Shown here in pieces: positions 1 through 64,000 of a stretch of 64,000 nt of DNA. Where the stretch lies: contig KZ538540.1 in assembly GCA_000934665.2 (NCBI GenBank), forward strand, positions 1 to 64,000, in the 5' to 3' direction. A program made the position numbers and the translations under genes. How positions within the stretch are numbered: the first letter of the stretch is position 1; the number at the start of each line of letters is the position of its first letter. The notes beneath the pieces were generated by a model. It did not search any database. It had not been told where the DNA came from and saw only the letters and a list, made by a program, of their open reading frames with translations. This stretch comes from Catajapyx aquilonaris. Its lineage: Eukaryota.

Positions 1-254
1 GCAAGTAAAGTCGAAGTGCAAATGGCGACTTGTACGTGGTCCTCCTGACCCTACCTAGCCCCCCCTCCCCTTACACCCGTGTCCAGCACTCCGGCCCAGC
101 CCTCCCTCCCTGCCCAATCCTTCCCAGGTGAAGTCAGCAGCAAGAGGGAGGACCCCACATCGCCTCGGACCCTGCCGATTATCCGGCCCCGAACATCCTC
201 CTCCCCTCTCCCTTGAACCACCGCGGGCGGCCCACGGGGGAACCGCCGCCGCCG

Positions 255-287
<33 letters not shown>

Positions 288-573
288 NCGCCGCCGCCCG
301 CCCGCCCGCCCGCCCATCCCCACCTCCCCCAGTTGCCCTCCACCCTCCCGTCGGAATCGAACCGAAAAGAGGTCCAGGTTGTGTGGAACAGCTAGAAGTG
401 CGGGCGCTTTAGTGAGAGACTTTTTTAGCAATAATTTTACTGCGCGCGGGCCGCCGAGAGGGACCCCGTGCACCCGTTTATCGTGCGTGTCGTATCGCCA
501 AGGAGAGGTAGGCTGGCTGCGAGGTGAGTGCAGGGTTGACTGAGGGAGCCGAAGGCGCCTCCCGCCGGCGGAG
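1..573 (+). promoter_or_regulatory. GC/CpG-rich promoter and 5' leader of the ZCCHC gene
   Basis: CpG-rich, with (GCC)n and poly-C tracts, an AAATGGCG YY1-like motif near 20 and a short uORF at 22-48; lies directly upstream of ATG 574. Confidence 0.5.
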
Positions 574-3500
574 ATGGTGTGCAAGGAGGAGGTCATAGTG
601 TGGTTCCGGGGCCTGCCTGGTGCGAGACGGATTGACCTTATGTGCAGCCTGCTCAACTCCTGCCTGCCACTGGAGCTACGCTTCCTGGGGACCTGTGTGG
701 AGGACCTGGGCAAGCGGGACTACCACCAGCTCAGGGATGCAGAGTACAGGGCCAACAGCACCCAGGAACTCAGGGACATGGCGCAGGGGAAGGGAGTGCG
801 TGGGAGTGGAAGGAACAGGCGGAAGATGGCCCTCTACTTGGCCCTGCTCAGGTCCACCAACCATGTGTGTGCCGGACTTGTGTACCAAGCCCTCTTTGGA
901 GGGATCAGTACTGGCGAGGAGGAGGAGATGGACCAGCGGAGGGAGGAGGAAGAGGAGGAGGAGAACGAGGAGGAGAGGGAAGCAGAGATGGAGTTGCTGT
1001 ACGTCATGGCCAGGTACCACCCAGCGTTCACCTTCGAGCAGAAGATTGTCGTTGGGGAAGCACTTGAGAGGTTTGGAAGGGATGGACTGCCTGCAGAGGA
1101 ATGCAACACCATTCGGCAGGTGAGTCCAGAGACGTATATAGTCTTGCCCTGACCTCCTCGGAGAATGGGGACCAAAATGTATGTGATGTGGGCATGGCCC
1201 CTGGTAGAGTTCATTTTTGTACAAGTATTCTTTGAGGCACATTAATTACATTTTAATATGTATGTCAAGTAAGAACATAAGAAGTTGTGAGAGCATGTCT
1301 ATATATGGTTAGTGAACTAGGTTGTAGCTGTAAATGTTAGCCCAGCTGCTGGCTCAAGTTGCGTAGCATTTCATGAAATTGTAGCAGAATTTTGAAGACC
1401 ATCAGGAGAGTTATACAATATCAGGGACGTATTATGCAACACATGTTCCGTGCAGTGTGGACCAAACTGAATCCAGGCTAGGAGGTAGTCATGCAGGCTC
1501 AGGTGGAAGCGTTGGAAGTGAATTTATTTAATTGTAAAGCAGCATTGTGTGTGGTGACTACATAGTGCTTATCATGGCAACTTCTGACTGGCTCAATCAA
1601 GAAGGTTGGGAACCACTGATCTAAGCCCTTGCAGAAAGGACCAAGCAGTATAGCTGTCTTATGTTGAGAAATATATGCCCACAGGGCACAGTTGGTGCAT
1701 TCAACAATACTGGACAATATTGGGACCGAAATTGGCAGTACGGGGGTGTAAGCATAGTCTCAATAACGACATGTGTCACGCTACTTGGCAAAAGCCAGGG
1801 CATGGAATTAATCTATCTGTACTACTGTACACCACTACAATGGCATGGGAAAATGTTCTTCCCAATACTACCACCTCCCTTTTCGACATTTTTTACTTCC
1901 AATATTTTGGGCATGTATGCACCACCCAGGCAGTGAGTGTACCAAGTTTCAGAGTCCTACCTTTTCAGGATGTTGGAGAAAAAATCTGGACTAACAGAGT
2001 GATGCAACATGTCTTTTATAACATAGGATTATTTAATTCCTTCATGTCAAATAATATCAATGATGCAACATCGCGGTTTGCAGGTATCAGATCATAAAAC
2101 TTTGATGTGAAGCATGGAATATGTGAGCCTTTTTCCCTATTATTGGAAGACAACAAAAGTTTCTGGGAAATGCCATTAACGGTACGGTAGTTGAGAAAGG
2201 ATGTCACTGACTACACATGTGTTCACCTAGCTTCAACATTGTTGTTGCTGCTGCTAATAAAAATAGCAATATTGATGAATTAATGAATTAATTAACCATA
2301 TGATATGACTGGCCACTTAGGGAAGTGTATTTACCTGACCTGACTTGATTGCTCATCACTTCAGTGATGATGGATTTTGAGAGTGGGTGGATATGGGAAA
2401 ACTCATCAGATCTTGATTCACATAAGAACCTGTGCCTATCCAGAGGGTCAAACGCAAGATCTTGGAAGCAGTACGACTACACTGCTGTGTTGGCCATTGT
2501 GAATGTTTATTTACAGTTGCGAGAATCAAGATGTGTATGGTAGACCAGAGTGCTTCCTCTGTGCAGGGGCTCCTTGCATGACCTCCACCCCTCAGCGACA
2601 GCACCAGGGTGGGCTTACTAGCCTAGGACATGCCAAGAATACTGTGTGTTGATCATTTAATGGTGAGAGTAGCAGCTCCTGTACTGGCAGGGGAAGTACC
2701 ACCATCCACATCTTTATGCTCACGACTGTACCTGTACTCTAGGTGCAACACAGGAAATTTTGCACAGTATGAGTGGCATGTTTTGCAATGGGCATAGGCC
2801 TAAAATGTTTTCAAATTGTAAAATGGATTTATTTTTGGTGCAATTATTATAGTAGTAAACAGACTTATGAAATAATAAAAAATTAGTGGCAAAAAACTTT
2901 GAACTATTGGCAGGGGGAAATGCTTACTGACGACATTCTTTTGTTAGTAATGGGACTGGGTCACTTCATTAAAATGATCCTTGGTCCTCACATTTTCTCA
3001 TGCTCACCATGTTGGATCTACTGTAGAATGCAGTGTTGTATCAAAGTTGTGACATTTCAATTGTCAGCAGTTGCTGACACACTATTAATTTATAGGATTT
3101 GGCATTGGCAGAACTGGGCCTATCATCAAAGGCACTGCATTTCAGTTATACCATCAGCCCCCATGCACGTCCCTTAACTCTCAATTTTTATATCTTTCTC
3201 TTGTATTCTTCACTTTTCTTTTGTCACACAGGTCCCTGTGCTAAAGCAGTCAAGCTTGACTGAACCGTCAGAGTTGTTCAATCCTCCAATTTTTTAAAGG
3301 TTCAAAGCTTTTATAATTTTGTTTTAAAAAAATGTGTGGTTCTGCAGATGGTTGGAGGAAGTCATATTAATTGGATCAAATAACATTGTGGGCTATGGTA
3401 GCAGAGAAGAGAAAAGGGAAAGAGAAGAGTTAATTATACAACTCAATATGCAATGTTGGGGAAAAAAATTAAAATAATGCAAATCACCCTTTCTCATATC

Positions 3501-6500
3501 TGATAAGTGAATCAGAATCCAGTGCTTGGAAAATTAGGGGTGGGGGACGTTAAGTTCACTGTAACAGTACAACTCTGTTTATGCAGTACAACTCTGTTTA
3601 TGCCTTAGAGAGCCACAACACCAATGCTAATGGCCATTTTTGGTGCAAAAGTGGGTATGGGTATTATTAACAGTATAAGTTGTGAACACGAAGGGTCAAC
3701 TGCATCAAAGCAAATATGCAAAATCACAGGGGGTGGCTCAGTGGTGTAGTGGCTAATACCACAGCCTTCTACCTCTGAGGTCCTGAGTTCGATCCCGGGA
3801 TCGAACAGAGGATATTTATGTGGATAGAGTTTCTATCAACTCCCTCCGTGTTCACGTCCCGGGTTTTCTCAGGGCTCTCCTGTTTCCACCCGCAATCAAA
3901 ATCTGACACAGCGCAGGCAATGATTAAAAAAGACAGTGAATGAAAAGATGGTCCCCTAAAAGGTCAAGGAGGTCTATCACAATTCATTACTACTACTACT
4001 CTTGTAGTAATAGTAGTAGCAGCAGCGTTTACAGTACATACTCTGACAGGCCCATACACACAGGCCATTCACGGTTTTGGTTTTTGGTTGCCGACGGGTG
4101 GACCAATCATGACTCATGTAAACAAGCTGTAAACAATGGGTTGTGCTTGTTTACATGAGTCATGATTGGTCCGTGGTGTCAACGCAACCAAAAACCAAAA
4201 ACCAAAACCGTGGGCCTGTGTATATGGGCCTTAACAGGATTTCTACCTTATCTTTTGTTGACACAACCAGCCATAAGTGCTTGGGATAGAAAAGAAGTAA
4301 CATTGTTTTGTTTTTTTTCCTTCTTCTTTTAGCATTTGAATTTTATTGTATCAGAGAAGGCAGGGGAGGAATGAGGCTTATGAAGAAAGGGACAGTGGTC
4401 TTTTCCCCCCTTGAAGAATGAAACATAAAAGCCTCTTGTTTCCATGATATGATAGCCCTTACTGACCCCTTTGTTCTGGGTAATTAGAGCAGTGTACCTG
4501 TCAGCTTAAAACAGGAGGACAAAAAACTGATTTCAGTAACTAGGGTTGAGAATTTTTTATTTTTCTTATTAAGCCTGGTGTGCCAAAACTAGGAGGAATT
4601 GAATGGTGACACCATGGCATTTGATTTTGGCTAAGTTTACATGAGACTAAAAATCGGCCTAGGTAAGGCCGCCTAAGCAAGGTGAACCAGTTTACTCCCA
4701 TGTAACCACCATGCCTACATTGGATGGACTTGAGCTGGGCCAGAATGCACTCAGCTCCAGCCTTTTAGATCAGGTAGTCTATGCTAAGTGGTTGAGTTGA
4801 TTGGATGAGGGAGACAGCCCAGGAGGGAAGTAGATGGGAGGAGGAAAGATGGCGACCAACCATGCCGTGCCAAAAAACATAACTCGCTGCACCTGCAGTT
4901 GTGTGTCAGCTTTCTGCTCCATGATGAGCCACATTACCATCATCCGCCAGCTAAATACTGCCATGATGATGGTAGTTACCAGCAACGCCAGCTTGACCAG
5001 TGTCCTCTATACTGTCCTCCCTTCTTAGGCTACCTTTCCAGTAATTCTGGTTGGGCCTTAAGGCGCTGAGAGTCAGTAGTAGTGTAATGGTGGCAAAAGC
5101 GGGAGCAAGTTTAGCGTAGACTGGCCTTGTGTAGGGGGCCTGAGCCAGGCCTATGTGTAGTCCCATGTAAATGTAATCATTAAGTTTTTGCCTTACAATA
5201 TTGTTTTCACAATTAGTTAGGGGTGGAACTATTTTTGAGAAGACACTTGTCCAGGAGAAATGTGACAAAATATTGTGAAAAGAGTGGGATAATTGTGTCT
5301 TGTCCCATATGAAGCTTGTTCCTGTTTGTGTTCTTGTTGAGGGTGGTGGGAGAAGGTGCTGTGCCCCAGTAGTAAGTGTGTGCGTGTTGTGTCAATAATA
5401 ATATAATATGGCATCATAGAGTATCATTTATTGAAAACTGGTACCTCCCTGGGTGAAGAAGGTACATGGTAAGAGGAAGTAGAGAGATGATGTTGACTTC
5501 ATTTAGCTAGATTTTTTGAGGGAAATAGTGGAATCAGATCTAAATATTAAAGTATTGAGTGGCAATAATTCTGTCCTGTAGCTGACCCATTCTCCCACAT
5601 CTGAAGGGATGGGGCATAGTGTCATTCTTCTATTTTATTTAGTACTAGCTGCATCACCCGGCGTTGCCTGGGAAGAAATGAATGAAGGGAAAACACCTGC
5701 CAGAACCCCCGTCAACTGTCTGTCTTTCTCTGTGTCCGCCCACCAATGCCATCATTTCTGTGGTCCTGCTACTCCAACACCTTCAACCTCTCCCGTTTGT
5801 ATAACGGCAACCGTCATTTGCCTGCCATCTGTAGTCAACCCCCAACACCTCCATCCTCTCCCGGCGTGGGGATGGAGCACAGATGGCAGGCAAATGACGG
5901 TTGGCAGGCGGACAGACAGACAGAGTCACAAACGGCTTTATTTATATAGGTAGATAGGTAGATAGAAATTCAGAGTGGGTTATAATTCAGAGCAATTGTA
6001 AAATGTCTTAGATTTGCATTGGATTGGTTTAATTTATATTGATTAGTATTATTGTTAGTGTGTAATGCTAGGATGTGCATAATTATGTTTATATGTTTAA
6101 AGCTTGATGCACTAGGTATGACATACTTATGTGATTACTTTTAACTGAAATGGCAAGGGGATGATTGGGTATTAACCTTTCCCCCCCCCCCCCCCTCCCC
6201 ACCGATGCAGGAAAGAAATCTTACATTACTGGCTCTGGGTTTAAATGTCAATGCAAAGTAGATGAGGAATTGCATGCAGTCTGTAAGAATAACAGAAGCA
6301 CAGTGCACTCACATTGTGACTCTCACATATTCTTTCATAATATAAATGCACGTGCTGCCACCTCAGATTATGTCACTCATACCAGTGCTATAACTATTTT
6401 TAGATGTCAATGTAGGAGAGTCGTAGCAGAACACTTATACAAAGCAGTAGGGAAGAAAGTTTGAGCAAGTGTGGGCTCTTGCAGACATTCTCAGTCCGAA

Positions 6501-9500
6501 GCTCACCACTTCTTTTATAATTAAATGAATTGTTTCTTAGCTTCATGCCCGCGAGCAGTTGTATGGTATGATTTAATAACTCATGATTTCTTTGCAAGTA
6601 GTAAAAGTATTCACTACAACCTTATGCATAACAGTTCGGAGTGTTCTGCAAAGTAGGCTGTATGTGGGTATTTGTCAAAGTCAAGGGCATATTTTTCTCT
6701 TAAGTGTGCATCGTGTGAAGTGGGCATCTGTAGAGGTGGGAGTAGTGTGCAGATAATAGTGTGAATGTATGGGTACCATGCTGCAAGTAATGCCAATCTG
6801 CATCAATTTGCCATGGCATTTAAAAAATTATTACATTTGCTATTTCAGGTGGAGGAGTCCTGCTCCAACTTGGAGCCAGTTATTGACTTGGAACCGTCAT
6901 ATCAAAGGGTTAGGGATGTTGGGACTGGTGAGGAGGCCTGCTGTAACCAGCCTGGTGAGTTTTTGCTAAGGTTTGGGGGGGGGGGGNNNNNNTGGGTGGG
7001 GGGAAGGCAGGAGAGAGAGAATTTATGACCTCTTGACTGTGTCCAACAGGAAGTAACTGAGGAGTGATGTTATGGAGTAGTTCTCTTTTATTTTCCTCAA
7101 AAGTCACCTTAGAAAGGATAAGCAGTTTGTAGACTGAAATGACATACAAGTCAAGATCAAGGTTGTGTTGAAAAGGTCAAGGCAAACAGCATGAACACTT
7201 GGTGTTTTTAAGAATCCTACGATTTGACATGATGCCTTCCATCATCTCATGTTGGAATTGCTCAGGATAGTAATGAATGATATACCAGATCTCCCAGAAG
7301 TTGGCCCAGTGTTGCATTGGTGAAAATATGATGAAATCACTGGTGACATTTAGTCTGATTTTGATCAGTGACAGAAAAGCTATTGGAACCTTGTCATATC
7401 AGGGAATATGCTTTATTGACATGCCACCCTGTCTTCAGGGATTTCTTGAAAAAATTGCATTGTCAAGACAAATAAAATCATGTTCATTTTGATGTGACAA
7501 CACCTCATTTTCCATTGCCTTGGAAGAACACTTTTAGGCAGTGTTTACATGTGAATGATGAAACCATAGTTTGGGGCGAAAGTAACAGTCGTGGTAACAT
7601 AAGATTTTCGCCCCAAACAATTGGTTTCATCGGGGAGGTGTAGATGGCCGAGATGGTAACGTCTCGGCTTGCTGAGTGAAAGGCCCCAGGTTCGATCCCA
7701 GCCTGGGGAACTTTCCTTTCACCTGTGTCAGGAGGGTCTCTGACCTGCACCTTGGAGGTGTCTGGCAACCTAACCTCCTGGGGAACAGCAGCTACGACAT
7801 TGCACCTTGCACCCATGTTCACTCCCCAAAAATCCCTGTCCTTTCCCATTGTGCCTGTTTCCTTGCACCGGTGAATGAAGCAGAAAATATATACAGAAAA
7901 CTGATGGTGGTATGCCACCCCCCTATAGCACCCATAAGGGTCATCACAGGGTAAACTAAATAAAAATAAAAATATAAAATAAAATAAATGGGTGTCATCA
8001 CTCACATGTAAACACAGCATTAGGCATACAAATAACAGTTCGAACTTTAAAATGTCATAGAAGAATACCGCTAGTAGCGACGTAGGAGATGGACAATAAA
8101 CCAACCAACCACAATTTCACTTCTCTGTCTCATACATTTGAAAACACTGTGTGGTACACTTTACTGGCAGAGGAAATTGCATTCATTTTTTAGGCCCATT
8201 GACTCTTTTAAAATATTCCAAACTTTTGGATTGGTAAGCTCAACCACAAAGTAGGAGAAAGCACACCCTGTGGTAGACAATTCTGCAGCTGTGCAGAATA
8301 TGCCGCGTGTTTCATTGTCACATATTGAAATTAATATTATAGGTTTGTAAATTCACTTTAGTGTATTGGATTTTAGCATTCTAATTCTTGCACTTTATAA
8401 TCTCCATTTTTTGACTTCGTGGCACATTTCCACTTGACATTTTATGACACTCTTGTGTTCAGGATGGTTAGTTAAATCCATGTGACCCCTAAAGCTCCAA
8501 GTAACTATAAGGCAGTCGATGCAGCATAATTGAAAGATTGTCTTGCCTTTCTCCAGCCTATGTAACCCAGCTGAAAGTCCTTAGGAGTAAACCAGAGAAG
8601 AGGATGGAGTACCTTCTGCAGGTGACGAGTAGCAGTGGGGACACCAAAGAAATCAGGCTGCTTTATTCTGATCTGAGTGACTTTCACAACAAGGTATGCA
8701 CATACAGATTTCTTGCTTTCGTATATTATGCTTATCCTCTTCCAGCCTCCTTTATCTCCATTATAATGATTCTTTCTCATTTTAAGTTGCTGTCCATGGT
8801 GAATGTGGATGGCAGCCAGAATCTCGCTGCCTCGACCACCTGTGGTTGGATACCTTCCTTTCCAACCTCAAGGGCAGGGCACTATCCTCAGGAGAGTGCC
8901 ATTCAGGACTACCTTACGCAATTGGTGGCTCAGTCCCCTGTGCATTTGCGCCAGATGTCATTCTTTTCGGCTACCTTCCTTGAAGCACGTGAGTTGCTTT
9001 TATTTGTGCACAGTTTATATCCCATGGTCTCATAGTCAAGAGCAATAGGTACTGCTAGTGCTTTTATAAGCATTCTTGGCATCAGAGATACTGTGAGACC
9101 TGTGAAGATCATTCTGTATAATATTAATCCCTTTGTGCCAAGTGCTTTTTCTTAAATTACCTCTGCAATATCTTGTTGGTGAAAAACTTCTAGTTTAGTT
9201 AGGGCAGAAGGGGTGAAAGTACATTCAAATTCTTGTGACTTGATCCTATAACGATCTGTAGTGGTTTGGAACATCAACTTGTTGTTACTGCTTGAGTTTG
9301 AGCAAGCCTTTTTTTAAAACTCACATTGTAAAATCTTATGAAACCTACGCCAAAAGCTGCCTGTAGTGGTGGCCCATGATTGGGTGTGTATAATGTGATT
9401 CTCAATACTCCAGGGGGGACAAAATGAAGAAAGTCCTACCCATGGTAGCATGATTTTCTAACCACTACATCAGCAATGCCCAGTCAACTTGCCAAATACC

Positions 9501-12500
9501 TATCCGGGTCATGGTCGCACAATGGGCATCTCTCCTACACACAATTAAATCACATTTAAAACAAAACTAGTTGTGTCATGCTCATTTTCATACATGTAGG
9601 TAATTGGATACATTACAGTTAAGAGTTTAGAATTGTATGTTCAACAGAGCTCTTGTTTGGTTCAGTACTGCAAAGGTTCTGTAACAATTCACTAGTATTT
9701 TACCAGAAAAAAAATTGCCCAGGTATCCAACTACTACAGTACATCACAGTGTGAAAATTTAAGCACATAAATAAGGCCACTTTCTTGGGGGGCATGTAGC
9801 ATCATTGGAGAGTTCGCCAGACGTCCCTACTGCAGACTGCAAGACTAGTCAGTTGCCGATTAGAGTTCCCAGCAGCAAGTTGACTGAGAGTGATGCTGCA
9901 TTACTCGCAGCTGTGCCATCAACTACTACTTCTCATCTAATAGCCCCACCCCCATCAGGTGTTTACGGTAAGTCTGATTATGTAAGAAAATATTCCAGAC
10001 TGACTGTATGTCAAATTGAAAGAGAGGCTCACTGGAACCAAAAAGAAGTGAACTTTTTTGTTAAAAGTGGTTAGGAACTTGGTCCCACTATGATGTTTTT
10101 TTTTTTGCCCACCCCTGCTGTTGGCACAACCCAAAATCCCCAGGGATGGATCCAGCGATGAGGGCGGTGCATTTCACAAGTCCGGTCATAGTGCCCTGCT
10201 TCATCTCCCCTGGGGTCACCCTGGCTGTGTTCACCTCTGAAGGGGTCATTGCCACAGGCAACAAGTCTGCCCCCCGCAGTGAGAATGGTTGACCAGACTT
10301 TTTTGTTGGACTTCTCTGCCACCTCCCTTTCCCATTTGACACATCGCCTTGCTTCTCTGCCCCGTTAGGAAGTGTAGCTGTCTCTCCCATTTGTTGGATT
10401 TTGGGAGGGTTGTTCTAACAAGCATGGGCTTCGCCTAGTTTTTCTGCTGCCAAGACAATCATGTGAAGTACATTGCCTCTTCTCAAAATGTGTGGCCATA
10501 GGCATTGCTGTTTTCAAGTCATTGATTACCTATTATGAAACTGAAAAATATTTAATCAGATTCATATCAATTACGGGCTGCCCAGACTGCATGGGTTTTG
10601 TGGGTATTTCGGGGGGGGGGNNNNNNNNNNNNNGGGGGGGGGGGGGACAAATCTCTGCCTGGTATCTACATTTTCTCCTGCAGTCTTTCAGTGGACAGCC
10701 TATACATAGTAAGCATATTTGAAAGGAGCTGAACTTGTGCCAGTTCCATTAAATTTTAGGTATGTTAATTATATTTTTCTGCATTTTCACTTTTATATTT
10801 TGAAAGATTTCTCTTAAATCATGATGACCAGCATCAAGTTCACACAGGCATAATATTTTTTGAAGTCACTGCCACAGTTTCATTTGTCAACAGGCAAGTC
10901 CATTCACACCATTGCAACTAATATGAGTGGAGTCTTTCCAGAGTAGCAGTTAGGGCTGATTTCTCGAACAGTGGTTCAAATGTAAACAAGGTTCAAATCC
11001 GGTTTGAACCCAGTTCAGAGAAATTTCCATTTCTCGAGGCAAAAGTAAACCATGGATACGGTTTAAACTCGGTTCACATCTGACGGCCCGATTGCCGGCC
11101 GTTATCTGAAATAAACCGGGTTTGGAATGCCGGGAACAACAATGAAAGGTGTCATTTTTTGACTAGTTGCCGACGTTACTCCGCAAAATGAGTTTTTATG
11201 GCACTTTTCGGAGGCCAAAAAATTCTCCCTGTGAACCATAGATAGTGCAAATCTTTGTCTTTCTAATGATATATTTGAAACTTATAAATCGCAACTATGT
11301 GTAATCATAATTAAGTTAATTGCACACCTCAGTTATCTCGGCCGTTTCTCATCCGAATTACTTCGCGAATGTATCGACGGCAAGCCAGAAATGTGCGTGA
11401 TAAAATTACATTGCTCTATTACACTAAAATTTTTAAAAGTATTGTTTTAGTCAGTTTAATAGACAAGTACTCAGCCCTATTTCTGGCAGGAATAGACGGC
11501 GATACTTTTAAATACGTTTAAAATTTTTAGTGTAGCACTATGTAATTTTATCACGCACATTTCTGGCTTGCCGTCGATACATTCTCGAAGTAATTCGGAT
11601 TATAAACGGCCGAGATAACAGAGGTGTGCAATTAACTTAATTATGATTACACAAATGGCGATTTCCGAGTTTCAAATATATCATTAGAAAGACAAAGATT
11701 TGCACTATCCAGGGTCCACAGCGTGAATTTTTTGGCCTCCGAGAAGTGTCATTAAAAATTCATTTTGCGGAGTAATGTCGGCAACTAGTCAAAAAATGTC
11801 ACTTTCAATTGCGATGTCCCTCACTCTACCTTCTAGACTTGCTGACTAGAGTTTGTTTACAAGCCGGTAAAGACTCGCGCTGAAGCTCAGACCGGTTCGG
11901 GGAAATGGGGACGACGCGACATGTGGCAACAGCGCAATTCTAACCGAGGCTTGTCGTTCACATAGTAACCGAGGGTTTGTTTAAGCTCGAGAAATGCTCA
12001 CACTCGGTAGGGGAGTTTAAACTGCGTCCAGCGTGTAGACGCAAACTCAGTTCAAACTGACTTGAACCACTGTTCAAGAAATCAGCCCTTAATAACGCAT
12101 ATTAGCCCAAGAAGATGCAAGTAAAGGTGGGCAATTAACACCATGATACAGTAATTAAAAATCTTGGAAATTCCTTCATGATCGTGCAACTATGTGGAAT
12201 AGGGAAGTTGATGATGTCTATATTGGCAGGAAGTAGTTTTTTTATTAAATTTGCTTTTAATATTGTGAAAGTCAATACCAGATGTTACAATATTGAACCA
12301 TTACCAATTATTGTCCAGAGGGGGATTAATGATTCCTCTTTGCTAACTCTGGTCTTTTTGGTGAGGAAACACTAGATATTTGCACTATATTACTTAGCTG
12401 TTGATTATGTGCTAATTACTTGTACTTGAATATTCTGAGGTTGATGGTAGCACAGATGTCTTCCATGTGAGAGCTTGACCCAACAACTAAGAATTTCTTG

Positions 12501-15500
12501 TTTCATATTTTCAATAATTATTTTGTGTGTACAGGAAGTACCTGTTTTACACAGCTCCATTTCACACCGTTTCACATTAACACCTGTTTTAAAATTACAT
12601 GTGAAATTGCTGTATCAAATTTCTTTGACACATTTGAAGATAACACAATCTAAACATAAACACATCGCTGCAACCCTTCTGAGTCCAAACACACAACCAA
12701 AAAGGCTCTTCTTTTGTTTTTCTTGGTGCCTTGGGGCAGGTTCTATCGATATGTACAGTACCGTGTTGGTCTCGGCACTCCCCGAAGTACTCGAACCATT
12801 GTTAAATACCCAAAATGTACTGCAGTTCTTGCCAGAATAAGGAAAGGCGGCCTCAGAACCCTATGACCCTCAACCTGGAATCTCCCATTAATCAATGTTT
12901 CAAATATTCTGCATTAAAAACAGCAATATTAGTACTACCTATAGAAATTTTTTGGAAAGGATATGGCACCATCCTTATGGGAAATAGCTTTCGGTTAAAT
13001 TCTCCAAATTCTTTATATGTTGTAGAAAATAAGATGGTGATCAATTCTTAACATTGCGCCAAGACCTGAAAATCATCAGGTCACCCGCTACATTGGGTCA
13101 AAGGGCAGCCTACCGTTCCCTCATAAGGTCCACCAAATGTGGTACCAATGGAACGGGCTTGATTAGCTGGTTCTGAAAACCCACATGTTGACACCTGTGA
13201 CCTATAGGTCACGCGCTACGTCGGGTCAAAGATACAAAATATCGGTCCCTCAATTGGCCCATCTACTGTACAGTCCCGGGCAAAATAGCACATCATAAAT
13301 CCAAACAATGGCTTTGACGTTATCTGGCAACTGGGCGTGTTCGGACATCGGCATATGGAGAGTGCTTAGCGTTCTTTCTACTGTTGCCACTGTTTACAGG
13401 TAGCAATTGATGCTGGGCAACTTATAGGTCGCAGCCAGCTTATTCCAATGTCATGCATTAGACCCGTCGCTAGGTCGCCCAGCATCAATCGCTACCTGTA
13501 AACAGTGGCAACAATAGAAAGAACGTGAAGCACTCTCCATACACCGATGTCCAAACACACCCATTTGCCAGGTAACGTCAAAGCCATTGTTTGGATTTAT
13601 GATGTGCTATATTGCCCGGGACTGTACAGTACCGGAAAAGACAAAAACCGAAAGAATCCGTACGTCAGTTGATGCACTTTGAATTAGCACACCCCTGACC
13701 TTAATCATTGACACCCCCTCCTCGGGGGTGGAATATATTTCGTGTGCTGTGGACAAAAACCTTTCTTTGAGTCCAGGGATAATATTTTCCCAGCCTGGTT
13801 TGCTGCTGACATCATTATATTTTCCCGTTTTCTCCTGCATATCCCTGCAGATACTGTGTAAGCAGGCAGAAGAGACCCGTCGCTGGGTCGTCCGCGTCAC
13901 TCACTCGATTTGTAAACAGCCGCAACAATGGAAGCACTCTCCACATGCTGATGTTTGAATTGGCCCGCCGGACGGGGTTGCCAGGTAACGCAGCGCCGCC
14001 GCCGACGGAAAAAAAACATTCAGCGACGGCTAATGTGTCCAGCACTGTACAGTAGATGGGCCAATATATTGAGTGACCGATATTTTGTATCTTTGACCCG
14101 GCGTAGCATGTGACCTGTAGGTCACAGGGGTCAACATGTGGGGTTTTTCAGAACCAGATAATCACACCCATTCCATTGGTACCACACTTGGTGGACCGTA
14201 TGAGGGAACGGTAGGCTGCCCTTTGACCCGATGTAGCGGGTGACCTGATGATTTTCAGGTCTTGGTGCAATGTTAAGAATTGATCACCATCTTATTTTCT
14301 ACAACATATAAAATATTGGGAGAATTTAACCGAAAGCCATTTCCCATAAGGAATGGTGCCATATCCTTTTGGAACCTATTTCATTTACTAACATTATAAT
14401 TTTGTCTCGTTTTACACTGATCACTTTATGCCTCGTTTTGCTGGAGCCAATTAATGACATGAAACAGGTACTTCCTGTACTACTAGCCAACATGTTAACA
14501 CAGAAGAATAAACTGTAAAGGTGCGTTTACATGTGAGTGATGAATCCACTTATTGGAGCGAAAGTAACAATCACGGTAACAATCGTAACTCAGGTTACTC
14601 AGTGATGTTATCACCCGGCGATGACATCGTGCAATCAAATTACTCACATGTAAACGCACCTTAATGTCTGGAGATAATGTAGCCCTTTTTCTTAGAAGGG
14701 CATGGTTTTAAGCGTGTGAGAATCAAAGGCAGACCTTTGCTACCCTTTTTTATAATTACCTGGGAGTAGGCTACTCACTGAGTACATGTTTTTAAAAATT
14801 GCTGATATTAGTACAGCAGGTTTTCATACCTGTAAGCATCTCTTGCACCCATTACCATTAAATCTACGCTACTATTTTAATTGAACCACAGCTAAGACAG
14901 GCAAATGTATTTTTCACTATTTGCATACTTTGTCTATCCCCCCCCCCCCCTCACTCACACACGCACAAACATTACTGTTGCAGTATTAAGAAGTTTTTTG
15001 GTAGATGTAATAATACACTCACACTCCTTCCTTAGATCCATTCCACTTTTAGTCCAGTGAGGGTGGGCTTTTGTTTGGTAGGAGGTGGGCAGGCCATTCT
15101 AGCATATATGGTGGAAGCTGTACCATGAGAATTGCCAATGCTTGCTCCTAGGACTGTAGTCAAGACTTGGGACTTCTTGATATGCTAGCCAAGATATCCA
15201 CAAGCAGCCATGGGGTTCTGTGCCCATGGAAATTATGCTGCACCCAAGGGGTTAGCAACTCCCTGGAACCGGTGTACGTACTGCCCAAGGAACCAGCTGG
15301 AACCGGCTTGGAGCCAGCCCGGAACCGTCCTGGAACCAGCTGGAACCTCCCAGTTCCAGGATCTGGTGTACACTTTTTTGAGGAGTTGCTAATCCCTTGG
15401 CTGCACCTCCTCTGTCCCCTTATTACTGGTTTTTTCTGTTATTTTCTCTCCTTTATTTTTCAATCCTTCTCTTCTGTGTTCCATCCACTCACCCACCCCA

Positions 15501-18500
15501 GAACCTTGACCACCTACTCCCCCTCCCATCATCTACAGAGCCACAATAAAAAAGCGATCTGTGATAGAGAGGACATGGACCTATTCTGGAGGGTGCAACT
15601 ACTTAGCTAGAAAATTTCTCTGCACCCCCTCAGGCCCACAAAAGCAAATCCCACATGAAAAATTCTTGTTTTTGTTCAATGCTGCATAAGATGATGGTAC
15701 ATAATATCAAGTTACAGGTATAGGGATGGGTATTTTTGCTGTCAAGAGAGGGAGTCTGCATAAGGAGTAGAGTGGGGGCTAAATAAAAACAGGCCATTTG
15801 AGTGGGGTACTCTTAAGTCTGTGAAGGAACCCAGTTTTCCTTCTTGCAATGATTCGTTTAGGATAGGGCCTGTTGTGTCATCAATGGGGGGGGGGGGGGG
15901 GGGGNCCAACCCTGCTATGAATGGTCTCCGCGTATGGTAGCAAAGGAACACGCAATGACATGTCATTTGAGCTGTAAAGGTTCGGTATTGGGAGTCATAT
16001 ATGGCCACTTATTTTCACCAAATTGGTATTTCAAGTGGAAGCAATGCATGGAATCGTTTATTAAGGTTATGATCACAAGGATCACAGTACAACAAGGGAC
16101 ACTCCATACTAATCCATAAGTCACTTTTTTGTTTGTTTGTTTGTTTTTTGAAAGTATGCTTCCACCAAGACAAACCACGAAATCCATGGGTGAATTTTGA
16201 AGATTTCACTTTCTTTGACCTAAGTAGGATGCCTTCTATCCTGCCCTGTCTTAAACCTTGAGCTTCATTTTGCTGCTTATGCTGTGGTTTTGCAATTTAG
16301 AATGCATTGTGACCTCCCCAAAAATACAGCTACAACCTAGCTTGTTAGACATGTTTGGTAATGCAGTGTGTTTCTCTGCTGTGATAATAATCCTTTATTC
16401 CTCGCATTGCAGGGACCGCCAAATCGAAACCGGCCAACTACAGGCCCCCATTCCAAATCCATTCTCCAGTGGCCATCCCTTCTACCCCCGCTGCAACTGA
16501 TGTGCCCACATCCACTACAACCACCACCACCATGGCCACACCTCTGCCACTGGTGCTCCCAGCTACCACCGCAACCACCACCATGACATCACTGACCATG
16601 GCTACCTCGAATCTATCGTTGTCGTCTTCGTCTTCGTCGTCCTCGCCATCCCCATCCCCACCAGCTCCAAGTGTGGCATCATCTGAGACCACCACCACTG
16701 TGTGTTCACCAGGCACAGTAGTTGGTCAAGGAGTAGGCACCCTGCGATTTGGGTTGACTGGACCTCCTCAGCAGGGCAGGAAGGGTGGAAGAGGCAGAGG
16801 TGGAAATGGTGCCAAGGTGGACTCAGAGAGGGTGAGGAAGTCACTGCCCCCACAGAAGGTTCCCAATGGACTCAATGTGCGTCTGCAGGAGGAAAGGAAG
16901 GAAGTTGCTGCTGCTGTTTCCATGCCAACCATTCTGCCAAGTGCAACTGTAAGTTATTCCATTTGCTCCCACTTTGGAGGCACCTTAATGGATATTGAGA
17001 ATTAATGCATCCTATTCAGAAGCTGTTAATCCTCTAACTCAATAGCACCTTGTAAACAAGCAAAGATCCCAAATAAGCACAGCCACTGAGATTTTTCTTC
17101 TGTCTCATTTTTCTTGCAAAATTACTTCCTCTCTCATCCATGATGTCTTTATGGCAGTACCTAAAGTATTAAATTCATATTAGATGTTCATGCCTATTAA
17201 AGCAAAGTGCAGACATAGTGCATAAGTGCTGAAATCCAATTCATGGGTAGGTATGCTAATTTATTGTTTTCTCATGCTTGCACATAGGTACCTGTAACTC
17301 CCCATGTGACACTCCCTCCAAGCCTGGTTGGAGGCAACCCTGCCTCCAATGTTGCCGTTGGTGGTGGCAGCAGCAGCAATGGTGGTAGCAGCAGTAACAG
17401 TGAGAGGGGCACGCCCAATGGTAGTGTATCCTCTTCCTCATCCTCTTCCCTGTCGTCATCCCTATTGCCACATCCTCATTCCAGTCCTCCTCCTCCTCCA
17501 CAGACTATGCCCTTGACCACCAGCACTCCTCCATTACTCCCGACGGAACCCATGACAGCAGCCACCTTTACCCTTCCCCATGCACTCCAGGCAGCTCACG
17601 GGCTAGTCCCCATGCATGCCATGGCCTCAGTTGCCTCCATGGCAGCTGCAGCCCAGGCTCACCATCAACACCATCATCAGCACCAGGTAAGATCATAATC
17701 TTGTCAATGCAACAGCCTATGTTAATTATTTTCAGTTGAGATAGTGCTATATTAGTAGTGATGGGGAATGGAATGGTTCACTAGGGGAATGGTAAGTCCA
17801 CTAAGAAAATGGAAAGGAATAGTAACATCCACTGTCACCTCATATAATAAAGTTAAATAATTACACTGTCATATGTAGTCACACTCCATTTTTTCACCAG
17901 CAGGGCAACCATCACAGTGGCAACCACTCCCATCTCAGCCAGCAGCAACCACCACCACCACCTCCTCAACAGCAGCAACAGCAGCAGCAGCAGCAGCACT
18001 ACCATCATCTCCTCCCATTCCCATATCTAACCCTGGACCAGCACGGGGCAACCCTGCCCACAACAACTTCGGTCCGGTACACCTATGCCCCGACTCCAAC
18101 CACCTATTCCACCCCCTTTGCCGGTTTCCAACAGCGTGGTTCTGGCAGCACCAACAACACCAATGGAGGCAGCAACAGCGGCGGCGGGAGCAACGGTGCT
18201 GGGAAGGGCCACTCCCACAACGGCCACCCAGGAGGCAGTGGCTTCTACCCGTCCCACCAGAGGATGGCTGGAGGAGGACGGAGCATGACAGTATTGCCTC
18301 TGGTGGCTGCCCCTCAGCCCCAGCACCCTCCACCCCCTGTTCCATGCAGCAGCAGCGGGGACGCCCTCATAGCGGATCCAGGAAGCTCCAATTTGAGTTC
18401 CGGACGTGGCGCTGGCGCCAATCCGCACGGAGGCCATCCTCATCACCCACCCCCCCACCCCCACCACCCTCACCACGCCAACAGCTACTCAACCAGCAGC

Positions 18501-21500
18501 GGGTCAGAGATCTCCAGTCCCCCAGCATCACCGATGACCTCCCCCTCACAGACCCCAGCTCCCAACGGGCCCCCCCCTGTCGGGGTCGTCGCCGGAGACG
18601 TTCTGGCAGACGGTCATCAAAAAGGTATCATTACACAACTGTTTTAGATCTTGTTTTGATCTGTTCCCATCGTGTAAGGCAATGTGCCCAAGGTATGCTT
18701 GGAAGGGTTTTGAAGTACAGTTACCAGTTGTAGATGGAATCAGGAACACATGATACCCTGTGTGAAAAACCTGACATCGGGTGACTTGGCATTTCTTGTA
18801 ATATAAGGTCAGCATAGTGTATGAATGTCACACGTCAATCAAATATACTAATATGTTGCTTTCAAAAGCTTCCTTACTTTTACTTTTTAAGAGAAAAATG
18901 TTATGAATAAACATCTTTCTCACAAAAAGGAATAGATCCCATAAATGCACAAGCCTCACCTAGCACACTTGATTGGCGGCCGGCATAACCCTAAACCTTC
19001 CCCCAAGCGTCCAGACCGTTTCTGTGGCAATAGTACATCTCCAATGCATTACAAGAATGCTGGTTATTGATGTGACATGTCTCACTTTCATTTCACAGCA
19101 GATGGTGTGATGGAAAAGGCTCTAATGACACCTCCCGAGGCACCGTCACCGGCAGCAGCCCCGGTGTATCAGGGTCCCAGGAGGCCTGAGCGCCGGAACT
19201 CATGTTCCAGCCAACAGCAGCAACCCCACCCAACCCCTCACACTCACCCGCACCACTACCCCCACCACCACCACCATCACCACCACCGCCACTCAGATGA
19301 CAAGCCTGGATCCTCCTCCTCAGGTCGCTCCTCTTCAGATGAAGGGGGTGGCTTCCCCAAGGCTCCCCCTCCTACAGCTGGCTGCTTCCAGTCCCGGCCA
19401 CCCTACCTCCACACCAACACTCGCAACAATACTCGCCGTGAGGGTAGTCCTGGGACTGATGCTCCTCCCTCCTCCTCCCCGGCCACCACCACCACAGCAG
19501 ACATCCCACCAACTTACTCCCCAAGGTTTCTTCCGCCACCACCTTCGGCACCACCCTATGCATTCCCGCCACATTTTATGCAGCAGCAGCCCCCTACCAC
19601 CAATGGATTTATCCACCACACACATATACCCAACTTCCACTTCCCACCAAATGGTGTCTCACCGGAGATGCTCTATGCAGCAATGGCTCACCAGCAGTCA
19701 GCAGCCTTTGCAGCAGCTCCAGGCTTTTTGCAGCAGCCAGGTGCTGTGGCAGCAAGCATGGCTGGTGCGATGGCTGCAGCTGCTGCTGCCAGCAAAGGAA
19801 AGCTGACCTGCTACAACTGCGGTGGATTTGGTCATCGGGGAAACGAGTGCAAAGAGGCCACCATGGAGGAGATCACCAAGCCAGGTCAGGCCAGGAGACG
19901 GAAGCGCTTGTAAAAAGATGAGACCAGGACTAATATTCTAACCTTACCCCACCCCACCTCTGCACATACTTGTCTATCTGCCGGCTTATCTCCCCCTTTT
20001 TTAAAGTCTTACCCTGATCCTTGCATTTCACTCACACTTGCTGCTCCCCTGACTGTCTGTGATTGTGGGACTCAAGCACATTTAGCACACAGGTTACATT
20101 CTTTGGTCTAACTTACCAATCCGATGGGCAGAAAGTTAGGCAAGGTTGAGAGCCATTTCATTATGCAGGTTATCTTTGATTCTTTTGCCAGCTAATATTC
20201 CTGATATTTTATGAAAGGGCACTACACTCTGACACCTTAGAATGGAGAGAATATTCATCTTGTATAATCATGATTGCATATGTAAATTTGGGGTTGAAGT
20301 CTGTGTAACAGGACTTACCATCTGCCACTATATGCGGTGTGTTCCAATTTATGTCATGTTTTTTGGCACAAAGCTGTTTATTGTTGAGCAGTTGCTTTTG
20401 ATCAGTTACTTTTGGGAGCTACAAGGAGGTTAACTGCTAATGGGTTGAAAGGATATTATTTCTCTATCTCTGAACTTGTGACTGACTACAGGGGAGAAGT
20501 TCGGAACACTTGGTCTAAAACACCCTGCACTGAGTCATTCAGTGTCTCTCTTTGATATGCCCACCAAAGAAAGTGTCCTTGATTAGTGAAAATATTGATG
20601 GGTGTTCGTCTTGCAGATCTATGCATTTTTTGTGGGTAGTTCTAGGCTGTAAATGACCCATTGCCCTCTGGAGGTAATGGGTTGCACCTCTTTTTTTCCA
20701 GACCAGAATCCCCCTCCAATGTTAACAGGAGATATTTACACTCTGCCCAACAGCCCCACACTATCAGCTGGTAACCCATGGAGTAACTGCTTAATAATAG
20801 GCAGCTGAATGCCAAAGAATCACAAATTGCTATTGGCGCTTTAGTTGGAACACACTATAAGTAGAGCCCATCACTTACACTGCAATTGTTCACTACAGTA
20901 TCACGTCAACTCCTTTGACTGGTGTCTTAGGTGGTATTTTAGAACTTGTGGAAATTGCCTTTCGGAACAGGAATTCATGCATAGATGTTGTGGTGTTGTA
21001 ATCGTGAGCGCCATTGTGTGTGTGTCATGCATGCGCATATTAATCTATCCATCAGCAAGAGTTGCCAAGGACATAATGAAAGGTGTTCAAGCTTGCCTGT
21101 ACTTCTCTCTTTCTTCAAGTTGTTTCTTACTCAGGACATTCCAATACAGAGGTAGATCACTTCCAACAATCACACAGCATATATTGTAACACAAGTAACA
21201 CAAGTCTCACATAGTTGCATCGTGAATTGTTGATTGTGACAACCAAATAATGCCCATTGAAGCAATGATGTGAATCTCTTTTTTTTTTGTATTAAGTGCC
21301 TGTTCCTACCAAGAAAGTGCAAGTGTTGCATTGCAAGAATAAAGACAAATTGTGACAAATCATGAAGTTACATACAGCGATAATTATATATGCACCACCT
21401 GGGAAAAGAAGCTAACATACTACACAAACGAAATAATCCTAGGATATCATTGTTGGATGCAAGCTTTGAAGTGATCATGATAATCAGGACTCCATTGTGT

Positions 21501-22188
21501 TTATTCCTGTTGGCATGTGTCTGTGAATTAGTGAAAACTGTTGTGGCGCTTGTGCTCACCCTTGCCTTTCTCCATCTAGGCTAATGTTTGCCCCTCCAAG
21601 TTCACTTCTGGTACTTCGTTCTTTGTAAGCCTGGTATAATTTTAGCAATGCAGTCAAGTCCTTCTTGATATTTGTGTTGGGTTTTAAGCACATATTGAAA
21701 CTTGTCCATTTAGAAAACTCCATGCTTTTAAAGTACCATAGTGTGGAAGTCCGACAACCTTCAGTTATCCCCCTACTACATAGCACAAAATCCTATACCA
21801 TGTAAATCAGTGATAAAAAGAAAACCTTCACCTCTCATCCAAGACTCGTAGGCAAACACTAACTAGCATTGCAAAAGTGTTGGCTGTGATCATGTCTTGT
21901 CCTGTTTCCTCTCATTTCCTTTCGACTGGAATCTGCCTGTGGTGTGTGCTACAAAACTGTGGAAAAGTGGTCTATGTGGGAGACATCTTTTTATTTTCTG
22001 TTTCTTTTACATCCCCTACCATTCATCTTACTAAACTCCTAACAGAATTTGTTTTTCTACTGTGTAAATGTCCAATATATGAAAGAAACCGCAGGCTGAA
22101 GATTTTCTCCCGCCCTTCAACAGGCCAGTACCGGCTGAACTATGCACCAAATCCTACCAAGGATGCCGAAAATCATGGGGAGGACTGA
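574..22188 (+). CDS. ZCCHC14: ZCCHC2/ZCCHC14-family zinc-knuckle protein (N-terminal Smaug-like helical region, PX-like domain, long low-complexity region, C-terminal CCHC knuckle)
   Basis: Phase-compatible GT-AG exons: 574-1119, 6849-6954, 8557-8693, 8787-8988, 16413-16948, 17288-17686, 17901-18624, 19099-19884, 22124-22188. The N-terminus WFRGLPGARRIDLMCSLLNSCLPLELRFLGTCVEDLGKRDYHQLRDAEYRAN matches the ZCCHC2/14 N-terminal block. CYNCGGFGHRGNEC is a CCHC knuckle, and the spliced tail PGQYRLNYAP resembles the vertebrate ZCCHC14 tail (PGTFRLKYAP). Probably co-orthologous to ZCCHC2 and ZCCHC14. Confidence 0.88.
3729..4000 (+). mobile_element. tRNA-derived SINE with V-domain-like core
   Basis: Pol III A box (GTGGTGTAGTGG) and B box (GAGTTCGATCC), core GGGTTTTCTCAGGGCTCTCCTGTTTCCACCC, and a (TAC)n tail. 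Related copies at ~35021-35170 (+) and ~36400-36610 (-). Confidence 0.7.
4048..4231. mobile_element. Palindromic MITE
   Basis: TIR AGGCCCATACACACAGGCC / GGCCTGTGTATATGGGCCT, plus internal inverted arms GGACCAATCATGACTCATGTAAACAAGC / GCTTGTTTACATGAGTCATGATTGGTCC. Confidence 0.75.
5645..5966 (-). mobile_element. Non-autonomous Helitron
   Basis: On the minus strand it starts TCTATCTACCTATCTACCTATATAAATAAAG, carries a (CTGT)n microsatellite, and ends with the hairpin CCCAGGCAACGCCGGG followed by CTAG. These are the standard Helitron termini. Confidence 0.7.
7536..8021. mobile_element. Harbinger-type MITE (TTTACATGTGA family) interrupted by a SINE
   Basis: Left end GGCAGTGTTTACATGTGAATGATG, right end CATCACTCACATGTAAACACAGC. 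Same family as 14519-14661 and 39718-39886. Confidence 0.65.
7632..7986 (+). mobile_element. tRNA-derived SINE nested in the MITE
   Basis: A box TGGCCGAGATGG, B box GGTTCGATCCC and a (TAAAA)n tail. Imperfect TSD AATTGGTTTCATC / AATGGGTGTCATC. Confidence 0.75.
10953..12088. mobile_element. PIF/Harbinger non-autonomous element with internal ~300-bp-arm foldback
   Basis: TIR GGGCTGATTTCTCGAACAGTGGTTCAA / TTGAACCACTGTTCAAGAAATCAGCCC, with TTA on both flanks (10950-10952, 12089-12091). Internal inverted arms at ~11143-11440 and ~11510-11808. Confidence 0.85.
12959..14366. mobile_element. Long-TIR foldback element, Mutator/MULE-like
   Basis: Inverted arms of ~310 bp (12959-~13270 and ~14045-14366) starting GGATATGGCACCAT. 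Flanks TTTTGGAAA / TTTTGGAAC form a 9-bp TSD with one mismatch. Confidence 0.75.
13271..13624. mobile_element. Palindromic MITE with TA flanks inside the foldback
   Basis: TA-CAGTCCCGGGCAA...TTGCCCGGGACTG-TA with ~160-bp inverted arms. Confidence 0.7.
14519..14661. mobile_element. PIF/Harbinger MITE
   Basis: 20-bp TIR AGGTGCGTTTACATGTGAGT / ACTCACATGTAAACGCACCT with TAA on both flanks. Confidence 0.85.
15263..15360 (+). repeat. Degenerate ~10-11-bp tandem repeat (TGGAACCAGC-like)
   Basis: GGAACCAGCTGGAACCGGCTTGGAGCCAGCCCGGAACCGTCCTGGAACCAGCTGGAACC; probably a subterminal array of a decayed transposon. Confidence 0.5.
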
Positions 22189-25100
22189 CCATGGGCCAGC
22201 GTATGAGTTTTACTTGCCTCACTTTTAGGAGGATGTAACGGGGATGAGAAATTTTGATGTGTTTTTTTTTTTTACCTACTTTCTTTACTGTGATGATTTG
22301 GAAGTTGACATAAACTGGCTGTGTGTTGTGAAGGATCAAACTTTTCAGCAACGTGTCACATGGATTTAGAGTGATTTTACCCCTTCCCAAACCACCTGAT
22401 ACTCCTTCTGTTTGTTGCCATAATTTATTTTCTAAGTCATAACTGCAATCAGACTGTTATAATATTATTGCAAAGTGCCCTGCTTAAAGATATGCAGTAA
22501 TGGGTGGGTAAATTCATGGTCAACATCATCCCAGATGTAATTCACCAGCCAACAAATACATGCGAGAAACTGTGGAGCAGTTGTGGGCCAAGTAGCAGAA
22601 TGCTGTATTTTGGTTCCTTACATGTGGGAAGCATTTGTGTCTGACCAGAGTATTTCAAAATTCATCAGTGCGTGTGCAAATTGCAAGGGGGAAACATATC
22701 CAGTTATTGTAAATGTGGAGCCCAAGTTGTTTTTTTGTGTGTGGGTTTATTGGCACAATGGCTTCATGATCAGGTCATATCATAAAGAGTGTTAACGGAC
22801 CATTTCATTTTTAAATCATTTTTGGTCATGTTAATTAGACATTGCTTTAACACCCAGAGCAGTGCTTTGCCTCTGGAATGAAAGGTGCCATTGACAGGCA
22901 GTCATTGTGCCAAACACAAGCAAGAGTGCATACCAGGCCAAAATCTAGGTTTTCAATCAATTTGGTTATGATTTTAGAGGTTTACATTCCATTGCATGTT
23001 ACTCCCCCATGCATTGTGCCAAAATAGGCAGTGTGCATGTAAATAATTTTCCTCTGCCATCATTAATTTTGTTTTTTAATTCAATCTTTCTGCCTTCCAA
23101 AAGTTGTTTCACACTGGTCCTAGCATATCAATAGTCACTGGCCAGCTGGGAATTTTTAAGCGCTGGTTTTTAGAGCCTGGTTCAGAACTAACCACAATTT
23201 GTGTTCCTGATCCTGCGCAAGTAGGATCCCCTCTTTGTTTTTAAATATTTCGGGTCACTGTTGATGCAAAGATATGCCATTGTTCAAAGACTTGCACAGA
23301 AATTTCAATCAAGTGAGTGGGGATTGACCGACATAATTTCATTTTGGTGATGCCCTAGCTTTAGTTGCAACCTCCCAAAGCATAATACTAAGTGGCTCTC
23401 ATTTTTGGAGGAAATAAAGAGGACGTTGTAATATTTATGACAAGCGTTATGTAGACGCATTAGGGAAGTGCGAGTAGAGGAGTACAGGGTAGATGAAATG
23501 AAAATGAAAAAAAGAGAAAGGAAAGAATAATGGACATCAAGATTTTGAGTCATTGCCATGCATGAGGCCATCACACTGTACATAATACTGCTGCTTTTAA
23601 TTAACACTTTCAAGGCTTGCTTCACCCCTGGCTGTGCCACTTCGGTCGATCCCACCTTACCAAAGTAGAAGCAATATTTAAGATGCCATCATCTCATTAT
23701 GCAGTTTTAGGTATGTTCGTTTGACTACTAAGGGTCAAGGCTGCAAATTATGCAATATGTTAGTTAACACTTCTCTGTTGAGATTATTTGCAATACATGG
23801 ACTTGTATTACGTGATAATTTCGGTGTTGCAACAGTTGGGACAGTGTGCAACAGGTGGCACTACTTGTCATTGCAGCGCCATCTCGTGTGCCTCAAAAAG
23901 AACTAGCCATTTACAACCCCTTAAAACATACCCAAATGGTTGCCTTCATGAACATTATGCATGGCATCCAACACATATCTGTGCATGTCCTTGTTTATTA
24001 CTAATTTTTTTCTTTCCCCCCCCCCCNTTTTTTTCCCCCCCCCCCCCCCCTCCACCCATCTTCCCATTCTTTCCCTTATTCCCTCTGAAACCTTACACAC
24101 CCAATCAGCCATTCTAACTCATCCCACCTAAAATTAGAAGAGTGTTCTGGGTAGCTCAAGTGATTGCTATGTGATATTTAAGTACATACCCATTTTTTTT
24201 CTCCCTGTTCCCACTACCTGATTTTTTAAACATATTTTTTTAAACGGAGTCGAGTCAGCGAGTTTGTTTCTCAGTTGGTGTGGTATTGAACCTGCTCAGT
24301 ATTTTTGTTCCTGTGCCAGACTGAAAGACGAGTACAGAAGAAATTAACTCGCAGTGCAGTGTGTTCGATCTTCCAGTGGATTTTTTTTTGTGCTACTCTT
24401 TTTTTTTTTTAGGGGAGGGAAAGGGTATACTTGGACAATGACCACTTTATGACAAAGTAAGGAATTAAATGAGAATGTTGAAATGTACAATGTGAATAAT
24501 AGCTGAGTGAAGATGTGTGCAAATTTTTAAAAATATCTGACTTGACATTACCAAGCTGTGAAGAGCTACATTGATCTTCACTGGACTTGTCCAAATAATT
24601 TAATGTGACAAATAATTTTTTTAAATGTTTGTGCTTTTTGAGCCTGCCGCGTGCATCAATTTGTAAAAAAAAATGGGAGAAAAATGTTGAAAAACACTCA
24701 AAATACCAAATGCAATTTTTTGTCTGAACAACATAGCCGAAGAAAAGAACATAACAAGTGACTTCCATTACATGCAAATAATGACCACAATGACCGACAC
24801 AACAACAAATGCAAAGGAGGAAGTTGATTTGGTAGTTATGTAATTTTGTGTATCGGAAACAAATTGTGATTCCAGATTTGTGAGACCCACCCGAATCTCG
24901 AGGGCAGTGCTGTACATAAATAGAGCGATTACTTTTATCGGATTGGTTGAGACAATTGTAAAGAAAGGAAAAATGGATCATGTGCATATAATTAAGATAA
25001 GGTGAGTAAATAAAACCCATTTTCCATATGTCGTTCACATTGCCCGTACTTCTGAAAGGGTTCACTGGATGAACCCCTGAAACATTGTTAACTGCTTCTG

Positions 25101-25316
25101 TTACCATTGGGCAGAGTTAAAATAAGTGGAAATTTAAAAAAAAAAAGGTTCATTAAAAAAAAGTTGTACATACTTAGGCTAAGTGCCATTCGTGGCACAA
25201 TAAGGCCAAACTCTTAGAGCTAAGTCACAAAATGATGAAATGACTATATTTCTAGAGACAATTCACATAAATGCTGTAAAATATTTTATTGTCTTCATGT
25301 ATTGAAAAATCATTGA

Positions 25317-25322
25317 AATAAA
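25317..25322 (+). terminator. Probable polyadenylation signal ending the ~3.1 kb ZCCHC 3'UTR
   Basis: AATAAA followed by a GT/T-rich stretch, at the end of an AT-rich UTR-like region and just before the mariner fossil. Confidence 0.5.
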
Positions 25323-25653
25323 AAGTGTTAAAACGGATATGTGTATTATTCCTTATATTGTTTCAGCTTACTATATGGAAACACCACATCAGGTATTTTA
25401 CTTGAAATAAGACTAGAGTGTACAATATGAGAGCAATTGCACCAGATGACTGCCGCTGGCCCTGAAACTTATAAGTTTGTTGCTGACTTGTGAATCAATT
25501 GCCTGCTCAGGGCAACGTCACCTTCCATGTGAACAGTGGGAATGTGGGATGGAAGTAGGTCTTCTGCACATGACAAAAATGAAAGAGAAAACGGAATATT
25601 TGCAGCAACTACGGCTTATCAAGAGTGATCAATTTAGGACAAAGTCAACGGTG

Positions 25654-26593
25654 TACGGGCGAGTCTGAAAATAAGTCATGTTCTTGTCCCCTGGCTTTAT
25701 TTCGGTTGCTTGAGGGATTGCCAGCGATTGTATTCAGGCAGTTTCCTCCCCTTGCAAATCGACTGCGCAGAATTTATCAATAATAATAAGTTGTGCAGAT
25801 CGCACGTTTACTGAAGCTGATCGTACATAATAGAGGTCGATGAAGTCAGTGAAGCAACGGAACACAACAGATACACATGTTATTTTCCGGCGTAGCATTC
25901 CTGGAATCATGAATTATAAGTAGACTATTTCTAGCAGGTAAACGTCCACTTATAGCTTGTGTAAGCTATTGTTATATCGAAAGCAGGGCTTGCAGCAGGT
26001 GACAGTGTTTATAAATCGATCATAACACTATGTTAGGTAAACTACATCATTATGCGCTGGCTCCGGCGGACAACTGAAATAAGCACACAAGAACTTGTAT
26101 ATATTTCTCAAGATCATCTTTGTCTACAATTTCCTAGACAATTTCGATGATTCTGCTACCTTCATAATTATGCTGTTACGATTTGAGAATATTTCATAGT
26201 TGCGTACCTACTATGAAGGAATGGTGATTCGGAGAAAAGCCCAGAAAATGTTTGCACCTGGAGTGCTGCTTCTGCACGACAATCCACCCGGCCAAATGTG
26301 TCAGATGTTCTGGCCAGTAGATGCTACGGCTACAAAGAACTGAAGTACTGAACTAGCTCCCAGCGACAGTATTTGTTTTGTCACTTGAAGAAAAGCCTTC
26401 GAGGACACAGACTTCAAGGTGACAGAAATGTCTCGAGACTGTGGAGACATTGTTGGGATGCGTTAGTCACTTTCTGCTCAGATTTCTTTATTCTAAAGCA
26501 AGTGGGGAAGACATGCATTGAGTTGTGAGGACCCTACGTAGACACTTGACAATAATTCCTTCATATTCAGGTAGATAACTCTTGAAGCTCGTA
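25654..26593 (+). mobile_element. Decayed mariner transposon (transposase pseudogene)
   Basis: Broken translation from 26227 gives IRRKAQKMFAPGVLLLHDNPPG, ELAPSD and LFCHLKKSLRGHRL, matching the mariner LLHDNARPH and YSPDLAPSD..LF..LK motifs. Many stops and frameshifts. TACG.../...CGTA ends are approximate. Confidence 0.7.
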
Positions 26594-27196
26594 GGTTGAA
26601 GGGCTTACTGAGTTATGAATTCACTGCTGATTTTGATATTTCGAAACTGTCATTCTTTTTTACGTGCAGTAGACTACGCCACCACTGTTATTTTGCTACA
26701 TGCAAGTGACGTCAAATAGATATGCGCACAAATTTCGAATTGATGACAAAATAATACCAAACGTAATAAATATATCTAATATTGCCTTCCCCCCCTCCCC
26801 TCCCCAGGCCGCAGCCATTGAGTAAAAGTGTTGGAATATCAGCATTAGTTTTCCCCCCTTTTGCTCCCTCATTCCCTGATAAAAGCAACGACACCAATGA
26901 CAGTGATTACTCCAAGTTTGGCCCATTTCCCTAGCCAATCAGGCCGAACACGACTGGTGATGCACACGTCCTTTCTGATCCAAGACCAGAAGCTGCCCTC
27001 ATCAGTCCCAGCACTCTCAAATGCCGCATGTCTTGGGCTCCACCGCGGACCATCCGCATTTTGTAACACCGTTGTCATCCTGCTGGCTGTTGTCGACATC
27101 CGCGGATACATTCATATACAGTGACAGTTAAATAGTGGTCCGTGACGGACGACACGAACGGCGTCGACAGTGGATTGGGACACGGCGCGGCGCCTT

Positions 27197-27233
27197 TATA
27201 AGCACGTAGCTGTCCCCACTGGAAGGTCAGATT
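27197..27233 (+). promoter_or_regulatory. TATA box and Inr-like element of TAT
   Basis: TATAAG at 27197, TCAGATT 30 bp downstream, ATG at 27261. Confidence 0.55.
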
Positions 27234-27260
27234 GTTCTTGGGGACCACGCAGTCATCATC

Positions 27261-30200
27261 ATGAAGGAGAAGACAGGATGGAACATCAGGGCCTCCGAGT
27301 TCGCCAAGCACACCTACAATCCCATCAGGGCCATTGTTGACTCCATGGACCTCAACCCCCATCCGGACAAGCCCTTAATTTCACTCTCAATTGGTAAGGA
27401 CACTTTGTAGGTACAACAATGGTGGTCTTCCTTTACTGGGACATCTCGTCACAACTCATGTGACTGTCGGAGGTCGACTTGTGCAAGAATCGTGGTATCA
27501 GTGTGGGGTCAAAAAGTCGCCCAATATGCAGCATATAAGTGAAGGCTGCGCATTTTTAATGATGTAACTTATCCGAAGTGACGAAAGTTGGATTGCAACC
27601 AACATTTGATTAGGATTCATCGGACGACATACTGACACCACTGAGGCTAATCTGGACTTTTGTCGTTCAGAATTTCGATTTTTTAATGAACTCTTTTGAT
27701 CTTATTTTTAACATCCTTTTCGTAGATTGAGATTTTTAACGTATTTGCTTATGTATCAGCAGCCATTTGCCAAACTGCTGCACACTTATGTAATAGGAAA
27801 TTTAATAGCAGCCGGAACACAAAGTTTAAAACCGAAGCGTGAAGGTTGCAGCCTATACACCTGTCGTTTATAATTAGTTTTAGACTTAGAGGTAAACAAG
27901 GTTGAAAAAAGCCTCCAAGCAAAGTGTCATTAACGGGGTTCCGGAAGCAACACTTTCGAACGTAATAAAATAGTTCCGATGAAGACAATCGATCACCCTG
28001 TATGGTCCTTGGGAGGATGTTCCATAAATCGCCTGATTGCTTCCACCATTTGGAATTTAACCGGCTGGTAAATGGCCAAGTCATTTGGCGGTCTCAACTC
28101 TCTCTTTCCAAATTACAAATCGAGGTTATCTCGTGGGGCGTTTCAGGAAGGTCATGGGAAAGACTATGTTTCGTCTGTCCTCTGGAGAAAAAATATATAT
28201 TTACGTGCGACAGAGGCATAAATGATTGGAGGTTGACAGTCTATGAAGAAAGTAAGGTGTCCAATATATTGTGTATCGGTAGTGCGCGATTGTCACCTAT
28301 ACATCAGTTATTTTTAGCAATGTGGGAGGAGGGGGGGGGGGAGAAAATAAGCAGATATTTCCAGGAATTGTTACACAAGGAAGCTTATTTTAGCATCAGT
28401 TCCTAACAATAGGCTCATGTCAAGGCGGGGAAATTGACCTGCCTCAACCATGGCCGTGACAGTGACGGGATTGTCACGATCGTAACAATATCTGGAATTG
28501 TTGACTGTGATATAGCTATTAGTGGCGCAAGTGATTGGAGAATAAATATGTATTGTGCCTCTGGTCCTATAAACAAAAACATATGTCATGTTGTTTCTCA
28601 TAATGCAATGAAGTTTCTCATATTAATATATTAATATATTATATTGTTTTCATACTTCTGGTTGGCCAATACCAATCTCGTGGACTGATAATGAAACAAA
28701 ACATCATACACAAATGAGCCTTAGGTGTAGGCCTACTATACTTTGAGAGTACAGTATTTTGTTTTGACGCGGGGAAGTGGGGATTTTGTAACCTTCAAAA
28801 TATTAGTGTGAAAGCATTGTGTACTATTTTGAAGCGATGGACCTGGAATTTCTAGGTCAGTTTGGTATGGTACGTAGGCTACATGGACTGTACGATAGTG
28901 ACAAATACCTTGGCATGGAATGAGAAGAATTTGAGCGATGAGCGATTTTCCGGCATTCCGCCACATTGGAAGGTTCTGTATTTACTACCTAAAAATATTT
29001 TTGTGGTTGGCTTTTGTTGTCACATTGGCCATCATAGCAACTAGCGACACCCCAAATGACCACTGCGTTCAGTGTTACAAAAACACTGTTACATTCCTCT
29101 GGCCTCTGTCACTGGCAGACCCTAATGTGCCTGCTGTTATCAGCTGGTATTTTCAAAGTAAGGAGGAAAAAATGTGAGAGAAGACCTATAATGAGAGATG
29201 AAAATAATTATTCTGATTGGTCATACAGAAACACGCTGACGGTTTTTCTTGAGCTTTTCCACTATGTTATATTCCCTTTGTTGATGTTGTAATGAGAGGT
29301 CCTTATTAATAGATCTATTAACTTACATATATTTGACTCATAAATGGTTGTTATTGTTGTGAGGAAAAATATATTGCATGTATGCAATCAATAATAATTT
29401 ATCTGCGAGAAACAACTGCGCCGCCTCATCTCTACTTGGTAAAAAAATAGTAAATGCCTGTATCGCAAAAAAACAGAGAAATTGACAGGTTCATTTGAGG
29501 TTATCTGGTAGGGAGGAGGAGTGCGAGGTCATCCTGAGATCGAATTGTGACCTTCTCATAATATTCAGTGTGAAAAGATGTCAGATTTGCTGCATTTTTA
29601 CAGACTTGAATGTGTCGAAAATATACAGGACATTTTGTAACTCTTTCGTCACGCATGATCTGGTTGTTAAAAGATAGTGACGTTTTCATGAATGTGGCAA
29701 TTGGTCTTGACGTGTAACATCCGTACTATGACGCAAGCATTTTAATCAATTGATTAATTTTTTTAGGTGATCCCACGATATTTGGAAATTTGATGCCTGA
29801 TGACACCATAACGGAAGCAGTTATTGAAAGCGTTCAAACCATGAAATTCAATGGATACGCCCCATGTGTTGGTGAGTTAGCTGTTTGTTGCCTCATATGT
29901 CATATAGGGTAATAATACTTTTTTCATTGCAGGATACGAATGTGCTAGAGATGCAGTAGCCAAGTATTACCGCCGCCCTGAAATGCCTGTAGATGCACAA
30001 GTACGTATACTTAAGTCGAATTAGCAAATGCTAATTATACAAAACTTGACCCTTCTGATGTAATTTCAGGATGTGATTTTGTGCAGTGGGTGTTCCCATG
30101 CGTTGGACTTGTGTATTTCTGTCCTGGCCAGTAGAGGTCAGAACATCCTCGTGCCTCGACCTGGATTCCCCTTGTACCGGACCTTAGCCGAGGGTCAAGG

Positions 30201-32055
30201 AATCAAAATAAAATATTACAATTTGCTGGTAAGAATATGGCGAAGTAATTCAATAAGATTTCTTCAGGAATGAAATTTAATTCTCATTAAATTATCATAG
30301 CCTGATCGAGGTTGGGAGGTTGACCTGAAGCACCTTGAGTCTCAGATTGACCCCAGCACGGTGGCCATCGTCGTGAACAATCCTTCCAACCCCTGCGGTT
30401 CTGTCTACGATTCCGCTCATCTCAAACTCATCCTGGACGTGGCAGCTAGGAACTATCTCCCAATAATTGCTGATGAGATATATGACGAGTTTGTTTTCCA
30501 AGGGCACACGTTCCACCCCATAGCTGCATTAAGTACAGAGGTACCCATCTTAGCCTGTGGAGGACTCACCAAAAGGTAACGACAGTCAATGACCTCATTA
30601 GCTTTTAATTACCTTTTTTACATTATGATCATTTGATGTGATATTTTAATTATAGATTTCTGGTACCCGGATGGCGAATGGGGTGGATCATGATCCATGA
30701 TCGTAACGAGTTATTTTCATCTCAAGTGCGTATCTTACAATGAGTGGCGGATTTTGCGAAGGTTATCATAAATCTTACCAGATTTTGCGAAATTGCAGAT
30801 TCGACCCGGATTGCTGGCGCTGTCCCAAAGGATAATCGGGAGTAACACTCTCATTCAGGGAGCGCTGGAAACCATCTTGTCCAAGACACCACAAGAGTTC
30901 TTTGAGGACACTATTGCAGTAGTGCAAGTAAGCCTCAACTTGCACATCCCACTAATATTATATTTATTATGCAATATTTATTATGGCATATTTTGCAGGA
31001 AAATACGGAATTAGCGTATGAAAAATTATCAAAAATTGCAGGCCTTAAACCGATCATGCCTGCAGGAGCCATGTACATGATGGTAAGACCTGTTGTCTTG
31101 AATGTGTGCAGTATTTAGAAATTTAAAAAATAACTTTTTCCCCCCGATTCCTCAGGTTGGAGTCGATATGGAGAAGTTTCCCGAGTTTTCCACCGATCTG
31201 GAATTCGTCGAAGGCATGGTTACGGAGCAATCTGTGTTCTGCCTCCCCGGAAGGGTGAGACAACATTTTCTTCCCTTCTTGGTAACCAATATGGTTCAGG
31301 ATCACTAACAAATTGCGCAATAAGAGAGAAAGTTCGCGACAGGAGTGTCAATGTTATCAGGGAGGAAAACCAAGGGCAAACATTGCCATCAGTCACATGA
31401 ATCCGTTGCCAAGCTGTTTTCCTTCCTAATTTTTTCCACGGATACTCTGACCGGGAAATCAGAACTGCATATCAGAGTTTTATATGCAATGAAATGAAAA
31501 GACTTCCAGTTATATCGTCAAATTATGCATGTGATCGCCTTGTGGTTTTTCCATGAAAATGAGTCAGATTGCTCGCGAAATTGCGATTTTCGTTGCTCCA
31601 TGTAGACGACCCTCAACCTGTTTGTGGGCTGCTCAGGAGAAGCGGTTACCGGTGCAGTAGTCACGCAATTCAGCCAAAGGTCGTGGGAAAAACGCTGTTT
31701 AGTTCTACATTCCCCGATTAATTAATTAGTCGCAGCTCATATAAATTATCCGATTAATTAGTTTCGTATGTTTTCACAGGTGTTTGAGTACCCCGATTAC
31801 GTCCGCTTGGTTCTGACCATCCCTGAGGAGCAAGTGCGCGAAGCATGTGTACGAATGGCTGAGTTCTGTTGCAAGCACTACAGGGCTCCCATACCCAATG
31901 GTAAGCTTATGGTCGGAGCAGGTGCTGGCAACCCATGCTGCTTCTGCGACGAGGTACACGAATCGGTGGGCAATGGACCCGACGGTTCTGTCATATGTTC
32001 CGCATGTCCTGCCATACCGAACAGCGAAGAGCGACATCACCAAACTTCATCCTGA
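27261..32055 (+). CDS. TAT: Tyrosine aminotransferase (class I PLP-dependent)
   Basis: Exons 27261-27393, 29767-29871, 29933-30000, 30070-30228, 30301-30575, 30656-30725, 30799-30927, 30999-31082, 31156-31254, 31780-32055 (alternative spliced end at 32147). Motifs [46 protein letters not shown], the PLP-lysine motif [16 protein letters not shown], and EQSVFCLPG. Confidence 0.96.
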
Positions 32056-33572
32056 TCATCATTTTTTGTGTATAAAAAGAGCGTGTATCTTTTTCTGGTT
32101 GTTATGGTACCTTTTTTTTTTGTTTTCCAGCGACGCACAGTATGTAGCATGCAGGGTACAAAACATATAATTATGTACACTATTTTGCACTTGTGGTTGT
32201 GAGTCTTACAGCAGGGAGGATAACGTTGTGATTGAACGAGATTCATGGATGAGAAGTCATCATAGTTAACTTATGTGGTAGGCTGTAGAAATTTATCAGA
32301 ATGCTTTAAGATAAAATGATTAAGAGAAAGAGTAATGTTTCCAAGCTAAGAGTGTGCGTGCGGTAGTGTATATCGGAAAAGTTTGTAGATTTGTTCACAT
32401 TTGCCTTCATTTTATACCAATGCACATGTGGTGACATCCTAAGGTGGATATACAACCCTTAGCCTATTATGGTACAGTTGAAAGCAGTCTTTCTTGAGAG
32501 GTATAACAATGGCACACTACTGGTCAACTGAACCAAATTCTGGTGGCTGATGCTAGGAATTGGGGTTCTTTTGGGAGTTTTAGTCCAGGCAACTTATACT
32601 GATGCATTCCAGGTCACGGCGGATATGCACTGTTGCGATATATTAACGTACCAAGTGACCAACAGCTATGAAATTTTGCCTCTGAAGCAGGAAGGCCTTC
32701 AAGTATACCTTGACACCAAGATGTCGAGTTCATATTTTTCTTGGTCAAATAAAATACAGCTTGAATTCCAAGAAGCAAGAATTGCAGATAGATATATTAC
32801 CATGACTGTAAATCAAGTCAGAAGTGTACAGAGATATTGTCTGAGTTATATTCGTATTTATTGACCGAATAAACAGTAGCAGTTAGCGAAATTCAGTTGG
32901 GTTTTTTTGTTGTCATCATAATTATCCCAGGGACTCATTCCCATAATCATGCATTCTCGATCTGGATGGAGATTGAACAAGAGACGCTGCAATGCATCTT
33001 CTTTGTACAGTATGGTATGGTATCTTGCCCAAGACCGTAGTTCGTATCCCCCTCCGGCGGACATGTGACACTAGCGATACCATCGTTGAATGTGGTCCAT
33101 TCCCCATCTGCACCTGCACAACAAACAAGCAGCCAATCGGGCTGTCCGCATTGTGTACATTATCAACGTGACTCCTTGGGAGTTTCTGCAATCTCCCAGC
33201 TCTGCAAAATTCCCCGCAGATTGAAGTCCATCTCTAAGTGAGCGTCACCTGACTCAGCCGATGCCTTGCCGATGCTGACAGACTTGGAATTCCTTGGCCA
33301 TCTAGCTGGAGGAGGAGGAGGAGGAGGAGACGACACGAGAGGCGTCGTAATGCACCTTCCCTTATTCCATCTTCCACAACCAAGGACAGCAAGAGGGAAT
33401 AAGGACCCATTGTCTCCCTGCTGATGACTCTCGCAGGTAGGTTGCAGAACACAAGAGTGTGTCACAAATGGGTTCGATGCTTGGATGTGACCTGCCATTC
33501 CCATGCCACCCACTTGTTAGGGATCCAGCCCAGCTGATGCAGCAGTAGAAGGACACTTCCGCTGCAGTCAGA

Positions 33573-36500
33573 ATGAGCCAGGCAACAGCATGGAGCCAGC
33601 TGGGGATGGCTGCCCTCAGCCACCCCAGCTACACAGCCTCAGAGATCATGCAAGGGTCAGTCCTCTCCATTGACGGCAGGGAATTTCCATGTCTGCAGGA
33701 TGTGCGCCAACCCAAGCCATGCCAGAATGCGCCGGCAATGAATAGTTGTCTGGAGGCACCACCATCGTACTTGTCATGCTTGTCATTGCATAGTTCCACT
33801 CATGCAGCTGACAAGTCAATGAGCTTCATAAGTGGATTCTTTAGCAATGGCCAGGCCTCACCCCCTACCGAAAATGAGTCTTCCGCTGGTCGCAACAACA
33901 AGTACTATTTCTCAGCTGGGCTCTCCCTGCTTGACATCAAGCAGGCACTGCAGAAGCCAGGACATATTCACCTGACACATATCATGTAAGCACAACGGTA
34001 ATAGTTAGTCATTTTCACCCATTTTCACAGGCAGAAATACACCTGAATCAGTGTACACTAGGATCTTCACTCTAATATGTGCATGCAGAAATAAATTTTT
34101 CTTAATATAAATTTATTTTGTAGCCAACCTCATGAAACTACTCGAGTGTTACTGACAAAACCAGTTACAGTATTTGACTTCTCATGTTTGTTAAAATGAA
34201 GAGTACCATACCTGCAATACTATCGTTCAACTGATGATGATAATTTCATTGCAGGTCATCCCTCAAGCGTCTCGTCCAGAGCAGCATGCGCACCAATCAC
34301 TACCCATCACCAGCAGACTTGCATGTCATCTACCTTTTTGCCAGTATTCAACGTCCATACCTGAACAAATACAACTTGATTCCTATGCCAAGGTGATTAT
34401 GACACTACACAAAAATGACAGAATATTACATTATTGTAATAACAGAACTTCTTGATATAATCCTTCATTTTGGTTTTCAAGGGCTATAAAAAATATTGCG
34501 TTTCAAAGTTCTGACAGTATTTTTGCTTCCAGGATTATGGAGAAGTTGCAGCGAGGGGAATTGTCACTAGAAGATGTCTCTGTGGGCATGGAAACTGCTG
34601 CCAAATATGCTCAGAACCTTTTGCAAGAACCATCTAGTCAGTTTCCCAACTGGGATGTTATAGTACTGGATGGAGTGGGATGTATTTTTGAGCCATGTGC
34701 TATAGAGGTAGTAAGAGCTAAGGAAAGCTATGAATCAGTGTGATTTACCTTTTTTTCCTTTTTCCTGACAGGTGATTCTTCCTATACTTAAATTAATGGG
34801 GTATAAGGTTCTGGACTCCCAAGCTGTGATTTATTCTCGAGGAGTTAGAGAGCGCCTCAACCGAGAAAGGCTGGAGTTGGTCTGTGCTGAAGTGGCTCTG
34901 GCTACAGGAGAATTGCAGCTGCTCAGGAGTGATTCACATCCTCTCTTAACATTTCTTGACAATGACCTGGACTGTGAGAGTTGCTGCGAGGTAAGTAAAA
35001 TTATCTAAGTCACAAATGGATGGCATGGTGGCATAGTGGTTATGGCCCCAGGCTTCCACCTCATGTCAGAGGATGGATTTTCTCTCGCAAAAGAGGTTTG
35101 GTGGGTTCTCTCCATACTCATGGGAGTTTCCTTGGAGTTTTTTTTGTTTTCCCTAATTCTCAAAATTCATAATCAGCAGAGTAATTAAAGATTAATATAA
35201 AACCTCTTAGGCTATATTACTCATGTTGCTTTTGGTGACTTAGGGTTTTCATTATGTGGATCAGCTACACCTGACAGTTAAATAATCTAACAAACCGAAG
35301 CGGTAGTGGTGGAGTCGTATGGTGTCCGACTGCAAATCGGGAGGTCCTGGGTTCGAATCCCGGAGGCTGGCGACCCTGACCATGGTTTTCTGTGGTTTCC
35401 CATGGTCCTCGCAGGATAATTCCGGGGTCGTTACTGTAATCATAGGCCACAGCCGCTTCCTTCCTTCCCTATCCTTGCCTCATTCCGATGAAAAAGTAGT
35501 AAAAATGGAAAGAGTTCCAGACAAAAAAAAATTGATAGAAATCCACCCCTAGAAAAGCCCGGTTGGCTGATAATGGGGTATCAAATTAATTAGGGTGAAG
35601 TGGGGGAAGTGCACACCCGGGGTAAGTGCACATATTGTGCCGCCATATTGGAATGAAAATGGCTGACGACACCAAAACGCGTCAGCTATGTAGCTGCACT
35701 GTGCAGCTGACAAATAGGATAGGCTATATTTGTAGTAATTTACATAGCTAACAAACTAAAACTGATGTTATTTTCGCTATAAAACTACAGCTGACTGTAA
35801 AAATCTGGCAGAAAATCTGGACTCGGGTGGTGCAATCTACTCTTCTCAAATTACACGCTGATTAGTCACAGTCAAGAAAGATGTGTTGACTGCTAGGTAG
35901 TGGGGCAATATAGAAGGAATTGGTCAAAATGCCTATTTTCAAAGATGATGACAGACATTCTTGAATAAATTCTGAGTACAGACGTGGGGGGGCCTGTGAT
36001 TCTATGACATTCATGAGCATGTTGGATGTCATGGAAGCTGGGGCGGTGGAGGAAGGCTCCAGACCATCATCCATATGCCATTTGGCATGTAATGGTGCAC
36101 AGAGTGTCATGTTTGCACCACCAGAATCAAACATTTTTGCCGGATTTTTAGAGACCTACATGTTGAAGCAGTGCAGACTTCCAAATGGCCTAATTACCAA
36201 AAATTCTGAAATCAAGTACAGTTTCTTTCCCAGGGATTTGAAAGGAACCTTAGGACTAGGTTGTTGAATACAAATTAAGGATTTGTCATATGCCAGATTA
36301 TGTTTTGTGAATACTTGTGCTATAATAAAATAATAAGAATAATTTGTTATCCTGTGCTTGGATTCTGGGCTCTTAGGGGATCCTCTTTATGCTCCTGATT
36401 TTATTCTCTTTCTATGCTGCTGATGGAATTTGGTTGTGGGAGGAAATGGGCGAACCTTGATAAAACCTGGGAGTACCCTGAGAAAACCCATGGGAACATG

Positions 36501-39500
36501 GAGGGAACCCACGGAAACTCTTTCCACATGAGAAATTCATCTGTCCGACATAGGGAAAACTTGGGACCTCCAAGGTGAAGGGTTCTTGCATTAACCACTA
36601 TGCCAATGGGTGGCATTTGGTTTTTCGTGAGGAGTTCCCCCTAACAGGACAGTACTAGTAAATAATTCTTGAAAGATTTAAAATAGTACCATTGAGTAAC
36701 TTTTTGGGTGAGAAATGATGAAGATTGAGCGAGCCCTCCATGAGAGTATATGGAGGTCATGGTCAACAATTATTTTTACAGCTGCTTCTTTCACAATAAA
36801 AACATTTTCTGTTATTGTCCAAGTTTGCAGGCCTATTTCTTACCACTTTTTGTCTTTGGAAGATTGCTAAAAAATATAATATGAGATAAGTGAAAAAAAA
36901 CTATACAGAAACAGTATTACTTTACAAAAGAAAACCCTCCTATCACTTTAAAAGCCACTGTCACATCGTAAATGAAAACCATCAATAGAGGTTTGTCATG
37001 GCCATTTGGAGTGAAATATTGTAGTAAGGTGTACCTTTCATACTGAAAGTTGCCTGAGCTCTATAAAAGGAATAATTGTTGTCAATTGCTTGCTTATTAT
37101 CAGCTACTTGTTGGGAGACACGTAGACTACATGCTAGTACATTACTGTATGACATTTTTACATTTGACGTAACTTGTGAGATTCATGGTACATTGTAATG
37201 CTGTTGTATTATTTTAATATCACTCACCTTTCCAGATATGAGCAAGTAAATATGAATGTTCAGTAATAGTTTATATTCCCATGTGAGTCTCTGTGCCTGA
37301 CAAAACTGTACCACTCTGGTTACCATTTAATCGAATCCGGAAGTTTTTTGCGGTCATTGACCAAAATACCATTAGGAACTTGTCTAGGAATAGCTCCACT
37401 TTCAGCCACTACCAGTGCACTCCATCAAGGTGATGACAAATCTAAGAGGTGCTGTTGTGTATGCTCTTATAGTAAGAATTAATAGGAGCTTACCTATTAG
37501 TAGCACCTTAAGAAAAGAAGCCTAATCAAGAAATGTAAAAATAAAAGAAGGGGAGAGAGAGGGCTTTAGACTTCCTTTTTTTTGCATTTATCTGGCAGAG
37601 AGTCAGATCTAATTTTAGTTCCTACCTTAGGTGTTGGCTTCCCGAACTCAGGCTCCTTCCCTTCCTGCATGTGTGTGTGTAGAGTAGTGAGTTTAGAAAC
37701 TGCTGGGGAAGACTATGGTCTATGGAAAGTGTGTGGAGATGAGTGTGTGGAGTGACAATAAGTTTTTCTTACCTACTCAGTGAAGAGAGTGCTGCTGACC
37801 TTTGGTTTTGTTATAGTTCAAAACTACTGAGGCTGGTGAATCAAGATGTTTAATGTAAGAATGTGCCTCTGTTTAAGAGTGAAAGTGTGCTTAGAGTATT
37901 GCATAGATACAACTGAATCAGATAGTAATATAGTCCGATTTTATATGCACTGCAAACTCGTTTGGCAGGTTATATGAATACTAATTGTGGATAATGATTT
38001 CGTATACGTATTTGCATTACCAAATTTTATAATAATCATATATTTTTCCTTCATTTGTATTCGTACATCTTGCTCTTCCTCGTATTTCTTTTTATTGAGG
38101 ACAAGATTATTTGAATGAACAAACTTGTGTAATATTTTGATTGTCACGCACATTGCAATGTTGAATGATATTAGTTAAATAGAATACCATATAGGTGAGC
38201 AAGTGCCTTTTTTATCTTATTAACATGTGACGTATGGAAAAATTTATCTGGAGAACTATTACATATACGAAGGTCTATTACCTGCCATAATAATAAGGAC
38301 AAGTAATAGTATTAGCAAATGAATAATACCATAGTTTACTGGTTGCAATATATACACTCTTGAAAATTACTCATGTGCCCAAAAAACTGGCTTGCTTCAT
38401 GACTATTTTAAACATTGCACCACCTTGAACAGAGTTGAGGAGTGGAGGCCATTTTGGCTGCAGTAGAGGTATAGGAATGGAGGCCAAAGTGTATGCATGC
38501 ATGGGAACCTCCATAAATAGAGGATTCTGCAAAGGCTTGCTCCAGTTATGTTGACCACAGCATTTGGTTTTCTCAGCCTTCAGATTCAGACCGGTGGCGA
38601 ATGATGCAGGCCAATAGGTCTCCTCAACTACGCCCAGGTCGAAACATGCCTCAGTGGGTCACTGGCCCAGTAAGTCTGTGTGGTGTGATACATATATGCA
38701 TGTATTTGTTTAGAACCATAGTTTACTGGTAGTGGCATTAACAGTTATGAGTTATTTGGGTGTGATTGTAAATTAATTCGTGGAACCTATTAATATCTAC
38801 GAGTAAATGCCGATCTGCAATTCAAAATTACCCCAACTAAGATGAATGATTTCATGGACTATATAACATTTAAGGCAGTAAGTCAGATTCAATGGAAGGT
38901 AGCACCAGCAACAATTGATTGTTAAGTGGGTTGGCATATCCAGATCTGAAATGTGGGTGATAAACCTGATTGTCTGACTAATTAGTCGAGGGATAACGAG
39001 TCTTGTCCATAGAGACTTTGTTAAACAGGCTTTATTATGCAAATACAAGCAATTAATTGTTGAAAATTTTATGCTCATAACATGTGGGATTGGAATAAAA
39101 TTCCAGCTATAATGCTTCATGTAAGTCTTTGTTTTTTAATCACATAGCTGGCTGGAAAGTGCACTCAAAGATAAGTTTATTAATGCTGCTTAGGACTTGC
39201 CATTAAAGCATTAGAATGAAACACTTGATAATATGCTGGTCATGACCTAGTGGTCTGATGCTTTCTCAGAACAACACTCTTGGGTGAAAATCACAGTGGA
39301 ATATGGGCATGGTTCTGGGGGATCATTTGGTAGGTCAAAAAGAAAAATCAGTCAGTGACAAGTACAGTTTCTACAACATGCTTCATGATAATAACATTAC
39401 CTGCATCTGACACTCAATCCGAATCCAATAGCAGAAAGATTAACAGAAACCAACATCTAGCAGATAGGAGAAAAATTATTGTTTTCTCTTGCCTATTGAT

Positions 39501-42500
39501 GAACACTTGAGTTATGTACAGCCCCAAGCATAAAGGAGATGCTGTGGGCCTTCTCTGACCTTCCTTTATCGTACTCAAATTAATGGACTCTCTTTGGCCC
39601 AAGTTAGCTGCTTTAGGCTTGTGCTTGTGTATTTAACACCGGATATTTTTGATATCGTAATGGCAGGGATTGGCAGAGCACCCTGGCGAAGGGGAGGGCC
39701 TGGCGTCTCCAACGTAAAGGTGCATTTACATGTGAGCAATTTGATAGTGCGATAACAGCGCTGAGTAACCCGAGTAACCAGTATTGTTGTAGGCGAAAAT
39801 CGATTGTTACGTTCACCTCAAACAATATTGGTTACGTCACTCAGCGATGACTTCACTCATCAAATCGCGCACATGTAAACGGGGCTTAACCTTTAACTAC
39901 GTAGGTGGAGCCTGAGAGGCTCCAACCACTATTTAAACGCATGTAACTTTTTAATGAAATGTTTTTTTCCCCCTGTCCTTTGATGACTTTGTCACAAAAA
40001 CCTTTCTAAGCATGAAAAGAAGAAAGAAAAATTTTAAGTTGCCATTCTTTGGCTGAAAAAATTCATAACGAGGAACAGGTCCCACCATGGAGCCGCTCAG
40101 GCTCCACCTACGTAGGAAAGGGTGCTGTCGTTTTCCCTATCTACATGGAGAGCTTCTGAATAGGGAAAACGATGGCACCCTTCATTACGTAGGTGCCTGA
40201 GTGGCTCCAGGTGGGACCTGTTCCTTGTTACGATTTTTTTTCTGTCGTATGCTGACTCAGTGTGTGATTTTTACATTTTCGGAAGCCTAATGATCTGAAC
40301 TGCACTTTCTGTATGTGAAAAGTCCAATATAACAATAATTGAGCTGATAAGCAGAGATTTAAATATACCGTCAAGAGCTCTTGATACCGTTGGAACCGCT
40401 CAGGCTCCACCTACGTAGTTAATGTGTTTCGGCCACCTACATAGTTAAGGGTTAATGCTTGGGACTGTACATATGGAGAGCACTGAATACTGTTCAGTGA
40501 TTAATATGAAATGCTTCAAATAGGATATGCTTGAGATTGGTCAATCCCTGCACCTCTTTCTCTCTCCCTCCCTCGCACCTGTCTAAAGTGGAGGAGAGGT
40601 TGAAAGTATTTTGGAAATAAAGAGTGACGTGTGTGTTCCTTTCAGGGCATGTTTATTGGTTTGGGTTAGAGGCAGTTTTTCTTGATGGCCTGCCTATTCA
40701 CAGCCTGAGGGGGAAAAATCATCCAAGATAACATTAAATAAGAGCATGTGCTGCAATGATTAAATTTTAATCCTTGCAGCACATGCTCTTATGGCCAACT
40801 TGAAAGACTAAATTAAAAATTAGTGGTGTGATTAGGGGATTTGGGGTCAAGAGAAAAATGTATGCTCATAGTTACCAGGACTCCCCTGAAAATCATTGGG
40901 CAGTTCCCTTAACAGCACTTACATTACAGCAACTCACATTACAATTCTGGCAACTATTAAACAAGAAAGTCAAAATTTTTGTACTGTTTGCCAAGATCCT
41001 TTTTGTGACTAGATGACTCTGTTTTGCCCATTGCTGTGCAGTCAGTACCAGAATAGGGAGTGTAGGGGAACACATGCAGAAAATGTTCATAATCAGAATT
41101 TGTTGTATGTGGCATGTCTCATCCATGATAGCAGTGGATATTTCACTGTTATTTTGACGTCATATCATTGAAACAAATCACAAAGGCAGCTGCATCATGG
41201 TAACAGCCAAACTGCTGCTTCAACCTGGGACAGACAGCATTAGCATTGTCATCAGTTGTATTGAAATAGCAATATTGGAAGTTAGTATTAACTACACATT
41301 GCAACCACGAACTAATAATGAAAGGCTAGTGAGATCAGTACCTAGGTTTCATTGCCGATCTGGTAGCTGGCCAGTTGCCATTTAATTTAAATCGGGACAA
41401 TTTTCACAATTTCCTCTTTCTCTGGAAATTATGATGGATAATTTTAGCTACAGTTGAATGTCTGCAAATTACCATATTACCTCACATAAAGCGGCATGCC
41501 AGTATAAACGAGGTCAACCAGCATGCCGGTATAACCTGGGGGTGGCCAGCATGCTGCAATAACTGAGAAAATTTCCATGATTTTGATCCTAGTAAAATTT
41601 TTTGGAATGCTCTTGGTACTGTACTGAATAATGTTACGGAGTGTTATGGGGAAAAATCAGCAAGTGTTCAAGGCTGTGAGATGAGCTGTGAGAATATGCA
41701 AGTTCTGTTGCACAGTGCAGAAAGTGTGACCATTGACCAATCCCATCGTCACCCTGCTTTGAGAGGGAAATCCCCTACCTACTCTATTACAAAGAATCCA
41801 GCCAACCACTCCTTCAGTCCTATGTGGTCCTATGCTTTGCTCAATAGCTCGCTAGTTGCAGGTTTCACTGGTTATATACATCAGACCAGGCACATTGGTA
41901 GGTAGCTAATAACAATAGCCTAACATGAGTAATGTTTATAAATGTAAGGGTTAATTTCGAAAAATGGTATCTCCCAAAAAATCAGCGAAGTGGGGATAGT
42001 GAAAGTAACAAGTGCTCGCTGCAGGCTACTCTACAATGCACTGTTGATACAAATTCCTTATTTCTACACACTAATTGAAAAGAGCATTATTAGGGCATGC
42101 CGGTATTAGATTCAGAAAATGTGCCTTTTATGTAGCCTTTTCCCGGATTTCGATTTCAGGCAAATATCAAGTTATGAAAGGCTAATATAAGGGAAAACCT
42201 CGCCTCATACCAGCATACCTCACTTAGACCGGTATGCCGGTATAGCCACCAGATCATGGATTTCTAAAAACTGGTCAACATCAAACCTCATGCCGCTTTA
42301 TGTGAGGCAACATGGTAGAAGGTGAAATTAGTCTTGGCAGTAGTATTAATAGTAGCAACAGTATTAATTGTATTAAATTTAAGGTTTGTAAATAGTGAAA
42401 TTTATCTCTTAGCCAGGTAGACTCCTATCTCTAACTAAACTAGAAACAAGTTTGATCACACTCACCAGTAGTACAAAATTAGTCCACAAATCATATTCTA

Positions 42501-45500
42501 ATTTTTTTTGCCCTTTTTGAAGATTTACTGTTGTTTTGTGGGAAAGAGCTAGTTATGCTTGATAAGTTCTAACTTTACCTGTGTAACTTATGTTTCTACT
42601 AATAATGGCTACATTTTACTACCTTCTTACCATGTAAGTTAGCAAAAAGTTGGTTATTTTCATTCAATTTAGTAGAAGTGTAGCCTGCGAGTCACATGCA
42701 CGATTAGCCAGAGTCACCCAATTACGTCCTCTTCCCGAAATGATCTCTTGGCATCTATTCAGTTAGGTGCTGGCAGTATAATGTATGTTTGCAGTCTTTC
42801 CACGTGTGTGAAACACTTGGCGTCAATGGGTTTAATGTTTAGGTGGACTCATTGAGGAAAAAGTGTTTTCATGGGTTGTTACAAGAGATTAAAATGTTAA
42901 ATGTTGCTTTTTCTGAATGCAAGTTGAACCTTGGAATTAGTAATGTCTTTATGTGTCACAAATTTAACATGTACAAAAATTTGTGCCCATTATCTTTCAG
43001 TGCAATGTACTATTTGTTACAATTAATATTGTTTGGACTTGTGAAACATCATACTCATATTATAGTTGGCCTTACGGGAAGCTGTGAGGAAAAGGACTGT
43101 TTTTAGTGTAGGCATGTAGACACATATTTCCATGGCAGACTCACAGTGTTGGGGAGCAAAGGGATAAAAATAGTGGGCGCCAAAGATGCCTGCTTAGGGG
43201 AGTTCAAAATAGAATTGAGCTTGCCGCCCGAAGGCATATATTTTTTGGGATTTCTTAAAAGAAATTTCCACTGGACAAAACAATCCTATATAAAATAATA
43301 TTCCCTTTCATGTGTAATTTGTAGGTACGGCCTGTGATTCGACCACCCCCAATTCCCAGCACAGAACCTCCAGAATCAGAGTATGAAGAAATTGGGATGC
43401 CAAACCAAAGTTACATTAACACTTCATTTCAAAAGAGGGCAGGTAAGATGGTCCTAACCATATATCATACTTTGAGCCAGCTGTTATCAGTTGCTAAAGT
43501 GTGAACTAATTCAGGTGCTGACAAGGACCTGAAGAGGGGTGATGGGCGTCACTGCGACCTGTGTGGGTGCTCTGCTCCCAAGGTGCGCTGTGAAAAGTGT
43601 AATCAACAGATATTTTGCTTCTCGTGTGATGACATGTACCACAGGCATCCTAAGCGACAGAGTCACTCCAGAAAGGTATGATCCATGGCTTTTAGTCATA
43701 GTAAAACCAGCTTGTAATGAGTGCTGGATTTAGCAGGAACTTGCCTGTCATACAATTTTTGTTTGTATGTGGTTAGCAATTAATTTGTATTGTTATTATC
43801 AGAAACCCTTCCTGTGCAGAAAATCCACACTCGGAAGATTCTTTTTACGACATCATTTATTATCATTGTTAACCTACTTTTTGGTCAAGGTTACATTTAG
43901 TGATATCATCTTTCATGGGAACTATTTGTAAATTCTAGGTGTAAGCCATTTTGATTCTCTGCTGCATGCACAGGAGAATGAAGATACTTTGTAGATGAGT
44001 TTGCTGTGAAAGTTACTCTGCTAAGAATTAAAAGCTAATGTGGAAATTTCCAGGAATGTGAGGAGACAGAGAGGAGTGTTGTTTGATTATTTTATTTTCA
44101 ATAAATCCACTTGGATTGCAAAGTAATATGCAAGTTTAAACTATAACTATTCAGTAGGCTCTGGTATGTGACACTTGAGTAGTCTAGTCCAGTTAAAATT
44201 GCATCACATCAGGGGCCGGTGTAATGGGTGTGCTAAGTTTTCTGTCAAATAGAGCACATACAAGTAAGTGACACTGTCACTAATGTCACCACTTGTGATG
44301 CGAAGTTGTCTGCCAAATGTACTGGAATCATCCTATTACAATAATCATTGACAGGCATGGCATTTTCACATTGTGTTTCAGGTAGGTCTGTTTAGAAAAA
44401 TCTTGTCACCTTAAGACTAGGTAGATGATGAACTGTTAGCTGCCAAATCAATCGAAAAATTTCAAAGAAATGTTACTGCATATAGGCCCTGGACTCAAGG
44501 ACTCCTACACTGCGCCCACCTCTTCCACCAAAGGGTGAGCAACACCAGCCTCCAGTTCCACCTCCAAGGAAACACAAGAGATTTGGATTACGTTCACTGA
44601 CATCTTCACCATTGTTGGGTCGCAGGGACAGTCAGCAGCAACAGCAACATAATGACCAGTCAGAAGTAAGTCTCAGAAAGCCTTTTGGGTGCAGTTTGAA
44701 TTCATTGCCATTTTTAATGTGGGAAATAAGTACGAGAAGGAAGAAGAATAGTCCCTTTCACATTATGCACATGGAACAGTGTTTGGTTTTTTTGTGTTGA
44801 TTTTAACAGTTGCCCAAAAGAGAATTCTCCATCATGGAAAAAGTTGGGAGTTTGAGGAAGTTTATGGGGAGCAGGCCACTGCCTCCTCCTCCTCCTCCCA
44901 AGTCCGAGGGTAAGTTTTTCTTGGGTTTTTAAATGAGTGATTTTATTGGGCTGTCTTTGTAGTTTTGCACCAGTGTTGTAGTAACTTATTATGAAAGTGT
45001 AACTAATTGCTCATTATTTTATACAGGCTGTCTCATTCCAGTTTTTAAAGCATTGACTCTAATAATAATTAATTGACTTGATCTGAGTTTCTAGCATGGA
45101 GTGTCTTTATAGGCTGGTGATAATTCACTAATTCATAGAAGAGGATTCTGAACAACAGAACAGGTAATTTCAGCATGAAGTTGGCCCAAGCTAAGCTTGT
45201 GTAATTTGCTGGAGTTTCCAGCCCTCCTCCCCATACCTGGCCATACTAAGAGGGGTGGAAAACCAAGGAAGCCAATCAAACTTAGCCTTGTCTGACTGTA
45301 ATCTAACTTTAATAACTAATGCTAGTCATTGAAATTAACTTTCTTTGGAAAAGTATTGAATTAAAACTGCTATAATTATTAAACTGTAATTATTATTATA
45401 GCAGTTGAAATGTATAAGTGTGTAGGTGGTAATTGTTTTAAAAACCTGATCTGATACTTGAGCTGGCAGAGACTGCAAATACTGTATATAGTTGCTGCAT

Positions 45501-48500
45501 CCAGTCAAGAGTACTGAAGTAACAGTAATTTTGCACCAGGAGTATGCAAATATGTTAGTTTTAAAAACACCACAAAAGCAGAAATTGAATCAGTATCCTC
45601 TGACTGATCCTTATACGTAAAAGTGAAACTCATATGGATGGCATGGAGGATGTTGAGTTAGCCGCCAGCAGTTCACCGAGGACACAAACAAAAAACTTAA
45701 GTCACCACTAGGTGATGAATGGCATGTTTGTTGGAATGGTTTTAAACTAATACACACTCATTGCATGATGATGTGGTTCTATACGTGTGTTAAAAAGTGG
45801 AATAAACTTATGGCAGGGAACCTTAATTGGGACACCTTATTGCTGATAAAATTTCAATTTGTGAAATACTCTACATATGGATTTAAGTGTAATTATTATT
45901 ACAAAAAAGGAAACTTGGAGTAACCCGATTAAAACAAAGCAACCTATTTTCTTCTGACTGATTACAAATGCCATAGAAAGAGTATGCTACAGTCAATGTC
46001 ACTCTTGCTACAAGAAAAGGTATGCCATTTGAAGTAATAAGCCACATGCAATTTGCTAATTATTATTGCAGCTGTCCATGAGATGTCACACAATCCCACA
46101 TTGGAATTGGAACCAGAAAGCATGCAACAGCATCCTGGTTTTCGGCATGAATTTGGTCCTTCTATGCGACAGACATCGTTCAAAATGGCCCAAAGAATGG
46201 GCCAACCTGACACCATGTGGCCTCAGCAACAGGCACTCAATCATGCACCTTCCCTGCCTCCTAGAACATCAAACATCCCTCCCCACACCAACTCAAGTAT
46301 CCCTCTCTCTGTGATGGAAATGAGTGAACTAGAAGCAAACCAAAGCAGGAGGATACCTGTGAGTGGAAATGGAAGCTGCCTTTCAAACCAAAGTGACCAG
46401 TTGGTAAGTAGACCTAAGGCTGCTTCACAAATTTGGCCGAAAATGAGCAAGGAGGGAATACAGCATTTTTCAAAATTAGTAACATGATGATTAAAACAAA
46501 TAATCATTAGTACCGGTAATATATGTGATTCACATCTGTCCATGTGACATCCAGTAATACTAAATTTCAGTAACTGTTAATCAGTCGCAAGAGGGGTAAA
46601 AGTACTGCAATTAGTGTGTTACCAGTGCATCTACTAATCATATAGTATTGATTCATTGTGAATGCATTGTAATATTTAACCCTCAGACTTTTATTCATAG
46701 GAATACCTCATTATGGTCTATGGCCCATCACTGAGCTATTACAGACAACTGTTAAAATTACAGGAACTGTTAAAAAATTCAAATTCTTTATTCGTGCTTT
46801 ATGGTGAGTTACAATATGTTTATGGAGGTAAATGGCCATGCGATATTTTGTTAGCCATTAAGTGGGTCATGGTCCAAAAGTATAGAAACTGAGAGTCTTA
46901 GCTTCACTCCCTCTTGCTAAACAATTTTGTCAATTGGACCTTTTCCCACCTTATGTAATGTGGATCCAAATCCACTCCTCATGTTGCAATTCATCTGACT
47001 TCTAAACTTATCCAACTCTCCCCTAGAAGCATTATGTAATTTATGGACACTCCGTGAATACGTATCACTAAATTCTAAAATTAGAATGGGTTTTTTGTAG
47101 AAATAATGTCATCTTTGTAAAAAATTTCTGGTCATATAAAATGCTAAAGCTGGCTCCGTTCTTTGTAGATGTGGTGTGATCTTACTTCATAAAGCAGCAT
47201 TGTGAAATTACATTGTGTGTATCTTTACTACAGCCTTCAAGTAGAGACAGTGGCTACCCAGATTGGGAAGCTGAGAGGATGGAGATTCGACGCCATTCTG
47301 CAGCTGGTGAATGGGCTACTACTGGGAGATTGCCCCAAGGGCCACCCAGAACCAATCCTGGACCTCCATTTGCCACCAGGAGAAGGAGAAGTGACATGCC
47401 CAATCCCTTCCAGCAGCAGACAGGACAAAGGAGTCCCTTCTTTGGCAGAGGGATGGTGCAAAGTGCTTCAGTCAGTGACTTGCAAGCAGCTAATATGACT
47501 TTCCATCCTGGAATGCATCAGGTTGGTACCTTATATGATTACTGTATATTTTTTTTGCGTAGAATTTAAGGTGTAAAATATAATGCAATGCTACCATAAT
47601 AGTAGGAAAAAAGTATTTAAAAAGTATACAAGTATTTAAAAAAATTTACATGTCACAAGGCCTTTCAGTGACTAAATCATATTAAAGTTGTGAACTGTTT
47701 AGTGAAATTATGAGTACTCTTTTAACATGTGGGCATCATTAAAAAAAAATTGATGTGTACATTAAGACAGAAGATAGACACATGGTTGGGCTGAGGCTAA
47801 ATAAATGGTACTGCAAGGGAATGTTGCCATGCTGCATTCTTGTGACCAATTTTTAACATGTCGATATTTTTAATCCAGGCCCAGTCCATATCACACCTCA
47901 ACTGTCCAACCTGCCACAACATATGGGTTTCACCTGATTCTTGGAGCAGCCCATGCACCCAGCATGGACCTATGGGATACACCAATGGAACTCTGAAGCG
48001 CACTCCCAGTGTGGGATTTGTGGATGCCCCTTGGCCACCCCACATGTATCCCTACCACCTTCCCCAATTTGGTGTCCCTCCTCCTCCTGCTCCACCACCC
48101 ATCCCCCCACAGGAACGTCCCGGCTCTCCTGCTGTTAGTCACCGATCACACCGCTCTCAAAAGGCAGGGAAGGGCAGAAAGCCCCGCAGGAAGGCACGAA
48201 GGGGTGGTACAGAGTCAGATGAGATGTACTCAGCAGCCAAGACAGAGTCGTCAGATGATGAGGGATCATCCAGAGAGAGGGTACCAACACCGAAGCATGC
48301 ATGGCAGTGCCGTCACTGCACGCTAATCAATGCAGGAGGTACACGGGTGTGTGCTGTGTGTTGTAAGACATACCAAGGAAAAGGTCATAAGGCGAGGAGA
48401 AGCTCAGAAGATGACAGAGAGGAGAAGGAAGAGGAGGCACTGGGCCCCAAGATTAGCTTGCGGCAACCTAAGGCGAATCAATTAGCATCTGATCTGCAGA

Positions 48501-51500
48501 GGAAGTTGCAGATCAAGTCTAGCAATGAGGATGTGTATGGGGTTTCCAGAGCCAGTTTGAATCGAATGAAAGGTAAGTTGGGATGTCATTTTCATATTTA
48601 ATTAACCATGACCCTCAGAAGTAATATTGTGCATACTCAAAAAGAGGAAATTAAAGATAAGGACAATCAAATAAGTACTGATGATTTTTTAATGACCTGA
48701 GGTTGGAGATCCTATGCAGGACAAGTGCTACTGACCTTACCTCATGCTTGACCTTTAACTTGACCCTGAAATATGATATTTTGAAAGTATTTTGGATTTT
48801 ACTGACAGAATTGGAAAGAGGTAAAATAAAAGGCAATACAAAAAAATGAAAAACAAAAAATTGCATTGTCACATGATAATGAAAATATGTGGTGCCGATT
48901 CAGCCATGATGAAAGTACTTGAGTACAAAGCAAATTGTCCTTTTTGTTATACAAAATGACTTTAGTAACTGTTCAGCATACCTTGTGTGCCAGAACTCAG
49001 CTCACATTAGTGTAAGTGGAAATTTCACAGATGCTTACCCATCATGAACTCATATTCCAAGTTGTGTATTCATGCACTCATTGTCATGCCTGATTGTGAA
49101 GTGCCAGGTGCAGGTGAAGAAGCATCTGTGAACTTATTAACCCTATGGATATGACCTCAACTGCGGAACATTTAGTGGTGCTTTCATGTAATGTTTCTTC
49201 TGCAGGGCCTGATACTGTGCAAGATACACAGGCCCAAGTGGAGCCTGGAATGAAAATGGAGTCATCAGTTCAAAGCACCGATGGAAGGGATATGGCCAAT
49301 GAGACTTCCATGCAACAAGACTCTAAACCTGAAAGTGGAGCTGCCAGCTACATATCATTTGGAATGGGAGATGTTGCTGCAGAGTTTAATGCTGTACTGC
49401 AGGAAATGGAGCCAAAGAGAGAGGAAGTGCGTAAAGCTACTCCACCTGCCCAGTTCCAACCTGTGCCTGAGGCAAAGCTTCAGATGCAACAGATGCAGCA
49501 GATGACAGACACATCTCTGTTTCAACAAAGCCCTATGTCACAACCTCCAGTTCAACAAAATCCTGCACCACAGCATCAAATCCAGCCAAGTGTTTCACCA
49601 CAGCCTCAAGTTCAGCTTGAAACATTTCCACTTCAGCAGTCAAAATCTGAACCACAAGCACAAGCACAATCTCAGTTTGTGCAGCAACAAATGCAATTTC
49701 AACAGCCACAGCCTACATTTCATCACCAACAACCTCTTCAGCAGCAACCGTCTCAGCCTCCATTTCAACCCCAGGCACAATTTCAGCAGCAACAGCCTCA
49801 GCCTCCATTTCAGCCTCAGGCACAATTTCAGCAACCTCAGCCACAACTGCAACAGTCACAGCCTGAGCCAATCCCAGACCCCCAGCCTACTTCAACTGGC
49901 TCACGCCAGACTTCACCTCCTAAGCCATCCCCTCGGCGTGTAGTTCAAAAGGTCTCCATGGGAGTTGGTCCCTCACCCCCAAGAGAAGTGGTGACCCATC
50001 CCTTGAAGAGGGAAGCCTCTGTTGGAACAGACAGGCCATGTCTGATGCACTTTGGACAAGAGTCAAAGTCTGGATATGGGAGCGATGATTCAGATGCATC
50101 CCTAGACACTTTCAAGAGCAATAAGGGAAAAGTTATGAGCTCAAGGGGTACTTCACCTCCACCTCAGAATATTTCCACTCAGGTGAATTATAAAGATTAA
50201 TGTTACAGGGAGACATTAATGTTAACATCATTAGAAAGTTTTTAACTCATTAAGTGCTGGTTGTAAGGACAAGTTGAGCAAGCTATAAAGATTGTTTCCT
50301 TTTTCTGTGTACTGTATATTGTATCCATGGCAGCTAAGTCTTAGTTCAACTTTCAATCTGACCATTAAAGATACATTGATGTTGCTGAAGGGTAATTAAT
50401 TCAGTGTAAATTGGTGTAAGTAAATTTTTGCCATCTGTAGTTGTAAAATGAATAACACTGTAATACATGAAAATCTGGATCTTACAGACATATGATGAGC
50501 TGCCCACCCCAAAAAGCCCATCAATGAGATCATCACCAAGGATACATCGATCAGTGTCTCAGCATTCAGTTGGAGTTGAACCTCACAGTATAAATCCATC
50601 TGCCAGCCGCAACCCAGCAATGAATCATCATCATGGACGATACCACTACCACAGAAGGAACTCTCCAAAACTGAAGAGAAGCCGATCTATTCACATCGGA
50701 AACCAAACTGAAGAATGGCTTTTTCCGCACTCCAGGCACATGCATCGTTCAGCTAGCAGGCAGAGCCTAGCCAGTGATACTCAGGTTTGTTTGAATGTCA
50801 ATTTTGCATTATGTGCATATAAAGACGTATATGGACTCACATTAGAAAAGAATGATATTATTTAATACCTTGCTATGATGTGAAGTGATGCTCATTTGTA
50901 GTGTACTAGGTGATTTACCAAAATAGTGGAGTGATATTTTGCAACCAGTATTGCTCCAGACAGGTAACCCATGGAGAAGCCAGATTGTCAAAATAAAAAG
51001 TTGGCATCTATTTTACCATTTTTTATGTAAATGGGAAATTCCTTGAGAAATTAAGTGGACTAGTCAACAGCATGTGGATAAGGCTGGTGATTTGTTCTAG
51101 TCACTTCTACACGTCAAGAGATTTAGTTCACCTTAATGAAAAAGTGAAATAAGTAGGGAGCCAAACCAAATGCTCCTGGAAGCTTGGGTCCGTTGCTACA
51201 GTATGGTTTCCTGCGCGTGCATGTTTGCCGACCGTTCAAAAAAAACCTTTCCAAGAAGCAAGTAAGTACCATATTACCATGCAGATTGTGGCATGCCAGT
51301 ACAAAGCAAGGTTGACCCAAAGGCTTTCACGGAACTGATCCTGGTAGTATACATTCTTGCAGAAGGATCCAGGGGGATCAGGGAGTGATGTAAGTGTTCA
51401 CGTTTATGAAAAATGCATTTTTCTAGGCTTGCTATGCTCCAAGGTGTACGCAATGCCCACTCCTTGTCATTGTGAGTTATTTAGCACAAGCTCATTGCAT

Positions 51501-54500
51501 AATGCTGAAATGTGATCGAAACTGCATGAATGTGTGTCTCACCATTCTTGCCATTAACTACTAAATGGAGCGTGCGAGGGCATGACCAAATGATGTTACC
51601 TTGTCCAGTCTCTTACGAAGTTAAATTGTGAGGTATTTCAGTTCCTTGCATTTTCTTCTTCATGTGGTCATTAATTCATTGCTTACATGCCCATTATATT
51701 GCCATGCAATAAAAAATGCGTACTAAGGGATGTCTTCCTGGTACCTCTGCTTGAGAATAATGAGAATTAATTTTCCCCTCTTATCATGGCTGATTTTCAG
51801 AGTCTGCCAGTATCAGCTGGGTCATCCAGAGAGGGCAGCCCAACCCCCCACTATGGCCCATCCCACCGTTACCAAAATGATGATTGCTACACTGACCACA
51901 GATATGAAGTATTTGACTCGTCCTCAAGGGGAAAGCAGCAACAGGAAGGCATAATAATGACTGGCAGGGGGTATGGGGATAGCTTGAGGGACTTGAGGGA
52001 CAACAGAGGAGGGGGATACTTTGACCACAGGAAAAATTCCCTTGACTGGAGTAAACGGGGAGGATACTCAAGAGTAAGATCTCTCTTGTGCCAAATAGTG
52101 TACTGATTAACCCACCCACTCAGGAATATGTGTATTTCCCTCTTCCACATGATTAATTTGTAATCTGATATTCCAGCATGGCTTACCTTTCCATTTTATC
52201 CATGTGTGTAATGTGAAAGGGTTGTTTAAATGGCAATGTAAATAATGGCGTGTGTGAATTGGTTGTTTTCAGTGGTAATGTGAATCCTAGTGTATGTGAT
52301 TCTGTGAAAGAGGATATGAATGTGACTGTTGGGAATATTAAATGTACTATTTTTTTCGTTTCTTGCATCAGATTGAAAATGGAGATGCACCTCATCACCG
52401 CAGTCACAGTCGAGTGGATTACCAGGCACCAGAATCTGTCCTGAGGGACCTGGACAATATGACTAATTTAGAAGAGGTGATCCAGAAAAGGAGGCAGCAA
52501 CAGGAAACCATGAAACTACAAGGAATGGAGCTTGTCAAGCTACTAAGAGTGAGTGTGTTGTAACATATCACATGTTTTGTTCTGCTGCTGTATATTTTCA
52601 CATGTTTTTAATGGTAAGGTAGTGACGTGTGCCAATAACTTGAACACTACTGGTACTTGGAATGATGAGGGTTATTAATCATCTACCCAAGTGGTACCTG
52701 CAGAAGAAAGTTGCATAGAGACAGGTGTACAAATAGTGAAACCTGCAGAGGAGAATTNTTACAAACCAGCTCGTTGGCGCGCGCACGTTGCCAGATGATG
52801 AATTCAATGTCGTGAGGGTTGCGGGCTATTCAGGATCACGTTAATAAGATCCTTTGTAGCACATCATCACATACAACAACAACAACAACATCACGACATT
52901 TCCCTATGAGGGGTAGTCATCATCACATAATTATCTGAATTGAAGTTATAAGTCCATACACCTTTCAGACTGAATTTGTCAAGCCTGTCACCAACTTTTT
53001 GCTCATGAGGGTGATGTTTCTTGCCCACAATCCATTCATGCCCATTTTTTTCCATGTTATGATTTGCTGAGGCTATGAGATGGCCTCTAATGCAGTAATT
53101 ATTCCGCTACATACAATGTTTCCTTACAAGGGGACCTAAAAATGCTATGTTTCTGCATTATATATGCTTTGCTATAGCTGACAAAAAAATTAATTAATAA
53201 TTTTTTCTTGTTTCTGACACTGCAAAACAAGGTTCATTCATATTCATGCAGGTTTCACTGTAGGAGAATTGCTCTCATCTGCCATGTTATGATGCGTAAA
53301 TGATCTTTCTTTCCAGTTAGATACTTTAATATTTGCACATGTATCACTTACTTAGGAAGCAGAACAGCACAACTTCACAGCAGATGACCTTCAGATTGCC
53401 TTGAATCACTGTGAAGAAAAGAACCCACTAACTTGGCTCCAAGAGAACCTCCGTAACATGGTGGATACAGTAGTCATTTTAGCAACAAACTATGGACATG
53501 AGAGAAAGGAGAATGATATTGGAACTATCTCTGTCACTGAGGCAAGAGATGCACTCAGATCACACAAAGGAAATGTGTGGTCTGCTGTCACTGAGTGTGT
53601 GGAACAGAGGCAAAAGAAAGTGAGTTTATTTGAAATGTGTGATTTTTAAAATAGACTGGACAAATTTAGGAGCAGTTGGACCAAAGCAAATTTCTGAATA
53701 TTTCTGATTATGCACAAGTATTCGCCATACAAAATCCAAGAAAACCCCAAGATTTCCTGCATATTTTGTGTCCATACAACTGCACTTTACTCCTGTTTCA
53801 AGAAAAAAAAAAAGCCCTACCAGCAAAACCAGTAAGGACGAAAGCCACTTGCAGGTCTTGTGCATGACCTTTCTCCTCACCTGTTCTGCAGAGAGGGCTT
53901 TTTTCTTATTCTCTTATGGCAGGTACTTCTGGAATGTGCTAGTGCTAATGGAGTGGCAATTCTATCTGTGACAGTATGTGGAGCTGTCTGCAAGGGGAAA
54001 TTTTACTCGAGAGGATGTAGTGACAGCTCTGACAGTGAACCATGGCAATGTTGAGGCTGCCTACCTGGAACTGAGCAAGTCACAGCTAAAGCCCTTTCTG
54101 ATGAGGATTTGGGGGCCACCTGCTGGCCAAGAGAATGAGAGTGGAAATGCTGCTGCTGAAACAAAGGCATCCGTAAGAGCCCCCACGGCACAGGAGGAGA
54201 AAGTTGGGGAAGAAGGTATTATTATTTTATTTTTTTTTCATTTCATGTTATCCAAAATCATTACATGTGGTGGTATGAATAATGAGTAGCTGTGATCCAT
54301 AATGATGTCTCATGGCATGGTGTAATTTGTGGGAGGAGGCCAACAGTGATAACACTCATACCTTTTTAACAAATCAGTAGGCCTCCTCAAACATTACACT
54401 GTGGGCTTGGCAAGCATGTAAAACTATTCAAATCATTGCTTCCTCGTTAATCTTAATGAGGCCTTTTTTGCCTCATGGCTGGGTTGTGTTGCACTGCCTA

Positions 54501-57500
54501 TGATATATGTGTAGAGGGGAGTCATAGCAGCCAGAAATTAAATCAGTTTGACATACTCTCGAGATGAGGGAGAGGGCTTCACTGTATGTTGTGCTAAATA
54601 ACATGTGAATTTCTGTCCTGTTTGTAACCCATGTCTTTCTTAACGTGTTCTTATTTGAAGACCTCAGGGGAAGGTCCACTTTTTGTCAAAAATGAGTTAC
54701 ATATCTCAGAAGATAGTTTCACTAGCGTAGAATATGATGGTTTGGTCGTGGTTGGGGAGTAATGATCATAGTACAATATGGAAGGCTCCGAAAGTGGGAT
54801 TTACAATGGAACCTTATGGGCCTTCGAAATTTGAAATAGGAAAATCTCAGTTTCACCTGCATTGGACCTTGATTGTCCTTCCCTCGAGGTCTTCATATCT
54901 TGCCATGCATTATGCAAATTACAGAGTAATACTGTCATGCCTGCCACAGTAACCCAGACCACTCACTGACTCATGCCTGATGAAATAACAATTGACAGAT
55001 TCCTATGAATTTGTCAAGTCAAGAAATTGTTTAGTTTGGTGATGGCCTTGTTTACTAACCTCACGTCATGTTTGCAGATGACGTTTCAGAATTTATGGAT
55101 GCTCATTCTGAACTGGAGTCACCAGGTGATGTGCTGATCAGAAAATTGGACCAAGCAATGGCAGCAGGACCAGTCCAAAAAGGTAGCAGTGACCAAAGTA
55201 ACAGCTCTGAACAAAAACTAACCTCCACCATGAGTGATCCCGACCCACCTGCAAACACGGTGGAAGGTCGGCCAGCAGAAGGTGGAACAGTAAGGGAGAA
55301 GGAGCAGGTGGAGGAGGAGGAGGGAGAGAAGGGAGTCCAGGTTGTTGAGGCACAGGCCGGGACTATTGTGGCTCAATTCTTGCAGGCCGAGGCCGCAAGT
55401 AGTGCAAGGGAAGAGGAGGAGGGTAGAGTAGAGGACACTATGGGAAATGGACCAGAGGACAAGGTGGGTGGACAGCAGCCTCCTAACGATGGAGAAACAT
55501 TGGCTCAAACAGATGGAGGGGAAGCACTGCAGACAGTCGAAGCAGCCAAAAATGAGATGCAAGAAACATTGGTTCACACAGTAGCATTAGAAGCAAATGC
55601 TCAAGCTGATATTCTGGAGGAGAATGCAGTTACGAAGCCCACATCAGACCATACTCCTGAAGGCACTAGTGAAATTGGGTTAAAAGAAACAAAACCAGAA
55701 CTAAAAACTCAGAGTGGGGAAAATGACCATGTTGTGGTGAATAATGCTGTAATGGAGCCAAGAGATACCAACAATGATGATAAAGTAACAGTTGAAGAAG
55801 AGAAAGCAGGTGATATGGGTAATCCAACTGCTGCAGCAGAAGGATCTCAGCCTTTGGTGAATGGTGCCATTACAGCTGCAGGGGAGCCAAAAGTAGTCAA
55901 CGGCATCACTTTAGCTGTGGAAGACATTCAACCGATAGTGAATGGTGTTAGAAAAATTGAGGAAGAATCAAAACCCATATCCAATGGCAACAGTGCTATT
56001 ACAGAAATTGAAGGCAACAATAAATTAGCATCAAAAACCAAACCCAAGACAAGGCTGCAGGAGCAAGCAGAAAAGAAAGCAGCCATGCAAAAGCTCAAGT
56101 TTGATGTAAGTCTGTTTTGTACGTATGTAAGGATCACAGTCTAATCTCTTTGGTGAAAAATTGCAGCGACAAGTTAGGCGCTACTTGGCAGAGGGAAAGG
56201 TGCAGAACTATGAGAAAGCGGAATTGGCTGTGCAGTTGGTCAGCTTCAAATTTGATGAAGCTGAAGCCCTTTATGCAGCCAGAGAGTGCAGTAATATGGA
56301 TGCTGCGATTTCTTTCTTGCAGCAAGAGTGCGACCTTTGTGCTTCCAAACACACTATGAAACAGGTGAAGAGCTACTTTCTGGTTTCTATTTTATAAGAC
56401 AGTGCAGTAGGTTTAAAATGCAAAAGAAATGGCTACAAAAAATAACTCTATAGTACTATACACTTTATATGGAAAGAAAACATTTCAAATTAAAACCTTG
56501 GAACATTGCTGTGACCAAATAGGAAATGGAGGAATCCATTGCTGAAAGTGAAATGAAGACATTAATCTATCTTTCAAACTGCTAGATGGTGTCTATGCTG
56601 AGGTGCACTCACCGTTGCTGTCGGGACTGTGCAAAGGACTACTTCACTATCCAGGTTAGGGACAAGAGTATTGTTGATGCTGTGTGCCCATTTTGCAAGG
56701 AGCCTGACCTGGGCAAGGAGGAGGGAGTAGAAGAGGAAGGAGATTACTTTGTCCACCTTGACATGCTGCTCAAGGGAATTCTTGACCAAAATATGCATGA
56801 GCTCTTCCAGAGGAAGCTCCGAGATAGGACGCTTATGAAGGACCCAAACTTCAGATGGTGTAACAAGGTACAGATTGTAACCTATTAAATAGTTTTCCCA
56901 CTACTACATGCAGATTTTTGTTACAAAGTAGTTCATTAAGCAGATATTACACTGTGCATATTAAACTTTGAAAAATGCATAATGCCATCTCCTATGAGCT
57001 TTGAAACAGGTCACTAAATTTTGGCCAGTTTATATCAGTTGTATGCTATGATTTTGATGCTTTTCATTAGCCCTCTCTAACTTGAAGTCTTCTCGTTTAG
57101 TGTTCATCTGGATTTATAACTGATCCCAATCACAAGCGTCACATATGCCCTGATTGCAAGGCTGTCACCTGTGCCATGTGCCGGAAGCCTGTAAGTATTT
57201 CAGTGCTGTATGGAAAATATTACTATGACCAGCAATTTCTTTTTCTTTTAAATGCATCCAGTGGGAGAAGCAGCATGAAGGCATATCCTGTGAGCAGTTT
57301 GCACAGTGGAAGGAAGAAAATGACCCTGAGAATCAGGCAGAGGGTGTGTCTTGTTACTTGGCCAAGAATGGAATCACCTGTCCCCGATGTCATCAGGTCT
57401 ACTCTCTGGCCAGAGGAGGGTGCATGCACTTCTCCTGTATGCAGTGCAAGTTTGAGTTCTGCAGTGGTTGTGGACAGCCCTTCCGTATGGGGGCCCAGTG

Positions 57501-58656
57501 CGGTTTGGGACCCTTTTGTGCTAAGTTGGGGCTGCATGCACATCACCCAAGGAATTGTCTCTTCTATCTTAGGGACAAGCAGCCGCATGAGCTGCAGGCA
57601 CTCTTGCAGGTCAGTCAGTGTATAGGGAGAACACATGAGTACATAACACAAAAGTTTGAATGAAGTTAATTTGTGGTAGGTGTTTTCAAATTATGGAAAC
57701 TCAAATAATACAGTATATTGTATGATAAAAATTCTTAGTAATCATACAAGAAAGTGTCAAGTGAAAATGTCTTTAGCGAGTATTAGACCATTAGAAGGAT
57801 TTTGAAAAATTAATGTACCATTATGGCAGGTCTTCGAGACATTTTAAAATTGATCATGAAACACTTCACATTGAGCATAAACTGATGCCTGTGATGCTAT
57901 GGGGATTTTATTTCACATAATTTTAACTCCTGACTCTTTTTACTTTCAGGAGAAGGACATCATGTTTGATACCTTGGGTCCAGGTGAAGAGGAAGAGGAG
58001 GAGGAGGAGGAGGAGGAGGAGGAAGAAGAAGAAGAGGAGGAAGAGGGGGTTGAAGAGGAGGAGGATGGACAAAAGGTTGAAGGTGACGAAGAACATCTTG
58101 AAGTGCAAGGAGCCACAGCACCAGTTTTGGTTCGCAAGCCTAAGTGCCTGGTCCAAGTCCAGAAGGAGACTGCTACAGGGTTTGAAGATGGAGTTTGTGG
58201 GAATGATGTGGATAAGGGACAAGCTGGACTCTGCCTGTAAGTGACAAGAAATGTGTGTAAAGGGACAGCTTCATTTGTCATTTTTAAAATTATTTTACAG
58301 AGTACATTATGTGGAGTACTTGGGCAGTTTGATCCACAAGCATCAACTAGACCCTCTTCCAATCATGAGTAATGATGACTTGGAGACCATCATTCGTAGA
58401 GCTGATAAGAAATTGCCTGGGCGACCAAGGGGAATGTCTGATCATGATTACAGGGAAAGTTTACTTAAGGTAGGAAACAGAAATTGTGTTAGTGTCAAAT
58501 GAATTGCCCTTGCCACTAGAGCTTTTGGAGCTGGTGTCAATGTACAGCTCATCATGCAATAACCTGCAGAGTACAAGAATGCATAGCAGGGATTGCCTAA
58601 GAACTGGTGACATTTGTCTTTTGCAGATCATCTATGATGAAATTCCCCTTGAGTGA
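33573..58656 (+). CDS. RNF31: Linear ubiquitin E3 ligase HOIP/RNF31 (LUBEL): PUB-like, B-box, NZF, UBA, RING1-IBR-RING2, LDD
   Basis: Phase-compatible exons: 33573-33985, 34255-34392, 34533-34707, 34772-34990, 38577-38669, 43325-43442, 43515-43675, 44486-44665, 44810-44909, 46072-46403, 47234-47521, 47879-48572, 49206-50182, 50488-50784, 51801-52073, 52372-52548, 53356-53619, 53975-54215, 55078-56105, 56167-56364, 56586-56867, 57101-57190, 57262-57609, 57950-58236, 58301-58469, 58627-58656. Motifs: B-box [71 protein letters not shown]; catalytic [32 protein letters not shown]. The start codon and the link between the PUB exons and the rest are less certain than the RBR region. Confidence 0.92.
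35298..35490 (+). mobile_element. tRNA-derived SINE (resembles the Talua-type body), 3'-truncated
   Basis: B box GGTTCGAATCCC and body GGTTTTCTGTGGTTTCCC...ATAGGCCACAGCCGCTTCCTTCC. A second copy lies on the minus strand at 63550-63830. Confidence 0.75.
35593..36250 (+). mobile_element. Possible pogo-like transposon 5' remnant
   Basis: TA + GGGTGAAGTGGGGGAAGTGCACACCCGGGGTAAGTGCACA terminus, followed by a decayed ORF weakly like a psq/CENP-B HTH (…[17 protein letters not shown]). No right TIR found. Confidence 0.4.
36400..36610 (-). mobile_element. SINE of the 3729-4000 family
   Basis: The reverse complement shows GGCATAGTGGTTAA..GGAGGTCCC..GGGTTTTCTCAGGGTACTCC, shared with the 3729 copy. Confidence 0.6.
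39718..39886. mobile_element. PIF/Harbinger MITE (same family as 14519-14661, opposite orientation)
   Basis: AGGTGCATTTACATGTG / CACATGTAAACGGGGCT with TAA flanks. Internal CTGAGTAACCCGAGT is the reverse complement of the motif near 14590. Confidence 0.75.
39890..40451. mobile_element. piggyBac-type MITE
   Basis: TTAA-CCTTTAACTACGTAGGTGG...CCACCTACATAGTTAAGGG-TTAA, with internal repeats of CTCAGGCTCCACCTACGTAG. Confidence 0.8.
41472..42315. mobile_element. Tc1/pogo-type non-autonomous element
   Basis: 27-bp TIR CCATATTACCTCACATAAAGCGGCATG / CATGCCGCTTTATGTGAGGCAACATGG with TA flanks and subterminal ATGCCGGTAT repeats. Confidence 0.8.
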
Positions 58657-59196
58657 GGAGTGGACCACTTCTGCCAACTGGAGCATTTATTTCTTCACCA
58701 GTTTCAAGACTATGTCTACCACATCATGGACTCTTAGGAGCAGTTGCACTGGAACTATGAAAGGTTTTTCAGCTGGAGAAATTACATGAATGTGGAAAAT
58801 CGTATTGTTGTCAACAGACAAGAATAAGGAATTCTTCCATATTTCTGCATATTTACAGCAGAAAAATATTTCCTGGTTGTGGTGCAAGCAGCTCTTAGGA
58901 TTAAGTATTAATACTTAACAGTCGGATAATAATCTGACAAGTCAGTTCATCAGGGTTTTGGTTCTCACTACTGTTTTGTTACCAGATTTTGAGAAAATGA
59001 GAATCTATATTATTAATATTGAAGGAGAAAAACTGTGATACCAAAGCCATGTGTCCTCTGGTCATTTCTATACAGTGTGGTTTGTTCAGCTTTTTTTCCT
59101 TATTATCATTTTGTAGTTATGTTGATAAAAAATAATGCATATTCAGTTGTCCACCTGTTAATGCAGATAGGGTAGCCTTTTCATTTGTATACATTT

Positions 59197-59202
59197 AATA
59201 AA
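59197..59202 (+). terminator. Candidate polyA signal of RNF31
   Basis: AATAAA ~540 bp after the stop codon; further copies near 59706 and 59844. Confidence 0.4.
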
Positions 59203-60499
59203 ATATTGCCCTGTTTTGCAGATGGGAAGTGCAAGTGAAAATATAAAAATTTGCTTAGCATTACTTTCAGTTTATTATGCATTGCAAGAGTAACCCATGA
59301 CATAAAAAATTGTGCTTAAATAGTATGCAGCACAAACCATAACATAATTAAATGACCTGCAACTCCTAAACTTCCTAAAAAAAACTTACAAGCAATATTT
59401 TTCAAGCATCTCACAGCCTCCCTGTGATTCCAATGCATAGTTGTTGTCGGGGGAAAATACCAGTGGTACCTGGAATGCCAACTTAATTTTATTTATATCA
59501 ACCTAACATTTTCAAGCCTAACCTAATTAAGCTAAATTGACCTAACCTACTCTACCATTATATTATTCCTGTATTGACCACTTAAGTTATTTCGCATTAT
59601 TTTGTAACTTATGTTGGCAGTTATGGGCTTAATAGGGACATCTTTGATGTGTCTTTGAGGCCTCCTCATTTTCCTGTTGTAGTCATAGTGAATCATGAAT
59701 CTCAGAATAAATTGTATGCATGACACCCCTGCACTTTCTTTTGATAGATTTAAGACACTAACATGTTTTTATGCAAGAAATGTGTGGGTAAGCGAATGAA
59801 AATGATTGGTTATGTTGTATCACAGAGTTCAAAGTATTCCGAAAATAAAGTGATACACTTTCTTGGTATGGAAATCTTTTTAGGTACAGATGTCAATTAA
59901 ACTTCAGCATTCCTCTAGGTCTGAGTTTGGTGATGGACTCCTTTTGTAGATTATTGTCGTGATTGCAACATGGCCTTTTAAAATTATGTTTGTATCATAC
60001 AAATATGGCAACTAAGCATGTATTTCTGAAACATAGCAAGTGAACCTTCTGTTACTGATCTAGCTTGTTTCCATTTGATATGAAGATAGGGAGAAATGAT
60101 GAAGTATGTATCCTGATATTTTGTATAAGAGAAGCGCGAGGTGATGAGTTTTGTGAGCACACAGTAGTATGTTACTTTCTGATGCAGGTGTTAAAAAGGA
60201 AGGGTCGATTCAGCCTATCATTCCAGGTGACCAATACAGATGGTGCACTAACTGCAGATATGCTTAACTGATGATTAAACCAAGGGAGTACGCACCTCTT
60301 TCAGGTATATTCTCACAAATGGCTCACACTTGCCGAGAACGTAACCTTTACACCAGCCTAGATCTCATGCACCTAGGTCGTCGCCCTGTACACTTGCATT
60401 GGCCGCGGCAGGTAAACTGGCATGATTTAGTTCCTTACGTCTGATAAGCAAGAGCAGCAAACCCATAAAGAGGAATATAATATATCTGGATATGAGTTG

Positions 60500-61375
60500 A
60501 AAAACTGACAGCGAGTTCAAATATGGCTCCCGGCCAGCGACAGAGTTACCAGCTGTTACCCGTGGTGTTACCAGATCGGCCGCGGTGTCAATATGTTTAC
60601 TTCTAAAAATTAGTAACTAATCCTTCACCCGGTTCCTCTCCCTTGCGTTGATGCCATCTTTATCTTTCCCCTTCTTTCCTTCTCAGTTTTCGCCGCCCCC
60701 AGCTCCCCTGGCGTCCTTCCCTTGAACCAGGTGCCCAACTTTCGCTCTTTCAGTACACCCGACGTCGCGGCGCTCAGTCCCACCGTCTTTCTACACAGGG
60801 CAGCAAACTCTCCCATTCGATCCCCTTCCCTCCCCCCTCTGGAGTAGGACGACTTTCCCCCTCCCTCCACCTCTTCCTACCCTCCCTTCACCCCCCTCCT
60901 CCTCCCCCCTCTCCTTCCTACCCTCCCTTCACCCTCCCCCTATTTCCCCAGTTTTCGCTCGTCTCTCGCTCTCTTCTCGCTCCCCCGTATGTGACATGGC
61001 GTCCTATGTGTTCTGAACCCCATCCCCCCCTCCCCTCCTCTCCTTCTGCCCTCACCTCCTCTCTCTCACTCTCCGCCACCACTACCCCATCATCTCCCGC
61101 CCTACATTCTATATTTCGACCCCTCTCCACCCCCTGTCCCGTCCACCCCCTCCGTCAGACAACCCCAGTGCTCCTCGGCCCCTTCTTCCCGCACCGCCCC
61201 CGAATACCACCTTCGCCCCTGGATCCATGAGCCGATCAGGGGGATAGAGAGAGAGAAAGAGAGGGAGGGAGAGAGAGAGAGAGTCAAAAGGGGGGCATAC
61301 GCGAAACCAGAGGGAATTGACTCCAGGGGGTTGGTTTCACGGCCGAAAACTTGACCCTAAGACAGGCCTGCATTG
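60500..61375 (+). promoter_or_regulatory. CpG-rich promoter and long pyrimidine-rich 5' leader of WAC
   Basis: CpG reappears here; GCCATCTT YY1-like motif near 60653; C/T-rich tract followed by a (GA)n tract before ATG 61376. Confidence 0.55.
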
Positions 61376-62694
61376 ATGGTAATGCATGCAAGGAAACTCC
61401 AAAGGATCAGCGATGGGTACGGATGAAAAGGCCATACTTGCCTTGGGTTAATGGTTGGAGGGAGGGAGGGGGTTGCAATAGATCAGGCAAAGGTTTCTAA
61501 CTTTTCTCTCCTTCTTTTGCAGGATCGGAGTTTTCAGGGCTGATGTCCGGACCCGAGGAGACCCAGGGTTGGAACCGCATTCTCACTCACTCACCTTCTC
61601 ATCACTTTTGCTTGAACAGGGTCAATGACTGCACAACACACTCTCTCAAACCCTGCACATTCTGTAGCTAATGTTTACGTCCTGGTCTGGAATACCAGGC
61701 TGGCGCAACATGTGCAGAGCAATGGTTGGGGTTCAGACCCTGGCAGTATGTTTTGGTTTCGTGCCAAGTTAATGGCATATTCCAGCCGCATTGAAACCTT
61801 ACACGTTCATTACACTATCTTTATTGACTCGTAAGGAACAACATTAGTAGGCTAACCACTTATCTCAATTATTGGAGAGTTGAAATGTATAGTTACTTGG
61901 TTTTAAAGTTGTGCTGGTCGTTATGAATAGCAACACGTGTGACTTGATAAGTAGTTATTTTACACATGTTTGAGCGAAAGGTGAAATCTTAGGTTAGAAT
62001 CGTTAGATGAATGTAACTGAGTGTCATGCTGACATTGCCAGGAAAGCAGCAACATAGAGCTTAAGAATTAGGGAAGAATATTTAAGAGACATATGGAACA
62101 AGCCTAGTCTTCATATTTCTTGCTGAAAGATCATAATGAAGAGTAATTGGGTTACATTGTGACACTTGAAAAAGCTAAGCCACTGAAGGCAGTGCTTACA
62201 AATATGGGGTTTGGTTGTGTTTATGCAGTAAAAGCCAATAAGCCGGAGAGAATAATACAAATATACGACCTGCATTTACCTGGTTATTCAGTTGGCCTCA
62301 GTTATTTTGTAGATTTCATGTAACACTTCATGGCTCCATTTCAGGTATTTCGAGAAGCATCAGGCCCATCCATACCAGGTTAGTCATTCAACTCCACCAG
62401 TGTCAGATGGGAGCACTATTGCATGTGGTGAAAACATTCTTGACACTAATATTTTTCAGAATTCCAAGTACTCGGGTTCAAAAGGCTACCCAGGGGAGCG
62501 TTACAACCACGATCAGCAGACTGTCCGCGAGTCCCCAAATGGTAACTCACTCCGGACAGACAGCCCGGATTCCAGGTCACAGAGCCCCAGGGATCAGAGG
62601 GGCAGTGCCAACTACCACTCGAAGCAGAGTTACATGCAGAAACTACGGGAGAAGGATGACAGAGGGGACTACAAGTCTAGGGACAAACATTCAG
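61376..62694 (+). CDS. WAC: WW domain-containing adaptor with coiled-coil (wacky), 5' part only
   Basis: Exons 61376-61416, 62345-62378 and 62460-62694 translate MVMHARKLQRISDG-YFEKHQAHPYQ-NSKYSGSKGY..., matching the WAC N-terminus (human MVMYARKQQRLSDG...PYQ..KYS). The gene continues beyond the window, and the WW domain is not reached. Confidence 0.85.
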
Positions 62695-62719
62695 GTCAGA
62701 GTTTATAGTTGGTACGTTG

Positions 62720-62963
62720 ATAGGCCGCCAACCCTAACTTGCCATTGACGTCATCGTTTTGTTTCCCAACTAGTCAGCGTAAGTATGCTGGACACACCCC
62801 TGGAACCCTTCACTATTCAAGTTTTCCATGGAGATGCCCTCATGCAACCATTACTCGCATTGTTGCATGAGGGCATCTCCATGGAAAACTTGAAAAGTGG
62901 AGGGTACTAGGAGTTGGGAAACAAAACGATGACGTCAATGGCAAGTTAGGGTTGGCTTCCTAT
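62720..62963. mobile_element. Palindromic MITE in WAC intron
   Basis: Arms GCCAACCCTAACTTGCCATTGACGTCATCGTTTTGTTTCCCAACT and its reverse complement, plus the inner stem TTCAAGTTTTCCATGGAGATGCCCTCATGCAAC. Confidence 0.8.
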
Positions 62964-63547
62964 AGTTCTTGCCATATGTAATGTATTTAGCCTTAGAACA
63001 GTACATCATGAAAAACAAGGAGTGTCAACAATATCAACTGTATTACTTTCAATGAAACCATGCAGACAGTGCTATTCTAAGGTCTGACTGCACCAGAGCC
63101 ATAAGACCCATTTTGACCAGACATCAATGAGAAGCAAAAATGGGTCTTCTGGCCAAGAAAAAGTTTTAGGGCCCTGGTGCAAGCAGATTTCAGTCTGAAT
63201 ACATAATTGTGTTATTAACCACAATCTGCCTTGCCTTTTTTTTCTTGAGAATGTTAGGTGTAAGGGGAGGTTTTGCGAATTTGAAATCACAATGTAACCA
63301 AGTGAAACATTCAGGAATACTTCCTGAAACACTTAATTGTTATGCCGAAGAGGACATAGATGGAGGTGGAAAGTGCTGCAAGAATAATTATCAACTTTAA
63401 TATATGCGAAAAGATTTTCCTCAGATGACCCATGGTTATTGGACTTATCCAGGCACAGGCTCAATATCAGACTTTTATTTAATATCCCAATTAGGCAGAT
63501 ATTATAGTAGAGAAAGATGATTTGTACATTTTTTCACATATCTGATG

Positions 63548-63549
<2 letters not shown>

Positions 63550-63580
<31 letters not shown>

Positions 63581-63830
63581 TTATTTATTTATTGATACCC
63601 CATTGGGAGAATCGGCGCTCCATTAGAGGGGTGGAGTACCACCATTGGATGGGGCCAAGGATAGGGAGGGAAGGAAGCGGCTGTGGCCTATTATATGGAA
63701 GCAACCCTGGAATTATCCTGGGGGGACCGTGGAAAACCACAGAAAACCACAGTCAGGGTTGCCGGCCCGGGGAGTCGAACCCAGGACCTCCCAATTAGCA
63801 GTTGGGCTCCATAACCACCACACCAACTTG
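63550..63830 (-). mobile_element. tRNA-derived SINE with (TAAA)n tail
   Basis: Reverse complement of the 35298 SINE body and head; the (TTTA)n run at 63550-63590 is the tail. Confidence 0.75.
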
Positions 63831-64000
63831 CTTTGGTCTATGTGATGAATAATTAGGCAACATTATGCCGAGATAAGCCTGGAATCTTTGGTTATAGCTG
63901 CATTTTGATGAAGCTCACTTGCCAGATTGTTTCTGTTTATGTGGATAAAAGATGGGTCCTTTCCAGGATCATTTCTGGATTCAGTTACAATAATCTTTAT

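Follow-up and report, generated by a model that had tools for sequence, protein, structure and literature searches.

The plus strand of the analysed stretch (the window, 64,000 nucleotides of Catajapyx aquilonaris contig KZ538540.1) probably carries, from 33573 to approximately 58500, one gene for the linear-ubiquitin ligase LUBEL (the arthropod HOIP) whose 5' exons, above all exons C and D, encode a strongly diverged PUB domain of the HOIP type. In humans this PUB is the docking site for enzymes that trim linear ubiquitin chains. The order predicted for the protein, PUB, LUBEL motif exon, B-box, NZF, UBA pair and RBR-LDD, would be the domain order of vertebrate HOIP.

Exon map and the downstream ligase

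The exons of the proposed gene are as follows.

33573..33985, plus strand: exon A, putative first coding exon, with the ATG at 33573 and the donor CAT/GTAAGC
34255..34392, plus strand: exon B, 45 whole codons and a split codon at each end; splice sites and phase read
34533..34707, plus strand: exon C, PUB-like core, first half (helix alpha-A, loop, start of alpha-B)
34772..34990, plus strand: exon D, PUB-like domain, second half (L..GY, strand region, long C-terminal helix to HP)
38577..38669, plus strand: exon E, conserved N-terminal motif of LUBELs (SDRWR...MPQWV), both ends in phase 0
43325..43442, plus strand: exon F, proline-rich stretch and EYEEIG motif; splice sites read
43515..43675, plus strand: exon G, HOIP/LUBEL B-box zinc finger
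47383-47518, 47876-48570, 49204-50179, 50485-50780 and 51797-51948, plus strand: middle exons, on one RNA-type contig
53356..54187, plus strand: UBA_HOIP pair in two exons (about 53356-53625 and 53972-54187, limits approximate)
56586..58472, plus strand: RING1-IBR-RING2-LDD catalytic region, roughly five exons, limits approximate

On its sequence, the downstream gene is an arthropod-type HOIP/LUBEL orthologue. It has RING1-IBR-RING2 followed by the LDD, the UBA pair and the B-box/NZF fingers that define HOIP/LUBEL. Pfam matches comprised UBA_HOIP (PF16678, E 4.3e-33 and 2.2e-13), IBR_1 (E 5e-18), E3_UbLigase_RBR (the LDD, E 8.6e-7 and 2.5e-8) and RING-type matches at 56586-56885. When the catalytic region was used in a protein search, 194 of 198 candidates matched at E ≤1e-10. 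All named proteins among the 120 matches listed were arthropod LUBEL/RNF31, and the closest relatives among the matches listed were arthropod LUBELs with 64-79% identity over RING2-LDD. One catalytic-region exon (approximately 57950-58234) contains a poly-Glu insertion. The UBA_HOIP region showed 80% identity with Anabrus LUBEL (tblastn). The middle exons were also matched by LUBEL homologues in tblastn, including 47876-48570, which has an NZF-like CxxC...CxxC pattern; the exon at 49204-50179 is rich in Gln and Pro. The B-box of exon G was 70-80% identical to those of insects and chelicerates, and it matched Pfam ANCHR-like_BBOX at E 5.7e-4, under the curated cut-off.

Exon E matched residues 4-39 in 67 of 220 LUBEL homologues (best E 5e-8), and exon F matched 29 of the 220 (E down to 6e-7). 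The motifs in these two exons suggest a pancrustacean affinity. In a quick IQ-TREE analysis of the catalytic region (43 rows, no outgroup) the window formed a long branch, unresolved basal among the arthropods and outside the starred clades. The initial annotation had spliced the PUB-like exons onto a B-box/RBR gene at 38577. That this gene is the HOIP/LUBEL orthologue stands, but the exon at 38577-38669 is the LUBEL N-terminal motif, and the B-box lies at 43515-43675.

Similarity of exons C and D to the HOIP PUB domain

Exons C and D are very likely homologous to HOIP's PUB domain, a likeness first proposed from an alignment by eye and now borne out by the ranking of exon D matches in the PDB, by an intermediary from the sea spider Nymphon striatum and by a three-sequence profile. 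Against the PDB (177,635 sequences, E ≤10), six of the seven matches of exon D were to the human RNF31 PUB, with E values of 0.56-1.0 (0.56 is, as a number, at chance level; exon A draws an unrelated PDB match at E 0.84). This alignment covers RNF31 chain residues 120-178 and stays collinear as far as the crystallised module extends. In the same database exon C alone had no HOIP match, and exon B had no match at all. The low-complexity exon A forms an N-terminal extension of no recognisable family; exon B may encode helices ahead of the PUB core.

The Pfam PUB model (PF09409) gave no HMMER match in exons A-D taken singly (hmmscan, E ≤10), a form of scanning that halves any score. The same model found nothing in the Nymphon protein P0193 at E ≤10, nor in any of 23 other LUBEL homologues at E ≤1, and SPATA2_PUB-like (PF21388) matched neither the exons nor P0193 (hmmscan, E ≤10). 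The single-exon scan of A-D also returned Exonuc_VII_S at E 0.027, which was set aside as chance. With exon D as query, phmmer found no match among 1.84 billion representatives, and none of 133 candidates scored in a search among longer proteins. A metagenome scan with exon D gave one locus, a high-GC bacterial ORF with a 23-residue chance likeness, and the ESM Atlas gave restriction-enzyme clusters (best 0.78), which were uninformative.

The spliced N-terminus was then compared with 220 LUBEL homologues. Its sole match was P0193, at residues 38-144 (blastp E 0.015; phmmer E 0.026, next best E 3.1). Among 148 homologues that bear a B-box, P0193 is the only one with more than 150 residues ahead of it. 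Against the PDB, P0193 alone had the RNF31 PUB as the top 6 of its 17 matches (E 4.7e-4, 21.6 bits, residues 5-145). With a profile of P0193 1-180, exon C and exon D (alignment A1, trimmed to 122 columns), all six matches at E ≤10 were the RNF31 PUB (E 7.9e-8, 35.6 bits). When one exon was added to a whole-length P0193 profile, the HOIP score was 19.0 bits (exon C) or 21.4 bits (exon D), compared with 21.6 for P0193 alone; since single exons did not raise the score, the rise to 35.6 bits may partly reflect the trimming. None of the other 219 arthropod homologues matched the PUB-like profile (best E 0.94).

Joined exons C and D aligned to P0193 1-180 with a Smith-Waterman score of 66. Shuffled sequences had a mean of 28.3 (sd 4.6, maximum 49), and 66 was reached by none of 2000 shuffles and by none of 4073 windows of real proteins (maximum 47). 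Taken alone, exon C scored 43, reached by 1 of 2000 shuffles, and the score of exon D was reached by 51 of 2000. Ranked against the P0193 domain among 494 ORFs of the window, exon C came second and exon D fell outside the top six; the length of the exon ORFs was not beyond chance. Exon C aligns to P0193 residues 38-88 and exon D to residues 97-164, and MAFFT gave each exon the same position whether it was aligned in A1 or with full-length P0193 (1041 residues). By hand count, the window equals HOIP in 26 and Nymphon in 30 of 97 aligned columns, and where window and Nymphon agree (23 columns) human HOIP is identical in 16.

Structure and feature searches bear on whether the domain is instead another kind of PUB, SPATA2/Tamo-like or p97-cofactor-like, that merely adjoins LUBEL. 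AF2 modelled the Nymphon domain (from A1) poorly, with a mean pLDDT of 39.3. Foldseek with this model returned no match at E ≤0.001; its first eight rows were HOIP PUB chains (E 0.18-0.66, TM 0.24-0.28), and the SPATA2 and PNGase PUBs came at ranks 17 and 45. In the ESM Atlas, P0193 1-160 had an arthropod SPATA2 PUB-like cluster (0.85) above the general PUB cluster (0.83), at ranks 2 and 3, which we treat as leads only. Exons C and D predicted as two chains scored 0.02 with a partner pLDDT below 50, which carries no weight either way. While the Atlas order and the Foldseek ranks would allow another PUB type, the PDB library includes SPATA2 (5ljm) and PNGase PUB chains, and neither appears at E ≤10; RNF31 was the only PUB found by the PDB sequence and profile searches. 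The alignment also extends through the C-terminal portion of the HOIP module, whose C-terminal helix PNGase lacks according to a figure legend in PMC4017264. Another PUB type is therefore very improbable.

Probable continuity of the 5' exons with the ligase gene

Exons A-D quite probably belong to the LUBEL mRNA. The three exons reported earlier in 34255-34990 were recovered in the translations, with the quoted strings of 29 and 21 residues and ILKLMGYKV. On the plus strand, each of exons B, C and D is preceded by AG and followed by GT, and their phases are compatible. The first base of exon B completes, as third base, a codon that starts in exon A, and the exon closes after two bases of the next split codon; exon C supplies the third base of that codon and closes in phase 0, and exon D is in phase 0 at both ends. 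The donor after 34990 reads GAG/GTAAGT and the acceptor before 38577 reads ttttctcag/CC, and the predicted junction from 34990 to 38577 is in frame, with phase 0 on both sides and GT..AG signals. Upstream of the exon E motif there is an in-frame stop at 38514-38516, and between this stop and the motif there is no in-frame ATG. Exon E thus requires a phase-0 coding exon upstream, and exon D ends in phase 0 at a consensus donor.

The run X1, a sequencing run whose kind is not stated, contains 0.23 of the window words. Its contigs on the gene lie on exon A and on 47383-51948. The exon A contig (348 letters) matches 33649-33987 without differences, and 9 extra letters in it do not fit the intron. 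Record 3, of 2255 letters and likewise free of differences, spans four GT..AG joints in 47383-51948, so the run that covers exon A also carries spliced LUBEL exons of the same organism.

An unlikely alternative is that exons A-D form a gene of their own upstream, or an alternative short isoform, whose product would be a HOIP-like PUB protein standing alone, about 320 residues long, and that the LUBEL mRNA begins with another small 5' exon that gives exon E its ATG. Reading through the intron past 34990 meets a stop after 5 codons (35006-35008), which makes a terminal exon possible, and the joint of exons D and E lies outside the X1 contig cover (exon A, 47383-51948). Insect LUBELs start only 3-6 residues ahead of the exon E motif, so a tiny unseen exon could supply the start. 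Against this, exon D closes with a consensus donor in the very phase that exon E requires, PUB followed by B-box occurs in one protein both in the Nymphon model and in human HOIP, and the likeness is to a HOIP-type PUB, not to that of PNGase, UBXD1 or SPATA2.

Codon usage was scored in bits per codon, and known exons ranged from -0.04 to 0.46. In the proposed frame every one of exons A-D scored above zero (0.06-0.27). Exon A scored 0.27, a value reached by 3.5% of 431 null ORFs. The proposed frame exceeded both alternatives in exons A, C and D; in exon B it scored 0.106 compared with 0.218 in one alternative. Exons B, C and D scored just 0.06-0.11, within reach of 13-19% of the null ORFs, which would also suit drifting, unspliced relics of former PUB exons or chance ORFs. 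The weak single-exon statistics and the loss of the pocket residue Asn102 point in the same direction. Even so, we consider relics or chance ORFs improbable: four open ORFs have canonical splice sites and matched phases over three short introns, the contig on exon A comes from a run that has spliced transcripts, the joined alignment of exons C and D is far above shuffles, and the columns common to the window and the distant sea spider are the HOIP-conserved ones noted above.

The putative binding pocket and comparison with known systems

According to the available text of PMC4017264, the PIM pocket of the HOIP PUB comprises Ile78, Tyr82, Asn85, Pro92, Tyr94, Asn102, Val104 and Tyr124. Mapped from the alignments, the window equivalents are, in that order, Thr, Tyr, Asn, Ser, Phe, Gly, Ile and Tyr. 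Three are identical, two conservative and three changed, including the cornerstone Asn102. Five of these positions are placed as follows.

34606-34608, plus strand, exon C: Tyr, equivalent of Tyr82
34615-34617, plus strand, exon C: Asn, equivalent of Asn85
34642-34644, plus strand, exon C: Phe, equivalent of Tyr94 in the HMMER alignment
34672-34674, plus strand, exon C: Gly, equivalent of Asn102
34802-34804, plus strand, exon D: Tyr, equivalent of Tyr124

The KY..NLL helix is kept as the initial annotation had it, with the Tyr82 and Asn85 equivalents in place. Its further proposal, that Tyr94 and the KFNN segment with Asn102 are replaced, holds for the segment, where Asn101-Asn102 are Asp-Gly. 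For Tyr94 it hinges on the placement of a 2-residue insertion: the column is Phe, a conservative change, by HMMER and Asn in the earlier alignment by eye. The stretch from alpha-A to alpha-B has two such 2-residue insertions.

In human HOIP, N102D or N102Q abolishes OTULIN binding (PMC4017264, available text). As Asn102 is absent here, the pocket may be dead. Should it function, the domain of exons C and D would serve for docking, with a short Tyr-containing peptide accepted in the pocket through the retained Tyr-holding residues (the Tyr82, Asn85 and Tyr124 equivalents and Trp95). With Asn102 changed to Gly, Pro92 to Ser and two insertions, the kinked, OTULIN-type binding of vertebrates is not expected. 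A partner with a different or simpler motif would be more likely, for example the universally conserved p97/TER94 tail or an adaptor of the Tamo/SPATA2 type. That the domain still binds a peptide ligand is a real possibility, if a somewhat doubtful one.

Tentatively, and with less confidence than for ligand binding, the PUB may be ancestral to arthropod LUBEL and survive in several lineages as an 'arthropod-type' PUB, kept by selection and docking a partner other than OTULIN. Such a domain would be marked by a (T/P)NWD loop, two short insertions and the lack of the cornerstone Asn, and it would be invisible to Pfam. If the domain is ancestral, it would usually be overlooked in annotation because its small exons lie many kilobases upstream; in insects it would have been lost by a shift of the start codon to just ahead of the exon E motif. 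Arthropods would then own a coupling route of a deubiquitinase or p97 to linear ubiquitination. Work on fly and shrimp takes LUBEL as a HOIP without PUB and presumes another coupling to deubiquitinases, namely direct binding of CYLD to the RBR region, with no OTULIN. Were a remodelled PUB retained both in this pancrustacean-like arthropod and in the sea spider, the domain would predate the arthropods, and its loss would have occurred inside the group, at a point that the tree could date. A natural PIM-pocket variant without the OTULIN-critical residue would also allow the ancestral PUB ligand to be tested, and domain tables built from Pfam and current gene models would under-report the HOIP-type PUB.

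Insect and decapod LUBELs (Drosophila, Penaeus) are described as lacking a PUB in the available text of PMC5090701, PMC5413910 and PMC12154395, which agrees with the earlier statement on Drosophila LUBEL. In the literature passages searched no PUB in an arthropod LUBEL was found; supplementary alignments of PMC4017264 and PMC12154395 may bear on how far the HOIP PUB is known to be conserved. Drosophila LUBEL (CG11321) and the other insect and decapod LUBELs share with the window the exon E motif, PP..EYE(E/V)I, the B-box, NZF, UBA pair and RBR-LDD; in their models translation begins just ahead of the exon E motif. Chelicerate gene models begin at the B-box. The Pfam PUB (PF09409: PNGase, UBXD1) and SPATA2_PUB-like (PF21388) families belong to the same superfamily according to the literature, and among the named Atlas clusters none lies nearer to the Nymphon domain.

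Nymphon P0193 (GQR58_008806, 1041 aa) is the N-terminal half of a LUBEL, with the PUB-like domain at 5-145, then a B-box (284-337) and an NZF. This sequence is a gene model only, and the catalytic half lies in a second model, P0081, on a contig of equal length. In common with the window it has NLL, the (T/P)NWD loop, both insertions, G.(I/L)F and IL..(L/M)GY, and Asn102 is lost in it too. It differs in that Ile stands for Tyr82 and Lys for Asn102, and the exon E motif and the long exon A/B extension are missing.

The human HOIP/RNF31 PUB (residues 1-184; PDB 4oyj, 4oyk, 4p09, 5ljn, 4juy, 8z30) is N-terminal and lies ahead of a B-box-type finger, as in the window, where about 184 residues precede the PUB core compared with about 70 in HOIP. 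Identity is approximately 27% (26 of 97 columns, hand count). The window differs in its two 2-residue insertions, in Asp-Gly for Asn101-Asn102, in Ser for Pro92 and in Thr for Ile78. The two are collinear from the alpha-A helix to the final HP, and Tyr82, Asn85, Trp95, Phe105, Tyr124 and the EL.LL helix are common to both.

Exon structure of the LUBEL gene and its surroundings

Comparison by tblastn with six arthropod LUBEL/RNF31 proteins placed exons from 43361 to 58472. Pfam searches of the window ORFs detected UBA_HOIP (E 4.3e-33 and 2.2e-13), IBR_1 (E 5e-18) and E3_UbLigase_RBR of the LDD family (E 8.6e-7 and 2.5e-8), with a below-threshold match for the B-box. With the RING2-LDD exon as query, 194 of the 198 candidate proteins were matched at E up to 1e-10; the named proteins among the 120 matches listed were all arthropod (64-79% identity), none with a higher identity. 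In a tree of the catalytic region, made by quick search only and without an outgroup, the window fell among arthropods on a long branch of unresolved position. The exons at the 5' end are as follows:

33573 (ATG) to 33985, + strand, exon A: read from the sequence, GT..AG border, phase fits
34255-34392, + strand, exon B: read from the sequence, GT..AG borders, phase fits
34533-34707, + strand, exon C: read from the sequence, GT..AG borders, phase fits
34772-34990, + strand, exon D: read from the sequence, GT..AG borders, phase fits
38577-38669, + strand, exon E: good acceptor, phase 0 at both ends
43325-43442, + strand, exon F: next exon after E
43515-43675, + strand, exon G: exon after F

The initial annotation had described three exons with their translations, and the quoted strings were indeed found in exons B, C and D. 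The motif of exon E (SDRWR...MPQWV) matched residues 4-39 in 67 of the 220 stored LUBEL homologues (best E 5e-8), and exon F had matches in 29 of the 220. In the frame of exon E a stop is present at 38514-38516, with no ATG between this stop and the motif; exon E, a genuine part of LUBEL, therefore requires a coding exon upstream. The final codon of exon D is complete and followed by a consensus donor (GAG/GTAAGT), and the phase it supplies suits exon E, consistent with, and short of proof of, the candidate 34990-38577 junction. Insect LUBEL proteins begin 3-6 residues ahead of the motif, which in the window lies in an internal exon (38577-38669, +); the comparison points to a shift of the insect start codon to directly ahead of the motif, made when the upstream exons were lost.

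In sequencing run X1, a contig of 2255 letters matched with 0 differences across four GT..AG joints (47383-51948), so that the run includes spliced, RNA-type sequence from this organism. Another contig, of 348 letters, lies on exon A (33649-33987) and ends in 9 letters that disagree with the intron; since this contig maps to the minus strand, we infer that these letters lie beyond the exon A donor.

The spliced contig also confirmed a 976-base exon (49204-50179, +) of mostly Gln/Pro repeats (...QPQPQ...); long linkers of this kind are characteristic of arthropod LUBELs and make them far larger than HOIP. In the exon starting the LDD (57881-58237, +), about 20 consecutive glutamates, together with more acidic residues, separate the conserved ...IMFDT... 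stretch from the LDD core; they form a loop insertion in the catalytic C-terminal domain. Elsewhere in the window, a Vts1/Smaug-type RNA-binding domain (Pfam PF25479, E 1.8e-20) is encoded by an ORF at 544-1149 (+), which appears to belong to a separate gene upstream; the region around it is rich in GC and in proline and includes short N runs. A short repeat is present in two copies of opposite orientation (35261-35552 and 63627-63842), with ORFs sharing REGRKRLWP. The repeat looks like a tRNA-derived SINE, because the second copy includes a tRNA-Ser(GCT)-like sequence (63760-63831, -). X1 contigs pile up at 35301-35967 (summed depth about 3500) and 39303-39969 (about 245), consistent with an abundant family of repeats.

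Comparison of the candidate domain with the HOIP PUB

Direct tests of the exons for a PUB domain were weak. Scanned singly, none of exons A-D matched the Pfam PUB model at E up to 10; exon C alone had no HOIP match in the PDB, and searches of two very large protein collections returned no relative of exon D. Exon D alone gave 7 PDB matches at E up to 10, six of them human RNF31 PUB constructs (E 0.56-1.0, chain residues 120-178). Numerically the best E of 0.56 is at chance level, and exon A has an unrelated PDB match at 0.84; what counts is the top rank, among 177,635 sequences, of the N-terminal domain of the downstream gene's own orthologue, in the expected order.

A bridge was offered by P0193, a LUBEL N-terminal-half protein (1041 residues) of the sea spider Nymphon striatum, which came up in a search whose query was the N-terminal 140 residues of an insect LUBEL. 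Of the 220 stored homologues, 148 had a B-box match; in 147 of these the B-box begins ahead of residue 150, and in P0193 it begins at residue 284, so that P0193 has a long N-terminal extension. Among the 220 homologues, the window's spliced N-terminus matched only P0193 (residues 38-144, blastp E 0.015), and phmmer with exons C and D gave P0193 at E 0.026, the next best being 3.1. Exons A-G align to P0193 in a single collinear alignment, from the PUB-like part through to the B-box. The Smith-Waterman score of exons C and D against P0193 1-180 was 66, reached by none of 2000 shuffles (mean 28.3, sd 4.6, maximum 49) and none of 4073 windows from the other 219 proteins (maximum 47). Singly, exon C was equalled in 1 and exon D in 51 of 2000 shuffles; among the 494 ORFs of at least 50 residues in the window, the exon C ORF ranked second against P0193 and the exon D ORF outside the top six. 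The signal resides in exons C and D combined, in order.

The sea-spider extension itself resembles the HOIP PUB. Pfam found no PUB in P0193, and its six best PDB matches were RNF31 PUB (E 4.7e-4 to 6.8e-4), with P0193 residues 5-145 aligned to chain residues 21-160. The profile built from P0193 1-180 plus exons C and D (A1) matched only RNF31 PUB in the PDB at E up to 10 (six of six, best E 7.9e-8, 35.6 bits), and none of the 219 other stored proteins. Control profiles of whole-length P0193 scored 19.0 bits with exon C, 21.4 with exon D and 21.6 alone, with 1042 columns against 122 in A1, so that the comparison is not like for like. These one-exon controls count against the exons adding score, and part of the A1 gain may come from trimming. 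The alignment offers another explanation of the gain: window and Nymphon agree at 23 aligned columns, and 16 of these carry the identical residue in human HOIP (L, NLL, W, F, L..GY, V, E, L, EL.L, P; hand count). Over 97 columns, 26 window and 30 Nymphon residues are identical to HOIP (hand count). In alignments A1 and A3 the initial GTG of exon D was translated as M, so that the exon reads MI there and not VI, affecting one alignment-edge column.

For the Nymphon domain, AF2 gave a poor model (mean pLDDT 39.3). Foldseek with this model returned HOIP PUB chains as the first eight matches (E 0.18-0.66, TM 0.24-0.28), probably reflecting sequence and not shape. An Atlas feature search placed the domain near SPATA2 PUB-like (0.85) and PUB (0.83) clusters, both under the 0.9 line and leads only. 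The sea-spider gene is seemingly divided into two annotated models (longest contig for each, 1,114,153): P0193, with PUB-like, B-box and NZF domains, and P0081, in which the RBR-LDD is joined to domains of reverse transcriptase and integrase. This points to a transposon within the gene, or a merged model.

Pocket residues and proposed function

Pocket residues of the HOIP PUB, as named in published text (PMC4017264), were compared after offsetting the PDB chain numbering by 2, whereupon all named residues land on the right letter.

Residues at the HOIP pocket positions
Ile78: window Thr, Nymphon Ile
Tyr82: window Tyr, Nymphon Ile
Asn85: window Asn, Nymphon Asn
Pro92: window Ser, Nymphon Leu
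Tyr94: window Phe, Nymphon Val
Asn102: window Gly, Nymphon Lys
Val104: window Ile, Nymphon Leu
Tyr124: window Tyr, Nymphon Tyr

The KY..NLL helix had been annotated as kept, and equivalents of Tyr82 and Asn85 are present in the window. Tyr94 and Asn102 had been annotated as replaced; this holds for Asn102 (Gly), and Tyr94 corresponds to Phe, or to Asn with the earlier placement of the insertion. Judged by alignment, the helix is retained, as is that side of the putative pocket which holds the Tyr, and the cornerstone Asn is lost. Both arthropods have two added residues ahead of Trp95 ((P/T)N, giving a common NWD) and two ahead of the Pro103 position.

In HOIP, N102D or N102Q is reported to abolish OTULIN binding (PMC4017264). 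That two very early-diverged arthropods share the NWD loop and both insertions argues, from two sequences, for an altered surface that is maintained and not freely decaying. By analogy with HOIP, the domain would be an N-terminal docking module. The paper on HOIP also reports that the p97 tail was bound with micromolar affinity by all three PUB domains tested, and OTULIN by HOIP only (PMC4017264). OTULIN is described in another paper as undetected in Drosophila and restricted to vertebrates and selected invertebrates (PMC3690481). The kinked OTULIN-type binding mode would not be expected in the window domain, because Asn102 is absent; the best-guess ligand would be a simpler Tyr-containing one, e.g. 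the p97/TER94 tail or a Tamo/SPATA2-type adaptor, and the main alternative is that the pocket is dead.

PUB domains in arthropod LUBELs

Fly and shrimp LUBEL are described in published text as without a PUB domain (PMC5090701, PMC5413910, PMC12154395), as the initial annotation held for Drosophila. The Pfam PUB model matched none of 23 LUBEL homologues at E up to 1, and PF09409 was absent from all 240 rows listed from the searches with the RING2-LDD exon and the insect N-terminus. The literature searches, covering texts in part, returned no report of a PUB domain for any arthropod LUBEL. Most chelicerate LUBEL models begin at the B-box and may be cut short.

The window gene is a HOIP orthologue that most likely has the domain order of vertebrates, together with a changed pocket, in a phylum where the PUB domain was thought absent.

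Follow-up and report, generated by a model that had tools for sequence, protein, structure and literature searches.

Results

The window analysed here, a stretch of 64,000 nucleotides from Catajapyx aquilonaris (positions 1 to 64,000 of contig KZ538540.1), carries on its forward strand a gene that is, by homology, an arthropod LUBEL/HOIP orthologue and is predicted to encode a linear-ubiquitin E3 ligase. A B-box-type zinc-finger exon (43515-43675), whose best identity to any protein found is 82-84%, retrieved 25 LUBEL-like proteins when used as a query. The remaining LUBEL exons lie on the same strand between 47231 and 58472, these being the outer limits of tblastn matches to insect LUBEL proteins. 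They comprise an NZF-like match near 48245-48370, a HOIP-type UBA pair at 53341-54199 with 70-80% identity, and a RING1-IBR-RING2-LDD region at 56146-58472 with 59-65% identity over about 400-450 amino acids (about 60-77% for the UBA and RBR parts taken together). In the matched insect LUBEL the UBA_HOIP family was assigned by Pfam at E 1.8e-57, and the IBR, IBR_1 and E3_UbLigase_RBR families were assigned on the matched protein P0012. None of the proteins matched came from this species or a close relative, and a TAT exon reached an identity of at most 75%. Drosophila LUBEL is likewise an RBR-LDD linear-ubiquitin ligase with a B-box zinc finger, an NZF and a UBA pair.

Ahead of the zinc finger, an exon encoding PPPIP..EYEEI (43325-43442) follows the exon at 38577-38669, which encodes the LUBEL N-terminal motif RWR..R.MPQWV. 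The latter exon starts at 38577 directly after the acceptor letters ttggttttctcag, spans 93 nt or 31 codons, is in phase 0 at both ends, contains two consecutive Met codons at 38601-38606, and is followed by gtaagt. An earlier note on this DNA had remarked that insect LUBEL proteins begin in a similar way, with R.MP.W, PPP and YE.I. This likeness is real: in all 15 sequences aligned, the window exon included, the W, R, R, M, P and W of the motif are invariant, and PPP and YE.I come after it in the window as in insect LUBEL. Insect models and contigs further share with the window the fuller pattern W-R..R-x-M-P-x-W-V, the zinc finger, and a donor placed right after ..MPxWV. No function for this conserved 25-residue motif is described in the portions available to us of four papers on LUBEL or HOIP (PMC5090701, PMC5413910, PMC12154395 and PMC4017264).

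The acceptor of this exon, ttttctcag/CCT (the slash marking the splice boundary), lies in phase 0, 18 nt and six codons before the TGG of the invariant Trp. Comparison of orthologous loci, which the earlier note had proposed as a check, shows the same arrangement: in all nine insect contigs (L001-L009) exactly 18 nt separate a YAG from the Trp codon. Insect coding exon 2 is thus the orthologue of exon 38577-38669, whose acceptor occupies a conserved phase-0 intron position.

Eight of the nine insect contigs have an in-frame stop upstream of this acceptor and no ATG after the stop, so that the initiator Met must come from another exon. As the acceptor is fixed six codons before the Trp in all nine, the Met and 0-3 further residues would be encoded separately. 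Consistent with this, of 28 distinct N-termini of insect protein models, 24 start 0-3 residues before the junction. The insect LUBEL gene models compared are from Cryptotermes, Periplaneta, Schistocerca, Anabrus, Tribolium and others, with no dipteran among the matches. Asn is the last prefix residue in 12 of the 28 N-termini (MN in nine, and MMN, MQN and MQNPGGPLN), MN being the commonest form and M-x-N occurring twice. We infer that a separate tiny coding exon of insect LUBEL encodes the Met with 0-3 residues, mostly MN. Within 5 kb, the termite-like contigs showed no conserved candidate for this exon. The site ATGAAC/GTAAAA (MN/GT) in L003 is absent from its relatives L001, L005 and L006, and such sites therefore do arise by chance. 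A search for PUB-like open reading frames 5′ of the insect exon, covering up to 5 kb in L001-L009, returned only noise (best E 1.4).

In the window, the insect-type exon is instead preceded by four forward-strand exons with the likeness of a PUB domain. The putative first coding exon of a PUB-containing form (33573-33985) begins at an ATG at 33573 and ends at the donor CAT/gtaagc in phase 2; its end resembles, by eye, residues 25-36 of a centipede LUBEL-like model, Strigamia maritima T1J4W9 (P0022). PUB-like exon 2 (34255-34392) has the acceptor ttcattgcag and the donor AAG/gtgatt. Exon 3 (34533-34707) encodes KYAQNLL..W, corresponding to KYGRNLL..W of helix A of the human RNF31 PUB, where Tyr82 and Asn85 lie, and exon 4 (34772-34990) encodes the C-terminal part of the domain and ends at the consensus donor GAG/gtaagt in phase 0. 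When these four exons are spliced to 38577-38669, the resulting model contains no stops.

Direct similarity of these exons to known PUB domains is very weak. With exon 4 as the query, RNF31 PUB chains made up six of the seven PDB matches, the best at E 0.56 (query residues 5-64 against residues 120-178 of 186). Used alone, exon 2 had no PDB match and exon 3 no RNF31 match. A search of 1.84 billion representatives with exon 4 gave no match at E <= 0.001, and the PUB part of the spliced N-terminal model had none at E <= 10 in BLASTP against 97 LUBEL-like proteins. The Pfam PUB family (PF09409) was not detected at E <= 10 in the centipede model, nor in the four exons singly, which as short queries give a weak negative. 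Exons 2-4, however, are homologous to residues 1-200 of the centipede model, with a local alignment score of 66 against 28.5 +/- 4.2 for shuffled sequences, none of 1000 of which reached 66. Residues 65-158 of that model in turn match the RNF31 PUB at E 0.001. The HOIP-type PUB that the earlier note had placed upstream thus has weak direct and stronger transitive support, and the four in-frame exons probably encode a diverged HOIP-like PUB domain.

The order of domains is also that of human HOIP/RNF31 (PUB structures 4OYJ, 4OYK, 4P09, 4JUY, 5LJN and 8Z30), in which the PUB is N-terminal and the zinc fingers follow it. The window keeps KY..N-LL of helix A, the Trp and the ..GY at the place of Tyr124, so that by alignment the PIM-pocket places Tyr82, Asn85 and Tyr124 are retained. 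The place of Asn102, described in the available part of one study as the cornerstone of PIM binding in human HOIP (PMC4017264), is Asp/Gly rather than Asn in the window and Gly in the centipede, according to an alignment that is transitive through the centipede model and partly by eye. The places of Lys99 and Tyr94 differ in the window as well. With these changes, canonical PIM binding by the window PUB is doubtful, and so is the suggestion in the earlier note that the locus holds a switch for deubiquitinase recruitment.

The centipede protein is the only arthropod LUBEL-like model found in which a PUB-like region precedes the zinc finger. It differs from the window in having no clear W-R..MPxW motif, and the model is partial, at 935 amino acids. 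By contrast, in all 79 long arthropod LUBEL models found with a termite N-terminus, from chelicerates, crustaceans and insects, the stretch ahead of the zinc finger is too short to hold a PUB. This count weighs against a mainly PUB-containing product, and it would suit an arrangement in which the PUB-like exons form a separate upstream transcript ending soon after 34990, with LUBEL proper starting inside 35000-38570 as in insects, in which case an internal first exon would be obligatory. Read-through of exon 4 (..CCEVSKII) does reach a stop after five codons, and an ATTAAA stands at 35184. We nevertheless regard two separate transcripts as very improbable, as the consensus donor that closes exon 4 has the very phase that the acceptor before 38577 needs, and PUB and zinc finger lie in one protein both in human HOIP and in the centipede model.

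Together with the open spliced model and the PUB likeness of exons 2-4, the same observations favour the reading that we prefer: the LUBEL/HOIP gene would keep a diverged HOIP-like PUB on four upstream exons, and splicing from 34990 to 38577 would put this domain ahead of the conserved LUBEL N-terminal motif in the main product. From these frames and signals we infer with good confidence that the 34990-to-38577 splice is used. That the locus makes only, or nearly only, the PUB-containing form is a stronger statement, to which we give slightly less than an even chance.

The principal challenge to a single product comes from a candidate mini-exon on the forward strand at 37817-37854, drawn from the acceptor-like ttttgttatag, in which the coding part is ATG TTT AAT at 37846-37854. 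Direct reading confirmed the letters given in the earlier note: the context is atcaag ATG TTT AAT/gtaaga, in which the ATG occupies 37846-37848 and the donor GTAAGA 37855-37860 (its GT being 37855-37856), 722 nt upstream of the phase-0 acceptor before 38577. As both this stub and exon 4 end in phase 0, the junctions 37854-to-38577 and 34990-to-38577 both keep the frame. The exon start at 37680 that had been claimed has no basis in the letters, and ATGs at 37715, 37722 and 37739 would precede the proposed start. The candidate region is repeated nowhere else in the window.

Several features would suit a real coding exon, orthologous to the insect first coding exon and joined to 38577, by which the locus would make ligases with and without a PUB. 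The donor is as good as donors elsewhere in the same gene, an A stands at -3 of the ATG, and no other ATG occurs in the preceding 106 nt. Upstream lie a branch-like CTGAC (37795-37799), a pyrimidine run and an acceptor-like AG (37815-37816). The build proposed in the earlier note, a tiny first coding exon before a phase-0 intron six codons ahead of the Trp, is indeed that of insect LUBEL, and one would hence look for just such an exon as MFN. The conserved intron position, the need for a Met from elsewhere, the short insect prefixes and their frequent final Asn all argue for the stub and against an exclusively PUB-containing product, and the Trp would become residue 10, as in Cryptotermes. On the other side, the stub offers only nine coding bases, its additional Phe codon sets it apart from MN, the prefix most often seen in insects, M-x-N being rare, and the termite-like contigs yielded only the lone, unshared site in L003. 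A barnacle model (P0025) that starts with MFN was considered as support and rejected, as it continues QQWRD.., lacks R-x-MP-x-W and has its Trp only five residues from the Met.

How rare such a stub is depends on the template chosen, with P ranging from 0.03 to 0.6. The intron at 34991-38576 contains 110 phase-0 combinations of an ATG, an open frame and a GT, and six of these have GTRAG donors, compared with 2.45 +/- 2.1 in 500 shuffles. A neutral template of Met and 0-3 codons before GTRAG occurs 34 times in 128 kb (both strands of the window), so that 0.95 are expected per such intron (P of at least one, 0.61); with the last residue restricted to N, S, H or Q there are seven, with 0.17 expected in the intron (P 0.16). 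The template M-(x)-N/GTRAG has a single occurrence in the 128 kb, namely the candidate stub, and appears in 1.3% of 2000 shuffles, although such narrow templates were picked only after the candidate had been seen. The narrow count speaks for the stub; the broader ones fit the reading in which the locus makes mainly the PUB-containing form and ATG TTT AAT/GTAAGA at 37846-37860 would resemble the insect first coding exon in build by accident, or would be at most a rarely used site. Taken alone, the stub is weak evidence for a first exon.

Transcripts would include such an exon in one of two ways, by starting at an internal promoter or by joining a non-coding exon further upstream to the acceptor-like site at 37816. 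A core-promoter scan of 37300-37846 found two Inr-like hexamers, but no DPE or TATA element at the right spacing from either; an Inr-like TCAGTG lies 5′ of the candidate ATG at 37777-37782, and the background rate of the relaxed Inr pattern in the window is 2.5 per kb per strand. This outcome favours a mainly PUB-containing product over an internal start. Thus, of the earlier proposal that an internal first exon yields a PUB-less, LUBEL-like isoform, the insect-type build, the upstream PUB exons and the N-terminal likeness stood, but no promoter motif was found in the interval scanned. We consider use of the MFN stub as an exon a tentative possibility, well short of an even chance.

The acceptor-like and donor sites also permit inclusion of 37817-37854 as a cassette exon in the PUB-containing transcript. 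By our own reading of the frame, its 38 nt, not being a multiple of three, would cause a frameshift leading to a TGA in exon 38577-38669, and the product would be a PUB-only stub or a target for decay. The signals involved were read by eye only, and we find this the least credible of the arrangements considered.

A PUB-less protein might also arise without the stub, from another non-coding exon in or before the intron and initiation at the Met-Met of 38601-38606. The Met after W-R-P is invariant in nine of nine close insect sequences, the window has two Met codons there, the intron holds five further ATG../GTRAG options, and six of 97 collected LUBEL-like models begin at that Met (M-x-ISNPST..). 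Such a protein would be without the invariant W-R, and the models that start there may be annotation shortfalls, so this route is improbable, if less so than two separate transcripts. For a PUB-less isoform of any kind from the locus, we judge the chances to be even.

Discussion

In this study, we describe a LUBEL gene that, in contrast to the published fly and shrimp genes, appears to retain a diverged HOIP-like PUB domain. The available portions of the literature describe Drosophila LUBEL (CG11321) as lacking the PUB domain (Asaoka et al. 2016, PMC5090701; review PMC5413910) and report Penaeus LUBEL as PUB-less (PMC12154395), whereas in the window in-frame PUB-like exons lie upstream. A further difference from insect LUBEL is that the insect exon is preceded by a tiny first coding exon (MN, MMN, MS and the like); the window exon is preceded by PUB exons, and its mini-exon is a candidate. 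Among the literature matches listed, as far as their titles and abstract openings go, LUBEL 5′ ends are not a subject of work on LUBEL and alternative promoters, and a PUB-containing arthropod LUBEL is unmentioned in the literature on HOIP or PUB in invertebrates.

Shrimp LUBEL offers a parallel in having several annotated N-termini. Among 13 RefSeq isoform models of Penaeus chinensis (the representative P0096 and 12 of 14 listed cluster members), eleven begin MVGTKD.., one MFRRG.. and one MWYPC.., which indicates that alternative 5′ ends occur in the LUBEL family and tells against an exclusively PUB-containing product in the window. Unlike the window gene, the listed shrimp isoforms have no long region before the zinc finger, and their W-R motif is degenerate.

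The mammalian HOIP PUB docks deubiquitinases that restrain linear ubiquitin signalling, namely OTULIN and SPATA2-CYLD. Since the PUB-like exons lie ahead of an insect-type N-terminal exon, the insect motif and its intron would predate the loss of the PUB. Repeated loss of the domain would be less puzzling had transcripts without a PUB been present beforehand, a point that counts against a gene making mainly the PUB-containing form. That the one locus gives both HOIP-like ligases with a PUB and insect-LUBEL-like ligases without it, with 37846-37854 orthologous to the insect first coding exon, seems to us unlikely, though by no means far-fetched. If it were true, the gene would be a living intermediate, and insects, perhaps with other arthropods, would have lost the PUB by keeping only the internal of two 5′ ends. 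Were the mini-exon used, a single gene could choose between forms with and without the docking module, and this would provide a simple route to repeated PUB losses across arthropods.

Results

The LUBEL/HOIP (RNF31) orthologue of Catajapyx aquilonaris belongs to the linear-ubiquitin E3 ligase family. Its zinc-finger exon retrieved 25 proteins from insects, arachnids, a centipede and a barnacle, and most of the named ones are annotated as LUBEL or LUBEL-like. On the forward strand, insect LUBELs located by tblastn the NZF near 48.3 kb, a HOIP-type UBA pair at 53.3-54.2 kb (70-80% identity) and the RING1-IBR-RING2-LDD region at 56.1-58.5 kb (about 60-65% identity); in the matched termite protein, Pfam reports UBA_HOIP, IBR and E3_UbLigase_RBR. 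The collections searched contain no close protein: overall identity is best with Schistocerca (about 67%), followed by Daphnia (62%) and Penaeus (58%). Long low-complexity stretches, Gln/Pro-rich and Glu-rich, lie within the coding exons (49118-50200 and 57960-58100); in comparison with HOIP, large inserts of low complexity are typical of arthropod LUBEL. A translated frame has one X near 52.7 kb, in a LUBEL intron or exon border region, and the window contains 23 N letters in small assembly gaps (the first at 288, 6987-6992 and from 10621). The upstream neighbour is a tyrosine aminotransferase gene of several exons (29754-31906, forward strand), whose exon 30301-30579 is 73-75% identical to its crustacean and collembolan counterparts. 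The region 3' of the LUBEL end (60600-61350) is GC-rich (0.50), and each strand has long open frames there that are rich in Pro and Ser.

Four forward-strand exons with ordinary splice signals (33573-33985, 34255-34392, 34533-34707 and 34772-34990), when spliced to 38577-38669, give an open frame. The fourth aligns with the C-terminal third of the RNF31 PUB domain: human RNF31 PUB chains are the top six of its seven PDB matches at E <= 10 (best E 0.56), a match that is weak alone, yet to the family expected from context. Residues 65-158 of P0022, the model T1J4W9 of the centipede Strigamia maritima, match RNF31 PUB with E 0.001, and exons 2-4 align with its residues 38-163 at a local score of 66, as against 28.5 +/- 4.2 in shuffles (none of 1000 as high). 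Pfam PUB was found neither in the window exons, each scanned alone, nor in P0022; exons 2 and 3 individually gave no RNF31 match, and exon 4 had no match among 1.84 billion representatives. We take the PUB likeness of these exons to be real but very diverged. That they form a separate PUB-only gene is a minor alternative. By eye, two stretches of P0022 between PUB and zinc finger (about residues 255-300), ..IWKRIYSS.. and ..LYENLNV.., resemble W-R-P-M and D-Y-E-V-I, a likeness that hints at an old PUB-motif-zinc-finger order.

Two chained alignments, via P0022, indicate that KY..N-LL of helix A, a Trp and ..GY are kept in the window, at places corresponding to human Tyr82, Asn85 and Tyr124, with Asp/Gly at the place of human Asn102. 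Sections of Elliott et al. (PMC4017264) describe Asn102 as the cornerstone of PIM binding, which N102D abolishes. Because of the Asp/Gly at this place, mammal-like deubiquitinase recruitment should not be assumed for the window PUB.

The earlier note had proposed ATG TTT AAT at 37846-37854, inside the intron 34991-38576, as a first coding exon encoding MFN (hereafter the stub), from which a form starting downstream of the PUB-like exons would be made. The letters are as it claimed, with atcaag 5' and gtaaga 3'. The motif exon (38577-38669, forward strand) follows the acceptor ttggttttctcag, comprises 31 codons in phase 0 at both ends and has a gtaagt donor; the next forward-strand exons are 43325-43442, which encodes PPPIP..EYEEI, and the B-box-type zinc-finger exon 43515-43675. 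The PUB-side exon borders the intron with GAG/gtaagt at 34990, also in phase 0, and both proposed junctions, 37854>38577 and 34990>38577, keep the frame. The left border set at 37680 has no basis, and ATGs at 37715, 37722 and 37739 would precede the proposed start.

The stub ATG has A at -3 and is preceded by 106 nt free of ATG, and its donor is good. No Inr with DPE or TATA and no other promoter mark was seen near it. Closely upstream lie a CTGAC that resembles a branch site (37795-37799), an AG (37815-37816) and a run of pyrimidines, which would define a 38-nt internal exon, 37817-37854; that the stub belongs to a cassette exon of this length, shifting the frame, is a minor alternative. By eye, the PUB+ form (the product of 34990>38577) has a possible 84-nt intron in its 5' leader at 33437-33520, from CAG/gtaggt at 33436/33437 to ttgttag. 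It would imply a non-coding exon upstream of 33573, for which 37817 would in principle be a further splice target. The stub intron also contains one copy of a 173-bp repeat that forms an inverted pair (35318-35490, 2.4 kb upstream of the stub, and 63643-63813, 83% identical), whose translation, ..GFEPRTS.. / ..GVEPRTSQ.., suggests a tRNA-derived SINE. One copy of a weaker inverted pair (36470-36608 and 3739-3880, 70% identical over 145 bp) lies in this intron too.

The likeness to insect LUBEL N-termini stated in the note proved right: insect models start M-x(5-12)-W-R-P-M-A-I-S-N-P-S-T-R-L-R-x-A-R-x-M-P-Q-W-V, followed by PPP and D-Y-E-V-I, and when 14 insect-type N-termini are aligned with the window exon, W, R, R, M, P and W do not vary. 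Metagenome contigs scanned with the insect alignment yielded nine genomic loci, of which six, L001-L006, are termite-like and three, L007-L009, hymenopteran-like. In all nine, a YAG acceptor precedes the Trp codon by exactly 18 nt, and a gtaagt donor directly follows ..MP-H-W-V(M); both borders are identical in place to those of the window exon. Upstream of the acceptor, the frame reaches a stop without a later ATG in eight loci, and the initiator Met must therefore come from another exon; the exception, L001, has an in-frame ATG 28 codons upstream of Trp, where its relative L002 has a stop.

Among 28 distinct insect-type N-termini, the residues before the junction, whose position was shown in the two groups of contigs only and was taken as given elsewhere, are MN (9), M (5), MS (3), nothing (2), MLQ (2) and, once each, MMN, MQN, MMH, MNS, MSND, MQQQNP and MQNPGGPLN. 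By these prefixes, the insect rule is a first coding exon with one to three codons, the last of them often Asn. The build proposed for the window, a tiny first coding exon joined to this acceptor, is thus that of the insect gene, and with an MFN start the window Trp would be residue 10, as in Cryptotermes. L007 and L008 carry ATG AAC/gtgagt 2.7 kb upstream of the motif exon; the termite-like contigs have no conserved first-exon candidate within 5 kb. Two Met codons of the window (38601-38606) coincide with the invariant Met that follows W-R-P, where 6 of 97 collected LUBEL models begin. A start at this Met-Met, downstream of a non-coding first exon, is a further minor alternative.

How often such patterns arise by chance depends on the template. 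The stub intron holds 110 open phase-0 combinations of ATG with a following GT (71.6 +/- 15.6 in shuffles), six of them with a GTRAG donor (2.45 +/- 2.1). Met plus 0-3 codons before GTRAG occurs 34 times on both strands of the window (0.95 expected in the stub intron, P 0.61), and seven times with N, S, H or Q as last residue (0.17 expected, P 0.16). M-(x)-N before GTRAG occurs once in these 128 kb, as the stub itself, and in 1.3% of 2000 shuffles, the narrow templates having been devised post hoc with the stub and the insect data already seen. Unlike the stub's M-x-N, the commonest insect prefix is MN. The likelihood ratio for the stub as a real exon is perhaps 3 to 10.

Discussion

Alternative first exons are commonplace, and LUBEL is a known gene family. 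In the literature searched we found no account of a LUBEL that combines a PUB-like domain with the insect-type N-terminal motif, of the conserved intron lying six codons upstream of the LUBEL Trp, or of an insect LUBEL initiator Met on a 1-3-codon exon, the last of which can probably be read from public insect annotations.

In our judgement, the 34990>38577 splice is probably used, giving a PUB+ product. Whether some PUB-less form is made as well we put at even chances; that the stub arose by chance, with the PUB+ form alone being made, falls just short of even. That the stub is the exon making a PUB-less form we rate as less likely than not. The idea of two isoforms from one locus is sensible and cheap to test, and the data make it more plausible without establishing it.

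A termite N-terminus query retrieved 79 long LUBEL-like proteins, in which the zinc-finger motif never lies beyond residue 146 (the exact motif is absent in four); this leaves no room for a PUB domain there. Fly LUBEL is described as PUB-less in portions of PMC5090701 and PMC5413910, and shrimp LUBEL in a portion of PMC12154395. RefSeq LUBEL models of Penaeus chinensis, including P0229 (X8) and P0231 (X16), have at least three N-termini, MVGTKD.., MFRRG.. and MWYPC..; the main shrimp N-terminus has a degenerate ..SPLSRLRL.. resembling insect ..NPSTRLRL... Because PUB-less models span many arthropod lineages, PUB-less transcripts may be old, and a second 5' end would then be more probable beforehand in a species that keeps the PUB exons.
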